NCBI GenBank assembly: GCA_028289185.1
Contig: JAQGGV010000003.1
Span: forward strand, 1 to 37,568
DNA from: Candidatus Saccharimonadota bacterium
GTDB lineage: Bacteria > Patescibacteriota > Saccharimonadia > Saccharimonadales > Saccharimonadaceae
Reading direction: 5' to 3'
DNA: 37,568 bases
Shown here: in pieces, positions 1-37,568 of the stretch
Layout of the letters: each line of letters begins with the position of its first letter
Position numbering within the stretch: position 1 is the stretch's first letter
The notes under the pieces: model-generated
What the model was told of the DNA's origin: nothing
Database searches by the model: none
Seen by the model: only the letters and a program-made list of their open reading frames with translations
Position numbers and translations under genes: made by a program

Positions 1-1055
1 ATTGGTTGAATAGGCAAACCACTCTTGTAGTCATAGCCGACGGAGTGCTCGATATCGTCCTCACCACGTCGTAACTGGGCCGATTCGAGGGCCGCTAGGA
101 CTCGTTTCCTAGCCTCCTCTACTTCAAGCCCCAGGAACTGCGTCGGGACATTTATCATCTTGCCATCAAAGCCGATAACCTGGATGCGCTCGAGGTTGTG
201 TCGCTCCCCTATTTCAAAGTCATTTGGGTCGTGTGCAGGGGTAACTTTGACGGCGCCGGTACCAAAGGCAGGATCGACGTGCTCGTCGCCGATAACGGGA
301 ATTTCGCGGTCCGACAGAGGTACGACGACGTGTGAGCCAATTAATTTCTTGTAGCGTTCGTCGTCTGGATGAACGGCGATTGCGGTGTCACCAAGCAGTG
401 TCTCTGGGCGCGTGGTGGCAACGACAATTTCGGTCACATGGTCGATTGATGGATACGCGATACGCCACAGTTTACCCTTCTCTGTCTTGTAGTTGACCTC
501 GATATCGGCATAGCTAGTCTGGTATTTGGTACTGTAGTTAACGATTCGCTCACCCCTGTAAATCAGACCATCATCCCACATCTTTTTGAATGTGTCATAG
601 ACCGTTGCCACAACTTTGTCGTCAAGGGTAAAGACCTGGTTATTCCAGTCAGCGCTGACTCCGAGCGCACGCAGTTGTTTCTCCATCGTTCCCCTCTGGT
701 CAGCGACGAAATTCCAGACTTGGCTGTATAGTTCCTCGCGGCTAAAGTCAGTGCGGCTTTTGCCATTTTCGGCCAAGGTTCGTTCGTAGACGACCCACGT
801 TTCAAACCCAGCATGATCCGCCCCTGGTAGATATAGCACATCCCTACCCCGCATACGGTAGTAGCGCGCCAAAATATCCTCGAGGTTGGCCATAAGAGCG
901 TGGCCGATGTGTAGATTACCGTTGGCATTTGGCGGCGGCATGATAACGCTATAGGGTTCGCCCTTCCCTGTCGGCTTGAATGCACCGGCCTTCTCCCACA
1001 TTTCATAGATAGTCGGTTCGAATTCCGGTGGGTTGTATGCTTTGGCAAGTTTCAT
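1..1055 (-). CDS. valS: Valyl-tRNA synthetase, N-terminal ~351 codons (3' end runs off the window)
   Basis: Open frame absent from the ORF track because it has no stop in the window. My translation from the ATG (1055-1053) reads MKLAKAYNPPEFEPTIYEMWEKAGAFKP...VIMPPPNANGNLHIGHAL (HIGH motif)...LPGADHAGFETW...ATTRPETLLGDTAIAVHPDDERY...GTGAVKVTPAHDPNDFEIG, typical of class Ia ValRS. Confidence 0.9.
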   Translation of the reverse strand, partial: MKLAKAYNPPEFEPTIYEMWEKAGAFKPTGKGEPYSVIMPPPNANGNLHIGHALMANLEDILARYYRMRGRDVLYLPGADHAGFETWVVYERTLAENGKSRTDFSREELYSQVWNFVADQRGTMEKQLRALGVSADWNNQVFTLDDKVVATVYDTFKKMWDDGLIYRGERIVNYSTKYQTSYADIEVNYKTEKGKLWRIAYPSIDHVTEIVVATTRPETLLGDTAIAVHPDDERYKKLIGSHVVVPLSDREIPVIGDEHVDPAFGTGAVKVTPAHDPNDFEIGERHNLERIQVIGFDGKMINVPTQFLGLEVEEARKRVLAALESAQLRRGEDDIEHSVGYDYKSGLPIQP

Positions 1056-1090
1056 TTGTATCAGTATAACAGATGAATATTTGATTTAAC

Positions 1091-1229
1091 AGAGGTAAAC
1101 CGCGGTGATGACGTTTTGGTAAACGTAAGTACTTTTCACGTGGAAACTTGGACATTAGGAAATATAACATTTCACGAGAAATGCCCTCCTCAGGTCCAAA
1201 CTTTTTTCCACGTGTTTGTTTTCACCTCT
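1091..1229 (-). other. Candidate structured RNA (valS distal leader or small RNA): five nested helices
   Basis: Nested complementary segments. P1: 1091-1099 / 1221-1229. P2: CACGTGGAAA 1137-1146 / TTTCCACGTG 1205-1214. P3: TTGGAC 1148-1153 / GTCCAA 1194-1199. P4: AGGA 1157-1160 / TCCT 1187-1190. P5: CATTTC 1168-1173 / GAAATG 1178-1183. The single P1 mismatch is a G-U wobble only in the minus-sense RNA. An extended -10 (TGCTATACT; hexamer 1231-1236 on the minus strand) sits just upstream. Confidence 0.35.
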
Positions 1230-1421
1230 TAGTATAGCACTAACGGTAATATTTCTCACATTTTCTTCGCTTTGGCGTTCGGTATCTTCCGCCAAGTCGT
1301 CGTGTCACACCGGAGAATCTCCGGGTGGACCTCAGGAATCTCCAGATGCGCTAGCAACCATGCTTGAGTATGGTCTTTAGGGGTAGGGAGCTCGTTTATG
1401 AATTTATTTCGAAAACGAGCG

Positions 1422-1439
1422 GGAAGGGCGAACCCTTCC
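1422..1439. repeat. GGAAGGG-N4-CCCTTCC hairpin, copy 1 of 3
   Basis: GGAAGGG cgaa CCCTTCC. The same 7-bp stem recurs at 8884-8901 and 18101-18118. Confidence 0.6.
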
Positions 1440-1453
1440 GTTATAATGAACCT

Positions 1454-2440
1454 ATGATTTCAATGCAGCCGACCGACGACAGGGAAGCCTGGGACGAATA
1501 TGTCCTAGAAAACGATGGTCATCCGCTGCAATTATGGGGATGGGGGCAGACAAAGGCCGAGCACGGCTGGCATGCAGATAGGTTATTTGCCTATGATATG
1601 GACAAAAACATTATCGGTGGTGCACAGGTGCTTATTCGTAAGCTACCGTGGCCGTTTAAGGCACTGGTCTATGTGCCACGCGGACCAGTGGTCACGGCGG
1701 GCCAGACGAGTGACTTCCTGATAGCCCTGACGAACTATGCCAAATCCCAATACAGGGGAGTAGTGGTCTCGATCGAACCTGACTGGGTTGAATTACCCAA
1801 ATTACCCGGCGGTTGGCATCTGTCTGCAAATACTATTTTGATCCCGGAAACCCTCATTCTTGACCTCACTAAATCCGAGGATGATTTGCTAGCGCCAATG
1901 GCCAAAAAGACCCGTCAATACATCCGTAAATCCAGTGGCGAGGACACGATGACAATCCGCCAGGTAAAGAGTAAAGAGGGCATAGCGAAATGCCTGCAGA
2001 TTTACCAAGAAACGGCCAAAAGGGCAGGGTTTGCGCTGCATGATGACCAGTATTATTACGATGTTTTTGCCAATCTGAGTGACAATTCACCAGTGTTTGC
2101 TGCGTATGTTGATAACGAACCAATCGCGTTCGTATGGTTGGCCATCAGCGCCAAAACAGCCTTTGAGTTGTACGGTGGTATGAATGACACGGGGCAAGAA
2201 TTACGTGCAAACTATGCGCTGAAATGGCACGCCATTCGCAAAACCCGCGAGTGGGGGATAGAGCGTTATGACATGAACGGTTTGGTATCCGACGGTGTCA
2301 GTAATTTTAAGCGCGGTTTTGCTGATCACGAGGACAAACTAATTGGCACCTACGATCGGCCCCTCTCACCTCTGTATACGGTCTGGACAAAAGTACTTCC
2401 GCTGGGCAAGAAAATAGTCAGAACTATCAAACGAAAATAG
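1454..2440 (+). CDS. FemAB-family peptidoglycan interpeptide-bridge peptidyltransferase (FemX-like)
   Basis: ORF 1364..2440. The N-terminus MISMQPTDDREAWDEYVLENDGHPLQLWGWGQTK and the overall length resemble FemAB/FemX proteins. Start moved to ATG 1454 because TATAAT (1442-1447) lies 6 nt upstream and hairpins occupy 1390-1439. Confidence 0.75.
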   Translation: MISMQPTDDREAWDEYVLENDGHPLQLWGWGQTKAEHGWHADRLFAYDMDKNIIGGAQVLIRKLPWPFKALVYVPRGPVVTAGQTSDFLIALTNYAKSQYRGVVVSIEPDWVELPKLPGGWHLSANTILIPETLILDLTKSEDDLLAPMAKKTRQYIRKSSGEDTMTIRQVKSKEGIAKCLQIYQETAKRAGFALHDDQYYYDVFANLSDNSPVFAAYVDNEPIAFVWLAISAKTAFELYGGMNDTGQELRANYALKWHAIRKTREWGIERYDMNGLVSDGVSNFKRGFADHEDKLIGTYDRPLSPLYTVWTKVLPLGKKIVRTIKRK

Positions 2441-2509
2441 TATAGATTATTTAGCAATTATATGGTATAGTATACATGCTTCAAGAGTGGAAACTCATGG
2501 GAGCGTAAC

Positions 2510-2973
2510 TGACAAGCAGGTACCCAGAACCGTCCAATCGGTTCGACCATCTAGCACGAAAGAGGGAACAACATGGAATCCATGCGACTCAAGTTCTCGT
2601 TCTACAAGTTCCGGGACAAGAAGATTACCAGCCAGGGCTGGGCAAAAGCCGCCTATGTGGGCTGCTGGATCGGCTTGACCCTGGCCGTGATGTTCGTGCT
2701 GTGGGTCCTTCACCTGGCGCTGCTGTTGGCCGACGTGCTCGGTGCCTTCGGGTATCCGATCTTGGCCATGCTGATCATCGGTTGTGTGCTGTTCGCCCAA
2801 CGCAAGTCCGGGCTGCGCAGCTTCTACAACCGTGACAAGGAGTGGGTGTCATTTGGTTTCGACCGCAGTATGTGGTGGAACCGGAAGTAGCCGGCGTCCG
2901 GTGAACGTGACAAGCAGGCCGACATTGGCCGCTTGGCCCACGTCCCCGCGACCTTGTCGTACCTGCTTGTCAC
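2510..2973. repeat. Three copies of a TGACAAGCAGG(TAC) motif bracketing a small ORF
   Basis: TGACAAGCAGGTAC at 2510-2523. GTGACAAGCAGG at 2907-2918. Inverted copy GTACCTGCTTGTCAC at 2959-2973. Copies 1 and 3 form a perfect 14-bp inverted repeat 435 bp apart. Copies 2 and 3 form a 12-bp inverted repeat separated by 43 nt. Confidence 0.7.
2573..2890 (+). CDS. Small two-TM membrane protein (105 aa), hypothetical, in a GC-rich islet
   Basis: ORF-track entry with an SD-like AGAGGGA 6 nt upstream. Two hydrophobic helices (AAYVGCWIGLTLAVMFVLWVLHLALLLA and GYPILAMLIIGCVLFA). Local GC is about 60% against about 49% in the flanks. Confidence 0.55.
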   Translation: MESMRLKFSFYKFRDKKITSQGWAKAAYVGCWIGLTLAVMFVLWVLHLALLLADVLGAFGYPILAMLIIGCVLFAQRKSGLRSFYNRDKEWVSFGFDRSMWWNRK

Positions 2974-3013
2974 ATTCACTTTCTACAGATCAGTATCTGT
3001 GTGAAGTGAATGT
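2972..3013. terminator. Long hairpin between convergent genes (105-aa ORF and tsaD)
   Basis: ACATTCACTT (2972-2981) pairs with AAGTGAATGT (3004-3013). An inner ACAGAT cagt ATCTGT hairpin lies inside. It overlaps the tsaD stop codon. Confidence 0.5.
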
Positions 3014-4182
3014 TAGGCCCACGCTGTTTTGGTCATGGATAGGCTAGGTACAACTTCTAAATCGAATGGACTCACAGGGTCCTTTTTTTGTGCGTAGAAA
3101 TAACCAAGTGCGGCGATCATGGCGCCGTTGTCGGTACAAAGCTGCATCGGTGCGTACTCGATGTTCAGGGGTAGACGTTCTTGCAGCTGGCGACGAAGTT
3201 CCTGATTGGCGGCCACGCCACCAGCGATGACTACAGAGGCGGGTGAGTAGTCTTTGAATGCCTTTTCGGCTTTGTCGACCAGGGTTTCAACGGCTGTTTG
3301 CTGAAAACTGGCGGCAAAGTCATTGCGCTGGACGTCGCTCAGGAGCGCAGGAAGGTCGTGTGAAGGGAAGGTGTAATCATTCCCAGTTTCGTGCTGGACG
3401 GCCCTTAGAAGGGCTGTCTTGAGCCCAGAGAAGCTAAAGTCGTATGGGTTTGTCAGTTTAGCCTTCGGCAGTTTGTATTTGTGCGGATCGCCAGCTAGCG
3501 CGGCTTTGGCAACTGATGGGCCGCCAGGGTAGGGTAGGCCGATGATTTTGGCGACCTTGTCAAAGGCTTCACCGACGGCATCGTCCTGGGTTTGGCCCAG
3601 GAGCTCGTAGTTACCGTGGTCTTGAAAGAGAACAAGTTGCGAGTGGCCGCCGGAAACAATCAGTGCAAGCATTGGGAATTGAGGTTGAGAGCTCGGTAGT
3701 ACAAGGTCGCGAAGCCCACCAATCGCTCTTCCTCCCTTGCCATGTTCGCCAGCTCCAATAATCGTTTTGCCGCGCTCGCTTGGCAAAAGATTATTGGGCT
3801 GACTCTCCATCTTCTCAATGATGAAATTCGCATATACATGCGCTTCAACGTGATGTATAGGATACAACGGTTTGTTATGGATGAGGGCGAGAGTACGAGC
3901 GGCGAGGGTGCCAACGAGCAGTGAGCCAATCAGGCCCGGGGCGTAGGTGACGGCAATTGCGTCAATGTCATCCCAAGTGCAGTCAGCGTCGCGTAGTGCT
4001 TGGTTGATGACGGGATTGATAACTTCGATATGACTACGAGCGGCAACTTCTGGCACAACGCCGCCATACTGCGAGTGGATATCGATCTGCGTCTGAATGA
4101 CATTGGAAAGAAGCTTACGGCCATCCTCGACAACCGCAACTGCTGTTTCGTCACAACTACTCTCAATTCCCAGTATTTTCAC
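3013..4182 (-). CDS. tsaD: tRNA N6-adenosine threonylcarbamoyltransferase TsaD, with an internal insertion
   Basis: MKILGIESSCDETAVAVV..., HHVEAH metal motif, SGGHSQL, DDAVGEAFDKVAK, FSFSGLKTA, CTDNGAMIA. GTG start at 4182. Roughly 35-40 extra residues lie between HHVEAH and SGGH compared with E. coli TsaD as I remember it. Confidence 0.9.
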   Translation of the reverse strand: MKILGIESSCDETAVAVVEDGRKLLSNVIQTQIDIHSQYGGVVPEVAARSHIEVINPVINQALRDADCTWDDIDAIAVTYAPGLIGSLLVGTLAARTLALIHNKPLYPIHHVEAHVYANFIIEKMESQPNNLLPSERGKTIIGAGEHGKGGRAIGGLRDLVLPSSQPQFPMLALIVSGGHSQLVLFQDHGNYELLGQTQDDAVGEAFDKVAKIIGLPYPGGPSVAKAALAGDPHKYKLPKAKLTNPYDFSFSGLKTALLRAVQHETGNDYTFPSHDLPALLSDVQRNDFAASFQQTAVETLVDKAEKAFKDYSPASVVIAGGVAANQELRRQLQERLPLNIEYAPMQLCTDNGAMIAALGYFYAQKKDPVSPFDLEVVPSLSMTKTAWA

Positions 4183-4200
4183 TACCGGTATTATACCAGA

Positions 4201-4758
4201 TTAAACAGAGATGGAGCCCTGGCGGAGAACTTCGATACCGTCATGTGTCGGTCGAATGATGGTCGACGGCAATTTTTGATCAATTGTGCCACCATCAACG
4301 TAGAAATCAATGCTATCTCCGAAGTACGCGGCTGCTTCGCTGATATTCGTGGCTGGCGGCTGACCTGGCTGATTGGCGCTCGAGGTGATAAGGGGTCCCG
4401 TTTGCTCGAGGAACTGCTTGATGGTCGGATCCGCAACGACACGCATCGCCAGCGTACCGACACCTTGATGTAGATACGTGTTGTCGGGGACGGGCAGTAC
4501 GGCACTGAGAGGATTGGGCCAATAGTGGACGACTTTTTCGATCTCGGTAGGTGAAACACTGAGCGCAAGGAGTTGATCGGTTGAACTGGCAATCAATGTG
4601 CCCGGTTTCTTCTCGCGGCTTTTGAGCGTATAGAATCGATGAACCGCCGCATGATCAGCGGCGATAGTTACCAACCCGTAGACTGTATCCGTCGGTACAA
4701 CCCCAATGGCGCCGTTTTGCAACAGTGGTATGGCTTGATCAAGTGTCACGATATTCAT
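4201..4758 (-). CDS. tsaC: L-threonylcarbamoyladenylate synthase, short YrdC/TsaC type (185 aa)
   Basis: The C-terminal 185 aa of ORF 4201..5256 read MNIVTLDQAIPLLQNGAIGVVPTDTVYGL...LITSSANQPGQPPAT, matching the YrdC/Sua5 fold. Start set at ATG 4758. The longer ORF would overlap the divergent murE-like gene. Confidence 0.8.
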   Translation of the reverse strand: MNIVTLDQAIPLLQNGAIGVVPTDTVYGLVTIAADHAAVHRFYTLKSREKKPGTLIASSTDQLLALSVSPTEIEKVVHYWPNPLSAVLPVPDNTYLHQGVGTLAMRVVADPTIKQFLEQTGPLITSSANQPGQPPATNISEAAAYFGDSIDFYVDGGTIDQKLPSTIIRPTHDGIEVLRQGSISV

Positions 4759-4764
4759 ATCACT

Positions 4765-4794
4765 ATCATAGCGCCGCGAGCGAGATGGTAGAAT
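4765..4794. promoter_or_regulatory. Back-to-back -10 boxes for the divergent tsaC and murE-like genes
   Basis: TATGAT (4765-4770, minus strand) is 6 nt from the tsaC ATG. TAGAAT (4789-4794, plus strand) is 6 nt from the murE-like ATG. The whole intergenic spacer is only 42 bp. Confidence 0.45.
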
Positions 4795-4800
4795 AGGAGC

Positions 4801-6084
4801 ATGAAACAACTGCTTGTAAAGGGAGTGCGCGGGGTCTTGCCAAAGGGTACGGTCCACAAGATTGAAGAAGGCTATCGAAAGGGTCGTGTTCGGCTGGTTC
4901 GGGCTCGCTACGGCAACCCGGCAAAAAACCTGAAAGTCATCGCTATAACAGGGACAAACGGCAAAACGACGACTCTGAATTACCTGAATGAGATTATGAA
5001 AGAGGCGGGACATAGGACCGCCATGTTCACGACTGCGGTCATCGAGATTAATGGTCATCGCAAAATTAATGACCTCAATGCAACAGTCGCATTGACTGCC
5101 GAAATGCAGAAGTTTTTCCGTGAGGCGAAGCGTGAAAAAGTTGATTATGTTCTGCTGGAAGTGACCAGCCATGCGCTCGACCAACATAAGTTGGACGGTG
5201 TGCCGATTATGGCGGCAATTATGACCAATCTGACCCAGGATCATTTGGACTACCACGGCACGATGGAGAAATATGCCGAGGCAAAGGGCAAATTATTCGC
5301 GGCTAACCCGCAATTTATCGTGCTGAACCGGGATGATGAGTGGTACGATTTCTTTAATCAATTCCAAGCAGCTGGCCAAAAAATCACTTACGGCAGGCAC
5401 GACGACGCCGAGGTTCGGGTAACGAAGACGAGACTATTCCGCAAGGGCAGTGAGGCGACAATCCTGCTTGATCACCACGATGAACTGGAACTTGCGACGG
5501 CACTACCGGGCGAGTACAACATCGACAATATGGTTGCAGCGGCGACTGCTGCCTATGTATTGGGTATTAATTTGAACGACATTGTAGAGGGTGTTGCCAA
5601 CCTCGAGGGCGTACCCGGTAGGTTCGAACATGTCAAAACGGGCAAGGATTTCGACGTCGTCGTTGATTATGCGCACACGCCGGACGGGTTAGAGAAGTTT
5701 CTGACGGCTGCAAAAGCGATTACCAAAAATCGCGTTATTCTTGTCTTTGGCGCCACTGGCGATCGAGACAAGGGAAAACGACCGATTATGGGCGAAATTG
5801 CTGCCAAACTAGCCGATCGTATCGTTTTAACTGACGAGGAAAGCTACAACGAGAACCCTGACAAAATTCGCGAACAAGTCATGCAAGGCATCGAATCTGC
5901 TGGTGGATCGGGCAAAACGACCGAAATTGCTGATCGTCACGAAGCTATCAAAAAGGCCCTCGGCATCGCGACTAAGGGTGATATCGTGCTCATCACTGGT
6001 ATGGGACACGAGAAGTTTCGTATTGTGAACGGCGAACGAATCCCGTGGAACGACGCTGATGCCGTAAAAGAACTACTCGAATAG
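4801..6084 (+). CDS. murE: Mur ligase family, MurE-like UDP-MurNAc-dipeptide amino acid ligase lacking the usual N-terminal domain
   Basis: P-loop ITGTNGKTTT, TNLTQDHLDYHG, DYAHTPDGLEKF and GATGDRDKGKRPIMG resemble MurE. It is 427 aa against about 490-500 aa for typical MurE. The DNPR mDAP-specificity motif is not present (LTDEESYNENP instead). Confidence 0.75.
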   Translation: MKQLLVKGVRGVLPKGTVHKIEEGYRKGRVRLVRARYGNPAKNLKVIAITGTNGKTTTLNYLNEIMKEAGHRTAMFTTAVIEINGHRKINDLNATVALTAEMQKFFREAKREKVDYVLLEVTSHALDQHKLDGVPIMAAIMTNLTQDHLDYHGTMEKYAEAKGKLFAANPQFIVLNRDDEWYDFFNQFQAAGQKITYGRHDDAEVRVTKTRLFRKGSEATILLDHHDELELATALPGEYNIDNMVAAATAAYVLGINLNDIVEGVANLEGVPGRFEHVKTGKDFDVVVDYAHTPDGLEKFLTAAKAITKNRVILVFGATGDRDKGKRPIMGEIAAKLADRIVLTDEESYNENPDKIREQVMQGIESAGGSGKTTEIADRHEAIKKALGIATKGDIVLITGMGHEKFRIVNGERIPWNDADAVKELLE

Positions 6085-6096
6085 AGCTTATGAACA

Positions 6097-6855
6097 ATGG
6101 TGGAAGACAAAAAACAGGCACTGAAGAAATTTTTCCGTAACTATACGCTTGTTGTCCTTGTGATTGTTGGTTTGATTATCACGCTCCTGCTATTGGTCTG
6201 GTTTCGCTTTTTGGCACTCGTCAGTATCGGTGATTTATCAAAGATTAACCCGCTCATCACGTCGGGTCAAAACAGATTGGTACTGAAAGACGGTACGAGC
6301 GAAATCGTCAAAATTCCGATAGACGGTACAGCGGCCAATAAAGGATCTTCCGACAGTAATACACCAGCCGACACGTCAACAGGCGGGGCTTCATCTGAAA
6401 ATCAATCGAACTCAGCAACCACCACAACGGGCGGCACGGTGCAGACTAGCAATGGGGGTGCTAGCACCCCCGTGGTCACAGTCAGCCCATCCGTTAGCCC
6501 GTCATCCAGCCCGAGTCCCGTTCCAACCACAGCGGCGTTTACGGCAAATATAGGTTCGAACGTGACATACGAGACATCGAACAAGTCATCGTATGCTAAC
6601 GGCTGCACCATCACCTACAAATTTACCTTCACCGCCACCGCCCAGAACGCGCCCGGTGTGGCGAAAGCGCAGTGGAGGTGGCCTGGTAGTACCTGGGGGA
6701 ATGAGTTCAACGTGTCTTTTTCGGTCGGACAAACGAGTGTGCCGGTAACAATACAGCAATATGTGAGCGCTAACACCAGTGACCAAGTGGTAAGCCTCAG
6801 GCTGAACTCACCGAACGCCGTCGAGAAAGATTATGGGTTCAAGCATCAATGTTAA
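6097..6855 (+). CDS. Membrane-anchored exported protein with a Ser/Thr/Pro-rich linker and a C-terminal beta-rich domain
   Basis: N-terminal TM (YTLVVLVIVGLIITLLLLVWF), a low-complexity S/T/P stretch, then a C-terminal domain with two Cys. Its stop overlaps the kinase start (ATGTTAA, 7-nt overlap). Confidence 0.6.
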   Translation: MVEDKKQALKKFFRNYTLVVLVIVGLIITLLLLVWFRFLALVSIGDLSKINPLITSGQNRLVLKDGTSEIVKIPIDGTAANKGSSDSNTPADTSTGGASSENQSNSATTTTGGTVQTSNGGASTPVVTVSPSVSPSSSPSPVPTTAAFTANIGSNVTYETSNKSSYANGCTITYKFTFTATAQNAPGVAKAQWRWPGSTWGNEFNVSFSVGQTSVPVTIQQYVSANTSDQVVSLRLNSPNAVEKDYGFKHQC

Positions 6856-8810
6856 AGATCTTAACCCCTATCAAACAACTAATTCATAGTCCCAGCCTGC
6901 AGATGCGTTTTTTGCTGCGCGTGTTATTGCCACCGTTCCTGCTCCTCCTCGTTCTTTGTGTTGCCGCTTACGTCTTCATTAGTAGCACGGTACGCAAGTC
7001 TGAGCTCGACAGCCTGGGGCGGGCGGCTGTGACCACTAGCGCCAAGCTGGATCGTGAATTCGCAATACGCCAAACGATACTACGCAGTACCGGTGCCGAA
7101 TTATTCGCGACAAAAAGCGAATATGGTGATAAACGCACAGAACTAGACCACGATTATGCTGCCTGCCGGGCGTTCATTGGGTCGAATGCGAAATATACCG
7201 CTGCACCCGACGCTGTATGTAGTCCGTTTTACGCTCAAATCGCCGTTGCCAAGGCCAACGGAACAGGCGTCCCTCAGGCGGTTGATAGCGGCTATGCAGT
7301 CGAGGTACAGGACCAGTCCACGCTTGAGCAGAAAGCGATCAACGACAGGCTCTCGGCTGTCACCGAGTATTTCCCCGAAACGTCGAAGCTACTTGTCGTC
7401 GACAAAATTGGCGCCACTGTGAGCAGGGCAGATAGTGGTAAGGCCCTATCGGAAGCGGCGGCCAAGCGCATTGACGAATTAACGAAGGAGGCCTTGAAAG
7501 AGCCAGTCGAGGCTCAGCTCGTCCAGGATGGTGACCTGAGGAAAATCGTGTTCGCATATCCAATTGACCAAGGTGCGGTCATTGCCGTATACGATCTCGA
7601 TAATGCGAAATTTCTCTATCCATCATGGAAATCTGCACCGATCGACAACGCCAAGGCATATGTCGTGGTTGCAGATGAAGAAAGCGGAGCGGGCTACCCG
7701 CAATTAAATGGGTCGGCATTGTACCTACCAGTGCTACGCGGGAGCAAGGCTGGCGAACAGACGAGTTTTACGAGTTCCGGCATTGAATACCTAGCAACGT
7801 CTGAAAGGATCGGCCAATCTGCTTGGCGTGTTATCGTTGCCTCGCCATCTGCTATTGCTCTTGGCGCTCTCGCCTCTGGGCAGATCATAGCGGTTGGCAT
7901 CATCGGGCTGTTGCTCGTCAGCTTTCTGCTGGTTGGCTCACTGTTCGTGCGTCGGACGGTTGATAGTATCCTTGGGCTTGTTGGAGGCGCGGTGTTATTT
8001 TCGACCGGCGAACTGGACCACCAGATTGACACGGTGACTATGAGCGACAAAGAGTTCTCTCAATTGGCTGAGATTATGAATAACATGGCAAAGAAAATCC
8101 AAGAGGCTGAAGCTGAAATCGACCAAAAAAATAAAGAATTCATCAGTGTTGCTACACATGAAATTCGGGCACCACTAACGGCTATTATTGGCAATCTGTC
8201 GATGATGGTTGATGACGGCATGGGCACGCTCGATGACACTGCAAAGGGGCTGACCACCACCGCGTATACATCAACAGTTCGACTTCGTGATTTGGTGAAC
8301 GAGCTTCTGGATATCGCGAGGCTGGAGTCCGGACGAGCAACATTTACTATCGAGCAGATTGATATCGGCAAGGCAATCTCCAGTATGGTAGAACTACAGC
8401 GAACAACGGCGATAGAAAAGGGTATTACTGTCGAGTATGTGCCCCCAGCGCAGCCCGTTATGGCCATGGCGGATAAGACCAAGCTCGAGATTGTGCTGAC
8501 GAATTTTATCAGTAACGGTATCAAATACAATCGGCCGAACGGCTCGGTGACAATCTCGCATGAAATCAAGGGTCAAACGATAGAAATTACCATACGTGAT
8601 ACGGGTCTTGGCATACCGCAGGACCAGCAGGCAAAAATGTTCCAGAAGTTCTTCCGTGTTGAACACGAGGATCGCGCGAAAGTTCAAGGTACGGGCCTTG
8701 GCATGTATGTCACCAAGCAGTTCATCGAGGGTATGGGTGGTCGGCTATGGTTTGAATCAGTGCATGGCGAGGGAACGGCGTTTCACTTTACTCTGCCTAC
8801 TAAGCCGTAG
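6849..8810 (+). CDS. Sensor histidine kinase (two TM, extracytoplasmic domain, HAMP-like, HisKA, HATPase_c)
   Basis: H-box SVATHEIRAPLTAI, N-box NFISNGIKYN, G1 DTGLGI, G2 GTGLGMYV. TM segments lie near the N-terminus and at about residue 340-365. No response regulator is adjacent. Confidence 0.85.
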   Translation: MLKILTPIKQLIHSPSLQMRFLLRVLLPPFLLLLVLCVAAYVFISSTVRKSELDSLGRAAVTTSAKLDREFAIRQTILRSTGAELFATKSEYGDKRTELDHDYAACRAFIGSNAKYTAAPDAVCSPFYAQIAVAKANGTGVPQAVDSGYAVEVQDQSTLEQKAINDRLSAVTEYFPETSKLLVVDKIGATVSRADSGKALSEAAAKRIDELTKEALKEPVEAQLVQDGDLRKIVFAYPIDQGAVIAVYDLDNAKFLYPSWKSAPIDNAKAYVVVADEESGAGYPQLNGSALYLPVLRGSKAGEQTSFTSSGIEYLATSERIGQSAWRVIVASPSAIALGALASGQIIAVGIIGLLLVSFLLVGSLFVRRTVDSILGLVGGAVLFSTGELDHQIDTVTMSDKEFSQLAEIMNNMAKKIQEAEAEIDQKNKEFISVATHEIRAPLTAIIGNLSMMVDDGMGTLDDTAKGLTTTAYTSTVRLRDLVNELLDIARLESGRATFTIEQIDIGKAISSMVELQRTTAIEKGITVEYVPPAQPVMAMADKTKLEIVLTNFISNGIKYNRPNGSVTISHEIKGQTIEITIRDTGLGIPQDQQAKMFQKFFRVEHEDRAKVQGTGLGMYVTKQFIEGMGGRLWFESVHGEGTAFHFTLPTKP

Positions 8811-8883
8811 AGGTGTTTAAGCCGGATTTATACGGCCTTTAGGGGATGGAGGCCGATAAACGGATTTACTCCGGTTATCGGTT

Positions 8884-8906
8884 GGAAGGGTTTACCCTTC
8901 CTTTAT
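8884..8906 (+). terminator. Intrinsic terminator (GGAAGGG-N4-CCCTTCC hairpin, copy 2) after the kinase gene
   Basis: GGAAGGG ttta CCCTTCC followed by TTTATTT. It lies between convergent genes. Confidence 0.65.
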
Positions 8907-9947
8907 TTAATACCAGGATTCGTGACGTGACCGCCACCACAAACTCTTGGCGGCTCGCTCGCCAAATTTGATCCACAGCGCGTACTGCCGTGGCCTGACG
9001 ACCAGATCGAATGCACCGACGTAATCGGTCACATGCTTGTTGAAACTGGTTTTGAATCGGCCAACGCCGTAATAGGGGTGTTGCTCGTCATTTATTTGGT
9101 CACTGGATGGGGATCCGTAGAGGTTGTGTTGCTTTGCACCGCGCTCCTTTGCCCAGGCAATGATATGCCATTGCAGCAGGTGGCTGGCGCCATAGGCGGT
9201 TCGTTCGCGCACGCTGGCACCATCTTTGTAGGTGCTTTTTTCGCCAAATACCATGGCGAACGCCGCCGCGACCAACTTGCCGTCGTAATTGGCAAAAAAC
9301 AGCTGACCCATCTCGGCACTAGCGAATGATTGCCATAGTTTTTTGAAATAGTCGTAGGGCCGGATGATAAAGGAACCGCTGGCAGTTTGCTGAAGCAGTT
9401 CATAGAACGCTTCGCAGTTTTTATCGGTTGCTTTCACTCGTTCAACTGTTACACCGTCACGTTCTGCTCTTTTGATAGCATGGCGACCCTTTTGGTTCAG
9501 CCCAGCCATAATTTCGTCGAGTTTTGGCCCTAGATCAATCAGCACGGTGGATGCGTTGGGTTGGATAGCTGCAACGTGTTTTAGCCCCAATTCGTGCAGG
9601 GCTTTCATGGCATCATCGGTCTTTTCCAGTTCGGGCTCAACTTTCACTGCAAAGACGCCGTGCTTGTCCGCAAACGACCGTAAATCAGGCAGTAAATCAC
9701 CAAGCTGGGGCACGGTTGATATGCCCGGTCCCTTGGGGATGTACCAAAAATTACCGAGTCCAGCAACGGGTTTTTCGAGGATTGTCAGTGCAACGCTACC
9801 AGCCAGTACATAGCGTGGTTTCCAATTCCCCATCTCTCGCATATGGGCGAACTGCACGCTCTGTAAAACGTCGCCACCATCGGGATTACCGAGGATTTTG
9901 GTGTTCCAATTATCTATTTCTGAACTGTCTGCGAGTCGCATCGTCAT
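8907..9947 (-). CDS. FemAB-family peptidoglycan bridge-forming transferase (second paralogue)
   Basis: MTMRLADSSEIDNWNTKILGNPDGGDVLQSVQFAHMREMGNWKPRY... resembles FemAB. Start trimmed to ATG 9947, with TACAAT (9954-9959, minus strand) 6 nt upstream. Confidence 0.75.
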   Translation of the reverse strand: MTMRLADSSEIDNWNTKILGNPDGGDVLQSVQFAHMREMGNWKPRYVLAGSVALTILEKPVAGLGNFWYIPKGPGISTVPQLGDLLPDLRSFADKHGVFAVKVEPELEKTDDAMKALHELGLKHVAAIQPNASTVLIDLGPKLDEIMAGLNQKGRHAIKRAERDGVTVERVKATDKNCEAFYELLQQTASGSFIIRPYDYFKKLWQSFASAEMGQLFFANYDGKLVAAAFAMVFGEKSTYKDGASVRERTAYGASHLLQWHIIAWAKERGAKQHNLYGSPSSDQINDEQHPYYGVGRFKTSFNKHVTDYVGAFDLVVRPRQYALWIKFGERAAKSLWWRSRHESWY

Positions 9948-9982
9948 AGAACCATTGTACCGGACCTGATATAGTCTAAGGA

Positions 9983-10417
9983 ATGGGAAATATCTTTTCG
10001 TCGACTGATATCCGCGGATACGTCGGCCAATCACTCACTACAGAATACGTTTGGAACGTCGGTAAGGCGTTCGCTGAATGGTTACCCGAAAAGGGTGCCA
10101 TTGTTGTTGTCCAGGCAGAACTTGCCGATGAGGGTACGGCGCATGCACTTACAGAGGGTATTTTGCTACAGGGTAGAAATGTCATAACGCAAAGCCATGG
10201 CGATCAACCAAAAGTCATTGCTGCAATTATGGAGAACAAGGCTGCTGGCGGTGCACTTATTGAGTACGAAAAAGTTCAAAATCTAGCCGTTATTACATTG
10301 TTTGATGAGCGCGGTGTCGCAATTATGGATAGTACTGGTCTGAGCAACATTAGTGAATTGGTTGATGCAGGGAACTTTCTACCCGCACCTGCTAAGGGTG
10401 AACTTCACGCGGCCTAA
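9983..10417 (+). CDS. Stand-alone PGM/PMM alpha-beta domain I-like protein lacking the phosphoserine loop
   Basis: MGNIFSSTDIRGYVGQSLTTEYVWNVGKAFAEWL...VVVQ resembles the N-terminus of phosphogluco/phosphomannomutases (FGTDGIRG...). Where the T/SASHNP loop is expected the sequence reads GGALIEYEKV. The protein ends after 144 aa. Confidence 0.5.
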   Translation: MGNIFSSTDIRGYVGQSLTTEYVWNVGKAFAEWLPEKGAIVVVQAELADEGTAHALTEGILLQGRNVITQSHGDQPKVIAAIMENKAAGGALIEYEKVQNLAVITLFDERGVAIMDSTGLSNISELVDAGNFLPAPAKGELHAA

Positions 10418-10778
10418 CTGGTCGCACACTTCGGTACGACCCTACAATCCGTTTGATTTCTTGGCGAGTTAGCTGCTTGTTTTCGGTTGTCTCTAGCACT
10501 TCGGGAACGTTTGAATTTACCGCTTGAGCCTTAGCGGCGAGAGCCTCAATGTTTTGGTTCGCTCGATTAATCAGATCAAACTTGGCTTTTTCCTTGGCTG
10601 ATGTCGCCGTGAAGGAGGGGATGTGACTGTAATATTCGGCCATGACAGTATCATACAATTCGCGTGGTTCGCCCTCGGGGAGCTCGTCAGGGTCAAATTG
10701 CTCCCCGGGAGAATCAGACGGTCGATTGAAGTGATCGACAAGTTGCTGGTAGGGAACTGTATCATCGTCCTGGGTCAT
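10392..10778 (-). CDS. Hypothetical acidic protein (128 aa)
   Basis: ORF-track entry only, with no recognisable motif. It converges on the previous gene and overlaps it by 26 nt. Confidence 0.4.
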   Translation of the reverse strand: MTQDDDTVPYQQLVDHFNRPSDSPGEQFDPDELPEGEPRELYDTVMAEYYSHIPSFTATSAKEKAKFDLINRANQNIEALAAKAQAVNSNVPEVLETTENKQLTRQEIKRIVGSYRSVRPVRPREVHP

Positions 10779-10814
10779 GCAACTAACTTACCATAAGTGT
10801 TGTAAAGAGGAAAA

Positions 10815-10841
10815 CTAGCACTCTGGTGTTGCAAGTGCCAA
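10815..10841. promoter_or_regulatory. CIRCE-like HrcA operator upstream of groES
   Basis: CTAGCACTC-N9-AAGTGCCAA against the CIRCE consensus TTAGCACTC-N9-GAGTGCTAA (8/9 and 7/9 matches). It overlaps the putative -35. Confidence 0.6.
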
Positions 10842-10857
10842 TTATTTTGTCTAGAAT
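10829..10857 (+). promoter_or_regulatory. Putative groESL promoter
   Basis: TTGCAA (10829-10834), 17-nt spacer, TAGAAT (10852-10857). Followed by SD GGAGGAG before ATG 10890. Confidence 0.5.
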
Positions 10858-10889
10858 AGAAATAGATTAAAGTTCACGGAGGAGCACAA

Positions 10890-11153
10890 ATGAGTACCCC
10901 AATCAAACCGCTTGCTGACCGTGTGGTCGCTGTTGTTGAGGAAGCAAAGACCAAGACTGCAAGTGGTATCTATCTGCCAGACACGGCCAAGGAACAGCCA
11001 GCGTATGCGGTCGTTGAAGCAGTTGGCCCAGATGTCAAAAGCATCAAAAAAGGCGATAAAATTATTTATAAGCAATACTCGTCAACAGATCTCAAAATCG
11101 ATGGCAAAGAGTACTTAATCGTAAAAGAAGAAGACGTACTGGCGACAGTTTAA
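10890..11153 (+). CDS. groES: Co-chaperonin GroES
   Basis: IKPLADRVVAVVEEAKTKTASGIYLPDTAKEQP...GDKIIY...KIDGKEYLIVKEEDVLA, immediately upstream of groEL. Confidence 0.95.
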   Translation: MSTPIKPLADRVVAVVEEAKTKTASGIYLPDTAKEQPAYAVVEAVGPDVKSIKKGDKIIYKQYSSTDLKIDGKEYLIVKEEDVLATV

Positions 11154-11164
11154 GGAGTTAATTG

Positions 11165-12811
11165 ATGGCAAAAAAAGTATTTTATGATGATGATGCTAGG
11201 GCGCGTGTTCTCGGTGGCGCAAAGGCACTCTATGATGCAGTAAAGGTGACGTACGGACCAAAGGGGCGAAATGTGGTCATTGCCAAGGGCTATGGCGGAC
11301 CGACTGTGACCCATGATGGTGTAACGGTTGCAGAAGCGCTCGACCTCCCAGAACTCGACGACGAAACGCTCGGCTATAAAGTCGGTGCTGAACTTATTAA
11401 ACAAGCCGCCAGCAAACTGAATAAAGTTGCTGGTGACGGTACGACAACCGTCACGGTGTTGACATACAACATCCTCAAGGAAGCCAACCGCCTGATTGCA
11501 GCTGGCCACAACCCGATTGAACTCCGAAAGGGCATCGAGCTGGCTGCCGGTGACATCATCAAACAACTCGACAAGCTAGCCGAAAGTATCGAGGGCAAAT
11601 CGGACCGAGTCGCCGAGGTTGCGACTATCAGCGCCGGTGATGAACAGATTGGCAAGCTCATCGCCAGTGTCATCGAAAAGATTGGCAAGGACGGCATTGT
11701 GACTGTTGAGGCTGGGCAGGGGCTTGAGGTTGAGGCTGAGGTCGTCGAGGGCTTTAGTCTGGACAAAGGTTGGTCATCACCGTTCTTCGTCACAGATGCG
11801 GCTCGCCAGGAAGCAATCTACGAAAAGCCATCAATCATCATTACCGACAAAAAAATCGGTAGCGTTCAGGAATTCCTACCACTTATCGAAAAGCTCGCTG
11901 AAGCCGGCAAAAAGGACGTTGTCCTGATTGCTGACGAAGTCGAAGGCGATGCACTGAGCGTCTTGATCCTGAACAAATTAAAGGGTGTTCTGAATAGCGT
12001 TGCCGTCAAAGCACCGTCATTTGGCGACCGTCGCAAGGACATCCTGCAAGACATCGCAACGCTGACCGGTGGCGTTGTCATCAGTGACGACCAAGGTCTA
12101 ACATTTGAAAATGTCGGCCTCGATGTTATCGGTACGGCTCGTAAAATCATCGTTGGTAAGGATGTAACGACTATTATCGAGGGTGCAGGCAAGCCAAAGA
12201 CAATCACTGATCGCATTAAACAGATTACAGGCCAAGCCCAAAATGCCTCGAGTGAATACGACAAAGAACAGCTAGAGAAACGCGCCGCAGCCCTCAGTGG
12301 CAAAGTTGCCGTCATCAAAGTCGGTGGCGCCACAGAAACCGAAATCGACGAAAAGAAATACCGTGTCGACGACGCAGTGGCTGCAACCAAGGCAGCCTTA
12401 GCCGAGGGCATTGTTGCTGGTGGTGGTGTGACACTGGTCAATCTGGCAGCAACCATCAAGCCGGGCGGAGCCGACAGTATCAGTGCTGGCAAACAAATCC
12501 TCAAGCAGGCACTCCGTGTGCCATTTACTCTGATTACAGCCAATGCCGGTCTTAATAGCGAAGCACTCCTTGCGCAAGTCGAAGCAGCCAAGCCGGGGCA
12601 GGGAATTGATGTGAACAACCCCGAAGCTGGTCTGATTGATGTCAAAAAGGCCGGTGTTATTGATCCTGTGAAGGTCACAAAGGAAGCGGTGCTAAACGCT
12701 GTTTCTATTGCCTCGACTGCGGCTACCATGGGCGCGCTCATCGTCGACATCCCAGAGAAAGAAGACTCATCCGCAGGCGGTGGAATGCCTGGCGGCATGA
12801 GCATGATGTAA
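11165..12811 (+). CDS. groEL: Chaperonin GroEL
   Basis: MAKKVFYDDDARARVLGGAKALYDAVKVTYGPKGRNVVI...AGDGTTTVTVL...VAGGGV... with a C-terminal GGMPGGMSMM tail. AAGGAG lies 7 nt before ATG 11165 (the ORF-track TTG 11162 is less likely). Confidence 0.97.
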   Translation: MAKKVFYDDDARARVLGGAKALYDAVKVTYGPKGRNVVIAKGYGGPTVTHDGVTVAEALDLPELDDETLGYKVGAELIKQAASKLNKVAGDGTTTVTVLTYNILKEANRLIAAGHNPIELRKGIELAAGDIIKQLDKLAESIEGKSDRVAEVATISAGDEQIGKLIASVIEKIGKDGIVTVEAGQGLEVEAEVVEGFSLDKGWSSPFFVTDAARQEAIYEKPSIIITDKKIGSVQEFLPLIEKLAEAGKKDVVLIADEVEGDALSVLILNKLKGVLNSVAVKAPSFGDRRKDILQDIATLTGGVVISDDQGLTFENVGLDVIGTARKIIVGKDVTTIIEGAGKPKTITDRIKQITGQAQNASSEYDKEQLEKRAAALSGKVAVIKVGGATETEIDEKKYRVDDAVAATKAALAEGIVAGGGVTLVNLAATIKPGGADSISAGKQILKQALRVPFTLITANAGLNSEALLAQVEAAKPGQGIDVNNPEAGLIDVKKAGVIDPVKVTKEAVLNAVSIASTAATMGALIVDIPEKEDSSAGGGMPGGMSMM

Positions 12812-12858
12812 CACTTTTCTCTTACATACTGGAAATAACTTATGTTATTATCTCCAGT

Positions 12859-13992
12859 ATGATAGAAAGAACCCTGACCCCTCTTATTCGTTCCCATCTG
12901 GGACGCGGGCGGGTGATTGTCCTCTATGGCCCCCGCCGAGTTGGTAAAACCACGGTTGCACGACAAATACTGGCCGAAGCCCCGACAGAGGATCAGCTAT
13001 ATCTGAACTGCGACGAGATGGTAACGGCCGAGGCCCTGAAGCCGACCAGCCTGGCGGCACTCGAGCGAGTAATAGGTCAGGCGAAACGCATCGTTATCGA
13101 TGAAGCCCAACGAGTGCAGAATATCGGTCTCACGCTCAAATTACTGATTGACACGCATCCCGAACTCGATATTATTGCGACTGGCAGTTCATCGTTTGAT
13201 TTGGCGGGCAAGGTCAAGGAGCCGCTCACAGGCCGTGCTTATGAATTCTTTCTGACGCCACTGTCGGTCGCAGAAATCAAAAGTCATTTTGGCTATAGCA
13301 ACCTCCAGATGGAGACACTGTTTGATCGATTGCTACGTCTTGGCAGCTATCCGGGCATTGTCCTGACAGATGATAACCGTGCCGACGAGGAAATTATTGC
13401 CCTTGCCAATAACTATGTCTACAAGGACAGTCTAGAGCTAGTCGAGTTACGTCAGCGTCAACTTTTGCCGCGTCTCTTGCAGGCCCTCGCGCTCAAGATA
13501 GGCGAGGAGGTGTCCTACAACGAACTAGGGTTGATGTTCGGGGTAAAAGTCGAAACTATCGAGCGCTACATCACGCTACTGGAAATGGCCTTCGTCGTCT
13601 ATCGTTTGCCAGCACTGACGGGTACAGAAAAGGGAATGCTAAGTAATCGCAAGCGTAAAGTCTACTTCTATGACCTTGGTATTCGCAACGCACTCATACA
13701 GTCGCTTCAGCCGCTCGACCTGCGTGCTGACCGTGACGCTCTGTGGGAGAATTTCTGCATGAATGAACGCATGAAGCACTGGCAAGCAAACGATCAGCGT
13801 GTTCAACGTTACTACTGGCGTGCGCTGTCTCATGAGCTTGATTTGATTGAAGCCAAAGACGATATATATAATGCCTATGATTTTGCCTACACAGACAAAA
13901 AGCTCACAACACCGAAGTACTTTACCGATACGTATCCAGATGTGTCAGCTCAACTCATTCACACAGGCAATCTTTTAACGTGGCTTAGTTGA
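12859..13992 (+). CDS. AAA-family ATPase with a DUF4143-like C-terminal domain
   Basis: Walker A GPRRVGKTT and Walker B IVIDEAQRV. The overall layout resembles the AAA_14/DUF4143 family. Confidence 0.7.
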   Translation: MIERTLTPLIRSHLGRGRVIVLYGPRRVGKTTVARQILAEAPTEDQLYLNCDEMVTAEALKPTSLAALERVIGQAKRIVIDEAQRVQNIGLTLKLLIDTHPELDIIATGSSSFDLAGKVKEPLTGRAYEFFLTPLSVAEIKSHFGYSNLQMETLFDRLLRLGSYPGIVLTDDNRADEEIIALANNYVYKDSLELVELRQRQLLPRLLQALALKIGEEVSYNELGLMFGVKVETIERYITLLEMAFVVYRLPALTGTEKGMLSNRKRKVYFYDLGIRNALIQSLQPLDLRADRDALWENFCMNERMKHWQANDQRVQRYYWRALSHELDLIEAKDDIYNAYDFAYTDKKLTTPKYFTDTYPDVSAQLIHTGNLLTWLS

Positions 13993-14046
13993 CGCCACCG
14001 CCGTAATCCGGTAGTGTTTAGAGAGAAGTAAACGAGGGGAATTATA

Positions 14047-14451
14047 ATGCCGCCAGCAGATAGCAGCACGCCTGCACCGACACCAGCACCGGAAACGCCT
14101 AAAAAGGTAAGTTTTTGGTCAAAACTTTTTGGAGGCAAAAAGGCCGCCGCACCAGCCGTACCAGAAAATCATGAATCACAGACACCAGCACCGCAACTCG
14201 ATGATAATACTACCGCCGCACCCGCAACAACCGAGGAAACAGCTGCTCCAAGCAACGAAGGCGAACAACTTCCGCCTACAGTAGAGACTCCGCCCTCTGT
14301 CGAGGGGACTCCAGCACCCGAGAACAACGATACGCCTCCAACATTGGCATCTCCACCAGTTCCTGAAGAGACTAGCGAACCAGCGCCAACCGACGACGAA
14401 CAAACACCGCCGACTGTACCGCCTGCAGGTCCAACACAACCAATCGTCTAA
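14047..14451 (+). CDS. Pro/Thr/Glu-rich low-complexity protein (134 aa)
   Basis: ORF track, with SD-like GAGGGG upstream. One short amphipathic segment (KKVSFWSKLFGGKK), otherwise predicted disordered. Confidence 0.5.
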   Translation: MPPADSSTPAPTPAPETPKKVSFWSKLFGGKKAAAPAVPENHESQTPAPQLDDNTTAAPATTEETAAPSNEGEQLPPTVETPPSVEGTPAPENNDTPPTLASPPVPEETSEPAPTDDEQTPPTVPPAGPTQPIV

Positions 14452-14469
14452 TTCATCCTCGATTATAAT

Positions 14470-14501
14470 GAGACTCCACCCACAGAGGTGGAGTCTTTGT
14501 T
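14470..14501 (+). terminator. Intrinsic terminator
   Basis: GAGACTCCACC cacaga GGTGGAGTCT followed by TTGTT. Confidence 0.7.
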
Positions 14502-14637
14502 GACAAGTTGCATTTTCTGTGGAACTAAGCTCTAGGGTATTGACAATTTATAGCGTTTATGCTAGTCTTCAGATAGAAGTTTTTCAAAACAAAAAACAAA
14601 ACAATAAAAAAAGTTAGCACCTTATAGGACCACCATC

Positions 14638-16665
14638 ATGAGCGAAACACCAGCGCCAGCAACATCAACCAAAGAAGCCGAAAAAATGGCAATTTGGAAC
14701 GACCCAGAACTCTCAACCTGGGAAAAAGCACATGCCATCAAAGACTTAGGTGACGAAGCCGAAGTATCAACTGAATCAGCTGATGACAAAAAGCAAGCCA
14801 TCATGAACGACGAAGATAAGTCTGATTGGGAAAAGGTCAACGAAATTCGCGCCCTTGATGATGCAGAGCCTGCTGCTGATCCTGGTGAAGCTGCACCCGC
14901 AAGTCCTGAAACATTCAGCGCCACCGTTGAAAGTGTTGTTGGTCCAACCGCTTTCGCTCAAATGACACCAGAAATGTTAAAGCGTATCGAGGACGATCCA
15001 AACCTCCGCACATTAGTAGAATTGCAAAGCAAAACTGACCCCGATGGTGAAAGCCTCGGCTCAATCTTTGAAGCAGACGAGGAAGCTCGTAACGCGCTTA
15101 TGGCCATTCTTGCGAAACTTGTCCCAGCTGATACCGCCGCACAGACACAAGATCCCGCCACAGCCGACCAACAGCCACCACGTGCGTGGAAAGATATGAC
15201 ACCCGAAGAACGCGGTGTTGCTATTGCCGCCAAATTTGGCGAAGACATCGCCCCAACTGATCGCGCTGGCATCGGTGCACAAGGTGTCGCGACGGCCTTA
15301 CATATCAGCTCTGCAAACCAATCACGAAAAGAAAAGAAGGCCCTTAAGCGTGCCGCAAAGCGCACAAAACATGAGCAAGAACTTCGTGACAAAGGCATGA
15401 CTGACGCAGTCGAAATCAAAAAAGAACTTGATAAACGTGAACGACGAACAAAAATCTTATCACGAGTTGCAATCGGCATCGCATCTGCCGCTGCAGCAGG
15501 CCTCGCAATCTATGGCTACGAACACTTTAAATATTTGCTCGATAACAGAACTGGCGCGGGTTCTACACCTAAGGTAAACGACCTTCCTCCTTCGAGCGCT
15601 GGCAGCCCAAGCCAGGAACAGCTCAAGCATGTATTTGATACGATGCCCGACACATCAAAAATGACCGATAAACTTCATCATGCCAATGACTTTAGTCCTG
15701 GCAACCCAGCTCTGTCGGCAAACGACAAAGCTGGTGCAATTAAGAACGTCACAGAAATGTTCCAGGGGAACCCAAACATCACTGCGATGTGGGCGTCACA
15801 ACTTCATATTCCTGGTGCCCCTGTTATGCCTCCTGTTGATGTTATGCAGCACAGTGATGCCGCCGTTTCGGCCTTTAACATTAAGGTGAACGACTGGGGT
15901 ACTTACCTCCATGACAACCCTACTGCCTACAATAATGTCATCTCCCAGATTACTGACAAATTGAACAAGGGAACGATTGGCAATGAAATCACTCTTCGTC
16001 CTGGCTATATGTCACCTGGTGCCAACAACTCGTTGACGCAACTAATCTATGGTGCGAAACCATCGGCTCCCGGTAGTCACGACGCGCACCAAGTGTTCAT
16101 GGATCCATCGGTTGGGTATGGTGACCAAAAAGCCCGTGAATACATCATCGATGGTCAGACGTACTGTTGGGATGAATATTGTAACCAGCTTTCGATTCAG
16201 CCTCCAGCGCAGATAGCTGCTCCGGCATCTGTACCACAGGAAATATTCCATTCACAAGTTGGCACAGTTCCTGCAGTTCCTCCAGCGGAAAGCATTGCAC
16301 CTCCACCAGTAAACATAGCTCCTCCTGTAGACACAGTTCCTCCAGGCGGTAGCCCTCCACCTGTCGATACTCCTCCAATTGATACACCTCCACCAGTAAC
16401 TCGTCCGGTAAAGGGTCCTGGCACTAACCCTGGTCTGCCACAGATGGGCTCAGGTATCGATGAAGGTAATAATCCGTTCACCGTCGCACCTCCAGAAACT
16501 CATAATGGTGTGACCGACGCCGTCCGTCCAGGACTAGGCGCAGACCCAGGTCGTCAAAGTGGCCTTGGTGTACCAGGAGCTCGAGAAGCTAACCCTGGTG
16601 CTGCACCCGGTGCAAGCATCGGTGGTGGCAATAACGGCCCCGGCTCACGTCCGAACGCAAATTAA
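14638..16665 (+). CDS. Large single-pass membrane protein: acidic repeat-containing N-terminal half, one TM, extracytoplasmic domain, Pro-rich C-terminus
   Basis: ORF track. Tandem repeat AIWNDPELSTWEKAHAIKDLGDEAE / AIMNDEDKSDWEKVNEIRALDDAE. TM segment ILSRVAIGIASAAAAGLAIYGY. C-terminal PPVNIAPPVDTVPPGGSPPPVDTPPIDTPPP. Confidence 0.65.
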   Translation: MSETPAPATSTKEAEKMAIWNDPELSTWEKAHAIKDLGDEAEVSTESADDKKQAIMNDEDKSDWEKVNEIRALDDAEPAADPGEAAPASPETFSATVESVVGPTAFAQMTPEMLKRIEDDPNLRTLVELQSKTDPDGESLGSIFEADEEARNALMAILAKLVPADTAAQTQDPATADQQPPRAWKDMTPEERGVAIAAKFGEDIAPTDRAGIGAQGVATALHISSANQSRKEKKALKRAAKRTKHEQELRDKGMTDAVEIKKELDKRERRTKILSRVAIGIASAAAAGLAIYGYEHFKYLLDNRTGAGSTPKVNDLPPSSAGSPSQEQLKHVFDTMPDTSKMTDKLHHANDFSPGNPALSANDKAGAIKNVTEMFQGNPNITAMWASQLHIPGAPVMPPVDVMQHSDAAVSAFNIKVNDWGTYLHDNPTAYNNVISQITDKLNKGTIGNEITLRPGYMSPGANNSLTQLIYGAKPSAPGSHDAHQVFMDPSVGYGDQKAREYIIDGQTYCWDEYCNQLSIQPPAQIAAPASVPQEIFHSQVGTVPAVPPAESIAPPPVNIAPPVDTVPPGGSPPPVDTPPIDTPPPVTRPVKGPGTNPGLPQMGSGIDEGNNPFTVAPPETHNGVTDAVRPGLGADPGRQSGLGVPGAREANPGAAPGASIGGGNNGPGSRPNAN

Positions 16666-16686
16666 TCATAGGAAAGGAATAGAACT

Positions 16687-18033
16687 ATGCGTACCTTTAT
16701 AAAAAACATCAAGCAAAAATTTGATCTTCGCACATCAAGCTTCGTAGTCTCAGTACTCCTATCGATTGTTGCCATTCCGGCAGCGGTGTTGGCCTACGGC
16801 CCAGATCGTCCAACCTTCACGATTACTGACCCAGCAACCTATGTCACATTTGACTCAATCACTAACGACCCTAGTTACGGTGACGAGCGGAACTTCTTTC
16901 GTGTCAAAGACGTCACGACAGGCGAACAATATGGCGATACGGCCAACCTAAAATCTGGCGACAAGTACGAAGCATTGATTTTTTACCACAACAACGCATC
17001 AAGCGACTTGAACACCAGTGGTGTTGGTATCGCTCACGGTGCCTATGCCCGAACAGCATTGCCATCGGTTATCCATGCCGGTACAAGCTCGACGACCGCA
17101 GAGGCATATGTTGGCGCAACCAACGCGAATCCTCAAACGGTGTATGACTATATCAACTTCAGTAACTCTGGCGCTGGTGACATCGCAATCCGTTATGTAG
17201 ATAACTCTGCCAAGATTTTCAACAACGGTGCGACCAATGGCCAAGCCATCAACGAAAACGCACTGTTTAGCAGCACTGGTACACCGCTTGGCTTTGACAG
17301 CCTAAACGGTGACCTGCCAGCCTGTGACCATTACTCTGGTTACATTACCTTTGACTTCACCGCCGTTGCTCCTAACTTCACCTTTGTCAAAAACGTCCGT
17401 CCAACTGGTACTGGCGCAGATGCCTGGAAACCCAACCTAACGGTTAACCAGGGCACAACAGTTGATTACAAACTGTCCTATGACAACACGGGTAACACTG
17501 CACAGAATGACGTCACCCTGCGTGATAAGCTACCTGCCGGTGTTACATTTATCCCTGGCAGTGCCAAACTCTATAACGGTAACTTCCCGGATGGCAAGAC
17601 GGTTGATGATAGTATTAGCAGCGCTAACGGTAGCGATATCGGCAACTACGCCGGTAGCAGTAGCGCAGATCTTCACTTCTCAGCACGCATTGATGCCGCT
17701 CCTTGTACGGTCCTGACAAACATTGCAACGGCCGCGACCGTGAATGGTGAGCTTGACTCAAGCGCAACCGTAACCGTTGCAGGAAATTGTGCTGGCGTTC
17801 TGCCAACGACTGGTCCTGCGCAAGTTATTGCTGGCCTGATTGGCCTAGGTGCAATCACTGTCGGAGTCGTGTACTTCCTGAAGAGCCGCCAAGAACTGGA
17901 ATTTGCGATGCTCCACACCCAGTCACACCCACTTACACTTTCGAAAAATGACCCGCCAACAGCTCCTGACGCTACGCAAGTAGAAGACGTTGAAGCTGAG
18001 CACAAACACAAAAAATCTGAGCACAAAAAATAA
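16687..18033 (+). CDS. Secreted surface protein with a DUF11-like repeat domain and an LPXTG-type (LPTTG) sorting signal
   Basis: Signal-peptide-like N-terminus. TVDYKLSYDNTGNTAQNDVTLRDKLPAGVTFIPGS resembles DUF11. LPTTG is followed by a TM (PAQVIAGLIGLGAITVGVVYFL) and KSRQ, then about 47 further residues. Confidence 0.7.
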   Translation: MRTFIKNIKQKFDLRTSSFVVSVLLSIVAIPAAVLAYGPDRPTFTITDPATYVTFDSITNDPSYGDERNFFRVKDVTTGEQYGDTANLKSGDKYEALIFYHNNASSDLNTSGVGIAHGAYARTALPSVIHAGTSSTTAEAYVGATNANPQTVYDYINFSNSGAGDIAIRYVDNSAKIFNNGATNGQAINENALFSSTGTPLGFDSLNGDLPACDHYSGYITFDFTAVAPNFTFVKNVRPTGTGADAWKPNLTVNQGTTVDYKLSYDNTGNTAQNDVTLRDKLPAGVTFIPGSAKLYNGNFPDGKTVDDSISSANGSDIGNYAGSSSADLHFSARIDAAPCTVLTNIATAATVNGELDSSATVTVAGNCAGVLPTTGPAQVIAGLIGLGAITVGVVYFLKSRQELEFAMLHTQSHPLTLSKNDPPTAPDATQVEDVEAEHKHKKSEHKK

Positions 18034-18057
18034 ACATTGGTCCTTGCTCAGATTTAG

Positions 18058-18089
18058 AAACTCCCCTGTAGCTAACGCAGGGGAGTTTT
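18058..18089 (+). terminator. Intrinsic terminator after the LPXTG protein gene
   Basis: AAACTCCCCTG tagctaacg CAGGGGAGTTT plus T. Confidence 0.75.
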
Positions 18090-18095
18090 GCATAT

Positions 18096-18127
18096 AAAAA
18101 GGAAGGGCTTGCCCTTCCGATTCTTTT
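18096..18127 (-). terminator. Terminator (GGAAGGG-N4-CCCTTCC hairpin, copy 3) for the convergent minus-strand gene
   Basis: AAAAA GGAAGGG cttg CCCTTCC gattcTTTT. On the minus strand the hairpin is followed by TTTTT. Confidence 0.6.
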
Positions 18128-18205
18128 ACAAAGTGAATTTGCAAAAGAACCTCCTGCCCCTAAAGCCCATGCTGCGCATGGTAGTCCACGGCTAGAGCCC
18201 TGTGT

Positions 18206-18739
18206 CTACGCGTCAGTCTTGGGGTGGGACAAGTAATCAATCTCTTTGATAATGTCCAAAAGGGCTTCGGCGCGACGGGTTTCGTCAGTGATTGCTTTGG
18301 CGGCATCGTGGGCAGGGCCGATAAGATTGGTGTCGTCGGTGCTACGGATGAGGAGCAGATATGTGTCGAACTTTTCCTCCGGTGAAACGTTGAGCTTATC
18401 AACAAGCGGACGAAGCTCTACGAGGGCGTCTTGCTTGATTGCAGCAAGTGGGCCGCTGTCCTCGGTTACGACCGCTGGAGCGGGTACAGGAGCTGTAGGA
18501 TAGATCAATGGGGCTGATGGATCAGGTGATAGGTACGGAGGCGTATCCGATGGCTGAGTCGGCAGAGGTGCTGGCATAGGCTGGATAGCAGGGTAAGGTG
18601 AGGGGACGGCACCAGCGTGCTGTACAGGGACTGCCTGGCCATAGGGGTTAGGAACGCCACCAACACTCGCAGCAGCACCAGCTACGTTATCAAGTGCTTT
18701 AACTAAATCCTGTTCGCCCGTACCCTCGGTCATGCCCAC
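18206..18739 (-). CDS. Hypothetical protein with a Pro-rich centre and a helical C-terminal domain (177 aa)
   Basis: ORF track only. GTG start at 18739, with an alternative ATG at 18733. Confidence 0.5.
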   Translation of the reverse strand: MGMTEGTGEQDLVKALDNVAGAAASVGGVPNPYGQAVPVQHAGAVPSPYPAIQPMPAPLPTQPSDTPPYLSPDPSAPLIYPTAPVPAPAVVTEDSGPLAAIKQDALVELRPLVDKLNVSPEEKFDTYLLLIRSTDDTNLIGPAHDAAKAITDETRRAEALLDIIKEIDYLSHPKTDA

Positions 18740-18819
18740 CTCGTAATAGTATTGTTGTTATGCTTTAATCTTCCAAAAGTGTATCATAATTACAGTGATA
18801 CTCGCAACAGGAGGAAAAT

Positions 18820-19863
18820 ATGCTTGACGATACGAACATTTTGAAACAGCGCGACCCCAAGAACGCGTTAGGAGTAGCGGCCGATCAATGGCAGCAGGTG
18901 CAATACGGTGCAGAGGTTCTAGACGGGACCCCCGAGAGTCTCAATATTACCAAAGTCGTGATTGCCGGCATGGGCGGAAGCGCTCTGGCGGCTCTGTTAA
19001 TGAAGGCATGGCTAGAAGAAAAGCTAAAGATACCGCTGGAAGTTGTACGTGAGTACGAGTTGCCGACGTATGTTGATGCTACGACGCTGGTTGTCGCCAG
19101 TAGCTACTCGGGCAATACCGAGGAGACAATTGCCTGTCTAGCCCAGGCGGAACAACTTGGTGCGCATCGATCGGTGATTGCAGCGGGTGGCAAGTTGATT
19201 GAGCAGGCAGAAGCAAGTAAATTGCCGCGAGTGCAAATCCCCGCAGGATTGCAGCCACGTATGGCAGTGTTGTTTAACTTGAAGGCGCTAGCCGCATTGT
19301 TGACGAGCTTTGGTGTGTTGTCGAACGAGGTCGTAGAGGAGGTGGCGCAAACAGGTGACTGGCTAAAGAGCGAATCGGATCAGTGGACATCATTGGTACC
19401 GATTGATAAAAACTACGCCAAGCAACTAGCGCTGATTGCCGTGGGCAAGACGCCAGTATTCTATGGCGGTCGACTGACTGGCCCCGTGGCGTATAAATGG
19501 AAGATTAGTTGGAATGAGAACGCCAAGAACGTGTCGTTTTGGAATGTTTATTCCGAAGCAAATCACAATGAATTTATTGGTTGGTCATCGCACCCTATCG
19601 AAAAGCCGTTTGTGATATTTGATATCAAGAGTTCGTTTGAACATGAGCGGATTTTGAAGCGATTTGAGATTACCGATCGATTGCTGAGTGGTATGCGACC
19701 AAAAGCGAATACGATTGAACTTGTGGGCGATACACCACTGAAACAACTACTATGGGGCAGTATATTAGCAGACTTTGTGAGTATCTACTTGGCGGTGCTC
19801 AATGGCGTCGATCCTACCCCCGTTGATTTGGTCGAAAAACTGAAAACCGAACTGGTAAAATAG
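18820..19863 (+). CDS. Bifunctional phosphoglucose/phosphomannose isomerase (SIS-domain, archaeal-type PGI/PMI)
   Basis: SIS motifs VIAGMGGSALAA and VVASSYSGNTEET. The length and C-terminal half are typical of the bifunctional PGI/PMI family. SD AGGAGGA upstream. Confidence 0.75.
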   Translation: MLDDTNILKQRDPKNALGVAADQWQQVQYGAEVLDGTPESLNITKVVIAGMGGSALAALLMKAWLEEKLKIPLEVVREYELPTYVDATTLVVASSYSGNTEETIACLAQAEQLGAHRSVIAAGGKLIEQAEASKLPRVQIPAGLQPRMAVLFNLKALAALLTSFGVLSNEVVEEVAQTGDWLKSESDQWTSLVPIDKNYAKQLALIAVGKTPVFYGGRLTGPVAYKWKISWNENAKNVSFWNVYSEANHNEFIGWSSHPIEKPFVIFDIKSSFEHERILKRFEITDRLLSGMRPKANTIELVGDTPLKQLLWGSILADFVSIYLAVLNGVDPTPVDLVEKLKTELVK

Positions 19864-19936
19864 CCCGGAAATAACGAGGCCCCCAGAGCCCCGCTATGAT
19901 AACGCGAGGATGGGGGCTTGCGCGCCGGCATAGTGG

Positions 19937-20347
19937 CTAAAAGCCGCCGGCGCAGGGTAGATGGAGACCGGGCACTGGACTACTGAGCGGGCGGAACGCC
20001 ATCGCGAGTTTACGCGGTAGCTTGGGCGCCTGCTCGTCGTAGTTGAACGAGTAGACACCGACGCCAGTGTAGTGGTCGCGGTGGAACGTGCGCCCTATCG
20101 TGATGGCACAGCACATTGGCGAGTAGAAGACGGTAGTTGAGCCGTCTTGTTCTGCGACCGGAGGCAGTACTGTCTTGATAGTGACGCGAAGGCGGTGTGC
20201 ATCGAGCCCACCACCCCAGCGCCAGCTGAAGCTGTGCCGGATGAGCCCAGGGAGCATCTTTGGATCAACCGCAGCCTTTTTCGAGGTGAACGAGGCGGCG
20301 GGTGCCGAGATGATCTTGATGAGCTCTTCGGTGTCCGGAATGGACAT
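19937..20347 (-). CDS. Hypothetical protein (136 aa) in a ~60% GC islet
   Basis: ORF track, with AGGAG 5 nt upstream of the ATG. No motif recognised. GC counted by hand at 55-65% per 60-nt line, against 38-53% in the neighbouring pgi gene. Confidence 0.45.
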   Translation of the reverse strand: MSIPDTEELIKIISAPAASFTSKKAAVDPKMLPGLIRHSFSWRWGGGLDAHRLRVTIKTVLPPVAEQDGSTTVFYSPMCCAITIGRTFHRDHYTGVGVYSFNYDEQAPKLPRKLAMAFRPLSSPVPGLHLPCAGGF

Positions 20348-20433
20348 GGTTACTCCTTCTGTGAGGGAAAGATCGATCCTAACAAATTTCCGTCATCGTT
20401 GACGGGGGTCAGTTTGAAGATGATTATATCATT

Positions 20434-21669
20434 TTAATGGTATTGGCGCAAGGCTTCGATAGGGTCTTTGCGAGCTGCTCGGACGGCTGGATATAGGCCA
20501 AAGATGAGCCCAACCAAGAGTGAAATGCCAAATGACAGACCAGCAATTGTCCAGTTAAAAACAGGGTCGAACGTCAGGAAGGTACGCGCCACGCCAAATG
20601 CGACCAGGTAGCCGATGACGTAGCCTGTGAGGCCGCCGCCAAGACTCATGGCAAGAGATTCAATCAGGAACTGCCAGGTTATGTGAGTATTCGAGGCGCC
20701 AAGCGATTTACGGATGCCGATTTCGCGCGTACGTTCTGATACGCCAACCAACATAATGTTCATGATGCCAATACCACCGACCAGCAGCGAAATTCCGGCG
20801 ATAGTCGTGAGGGTGGCAGCGACGGTGTAAAAGAGTTCGTTTGCCGGGTGGGCTAGGGCGTCACCGCTCAGAACGACATAATCCTTTTCACCTTGGTGAT
20901 TTGAGGAGAGTTTTTTGTTTACTTGGTCGACAACGCTCGCTAGTTTGCTGTCGTTGGAGGCCCGCAGGTCGATTTGCTGGATAGAAGCGACACCTTGGTT
21001 GAAGGCTTTGCCACTGTCTATACCGATAATGGCAGCGTGATCAAAATCAACATTGTTGTAGTTAACGGGGGTATTTGTAAGTTTGAGGACACCGATGACC
21101 GTAAATGTCATACCGTGCGTGTGGAAGGTACGACCGATAGCTTGGTCTGTGCCATAAAGGTTGACTGCCAGTTGTGTGCCAATGACAGCGGTGTCCTTGT
21201 TGGTGACACTGTCAATGAACTGACCATCACTCATAGGAAGCGAAACAATGTCGGTCAGTGAGGGTGTTGTTGCCAGGATTTCGGCATCGTTTGGCGTGGT
21301 ACTGCCGGTAGTGACATTGCCGCCAATCAACATCAATGGAGCGACTGCGCTGACACCAGGAATATTGCCAATATCACTCACGTCTTGCTGCGTCAGGCTG
21401 CTGGTTGGTTGGGCACCGGCAAGTGTGGCGGTGATGTTGTTGACCTGCGTGTCATGGTCTGGTGAGCCTGGTCGTACGACGGCGATTGCGCCACCGGCCT
21501 GAGCAACTTGGTCGCCGATGATTTTGGTTGCACCGGCGCTGAGGGATAGGACGACGGTGATACTTGCGATACCGATAGTAACGCCAAGAACCGTGAGGCC
21601 TGTACGCAGGCGATTGGCGCGCAGGGACTCATAGGCGTTAGCCAGGTGGTTGGTGATAAGTAGTCGCAT
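20434..21669 (-). CDS. ABC transporter permease, MacB/FtsX-like
   Basis: N-terminal TM, a large extracytoplasmic domain, then a C-terminal FtsX-type 3-TM bundle (RTREIGIRKSLGAS...). Its start overlaps the ATPase stop (TAATG). Confidence 0.85.
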   Translation of the reverse strand: MRLLITNHLANAYESLRANRLRTGLTVLGVTIGIASITVVLSLSAGATKIIGDQVAQAGGAIAVVRPGSPDHDTQVNNITATLAGAQPTSSLTQQDVSDIGNIPGVSAVAPLMLIGGNVTTGSTTPNDAEILATTPSLTDIVSLPMSDGQFIDSVTNKDTAVIGTQLAVNLYGTDQAIGRTFHTHGMTFTVIGVLKLTNTPVNYNNVDFDHAAIIGIDSGKAFNQGVASIQQIDLRASNDSKLASVVDQVNKKLSSNHQGEKDYVVLSGDALAHPANELFYTVAATLTTIAGISLLVGGIGIMNIMLVGVSERTREIGIRKSLGASNTHITWQFLIESLAMSLGGGLTGYVIGYLVAFGVARTFLTFDPVFNWTIAGLSFGISLLVGLIFGLYPAVRAARKDPIEALRQYH

Positions 21670-22466
21670 TATGATTTCCTCGCCTTTGTTTTACGAGGCT
21701 TTTTGGCGGGTTTGCGTTTGGTACCAAGAGGCTTTTTGGGTGCGAGTTCACCCTTTTTTGGTCGTGGAGCTTTGGTATCACTGTCGATGCGACCGTCAAC
21801 CATATGAATGACTCGGCTGGCGTAACTGGTCAGGTCGGGGTTGTGAGTGACCATGATGATAGTGTTGCCACGTCGGTGGATGTCGGCCAGTTCCTCCATG
21901 ATGACATGGGACGACCGACTGTCCAGGTTGCCAGTCGGCTCGTCAGCCAGGACAATTGACGGGTTGTTGACGAGTGCACGGGCGATGGCGACGCGCTGTG
22001 TCTGGCCACCGGATAGTTGCCAAGGCATGTAATATTCACGCTCGGATAGGTGGAAGGTCCCGAGCATCTTGCTGGCTTCCTGGAGACGTTTTGTTTTGTG
22101 CTTGCCCTGATAGGTGAGGGGTAGTGCAACGTTTTCGATAACGTTTAGGCGTGAAACAAGGTTGAAATTCTGAAAGACGAGGCCGATTTGATTGCTGCGG
22201 ATTCGTGCTCGCCCAGCGCTCGTCATAGTCTCGACGTTGCGGCCATCCAGTTCGTAGTCACCGTCGTCACCTCGGTCGAGTAGGCCTAGTATGTTAAGAA
22301 GTGTCGTCTTGCCACAACCGCTTGGTCCCATGATGGCGATGAACTCGCCTTTGTCGATCGTCAGGTCCAGCCCATCCAGGACGGTATGCTCGGCATCACC
22401 AAGACCGTACCTCTTTGTCAGGCCGCTTAGCGCAATAACTGGCGGAGTTAGTTCATCAGTTTCCAT
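21669..22466 (-). CDS. ABC transporter ATP-binding protein (MacB/LolD-like) with a Lys-rich C-terminal tail
   Basis: Walker [10 protein letters not shown], signature LSGGQTQR, Walker B IVLADEPT. The C-terminus is [34 protein letters not shown]. Confidence 0.9.
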
Positions 22467-22544
22467 TGACTCTATTATAGGGAGCGTTACAGGGGCAACG
22501 CAACCGTAAGCGAGTGTCTTTTCTACAACTGTTAAAATAGATAG

Positions 22545-22687
22545 GTTGCATTGTTATTTCGCACAGCTTGCTGTGCCCCAAATCATCAAACCAAGCTTGC
22601 TGTTTGATGATTTGAGAGGAGGAATAACGGGAGTGTGCCAGCTTTCGAGTTTACTCGGAAGCGAGAACACTGAGTGCATTCCGACGA
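22545..22687 (+). other. Structured region upstream of tRNA-Ser (candidate pre-tRNA leader or small RNA)
   Basis: Extended -10-like TGTTAAAAT at 22530-22538. Hairpins: GCACAGC tt GCTGTGC (22561-22576); AAATCATCAAAC-N10-GTTTGATGATTT (22580-22613, 12-bp perfect stem); GCTTTCGAG ttta CTCGGAAGC (22641-22662). AGCTTGCTGT occurs in both of the first two hairpins. Confidence 0.3.
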
Positions 22688-22775
22688 GGAGAGGTGTCCG
22701 AGTGGTTGAAGGAGCACGCTTGGAAAGCGTGTGTGCGGCAACGTACCGCAGGTTCGAATCCTGTTCTCTCCGCCA
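22688..22775 (+). tRNA. tRNA-Ser(GGA): tRNA-Ser (anticodon GGA), type II with a long variable arm, CCA encoded
   Basis: Manual fold. Acceptor GGAGAGG/TCTCTCC. D-arm TCC GAGTGGTTGAA GGA. Anticodon stem CACGC/GCGTG with loop TTGGAAA. Variable arm of 16 nt. T-arm GCAGG TTCGAAT CCTGT. Discriminator G, then CCA. Confidence 0.9.
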
Positions 22776-22776
22776 A

Positions 22777-22810
22777 GAAAATAGACTAGGCAGATGCCTA
22801 GTCTATTTTC
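22777..22810. terminator. Bidirectional hairpin terminator
   Basis: GAAAATAGACTAGGCA ga TGCCTAGTCTATTTTC, a near-perfect 16-bp palindrome between the tRNA and a convergent CDS. It has A/T runs on both sides. Confidence 0.75.
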
Positions 22811-22828
22811 TTGCTCGATACTTCGCTA

Positions 22829-23407
22829 TTAATCGGTGTCGACAGTACTTGGACTGACAACAACCAAATCCGTACCTTCAGAATCCTTCAGTTCAATAAG
22901 AGTGAAATTCTCGTCTTTGTAGATGTTGTCATCCTGCTTTTTGATGTGGTTAATCTGGGAGAGTGCCTTTGTTGTCACGGTGATGGAATCCTGCACACTC
23001 AGGGGTGCAACCTGACCATCGTGTTCGGTTTCATAGGCATGTTCTGCCTGTTCGGCTAGGCCGCCGGCACCATCAATGATGACAAATGATTGTTCACCAG
23101 TTTGGTCGAGCGTCATATTTGGGATGGTCGCAGGAGAAAGTGTCGAATCATGACTATAGCTAGCCTGAATGTAGAGGAGCTGATCCTGTGTATCATGGCT
23201 GAGGTCTGTGACGTATTCAAAATGTGCTTGTTCGCTTGTATCAATAGAAGCTGCGGCTTTGTCCGGCTCGACGGTGTTTCCTACGAAGTTATGCAGGCTA
23301 AGCACGCCAGCCACGGCTGCTGCACCGGCCGCGGTTGCGACACCGACGGTTACTACGCGCGAACGTTCAGAGGTAGAAGGAGATTCGTTTTTGTTTTTAA
23401 GGCTCAT
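22829..23407 (-). CDS. Membrane-anchored hypothetical protein (192 aa)
   Basis: ORF track. N-terminal TM (VVTVGVATAAGAAAVAGVLSL) followed by an acidic extracytoplasmic region. Confidence 0.55.
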   Translation of the reverse strand: MSLKNKNESPSTSERSRVVTVGVATAAGAAAVAGVLSLHNFVGNTVEPDKAAASIDTSEQAHFEYVTDLSHDTQDQLLYIQASYSHDSTLSPATIPNMTLDQTGEQSFVIIDGAGGLAEQAEHAYETEHDGQVAPLSVQDSITVTTKALSQINHIKKQDDNIYKDENFTLIELKDSEGTDLVVVSPSTVDTD

Positions 23408-23416
23408 GCTTATAAT

Positions 23417-23453
23417 TTACCATACATAAGCATAATTGTCAATGTTATGGTAA
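23417..23453. promoter_or_regulatory. Inverted repeat in the divergent promoter region (candidate operator)
   Basis: TTACCATA (23417-23424) and TATGGTAA (23446-23453) separated by 21 nt. It lies within the 55-bp spacer between 23407 (minus) and 23463 (plus). Confidence 0.4.
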
Positions 23454-23462
23454 CATGATGCA

Positions 23463-24149
23463 ATGAATATTGATCATCATCTCCAACAGGCCATCCTGGA
23501 AAAACTCGCCCAAAGCGGCCAGCTTGTTCGTTATAGCGACCTAAAAGATGACACGATCGAGAATAGTCTGTTTAGCTACCACCTGAACAAGCTGATTGAT
23601 CGCAAGATGGTAGACAAGACCGACGATGGCTATAGATTGAGCATCGATGGTGCGCGTTGGCTGAACGATAACGGCTTTGCGCTGCGTCAGAGCGAGACTC
23701 TGCGTGTCTATGTAGCGCTGGTCATCCAAAACGATGCTGGTGAATACTTGGTAGGACAGCGAACGGGCCAGTTCAAGTCGACAATCAACGACTATATCTT
23801 GCCATCAAATGCCTATGTAAATGAACTGGACCTATCGGATCAAATCGACACTGCCATTGCGACATTCATACCGAATGATAACCTAGGGGACATAACTGAC
23901 TACGGCTTTGTCCAGATCAAGGCCGCGTACGTGGACGATGTTGTGTTGCGCTCGTTGTTTCATGTGTCATATTGTTATGTCACCAATTTTGAGCCAACCA
24001 ATACCAAACAGGCGAGCGAATACACCTGGATGAGCAAGGACGAAATCGACAAAATAAAACATCCGTCCGCTGGAATTCTGCGCGAAATTATTGATTATAC
24101 CCAAGATGCTGATAACCACCACGAAACCCCTCTTTTTTTCGGTGATTAG
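23463..24149 (+). CDS. Winged-helix DNA-binding domain fused to a Nudix-fold-like domain lacking the Nudix box
   Basis: The N-terminus LEKLAQSGQLVRYSDLKDDTIENSLFSYHLNKLIDRKMVDKTDDGYRLS resembles a wHTH. The C-terminus VALVIQNDAGEYLVGQRTG...YILPSNAYV...EYTWMSKDEIDKI follows the Nudix-fold pattern, but the GX5EX7REUXEEXGU glutamates are absent. Confidence 0.55.
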   Translation: MNIDHHLQQAILEKLAQSGQLVRYSDLKDDTIENSLFSYHLNKLIDRKMVDKTDDGYRLSIDGARWLNDNGFALRQSETLRVYVALVIQNDAGEYLVGQRTGQFKSTINDYILPSNAYVNELDLSDQIDTAIATFIPNDNLGDITDYGFVQIKAAYVDDVVLRSLFHVSYCYVTNFEPTNTKQASEYTWMSKDEIDKIKHPSAGILREIIDYTQDADNHHETPLFFGD

Positions 24150-24210
24150 GTAAAAATTCCTTTACTTACTTATCGGTCGGTTCTCTCTACTATGGTGGTA
24201 AGGAGAACTA

Positions 24211-24324
24211 ATGATGAAAATGCTACTGAATATGGGCGCTGGTTACGTGTGGTGGAAAGACGACACCCAGGACGAGCCAGTCGCAGTGGAACAACAGAGT
24301 GAAACGAACGAGGAAGAGTCATGA
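24211..24324 (+). CDS. Micro-ORF 1 (37 aa), below the ORF-track cutoff
   Basis: AGGAG (24201-24205) lies 5 nt before the ATG. Product: MMKMLLNMGAGYVWWKDDTQDEPVAVEQQSETNEEES. The TGA stop overlaps the next ATG (ATGA). Confidence 0.4.
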   Translation: MMKMLLNMGAGYVWWKDDTQDEPVAVEQQSETNEEES

Positions 24325-24413
24325 TTGCAGTCAACCTCGCAGCCTATTTTAGTGGTCTGTGGTACTCGGTACCGTCGGTGATTGTAACCGTTAAAGACGA
24401 AATAGATAGTTAG
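24321..24413 (+). CDS. Micro-ORF 2 (30 aa), hydrophobic, translationally coupled to micro-ORF 1
   Basis: Product: MIAVNLAAYFSGLWYSVPSVIVTVKDEIDS. ATGA overlap with micro-ORF 1. Its 3' end overlaps the convergent channel gene stop by 4 nt. Confidence 0.35.
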   Translation: MIAVNLAAYFSGLWYSVPSVIVTVKDEIDS

Positions 24414-24997
24414 CGCAGGGCTCGTTCGATACGTCTATCTGGCACAACCCACATAATCGCGACGAGAACAAACAGTATCTGTGAAACGACCGGCATGATA
24501 AAGGCAAAGATAATCGCCAGAATGTAAATCGCCGGCGATAGTTTGCCCTTATAATCTGCACCGACGGCACGAACGAATGGTGAGTTTTTGCCGAGTGTAG
24601 CAAAGATAGCCAGCTGCAAATTGTAGTAGGCAATTGCTGCGCCAAGGAGGACTACTCCGTAGACGGCCGTCGGAGCAAGAGCCTCGTGATTTTCACCCAT
24701 CCAGGCGGTCACAAACGGTACCAGTGTCAAAAAGAACAATAGCCCCATATTTGACCACATGATTCTGCCATTAACACCCTTGGCAGCCTGTAGCAGGTGA
24801 TGATGGTTATTCCAATAGATTGCCAGGAAGATAAAACTCAGTATATATGCAAGGAATGTTGGTACCATCGGCGCAAGGTCAGAAAAGCTGTTGCCTGTCG
24901 GTGGTCGGAACTCAATCACCATGATTGTGATAATGATTGCAATGACACCGTCGCTAAATGCCTCTAGGCGGTTGGTTTCGAATAGACCACTCTTCAT
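24410..24997 (-). CDS. TMEM175/DUF1211-family membrane protein (putative K+ channel)
   Basis: MKSGLFETNRLEAFSDGVIAIIITIMVIE carries the RxxxFSD helix-1 signature, followed by six predicted TM segments. Start set at ATG 24997 (TATAAT 6 nt upstream) rather than ORF-track 25150. Confidence 0.75.
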   Translation of the reverse strand: MKSGLFETNRLEAFSDGVIAIIITIMVIEFRPPTGNSFSDLAPMVPTFLAYILSFIFLAIYWNNHHHLLQAAKGVNGRIMWSNMGLLFFLTLVPFVTAWMGENHEALAPTAVYGVVLLGAAIAYYNLQLAIFATLGKNSPFVRAVGADYKGKLSPAIYILAIIFAFIMPVVSQILFVLVAIMWVVPDRRIERALR

Positions 24998-25161
24998 AGG
25001 GACATTATATACGACTGTGGTTTGCGACATGTGGGGCCAGGAGGCTAAAATGGACACACCACATATAGCGTAGTGTTTCTTATTTACAACGCTACGCAAG
25101 CAGTTTAAGGTGTTAATCAAGCCATAAACGGCATGTGGTGAAAAAAACACCCAAAAAGTGC

Positions 25162-25215
25162 TTGAAAACCATACATGTAGGGTCTATCATTCTACATAGA
25201 CACTACATATGTAGT
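25162..25215 (+). promoter_or_regulatory. nrd promoter with two NrdR-box-like palindromes
   Basis: TTGAAA (25162-25167), 17-nt spacer, TATCAT (25185-25190). Box 1 ACCATACATGTAGGGT (25168-25183) fills the spacer. Box 2 ACACTACATATGTAGT (25200-25215) lies downstream. Centre-to-centre distance is 32 bp. They resemble the NrdR consensus acaCwAtATaTwGtgt. Confidence 0.6.
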
Positions 25216-25377
25216 AGTTCAACAAAAACACATATTTTGCAAGACGGAGGGAAACCACCGCCAAATCGTTAGATAGGGCATCTTCTTGCATTGTCGAAAA
25301 AAGTGACCCGAGAGACCACTGGAGAACGACGGGAACGTGTTGAGAAAAAACATAAAACAGTTAACCTAAGGGGACAT

Positions 25378-27789
25378 ATGAGCATACACGTGGTAAAACG
25401 CGACGGCACCCGCGCACCATTTGACGCCAACCAGGTCAACCTCGCTTTGGTCGAAGCCAGTGAGGGGCTTCCTGACCAGATTAGCAAGGTCGTGCAAGTC
25501 GCATCTGAACTACAATTAACATTATTTGATGGCATCACAACTGAACAGTTGGACGAGGCTGTCATTCACACTGCGTTGCAGAACGTCAAAGACGATCCTG
25601 ACTTTGATACGATCGCTGCGAGGTTGCAGCTAAAGAACCTATACAAGAAGGTTCTGGGACATTACGACAACACCGCGGAGCTAAAGAAGCTGCACGCCAG
25701 CAAGTTTCCAGAGTACCTAAAGCAAGGTATTACTGACGGCCTGCTGGACAAGCGCATGACTGCCAAGACCTTTGATCTGAAGAAGCTGTCAGCAGCGCTT
25801 GACCCTAGTCGTGACGGCCTAATGCGCTACCTGGGCGTCATCACCAACCGTAACCGCTACAGTCTACGCAAAAACAGTGGTGAATCAATCGAAGTACCAC
25901 AGTTTACGGCTATGCGTATTGCTATGGGGCTGAGCCTACTCGAGAAAGATCCAACCGCAACGGCACTCGAATTCTACGAATACATTAGTAAGCTCGATGC
26001 CAACCCAGCTGGCTCGACTCGTATTAACGCTGGTGGTTCATTCCCGCAACTATCGAACTGTTTCTTGTTTGATATCGAGGATGACATGGAAGCAATTGCT
26101 CGTGCTGTACGCGACACGATGTGGATCGCAAAGGGCACCGGTGGCATAGGTATCGGTATCACCAAGCTGCGTGCTAGCGGTAGTCCAGTCCGAACGACAA
26201 ACAGTGAATCAACCGGCCCAATCCCATTCATCAAGATGCTCGATACGGCACTGTTCGCAGTCAGCCGCAAGGGCAAGAAACAGGGTGCTGCGGCCATCTT
26301 TATGGAGAACTGGCACATGAACTTCCCGCAGTTTTTGGATTTGAAGCAAAACTCGGGCGATCCATACCTCCGTACTCGTATTGCGAACACGGCGGTCATC
26401 CTAAGCGACGAATTCATGCGTCGCGTCCAGAATGAAGAGCCTTGGTACTTGTTTGATCCATCTGAAACAGCCGATTTGATCGAACTCTACGGAAGTGCAT
26501 TTGCAAAACGCTACAACGAATATGTTGAGCTAGCCGAAACAGGCAAGATGCGTGACTTTGTGAAAGTGAAGGCTCGTGAGCAATACCACCAGATTTTGAC
26601 AGTACTACAGGCGACGAGTCATCCATGGCTGACCTGGAAGGACACAATGAACGTCCGGGCGCTTAACAATAACACTGGTACGATTCACCACTCCAACCTG
26701 TGTACTGAAATCACGCTACCACAGGACAAGGACAACACTGCTGTCTGTAACCTGTCGAGCATCAATCTGTCTGTCCACCTTCGTGATGACAAGACATGGG
26801 ACTGGGATCGCCTGAAATCAGCTGTGCGTATTTCTATCCGCCAGCTGGATAACTTGGTTGATTTGACCAACACACCGATTCCACAGGCTATGCACTCTAA
26901 CATTCAGAACCGTGCAGTCGGCCTAGGTATCATGGGCTTTGCCGATGTACTGGAAAAGCTTGGCCACAGTTATGAATCAGAGGAAGCGTATGAACTCATG
27001 GACCAATTGACTGAGTTCATCAGTTATCATGCCATCGAAGCGAGCGCGGATTTGGCCAAGGAACGTGGTAGCTACCCAACATTCAAGGGCAGCGGCTGGA
27101 GCAAGGGCATATTGCCACTCGATACACTCGACCAATTGGAACTCGACCGCGGCGTCAAACTCGAAATCAGCCGCAAGGCACGTCTGGATTGGGAAAAACT
27201 ACGCGCCAAGGTGAAAAAGGGTATGCGAAACGCAACCCTGATGGCAATCGCGCCAACCGCCAACAATGCACACGTTTCCGGTACAACACCGGGCATCGAC
27301 CCACAATTTGCACAGATTTTCAGTCGTTCAACACTCAACGGTAAGTTCCTCGAGGTCAATGTGAACCTGGTTCGCGACCTGCGTGCAATCGGTCTATGGG
27401 ACGAGGTTAAAGAGGACGTTTTGCGCCTACAAGGCGACGTCCAACAGATTGCGGCCATTCCACAGCACATCAAGGATGTTTACAAGACAAGCTTCCAGCT
27501 GAGCCCCTACGCCTTTATCGAAGTCGCTGCACGGGCACAGAAGTGGGTTGATCAAGCAATCAGCCGTAACATGTATCTGGATACGCGCGACGTCAACGAA
27601 TATGAAGACATTTACATGGCTGCATGGAAGCGCGGACTGAAAACGACCTACTACCTGCACGTCAAACCTCGACATACGGCCGAACAAAGTACCGTCAAGG
27701 TTAATAAAGCTGAATCACTTTCCGGGACTGGACCACGTAAAGCAGGCTTTGGCTTCGCCAAAAAGCAGACTGTCGGGGTGGAAACCTAG
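25378..27789 (+). CDS. nrdA: Ribonucleoside-diphosphate reductase alpha subunit (class I) with an N-terminal ATP-cone
   Basis: ATP-cone MSIHVVKRDGTRAPFDANQV, LSNCFLF, SNLCTEITLP, AVCNLSSINL, TTYYLH. Start set at ATG 25378 (AAGGGG upstream) rather than TTG 25291. No Cys after the YY motif. Confidence 0.92.
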   Translation: MSIHVVKRDGTRAPFDANQVNLALVEASEGLPDQISKVVQVASELQLTLFDGITTEQLDEAVIHTALQNVKDDPDFDTIAARLQLKNLYKKVLGHYDNTAELKKLHASKFPEYLKQGITDGLLDKRMTAKTFDLKKLSAALDPSRDGLMRYLGVITNRNRYSLRKNSGESIEVPQFTAMRIAMGLSLLEKDPTATALEFYEYISKLDANPAGSTRINAGGSFPQLSNCFLFDIEDDMEAIARAVRDTMWIAKGTGGIGIGITKLRASGSPVRTTNSESTGPIPFIKMLDTALFAVSRKGKKQGAAAIFMENWHMNFPQFLDLKQNSGDPYLRTRIANTAVILSDEFMRRVQNEEPWYLFDPSETADLIELYGSAFAKRYNEYVELAETGKMRDFVKVKAREQYHQILTVLQATSHPWLTWKDTMNVRALNNNTGTIHHSNLCTEITLPQDKDNTAVCNLSSINLSVHLRDDKTWDWDRLKSAVRISIRQLDNLVDLTNTPIPQAMHSNIQNRAVGLGIMGFADVLEKLGHSYESEEAYELMDQLTEFISYHAIEASADLAKERGSYPTFKGSGWSKGILPLDTLDQLELDRGVKLEISRKARLDWEKLRAKVKKGMRNATLMAIAPTANNAHVSGTTPGIDPQFAQIFSRSTLNGKFLEVNVNLVRDLRAIGLWDEVKEDVLRLQGDVQQIAAIPQHIKDVYKTSFQLSPYAFIEVAARAQKWVDQAISRNMYLDTRDVNEYEDIYMAAWKRGLKTTYYLHVKPRHTAEQSTVKVNKAESLSGTGPRKAGFGFAKKQTVGVET

Positions 27790-27881
27790 CCTATGGGGAA
27801 ACAGTACAGATAGCACAAAAAACAGAGAGAAAAGACTAAAATTTAACGGCACCAAAAAGGGTATAAGGGGATAATTAAACT

Positions 27882-28055
27882 ATGAACGCATCAACACTCA
27901 TCAACGATCAAATGACACTGGAAGAAAAGCTCGCAGCTATCGATGCTGCTATGGCCACCGCACAGGCGACTGCTGACGACCAGGCTGCTGCCAATGGCAC
28001 CATTGCAGCACCACTTGATCCTGCTGATTTGACTATGTGCGAAGGCTGTCAGTAG
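27882..28055 (+). CDS. 57-codon ORF ending in CEGCQ, between nrdA and nrdB (not in the ORF track)
   Basis: Product: MNASTLINDQMTLEEKLAAIDAAMATAQATADDQAAANGTIAAPLDPADLTMCEGCQ. AAGGGG lies about 11 nt upstream. It fills most of the otherwise empty 321-nt nrdA-nrdB spacer (27790-28110). Confidence 0.45.
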   Translation: MNASTLINDQMTLEEKLAAIDAAMATAQATADDQAAANGTIAAPLDPADLTMCEGCQ

Positions 28056-28110
28056 GAATCTACGATGGCACGTTTGTTTACGACATTAATGAAAGGATTT
28101 GCAACATATC

Positions 28111-29106
28111 ATGGCAGGCATTCTCGGAACCGGCATTCAAGACGGATTGCTACTTAAACCGGTACATTATAAATGGGCAATGGACTTGTACGACCAAGCG
28201 GTCGCAAACACGTGGTTTCCAAATGAAATTCAGCTAGGCCAGGACCTTAGCGACTGGAAGAAAATGAGCGATGAAGAGCGTCACGCGGTGACGTTCCTGA
28301 TGAGCTATTTCAACCCGAACGAACTACTCGTCAACAAAGCATTGGCTTTTGGCGTCTATCCGTACGTTAACGCTGCAGAGTGTCACCTGTATCTGGCAAA
28401 ACAGATGTGGGAAGAGGCAAATCACTGCATGTCGTTTGAATACGTACTCGAAACCTTTCCGATCGACCGCGAGGCATCATATGCTGCGCACGTCGACACG
28501 CCATCAATGGCGCGCAAAGAGGAATTTGAGACAAAATATATCAAGCGTATGACCGAGGAAACGCTTGATATCAAAACCACCGAGGGTAAAAAGGACTTTA
28601 TTCGTAACTTGGTTGCGTACAACATCATCCTCGAGGGTATCTGGTTCTATAGTGGATTTATGGTGGCACTTAGTTTCCGCCAACGAAATCTCCTGCGTAA
28701 CTTTGGAGCACTGATTGACTGGGTCGTCCGCGATGATTCATTGCACATAAAGATTTGCATCAATTTGATCCTGACCGTTCTGGAAGAGAACGAAGACTTG
28801 CAAACAGAAGAATTTGCCGAGGAAATCAAGCAAATGATTTTGGATGGTGTCGAGATGGAAGAGGCTTACAATAAGGACCTACTGCCAAACGGCATCCTAG
28901 GCCTCAACAGTGACTACATCAACCAGTACGTCCGTTACTTGGCTGATCGTCGTCTGGAGGAACTTGGTTTTGGTACGCACTACAATGTGTCTAACCCCGC
29001 CAAATGGATGGCAACTGCTAACGATACGCTGCAACTGGTGAACTTCTTTGAAGCGACCAACACATCATACGAAGTGAACGCAACCGGAACGAAAAAGAAA
29101 GAATAG
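28111..29106 (+). CDS. nrdB: Ribonucleotide reductase beta subunit, R2c-like (Phe at the radical-Tyr position)
   Basis: Ferritin-like motifs NELLVN, WEEANHCMSF, LEGIWFYSGF, VRDDSLH. The spacings E-31-ExxH-73-E-34-DxxH fit R2. ATG 28111 is preferred over TTG 28099. Confidence 0.88.
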   Translation: MAGILGTGIQDGLLLKPVHYKWAMDLYDQAVANTWFPNEIQLGQDLSDWKKMSDEERHAVTFLMSYFNPNELLVNKALAFGVYPYVNAAECHLYLAKQMWEEANHCMSFEYVLETFPIDREASYAAHVDTPSMARKEEFETKYIKRMTEETLDIKTTEGKKDFIRNLVAYNIILEGIWFYSGFMVALSFRQRNLLRNFGALIDWVVRDDSLHIKICINLILTVLEENEDLQTEEFAEEIKQMILDGVEMEEAYNKDLLPNGILGLNSDYINQYVRYLADRRLEELGFGTHYNVSNPAKWMATANDTLQLVNFFEATNTSYEVNATGTKKKE

Positions 29107-29113
29107 GCCCAAC

Positions 29114-29713
29114 ATGCAGACTGAAATAGAGGTCAAGTATCTTGACGTCGACTTAGCTGATATCCGAAATAGGCTACAAAAAATCGGTGCAACGTTGGAA
29201 CAGCCGATGCGGCTTCTGCGCCGATCACTGATTGAAGAGCCGCATCATAAGGCAAAGCACGGCTTCATCCGGATTCGTGATCAGGGTGATAAAGTGACGA
29301 TGGCTTACAAGCAACGTGACGATGAGTTTGCGATGCACGGGACGAAGGAAGTTGAGATAGAAGTAAGTGACTTTCAGACAACCGTTGATCTAATGGAGGC
29401 TGCGGGTTGGCCAGTGATGACATACCAGGAATCAAAGCGCGAAACATGGCGAATTGGTGAAGCCGAAGTCGTATTAGATGAATGGCCGTGGATCAAACCG
29501 TACATCGAAATTGAGGCCCCTAGCGAAGAACTGGTGAAAAAAACCGCGCAAGAACTAGGATTAAACTGGAACGACCATGTTTTGGGTAGCGTCGACGTTA
29601 TTTATGAGCGCGATTACCCGGATATGAGTGTTCGCGGGATTATAGATATCAAAGAAGCACGTTTTGCCGACCCCATTCCACCTGAGTTCCTGGGCAAAGT
29701 TAAAGAGCAATAG
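29114..29713 (+). CDS. CYTH-domain protein (CyaB/ThTPase-like triphosphate tunnel metalloenzyme)
   Basis: N-terminal EIEVKY (ExExK signature) within MQTEIEVKYLDVD. At 199 aa the size and beta-rich pattern fit CYTH. It starts 7 nt after nrdB. Confidence 0.65.
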   Translation: MQTEIEVKYLDVDLADIRNRLQKIGATLEQPMRLLRRSLIEEPHHKAKHGFIRIRDQGDKVTMAYKQRDDEFAMHGTKEVEIEVSDFQTTVDLMEAAGWPVMTYQESKRETWRIGEAEVVLDEWPWIKPYIEIEAPSEELVKKTAQELGLNWNDHVLGSVDVIYERDYPDMSVRGIIDIKEARFADPIPPEFLGKVKEQ

Positions 29714-29727
29714 ACTATACTAAATAT

Positions 29728-31032
29728 ATGAAAACAACTCTCGTTATCTTTGGCATTACCGGCGACCTGGCCCAACGCAAATTACTCCCAGCGCTTGCGA
29801 ACGTTATCGAGGCTGATCAGGCTAGCGAACTGACGATTATTGGCGTGTCCAGGCGTGCTGTTGAGCAGTATCAGGTGCTTGGCGATCATCAACAGCTATC
29901 TGGTACAACGTCTATGCTACAGATGGACTTGGATAATCCAGAGGACTATCAAAAACTGCGAACATATATCGCACAGACCGACGACGAACAAGTGCTGTTT
30001 TATCTGTCGGTACCACCAGAGTCAGCGAGTGGCATTGTCGAGAATTTGGGTAAAGCCGGCATGAACGGACAGCATAATAAACTGCTGCTTGAAAAGCCTT
30101 TTGGCCGTGATTTGGCCAGTGCTCAAGCGATGATTGATCACACTGCCGAATATTTCCATGAATCTCAGATTTATCGTATCGATCACTATTTAGCCAAGGA
30201 AATGGCGCAAAATATCGTAACATTTCGGGCGCGTAACGCCATCTTTTCGTATCTGTGGAGCAATGAATATATTGAACGAATCGAGGTGATAGCGCTGGAG
30301 TCGATTGGTATCGAGGGCCGTACTAGTTTTTATGAACAAACGGGCGCCTTGCGCGACATCGTTCAAGGGCATCTGCTGCAATTACTTGCACTAACATTGG
30401 CGCCACTGCCGGGCGAGTTGAACTGGGATAGCTTGCCGACACGTCGCATGGCTGCGCTTGATGCCATTACGACAGTCAACCCGACCAAGGCTGTTCGAGC
30501 GCAGTATGATACCTATCGCCAAGAGGTAGGAAATCCCGAAAGCTTGGTTGAGACTTTTGTATCTGTCGAACTGGAGTCGTCCGACCCGTCATGGACGGGT
30601 GTGCCATTGGCGCTGACAACAGGTAAATCGCTCGACCGCAAAAAAACCGAAGTTCGAGTTCATTTCCGCCGCATGAACGATACGCAGAGTAACTATTTGA
30701 TATTCAAGATTCAGCCCGATGAAGGTATCGCAATTGATTTGGTGACCAAAAAGCCCGGGTATGACATGGATGTCGAGCATCAGAAGTTGAGTTATATGTA
30801 CCCAGCCGACCAACGCCTGCCGGATGCTTACGAACAGGTGCTGGTGGACGCGATGAACAGCCGCAAGAGCCTGTTTGCCACTAGCGGTGAAGTTCTGCGC
30901 GCTTGGGAGATCCTGGCACCTTTGCAGCAAGCGTGGAGCAGTAAGACAGATATTGCGACGTACACGAGTGGTATGAATGCTGCCGCAGTCATTTCCGAGG
31001 CGACTCAGTCAAATCAACAACAGACGACGTAA
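29728..31032 (+). CDS. zwf: Glucose-6-phosphate 1-dehydrogenase
   Basis: LVIFGITGDLAQRKLLPAL (NADP-binding site), EKPFGRDL, and YRIDHYLAKE (RIDHYLGKE active-site signature). Confidence 0.9.
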   Translation: MKTTLVIFGITGDLAQRKLLPALANVIEADQASELTIIGVSRRAVEQYQVLGDHQQLSGTTSMLQMDLDNPEDYQKLRTYIAQTDDEQVLFYLSVPPESASGIVENLGKAGMNGQHNKLLLEKPFGRDLASAQAMIDHTAEYFHESQIYRIDHYLAKEMAQNIVTFRARNAIFSYLWSNEYIERIEVIALESIGIEGRTSFYEQTGALRDIVQGHLLQLLALTLAPLPGELNWDSLPTRRMAALDAITTVNPTKAVRAQYDTYRQEVGNPESLVETFVSVELESSDPSWTGVPLALTTGKSLDRKKTEVRVHFRRMNDTQSNYLIFKIQPDEGIAIDLVTKKPGYDMDVEHQKLSYMYPADQRLPDAYEQVLVDAMNSRKSLFATSGEVLRAWEILAPLQQAWSSKTDIATYTSGMNAAAVISEATQSNQQQTT

Positions 31033-31074
31033 ACTCTAGCATTAACGGTAGTGGTGGTGCTACAATGAAGTCCC

Positions 31075-32688
31075 ATGGGAGAGACGTCAACTATGGATTC
31101 TGAGAAGAAATCGAAACAGAAATTTATTTTCGTTACCGGAGGAGTCCTATCAGGGGTAGGTAAAGGTATCAGTGCAGCTAGTATTGGTGCAGTCCTGCAG
31201 GCCAAAGGTGTAAACGTCTCAATTCAAAAATGTGACCCGTATCTGAATGTGGATGCGGGTCTTTTGAACCCCGCCGAACACGGCGAGTGTTTCGTGACAA
31301 TTGATGGTGCCGAAACGGACTTGGACCTTGGTCACTACGAGCGTTTTTTGGATTTGGAACTCACACAGAAAAACGCGACGTTATCAGGCCGTCTGTTGTC
31401 ACAATTGATTATGGACGAACGTGCAGGTAAGTTTGGTGGCAAAACCGTCCAATTGGTGCCACACCTGACAGGAGCTATCCAGGACGCTATCCAGCTGGCT
31501 GCTGATGGAAGTGATGTACATATCGTCGAAATCGGTGGTACGGTCGGTGACTATGAGGGCCTGAGCTTTGTAGAGGCGATTCGTGAATTTGCGGCACGTG
31601 TTGGTCGCGAGAATTGTCTGTATGTGCACGTTGTGTATGTGCCGTTTATCGGGACTAGCAAGGAATTCAAGACAAAACCGGCGCAAAACGCGCTCAATGA
31701 CCTGCGCGGATTTGGTATTGTGCCTGACTGCGTGATTGTGCGTACCGATGACCCTGCGCCAGAGAACGTTGCTGGCAAAATTAGCCAATTTAGTGGTGTA
31801 CGTGAGGACGCGGTTATCTTGCTGTCGAATGCCAAGACCGTGTTTAAGGTGCCGCAACTTATCGCCGCCAGTGGCATCAATGATGTCCTGACCAGGTTTA
31901 CCGGCAACGACAACGTGCCCGACCTCAGTAAGTGGGACAAAATTATCGAGGCGCAGGCAAAGCAGTATGATAAAACAGTTACCGTCGGCTTGGTCGCCAA
32001 ATACATGGACAACGAGGACACGTATATATCTGTTCTCGAGGCGCTCAAAGCGGCTGCTTGGCAAGAGGACGTTGGCCTCGATATCAAATGGATTAACGCT
32101 GAAACTGCAGCCGATGAGGATTTTAACTCTGTCGATGGACTCGTCGTTCCTGGGGGATTTGGTGAACGCGGTGTACCTGGCAAAATTAATGCTGCGATGT
32201 ATGCACTTGATCACAAAAAGCCGTACCTTGGTCTCTGTTTGGGGCTACAGGTTGCGGTTGTTGCGGCAGCTCGTCGAAGTGGCCTCGCAGACGCCAATAG
32301 CACCGAATTTGACGCTAACACGCCCAACAATGTCGTCTATATCATGGAGGGTCAGCAAGGCAAGGAATCAACTGGTGGCACGCTGCGTCTGGGTAACTAC
32401 GACGCCAAGCTCTATGACGGCACCAAAGTTGCCGAGGCTTACGGGGTAACTGATGTTGTTGAGCGCCACCGTCACCGCTATGAGGTGAACCAATCGTTTA
32501 CAGAAGCCATTAATAACGGTGGACTGCAGATTAGCGGTACATCCCCGGATGGTAAATTGGTTGAATTCGTCGAAGCATCGGATCACCCCTACATGGTCGC
32601 TACGCAGGCTCACCCAGAACTCAAATCTCGTCCAAATCGCCCACACCCTCTGTTCGTCGGTTTGATTCGCGCAGCCAAGCAGGTATAA
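31075..32688 (+). CDS. pyrG: CTP synthase
   Basis: KFIFVTGGVLSGVGKGI, DPYLNVDAG, GATase GLCLGLQ, HRHRYEVN. An alternative ATG lies at 31093. Confidence 0.95.
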   Translation: MGETSTMDSEKKSKQKFIFVTGGVLSGVGKGISAASIGAVLQAKGVNVSIQKCDPYLNVDAGLLNPAEHGECFVTIDGAETDLDLGHYERFLDLELTQKNATLSGRLLSQLIMDERAGKFGGKTVQLVPHLTGAIQDAIQLAADGSDVHIVEIGGTVGDYEGLSFVEAIREFAARVGRENCLYVHVVYVPFIGTSKEFKTKPAQNALNDLRGFGIVPDCVIVRTDDPAPENVAGKISQFSGVREDAVILLSNAKTVFKVPQLIAASGINDVLTRFTGNDNVPDLSKWDKIIEAQAKQYDKTVTVGLVAKYMDNEDTYISVLEALKAAAWQEDVGLDIKWINAETAADEDFNSVDGLVVPGGFGERGVPGKINAAMYALDHKKPYLGLCLGLQVAVVAAARRSGLADANSTEFDANTPNNVVYIMEGQQGKESTGGTLRLGNYDAKLYDGTKVAEAYGVTDVVERHRHRYEVNQSFTEAINNGGLQISGTSPDGKLVEFVEASDHPYMVATQAHPELKSRPNRPHPLFVGLIRAAKQV

Positions 32689-32823
32689 TAACCCCAGAAT
32701 ATGGCGATTCTTCAAGTAGCACCGGGAACGCACACCCGGTAAGCGCGAAGCCAAAAGATATTCGTGTGCACTATAGCGGTCGGTCGATAGCTATAGTCAT
32801 AACAATCTAACGGAGAAACGACT

Positions 32824-33015
32824 ATGTCAGATGACAAAAAGTCACTCTCAGAGCGTCACGCGGAACATCGTGAAGAAAACTGGGACTGGAACGCTCATAT
32901 GAAAAACTGGCGCTCCTGGGGAAGTTGGTTCAGCTGGGGTTCACCAGTTGGGCTGGGACTCTTCCTTGTTCTCACAGCTGTTGCCACGTGGATTTTCTTC
33001 CACGCTGCTAAGTAG
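32824..33015 (+). CDS. Small Trp-rich single-TM protein (63 aa)
   Basis: SD GGAGAA upstream. Contains NWDWNAHMKNWRSWGSWFSWGS followed by the TM segment LGLFLVLTAVATWIFF. A terminator follows. Confidence 0.5.
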   Translation: MSDDKKSLSERHAEHREENWDWNAHMKNWRSWGSWFSWGSPVGLGLFLVLTAVATWIFFHAAK

Positions 33016-33032
33016 CCGCCAAATTGCCAATG

Positions 33033-33053
33033 CAGCCCTTTGGGGCTGTTTTG
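33033..33053 (+). terminator. Intrinsic terminator
   Basis: CAGCCC tttg GGGCTG followed by TTTT. Confidence 0.65.
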
Positions 33054-33058
33054 GTATC

Positions 33059-33087
33059 TTGACAGGAGTAAGCACAAGTGCTATAGT
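33059..33087 (+). promoter_or_regulatory. Near-consensus sigma70-type promoter
   Basis: TTGACA (33059-33064), 17-nt spacer, TATAGT (33082-33087). Confidence 0.6.
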
Positions 33088-33114
33088 GACTGTAAAGGTT
33101 ATATAAACAAACAG

Positions 33115-33312
33115 ATGCAACAAGACGATCCAGCCAATGACCCACTAAACTACCACGATGATAATCGTGTCCTGCGTTATTTGCTGCACAACGTGAAAGG
33201 TCTGAGCCCAGTATCAGGCGGTGTTCTAGGGGAAGCCCTGGAAAACGAATACGAGAGTGCTGAAGATGATGCGGCTGCAGGCCAAGATCTCGACTTCGGC
33301 TCTGACGTTTAA
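33115..33312 (+). CDS. Small acidic hypothetical protein (65 aa)
   Basis: In frame with ORF 33040..33312, but the start is moved to ATG 33115, downstream of the promoter. Product: MQQDDPANDPLNYHDDNRVLRYLLHNVKGLSPV...DLDFGSDV. No clear SD. Confidence 0.35.
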   Translation: MQQDDPANDPLNYHDDNRVLRYLLHNVKGLSPVSGGVLGEALENEYESAEDDAAAGQDLDFGSDV

Positions 33313-33342
33313 ACCCCTTCTCAATCTGTTATACTATGAGCA

Positions 33343-35007
33343 ATGGAACAGAAAATTGCTCAGCTTGTATTTGATGAATTCGGCCAACAGGTCGAAGTTG
33401 CTCTGACGCGACCCGATGCCGAATTTGGCGACTATGCGACCAACGTCGCACTGCAACTTGCAGGCAAGGTCGGTAAAGCGCCCAGAGAAATCGCCGAACA
33501 GCTGGCAAGCAAAATTCGCGATACTGATGGCTTCGCTGACGTAACCGTCGCGGGACCGGGCTTTATCAACATTCATCTCGAGCCTCAGCAGTTGCTAGAA
33601 CTTGTCAAAAGTGAGCCAACTCCACAATATCCTGGACAGGTAATTGTCCTCGAATATAGTTGCCCGAATGCGTTCAAGGAACTGCACACCGGGCATCTAT
33701 ACCAGACAGTTTTTGGCGACATCCTCAGTAGGCTTCTGCTTGTCAGCGGAGCCAAACTACAGCGGACGAGTTTTGGCGGTGATGTAGGGCTGCACGTCGC
33801 GAAATGTCTGTACGGCATGGTGCAAAACTTTGGAGGCGAGTACCCAGAGAAACTCGAAACGATAGATACTGATCCATTTGAACGAGCCCGCTGGATTAGT
33901 GAGCGATATGTCGAGGGAGCGAGCGCCTACGAGGATAATCCTGATGCAAAAGCGACCATCGATGAGTTGAACAAGACGATATATGGTTTCCACGACAGCG
34001 ATGATCACGAGTCGCCACTGGCAAAAATATACTGGGAAACAAGGCAGTGGAGCTTTGATTATTTCGATGCTTTTTACAAATTAATCGACGTTGATTCTAT
34101 GCCGTACTACCCGGAGAGTGCGACAGCTCCAACTGGCCTCAAGGTCGTCAAAGAACAACTAGCCCTGGGTAAATTAAAGGAATCAGAAGGCGCTATTGTA
34201 TTTGAAGGTGACGAAGACAAACACCTGCACACACGCGTATTTATCACATCCAAAGGTCTACCAACGTACGAAACGAAAGATATCGGGGTTATTTGGCAAG
34301 AGCGTGAAGATTATCATTTTGACCACCGTTATCTGATCACGGGCAACGATCAGCGTGAGTATATGCGCGTCGTGTTTGCTGCGGCTGAGACATTCGATCC
34401 ATCGCTGTCGGGGACGATGACACATCTGACAAATGGCACCGTCCGATTTGCTGATGGCAAAAAAATGAGCTCGCGATTGGGAAATGTAGCACGGGCGATT
34501 GATGTCGTCGATATTGTTCGTGAAAAGGTGGCAGAAATTGTCGAGGACAAATCAATTATTGAAGACGTGACGCTCGGCGCGATCAAGTACGTCTTTGCAA
34601 AGTATAAATTAGGCGGAGATATCGCCTTTGATATCGAGGAAACGGTCAGTTTGCAGGGTAACTCTGGCCCGTATTTGCAATACGCACATGCACGTGCCAG
34701 GCGTATTTTGGAAAAAGCTGGTGGAGTTGTCGTGTCACTTGATGAGGTCCGCGACGAGGATCGTTTGCTGGTACGAAAGCTTGGGGAATATAGTGAAACT
34801 ATTGAACTGGCCGCAAAAAATTTGGAACCGCATCACATCTGTAATTACCTGTTTGAACTGGCGCAAGAGTTCAACCGCTACTACGAAAAAAACCAAGTCA
34901 TCGGCAATGAACACGAGCAGCACCGTTTGGGCCTGGTTGCGACTTATGCCGATACACTGCGCGCCGGATTGATGATTCTCGGTATTGCAGCACCCGACAA
35001 AATGTAG
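33343..35007 (+). CDS. argS: Arginyl-tRNA synthetase
   Basis: Class I HIGH variant PNAFKELHTGHL, KMSKS-like GKKMSSRLGN, and a C-terminal DALR-type anticodon-binding region (HHICNYLFELAQEFNRYY). Confidence 0.93.
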   Translation: MEQKIAQLVFDEFGQQVEVALTRPDAEFGDYATNVALQLAGKVGKAPREIAEQLASKIRDTDGFADVTVAGPGFINIHLEPQQLLELVKSEPTPQYPGQVIVLEYSCPNAFKELHTGHLYQTVFGDILSRLLLVSGAKLQRTSFGGDVGLHVAKCLYGMVQNFGGEYPEKLETIDTDPFERARWISERYVEGASAYEDNPDAKATIDELNKTIYGFHDSDDHESPLAKIYWETRQWSFDYFDAFYKLIDVDSMPYYPESATAPTGLKVVKEQLALGKLKESEGAIVFEGDEDKHLHTRVFITSKGLPTYETKDIGVIWQEREDYHFDHRYLITGNDQREYMRVVFAAAETFDPSLSGTMTHLTNGTVRFADGKKMSSRLGNVARAIDVVDIVREKVAEIVEDKSIIEDVTLGAIKYVFAKYKLGGDIAFDIEETVSLQGNSGPYLQYAHARARRILEKAGGVVVSLDEVRDEDRLLVRKLGEYSETIELAAKNLEPHHICNYLFELAQEFNRYYEKNQVIGNEHEQHRLGLVATYADTLRAGLMILGIAAPDKM

Positions 35008-35125
35008 TAAATTAAACATATGGGATATACATCTCGCCAAAACTCAATCGTTTGCAGCCTCGTGCTCGTGATTATTGACGTACCGGCGAGTTAGTTTTTG
35101 CGCATTCCCAACCCAAGCATGAACG

Positions 35126-35152
35126 ACTCGCCAAGAAGGCGAGTATTTTTTT
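35126..35152 (+). terminator. Intrinsic terminator downstream of argS
   Basis: ACTCGCC aagaa GGCGAGT, then A and TTTTTTT. Oriented for the plus strand only. Confidence 0.7.
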
Positions 35153-35214
35153 GCTCGGAGCGCACGCACCGCATAGCGACCGCTAGCGGAACAACAATTT
35201 GGAGGAGAAGTACG

Positions 35215-35571
35215 GTGAAGCAACACCTTGGCGAAAGCCTTGAGGAGATCGACCTTCGGGTATACCTCTGCGTAGCGAGTGGCGAGAACAAAGTCATTCA
35301 CTACACGAAGAACTGCTCGAGGGATCTGTTCAACAAGTTGAAGATCGCGTACCGATTCAATAGCGACGTGTTCAACTCGTTGAAGAGACTCGAAAACTCG
35401 GGTTGCATCAGACGGGAGTTCATCCAACTCCACCCGAAAGAGGTAAAGCGGAAGATTTACTCGGCGCAGACGAAGGTCGTCATCACGGCCATTCGCCCGC
35501 CGATTCCGCCCAAAGACGAGAGCAAGCTTGTGGCCACCCCGCCCATGCTCGCCACCGTTGGTGTCGGCTAG
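35215..35571 (+). CDS. Possible PadR-like winged-helix protein (118 aa) in a GC-rich islet; strand assignment uncertain
   Basis: GGAGGAG (35201-35207) lies 7 nt before GTG 35215. FNSLKRLENSGCIRREFIQLHPKEVKRKIYSAQTK resembles the PadR wing pattern (LxRLExxGxI...rkrkxYxlT). A codon-aligned antisense ORF (35044..35433) also exists. Confidence 0.4.
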   Translation: MKQHLGESLEEIDLRVYLCVASGENKVIHYTKNCSRDLFNKLKIAYRFNSDVFNSLKRLENSGCIRREFIQLHPKEVKRKIYSAQTKVVITAIRPPIPPKDESKLVATPPMLATVGVG

Positions 35572-35618
35572 AACTCCGACAAGGTCTTACGTAGCTGCTT
35601 ACCCAGCGGATACGTAGG

Positions 35619-35657
35619 GGTGGTCGGGAGAAGCGTAACATGCCTCTCCCGACCACC
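35619..35657. repeat. Strong 13-bp-stem hairpin without a U-tract
   Basis: GGTGGTCGGGAGA (35619-35631) and TCTCCCGACCACC (35645-35657) around a 13-nt loop. A second, imperfect hairpin lies at about 35586-35617 (CTTACGTAGCTG...CAGCGGATACGTAGG). Confidence 0.6.
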
Positions 35658-35736
35658 AACACCAAACTTCTCCTCCTTTACTCCCACTCATTTTTCGATA
35701 CAATAACAGATATACAGTTAATACAGGAGTATCACT

Positions 35737-36174
35737 ATGGCAGACGATAAATCAGTAAAAAAACCATCCAAAGCCGCCGCCGCACGAGCAAAAGCCGCCG
35801 CTGCGCGTTCCAGGGCAGCCGCCGCATCATCAAGGGCAAACGCAGTGACTCATGGCCATGGCGGGGGATTCATCGAATTTATCCGTACTCAGGGCGTCAT
35901 CGGCCTGGCTGTAGGTTTGGCCATTGGTACCGCCGCGGGCGCATCAGTCAAAGCAATTGTCGCTGGCTTCATTAATCCAATCGTGCAGTTTATCATTGGA
36001 TCTCAGGATGGTCTGGATTCTGCTTCGTGGCACGTCGTTCTGTGGGGTCGCAAAGCTGACTTTTTGTGGGGCGCGGCGATTTCATCGGTCATTACCTTGC
36101 TGGCAACGGCACTAGTCATTTACTGGATTATCAATATATTCAAACTAGATAAACTCGACAAGAAAAAGGACTGA
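35737..36174 (+). CDS. mscL: Large-conductance mechanosensitive channel MscL with an Ala/Arg/Lys-rich N-terminal extension
   Basis: FIEFIRTQGVIGLAVGLAIGTAAGASVKAIVAGFINPIV matches the MscL TM1 region. A second TM and a charged C-terminus follow. About 40 extra N-terminal residues (KKPSKAAAARAKAAAARSRAAAASSRA). Confidence 0.85.
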   Translation: MADDKSVKKPSKAAAARAKAAAARSRAAAASSRANAVTHGHGGGFIEFIRTQGVIGLAVGLAIGTAAGASVKAIVAGFINPIVQFIIGSQDGLDSASWHVVLWGRKADFLWGAAISSVITLLATALVIYWIINIFKLDKLDKKKD

Positions 36175-36201
36175 ACATTCATAGAAAGGTATAATAAGTA
36201 T

Positions 36202-36597
36202 ATGAAGATTGATAAAACCGAGAGCGAGTGGGAAGACGAACTAACGCCCGAGCAATACCATGTGCTGCGCGAAAAGGGTACAGAGCCGGCGTTTACGGGC
36301 GAATATGATAGTTTTTATGAACCAGGATCGTACAGCTGCGGTGCCTGCGGAACAAAATTATTCAATAGTGATACAAAATTCAACTCACATTCCGGGTGGC
36401 CGAGTTTTTATGATGCCATTCCTGGTACCGTCGTCCTTACGTCAGACGATAGCGGCGGCATGGTCCGCACGGAAGTGACTTGTGCGACTTGCGGTAGTCA
36501 CCTCGGTCATGTTTTTGAAGGCGAAGGCCTCGGTAACCCAACCGACCAGCGCTACTGTATTAACTCGTTGAGTCTCAAATTTGACCCGAGCAAATAA
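36202..36597 (+). CDS. msrB: Peptide-methionine (R)-S-oxide reductase
   Basis: SelR motifs: CGACGTKLF, GWPSF, CATCGSHLGHVF, RYCINS. Confidence 0.93.
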   Translation: MKIDKTESEWEDELTPEQYHVLREKGTEPAFTGEYDSFYEPGSYSCGACGTKLFNSDTKFNSHSGWPSFYDAIPGTVVLTSDDSGGMVRTEVTCATCGSHLGHVFEGEGLGNPTDQRYCINSLSLKFDPSK

Positions 36598-36598
36598 A

Positions 36599-37438
36599 TT
36601 ATTTTTTCTTTGCTGATTCAGGCACCATAGTCACAAGGTGCTTCTTTGGCAATTCGCTATATCCGGGTTCGGCCCGCACCTTGCGATCGAGCAGGTCAAA
36701 AATCTCACGAAATGATGCAGCAATTTGCGGTGACTCTATAATCATTCCCACAAGTTCGTTACCGAGCGATACGATGGATAGTTTATTGCCGTAGACAGTC
36801 CACTCGACCGGTTCGTTGAGGTCATTTTCGTGCAGCCATGTCCGGGTTGTTTGCATGATTTCATCTGACTCATTAACTGGCATTGTCGGTTCTCCCGCGG
36901 GGATGAGCGGGTCGTTGTCAGGAAAGAGCATGCGACGATTGATATGGCGCTTTGGGAACTCGTTTCTGAGTTGATGTGTGCCATGCGGACCCAGCATATC
37001 TTCTAGTTTTGTAGAAGGAATAAGCGATAGAGGCTGTCCGGTTTTTAGTTGATCCTCGTATACCTTTTTAACGCCATCGACGCCGTTAAAATAACGGATA
37101 GAGGGTTGTTCAGAATGTTTGAAATATTCGTCGATCATAGGAGGCAATGAATCTTGGAAGCGCTTTTCGGCTGCTTCGACTTCTGAGCGCTGCTTTTTGA
37201 GGTTCTCTAACAGGTTTGAGGGATTGTTTGCCCAATAGCGCAGCTTTTTTTGTGTCTCGTCGCGTGATACCAAGCCTTTTTCCTCTAGTGTATCGAGGAG
37301 CTTATAGGTATTCGTTCGACTCTCGCCTGCCATATCTGCGAGCTTGGGAGGAGGGCAGGGGCTGTTTTTTACCAAAATCGCGTAAATTGCAGCTTCGGCT
37401 TTTGTGAGACCGGCTTCTTGCAGGATTTCTTCGTTCAT
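36599..37438 (-). CDS. TrmB-family-like transcriptional regulator (wHTH plus C-terminal effector domain)
   Basis: MNEEILQEAGLTKAEAAIYAILVKNSPCPPPKLADMAGESRTNTYKLLDTLEEKGLVSRD resembles the TrmB N-terminal wHTH. Start trimmed to ATG 37438. The upstream part of ORF 36599..37558 is AT-rich promoter DNA. Confidence 0.7.
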   Translation of the reverse strand: MNEEILQEAGLTKAEAAIYAILVKNSPCPPPKLADMAGESRTNTYKLLDTLEEKGLVSRDETQKKLRYWANNPSNLLENLKKQRSEVEAAEKRFQDSLPPMIDEYFKHSEQPSIRYFNGVDGVKKVYEDQLKTGQPLSLIPSTKLEDMLGPHGTHQLRNEFPKRHINRRMLFPDNDPLIPAGEPTMPVNESDEIMQTTRTWLHENDLNEPVEWTVYGNKLSIVSLGNELVGMIIESPQIAASFREIFDLLDRKVRAEPGYSELPKKHLVTMVPESAKKK

Positions 37439-37465
37439 ATCTGAAAGTATAACATATTTATTTGA

Positions 37466-37490
37466 TTTTGTGAAGTATAAATTCACAAAA
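37466..37490. promoter_or_regulatory. Perfect 9-bp inverted repeat overlapping the -35 of the TrmB-like gene (candidate auto-operator)
   Basis: TTTTGTGAA gtataaa TTCACAAAA. On the minus strand: TTCACA (-35-like), 17-nt spacer, TATACT (37446-37451), then 7 nt to the ATG. Confidence 0.5.
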
Positions 37491-37535
37491 TAGTTAATAA
37501 CAGATGTAGCATTTGTATAAAATAAGAAATATGTA

Positions 37536-37564
37536 TTGACAAAATATGATAAATACACTATAAT
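37536..37564 (+). promoter_or_regulatory. Consensus sigma70-type promoter reading out of the window
   Basis: TTGACA (37536-37541), 17-nt spacer, TATAAT (37559-37564). Confidence 0.6.
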
Positions 37565-37568
37565 AACT

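Follow-up and report, generated by a model that had tools for sequence, protein, structure and literature searches.

A 57-residue protein encoded between nrdA and nrdB in a Saccharibacteria genome is probably the detached redox tail of its class I ribonucleotide reductase

Ribonucleotide reductase (RNR) supplies all dNTPs, and the step in which the enzyme is re-reduced is usually regarded as invariant. The locus described here lies in a 37,568-nt stretch of a Saccharibacteria genome, the whole of which is herein called the window. It raises the question of how a class I RNR could be re-reduced when the C-terminal tail of its catalytic subunit, NrdA, is devoid of cysteine, and what the small open reading frame (ORF) that sits between nrdA and a class Ic-type nrdB might contribute. 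Every class I RNR is said to bear a Cys pair in NrdA itself (PMC6187632), and TCEP acts via the C-terminal cysteines of RNR (PMC4078304). The features of the locus are collected in Table 1.

Table 1. Position and basis of the features assigned at the nrd locus of the window
Feature	Position	Strand	Basis
Sigma-70-like promoter candidate, TTGAAA-17-TATCAT, 5' of nrdA	25162..25190	+	Consensus scan only
nrdA, class I RNR catalytic subunit	25378..27789	+	Pfam and NCBIfam; E. coli NrdA residue mapping
NrdA C-terminal tail, Cys-free, LHVKPRHTAEQSTVKVNKAESLSGTGPRKAGFGFAKKQTVGVET	27655..27786	+	0 Cys in 75/75 related tails
Shine-Dalgarno-like AAGGGG, 11 nt before the peptide ATG	27865..27870	+	Direct sequence reading
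Putative free-standing redox-tail protein gene, 57 codons	27882..28055	+	1618 homologues; 311 species genomes; dN/dS ~0.09
N-terminal amphipathic helix, residues 11-28, MTLEEKLAAIDAAMATAQ	27912..27965	+	Conservation
Tail module, AAPLDPADLTMCEGCQ-COOH, residues 43-57	28008..28052	+	Logo of 100 cluster representatives; cis tails; HMM
nrdB, class Ic-type radical-generating subunit	28111..29106	+	Alignment to C. trachomatis 1syy

NrdA comprises 803 residues when counted from ATG 25378 (the mechanical ORF begins at TTG 25291), ends at a TAG stop codon (27787-27789) and contains an ATP-cone, an all-alpha domain and the barrel (Pfam PF03477, PF00317 and PF02867). It is of the NF005101/PRK06539 type with a single ATP-cone, scoring 1300 bits against the NCBIfam cut-off of 988, and the nearest solved structure is P. 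aeruginosa NrdA (5im3). Residues C225, N437, C439, E441, C462, Y730 and Y731 of E. coli NrdA are all retained in the alignment, as C228, N440, C442, E444, C457, Y758 and Y759 (numbered from ATG 25378); the protein thus has the class I core of ten-stranded barrel, Cys trio, N437/E441 and Y730/Y731 dyad. Alignment and Pfam agree here with an earlier note on this DNA, which had recognized the catalytic hallmarks of a class I R1 and a Cys-free C terminus. The latter is equally clear: the 44 residues after the YY pair include no Cys, so that the C-terminal Cys pair expected of a class I NrdA is missing, and the only three cysteines in the protein (C228, C442 and C457) are all catalytic. The tail is likewise without Cys at 75 of 75 related loci, these being the ones whose NrdA tail was scorable. 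As NrdA keeps its catalytic cysteines and no others, and none of the 75 tails has a Cys, the active-site disulfide should still form in an enzyme with no shuttle dithiol of its own. The promoter candidate 5' of nrdA is weak, since such sites are no commoner than in shuffled sequence, and no terminator-like site was found on the + strand between nrdA and nrdB.

The downstream partner, which likely starts at ATG 28111 (the mechanical ORF begins at TTG 28099), was aligned with the R2c protein of C. trachomatis (1syy; EEANHCMSF vs EEAVHTHTF and NPNELLV vs STAESLV). It carries Phe at the position of the radical Tyr (Tyr122-equivalent) and its first metal ligand is Glu instead of Asp; this is the combination by which class Ic is recognized in sequence.

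The peptide gene between these two was also described in the earlier note, as a separate 57-codon ORF ending in CEGCQ in another frame 92 nt past nrdA, and its coordinates (27882-28055) are confirmed. The encoded sequence is MNASTLINDQMTLEEKLAAIDAAMATAQATADDQAAANGTIAAPLDPADLTMCEGCQ, which terminates in MCEGCQ. Seven stops lie upstream in the ORF's own frame and more in that of nrdA; with the change of frame, these make it impossible for any single indel to fuse the two ORFs. L13, L17, I20 and M24 form a single hydrophobic face on the N-terminal helix, which may serve in docking or dimerization. AF2 models the peptide at low confidence (mean pLDDT 60.6), placing helices at 13-37 and 47-54 without a compact fold, which would be in keeping with a flexible tail. 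The cysteines of the tail module are Cys53 (codon 28038-28040) and Cys56 (28047-28049). No family in Pfam, NCBIfam or PHROG matches the peptide, and a sequence profile search of the PDB returned weak, non-significant coiled-coil-like matches to the helix and no NrdA tail.

The 1618 homologues of the peptide in the database are far beyond what chance would give, and relatives are present in 311 species-level genomes. The 57-codon ORF is, by this measure, evidently a real gene, and a dN/dS of ~0.09 indicates strong purifying selection. Per segment, pN rises from 0.11 (tail) through 0.20 (helix) to 0.39 (linker), against a saturated pS of 0.73, making the C terminus the most conserved part. The motif [AV]P[VIL]DPx[DE][LA]xxC[ED][GS]C[QE]-COOH occurs in 100 of 100 complete cluster representatives, with Cys at 100% and DP at 96-98%. 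Purifying selection on the small ORF and its co-occurrence with a Cys-free NrdA were the two properties that the earlier note had proposed to look for in related genomes, and both were found, the latter at all 75 scorable loci.

The last ~15 residues of the peptide, PxDPxDLxxCEGCQ-COOH, match the C termini of contiguous NrdA proteins from sister lineages. At 32 metagenome loci, NrdA has a proximal LHMKPRHTAEQST..VNK..GFG followed by a long linker and then by ...CPVDPAERAQCDSCQ or ...SEDPQDALLCEGCQ as its terminus; relatives of the NrdAz type end in ...CSIDNPDCEACQ or ...CSIEAMKNGGTCESCQ. A peptide HMM, for which free peptides alone were used, matches the extreme C terminus in 32 of the 35 fused tails with scores of 13-26 bits, every match being anchored end to end. 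When the peptide tail is grafted onto NrdA, the NF005544 alignment reaches 965/965 and gains 6.2 bits, compared with 1.4 for a scrambled tail; the corresponding gains of the NF005101 chimera, 4.0 and 2.8 bits, are too close to be informative. Peptides of the P0208 type (...FACPIDPAERALCEACQ) even retain the third, upstream Cys of cis tails. The peptide thus presents what marks an R1 redox tail in sequence, namely a Cys pair near a free C terminus that is homologous to the tails of related NrdA proteins. Nothing corresponding to its N-terminal helix could be detected in the fused tails. In a search of 1.84 billion representatives, the peptide-family profile retrieved no NrdA fused to the peptide at E<=1e-3, a threshold that so short a tail match does not reach.

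This correspondence between the end of the peptide and the termini of contiguous NrdA proteins argues that the peptide arose by old gene fission of an R1 redox tail, not by assembly error. In the earlier note, contiguous NrdA proteins with the CxxC segment in related genomes were to be taken as the mark of a local frameshift or assembly artefact. Such proteins do exist, in other lineages and at 51-63% identity to the NrdA of the window; the artefact is not borne out, and an old fission accounts for them instead. The proximal NrdA motifs KPRH.AEQST..VNK and GFG are common to fused and split members of the family. The idea that NrdA GFGFAKK had evolved to dock the trans peptide was rejected, as GFG is also found in fused members; covariation of NrdA columns with the Q/E terminus of the peptide only tracked phylogeny.

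The position of the gene is variable, with three different placements inside the nrd operon. Among the best 80 of the 311 species genomes, the order is nrdA-nrdB-peptide in 47 and nrdA-peptide-nrdB in 31 (a contig end interrupts two loci of each kind); at some loci the gene lies several genes away, beyond further genes, and in IMGVR_UViG_3300010885_033832 and one near-identical metagenome contig it is 5' of nrdA. Divergent peptide subfamilies likewise reside within the nrd operon. The neighborhoods contain nrdA, nrdB, a PNPOx-like gene, CYTH, G6PD and transporters; a redoxin gene was sought in the window and none was found. Six tail-less members of the family (L320, L322, L332, L334, L361 and L371) have no recognizable tail gene within ~5 kb, so the gene can be unlinked, or another route of re-reduction is possible.

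We consider it quite probable, on the sequence evidence above, that an old gene fission separated the C-terminal redox tail of the class I RNR large subunit from the rest, and that the 57-residue protein is this tail, made from a gene of its own. It would most likely function in trans, as a thiol-disulfide shuttle from a redoxin to the NrdA active site. In every turnover of NrdA, the C228/C457 pair would be oxidized to a disulfide; the dithiol of the peptide (C53-E-G-C56-Q-COOH) would then enter the active site and reduce this disulfide by thiol-disulfide exchange, and a redoxin of the thioredoxin or glutaredoxin type would in turn re-reduce the resulting peptide disulfide, drawing on NADPH. 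Phage genes give indirect evidence for the redoxin step, in that a glutaredoxin-like gene lies beside the peptide gene in seven contigs and redoxin-tail fusions exist (see below). The disulfide exchange, the redoxin used, docking through the helix as opposed to free diffusion, and the stoichiometry are all matters of inference.

Several other explanations of the locus have to be weighed. That the split is non-functional, whether as an assembly or sequencing frameshift, a pseudogenized tail, or an arrangement in which the ribosome, by frameshifting or by reading through, restores a contiguous NrdA-tail protein, might be suggested by the contiguous homologues of other lineages, by locus L074, where nrdA and the peptide share a frame with a single stop between them, and by a high-GC lineage (see below) in which the start of a micro-ORF overlaps the nrdA stop. 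For the window this reading is already contradicted by the sequence, with its 92 nt, change of frame and multiple stops in both frames, and by a peptide gene with its own Shine-Dalgarno-like site and ATG. The placements 3' of nrdB (47 of the best 80 species genomes), beyond further genes or 5' of nrdA, the low dN/dS and the stand-alone copies in 37 phage contigs also tell against it, and we give it virtually no credence. Only slightly less remote is the idea that the ORF encodes the precursor of a RiPP, or a small, unrelated redox peptide placed in the nrd operon by chance. The conserved N-terminal segment, variable center and Cys-bearing C terminus would suit such a peptide, as would the lack of any Pfam, NCBIfam or PHROG family. 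However, no maturation enzyme, protease or exporter is among the conserved neighbors, and the most conserved segment is the C terminus, unlike RiPP cores; the conserved maturation and export genes and the variable core of a RiPP precursor are thus both wanting, and the homology to NrdA cis tails speaks for a different origin.

Two further proposals grant the peptide a role with RNR, and we judge each of them very unlikely. It might assist with the class Ic (Mn/Fe) cofactor of NrdB by binding or delivering metal through its CxxC, perhaps with two such motifs paired in a dimer. The gene does adjoin a class Ic-type nrdB, metal-transport genes are near some operons (a Zip gene adjoining the peptide gene in L087/L090 and an Nramp gene 3' of nrdB in L131), and the helix resembles coiled coils, weakly and non-significantly. 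Yet the motif is identical to that of the NrdA cis tail, which is established to act in disulfide exchange, and the peptide occurs exactly where NrdA has lost its own Cys pair; phage copies have no nrdB within 8 kb, seven of them with a glutaredoxin-like gene 3', and two thiolates are, as a matter of general chemistry, poor ligands of Mn(II). Alternatively, the peptide might be a regulator resembling Sml1, acting at the tail-binding site or the active-site entrance of NrdA and not as an electron shuttle. A small, partly helical and largely unstructured protein encoded with RNR fits this description, and phages bearing it could manipulate the dNTP supply of the host. Against regulation stand the invariance of both cysteines and of their precise spacing at the C terminus, which functional cis tails have as well, and the existence of 21-35-residue versions that consist of the tail alone; such a role would also leave NrdA without any shuttle dithiol. 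The detached R1 tail proposed in the earlier note is favored by the Cys-free tails at all 75 loci, the identity of its motif with that of cis tails, its retention in the operon and purifying selection. The alternatives named there (a RiPP, an unrelated peptide or a sequencing error) find no support in view of the cis-tail homology, the conserved C terminus and the multiple stops.

The tail appears, again judging from gene sequences, to have been detached at other times too. At 20 high-GC loci, micro-ORFs of 21-35 residues (e.g., MNEEYYVPVDPMDELQCDSCQ) overlap the nrdA stop or lie closely 3' of it; their products have no N-terminal helix and consist of the tail alone. In phage loci L172/L173 and L182, an NrdA without tail Cys is followed by a protein with a Grx or Trx domain whose fused tail ends in ...ATCESCEG or ...IACEACQ; scans for relatives of these Grx-tail and Trx-tail fusions returned the same contigs only. 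The peptide gene itself is found in 37 phage contigs, with neither nrdA nor nrdB within 8 kb, and in 7 of the 37 a glutaredoxin-like gene abuts or closely follows it. A single-protein scan found no Saccharibacteria-type NrdA on viral contigs. The best 80 of at least 568 matches in an alignment-based viral scan comprised NrdA proteins of at most ~40% identity and the intein-bearing L152, none of them on peptide-bearing contigs. The peptide-bearing phages presumably infect Saccharibacteria.

A broader reading, to which we assign a little under an even chance, is that tethering is dispensable and that the tail is a diffusible micro-redox carrier, detached at least four times, which phages carry as an auxiliary gene, sometimes translationally coupled to a glutaredoxin-like gene, to raise the turnover of host RNR. 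It counts as detachments the helix-tail peptide of Saccharibacteria, the high-GC micro-ORFs, the variant whose gene lies upstream of nrdA, and the fusions of the tail to Grx or Trx in phages.

Comparison with known systems places the peptide more precisely. Like the cis tails of NrdA, it has a CxxC one residue from the C terminus and a DP upstream, and the same electron shuttling from redoxin to disulfide is presumed; unlike them, it is a polypeptide in its own right, from a gene that has a start codon and ribosome-binding site to itself and varies in position, and it bears a conserved N-terminal amphipathic helix. The closest precedent is the split class II RNR of Pseudomonas aeruginosa, in which adjacent genes, NrdJa and NrdJb, likewise encode a catalytic subunit and a Cys-bearing C-terminal module; NrdJb acts chiefly in thiol-disulfide exchange, and it is required in vivo (PMC4520616, PMC5704485). 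NrdJa/NrdJb is a B12-dependent class II enzyme, whereas that of the window is class I(c); NrdJb forms a folded domain that binds zinc and contains six Cys, whereas the peptide has 57 residues (21-35 elsewhere), is mostly unstructured and has two Cys. The peptide, having neither a six-Cys zinc finger nor a B12-dependent NrdJa partner, would thus work like NrdJb without belonging to that family. Fusions of redoxins to RNR components, such as Grx::NrdB in Facklamia ignava and Francisella and the Grx fusions of phages, similarly show an electron-delivery chain that is modular and reshuffled by fusion and fission in nrd operons (PMC6187632). The known fusions join a redoxin to NrdB or NrdA, whereas here the tail itself is detached from NrdA, and in phage loci L172/L173 and L182 it is the tail that is joined to the redoxin. 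The NrdH-redoxin of class Ib operons is also a small CxxC protein encoded in the RNR operon and dedicated to re-reduction; it adopts a thioredoxin/glutaredoxin fold and serves as reductant of the NrdE tail, whereas the peptide has no redoxin fold (Pfam, NCBIfam), carries its CxxC at the extreme C terminus and not internally as in Trx, Grx and NrdH, and corresponds to the tail that is the substrate of the redoxin.

A separate redox-tail micro-protein, as proposed here for an entire clade and at least one lineage besides, would run contrary to the textbook rule that a class I RNR has a tail of its own. A natural two-piece RNR would make tethering, tail length and tail recognition directly testable. 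For annotation, the locus warns that a Cys-free NrdA tail is not necessarily a truncation, and the search brings to light ORFs of 21-35 residues that gene callers overlook. The phage copies suggest a new kind of auxiliary gene, and a conserved "hypothetical protein" of Saccharibacteria is likely to be an essential component of RNR.

The window's nrdA, peptide gene and nrdB follow one another on the same strand (see table). NrdA comprises ATP-cone, all-alpha and barrel domains, scores 1300 bits against NCBIfam NF005101 (cut-off 988) and, by alignment, retains all of E. coli NrdA C225, N437, C439, E441, C462, Y730 and Y731. The three of these that are cysteines (C228, C442 and C457 in the window's NrdA) are the only ones in the protein, and none lies among the 44 residues C-terminal of the YY dyad. 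The nrdA stop and the peptide start are separated by 92 nt and lie in different frames; seven stops are found upstream in the peptide's own frame and more in the nrdA frame, an AAGGGG site lies 11 nt 5′ of the peptide ATG, and no terminator-like site was found on the + strand of the nrdA-nrdB interval. A Cys-free NrdA C terminus with a separate CxxC ORF ahead of nrdB, as described in the earlier note, was borne out in every detail. The mechanical nrdA ORF begins at TTG 25291; its 29-residue basic N-terminal extension (25291-25377) is probably untranslated, because the family models align only from ATG 25378 (residue 30). NrdB is nearest to C. trachomatis R2c and is class Ic-like, since Phe occupies the radical-tyrosine position and Glu is the first metal ligand.

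Coordinates of features in the window and in compared loci (L-numbers: related genomes, metagenome contigs or IMG/VR phage contigs, numbered within each locus)
Feature	Location	Strand	Remark
nrdA	window 25378 (ATG) to stop 27787-27789	+	803 aa
Peptide ORF	window 27882-28055	+	57 codons; between nrdA and nrdB
nrdB	window 28111 (likely start) to 29106	+	
CYTH-domain gene, glucose-6-phosphate dehydrogenase (G6PD), CTP synthase	window 29114-32688	+	3′ of nrdB, co-directional
FemAB-family genes (two)	window 1364-2440 and 8907-10034		
tRNA (one)	window 22688-22772		
TMEM175-like K+ channel gene	window 24410-25150	opposite to nrdA	just upstream of nrdA
MsrB (SelR) gene	window 36202-36597		further on than CTP synthase
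Peptide gene, prophage-like locus	L038:3108-3287		terminase at L038:5855-7123
PNPOx-like gene, examples	L013:5543-5941; L087:7462-7878		
84-85-residue ORF	L087:5182-5439; L090:2489-2743		between nrdA and nrdB
Peptide gene in nrdA frame	L074:5997-6174		
High-GC micro-ORFs	L300:7457-7522; L301:7469-7549; L306:5690-5755		among L299-L366
Tail peptide and NrdA	L152:2712-2912 and 3001-6363		
Redoxin-tail genes	L172:5354-5647; L182:5199-5558		same gene in L173 as in L172

With the peptide as query, no Pfam, NCBIfam or PHROG family was matched, and a protein database search gave 1618 hits at E≤0.01. The top 120 of these are 57 to 59 residues long, apart from one of 78; wherever their source is named, it is Saccharibacteria/Saccharimonadales or an unclassified Patescibacteria MAG, and the protein is called hypothetical. 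At E≤1e-3 the family has 133 representatives (50% clustering). Both Cys are invariant in the 100 complete representatives, which share the consensus end [AV]P[VIL]DPx[DE][LA]xxC[ED][GS]C[QE]-COOH (D 98%, P 96%); the N-terminal stretch M[TS]L[ED]EKLxAI[DE] is also conserved, and L17 and I20 are invariant. In a set of 67 distinct coding sequences, pN rises from 0.11 in the tail through 0.20 in the helix to 0.39 in the linker; with synonymous sites saturated (pS 0.73), overall dN/dS comes to ~0.09. An AF2 model of low confidence (pLDDT 60.6) has helices at 13-37 and 47-54 without a compact fold. ORF 27882-28055 is a real, conserved gene.

Relatives of the peptide are present in 311 genomes (one genome per species), and gene orders were scored in the best 80, all of them Saccharibacteria or unclassified Patescibacteria MAGs. 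The order nrdA-nrdB-pep occurs at 47 loci and the window's nrdA-pep-nrdB at 31, two of each running into a contig end; pep stands alone at two, one a short contig and one a prophage-like region. All 75 scorable NrdA tails among these loci contain no Cys. Two divergent peptide subfamilies, found in the operons nrdA-85aa-nrdB-(NTPase)-PNPOx-pep-Zip and nrdA-pep-nrdB, accompany the same NrdA clade (68-72% identity). Many nrdA-nrdB-pep loci have a PNPOx-like gene (FMN-binding split-barrel, PF01243) between nrdB and pep. A conserved, charged, helical ORF of 84-85 residues, belonging to no family, is found in the subgroup whose tail peptide retains a third Cys. At one locus (L074) the peptide gene is in the nrdA frame, one stop and five codons away (...GFGFAK, stop, KGKGITMNASS...); the shared frame is probably coincidence, and the site is still a candidate for read-through.

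Contiguous NrdAs carry a closely similar ending. NrdAz-type relatives at 40-43% identity (P. aeruginosa, Phyllobacterium, Legionella, Methylocella and Halogeometricum) terminate in ...C[SA]IxDPxC[ED]ACQ, and 75 of the 79 complete homologues among the best 80 viral NrdA matches end in CxxC, most reading ...ACSIEAMKNGGTCESCQ or ...CSIDNPDCE[AS]CQ. The decisive comparison was a metagenome scan seeded with an NF005101-type NrdA, in which the 3′ end of nrdA was complete at 67 loci. Contiguous NF005101-type NrdAs, 51-63% identical to the window's, were found at 32 loci; they share its proximal tail motif (LHMKPRHTAEQST..VNK..GK.GFG), continue into a long low-complexity linker and end in ...CPVDPAERAQCDSCQ, ...GPEDPADRFICDGCA or ...SEDPQDALLCEGCQ, the same motif as the free peptides. 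Five further fused loci, missed by the pattern search, belong to the NrdAz outgroup; the tail is split at 23, and two cut by a contig end are uninformative. Of 35 fused tails, 32 are hit at their extreme C terminus (13-26 bits) by an HMM built from free peptides only; every match runs to the final position of the profile and the final residue of the protein, and the helix part does not align. The cis tails' third, upstream Cys survives in some free peptides (...FACPIDPAERALCEACQ). When the last 28 peptide residues are grafted onto NrdA, its alignment with the Pseudomonas-type NrdA model NF005544 lengthens to reach the final model position and gains 6.2 bits (scrambled tail, +1.4; genuine P. 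aeruginosa tail, +25.9). The shared end motif, HMM matches, third Cys and graft gain together show that the peptide's tail is homologous to the R1 redox tail, as the reading of a "detached R1 tail" had proposed, and that gene fission gave rise to the split.

The earlier note had regarded contiguous, CxxC-bearing NrdAs in related genomes as the sign of a local frameshift. Such proteins exist, at the 51-63% identity of the fused forms, yet an assembly or frameshift artefact is excluded, because the peptide gene is conserved, changes position between loci and has translation signals of its own. One might take the NrdA tail's GFG motif for an adaptation to the split; this was rejected, since fused NrdAs have it too and the motif is ancestral. 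For six members of the metagenome set with a Cys-free NrdA (L320, L322, L332, L334, L361 and L371), a search out to about 5 kb turned up no recognisable tail gene; either their tail gene is unlinked or the enzyme is re-reduced differently.

Detached tails take several other forms. A high-GC (63-71%) lineage accounts for 20 of the 23 split loci, one (L301) on a 3.7-Mb contig. Its NrdAs end in ...GFGFGGAK, ...GFGGLTS or similar, and a micro-ORF of 21-35 residues (e.g., MNEEYYVPVDPMDELQCDSCQ and MGPDDYYVPVDPMDELQCDSCQ) lies between nrdA and nrdB, its start overlapping the nrdA stop in 17 of the 20 loci and within about 10 nt in the other three. These micro-ORFs fall below the length limits that gene callers usually apply and are therefore probably unannotated. 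In IMGVR_UViG_3300010885_033832 (L152, L217) and the near-identical metagenome contig L297, a small ORF ending in VPQDPMDLLQCDSCQ sits upstream of nrdA; it is preceded in L152 by AAGGAG, and the NF005101-type NrdA carries a LAGLIDADG intein and a Cys-free ...GFGFKSAN tail. Judging by a WhiB-like ORF close by, the L152 contig may come from an actinobacterium or an actinophage. In two phage lineages NrdA stops soon after YY without Cys, and between nrdA and nrdB lies a redoxin domain with a tail extension: glutaredoxin (PF00462) ending in ATCESCEG in L172/L173, and thioredoxin (PF00085) ending in IACEACQ in L182. We know of no description of a redoxin domain joined to an R1-type tail. The micro-ORF, upstream-ORF and redoxin-tail cases show that the tail is a portable module and tie it physically to redoxins.

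Intact helix-tail peptide genes also occur on 37 IMG/VR contigs (L092-L128) and at a prophage-like locus (L038), in none of which nrdA or nrdB lies within 8 kb; the 8-kb flanks and the best 80 viral NrdA matches revealed no Saccharibacteria-type NrdA on these phage contigs. The peptide gene has early and DNA-metabolism genes around it; the contigs also encode terminase, amidase/endolysin, Erf, exonuclease, a DNA-polymerase exonuclease subunit, RNA ligase, NinG and PNKP. In 7 of the 37 contigs the peptide gene is followed by a glutaredoxin-like gene (YruB/NrdH-like, below family cut-offs), one ORF away in L108, L109, L111 and L112 and directly adjoining in L113, L114 and L116; in L113, read directly, the redoxin GTG start overlaps the peptide stop codon.

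No thioredoxin or glutaredoxin gene was found within the window. Glucose-6-phosphate dehydrogenase is a source of NADPH, and the stretch nrdB-CYTH-G6PD-CTP synthase may form a nucleotide and reducing-power cluster. At L131, CYTH likewise lies 3′ of the RNR genes, with an Nramp gene between nrdB and CYTH.

All class I RNRs have been said explicitly to carry the Cys pair in NrdA (PMC6187632), a statement with which a separately encoded class I tail would contrast. Literature precedents are a class II split enzyme and glutaredoxin fusions to RNR subunits; our search turned up no class I enzyme reported to have a separately encoded tail, and no paper mentioning ribonucleotide reductase, nrdA and Saccharibacteria together.

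Each NrdA turnover must leave an active-site disulfide, which an external dithiol has to reduce, because the redox pair C228/C457 and the thiyl-radical Cys C442 are the enzyme's only thiols. C-terminal Cys pairs of R1 deliver electrons to the active site, which makes reduction in trans plausible. The N-terminal amphipathic helix appears to be accessory (docking, dimerisation or stability) and outside the chemistry, since the 21-35-residue versions lack it. In the best-supported model, C53/C56 of the peptide would reduce the NrdA disulfide in trans, and a protein of the thioredoxin or glutaredoxin type would then re-reduce the oxidised pair; judged from sequence, the peptide is probably a trans-acting redox shuttle for NrdA.
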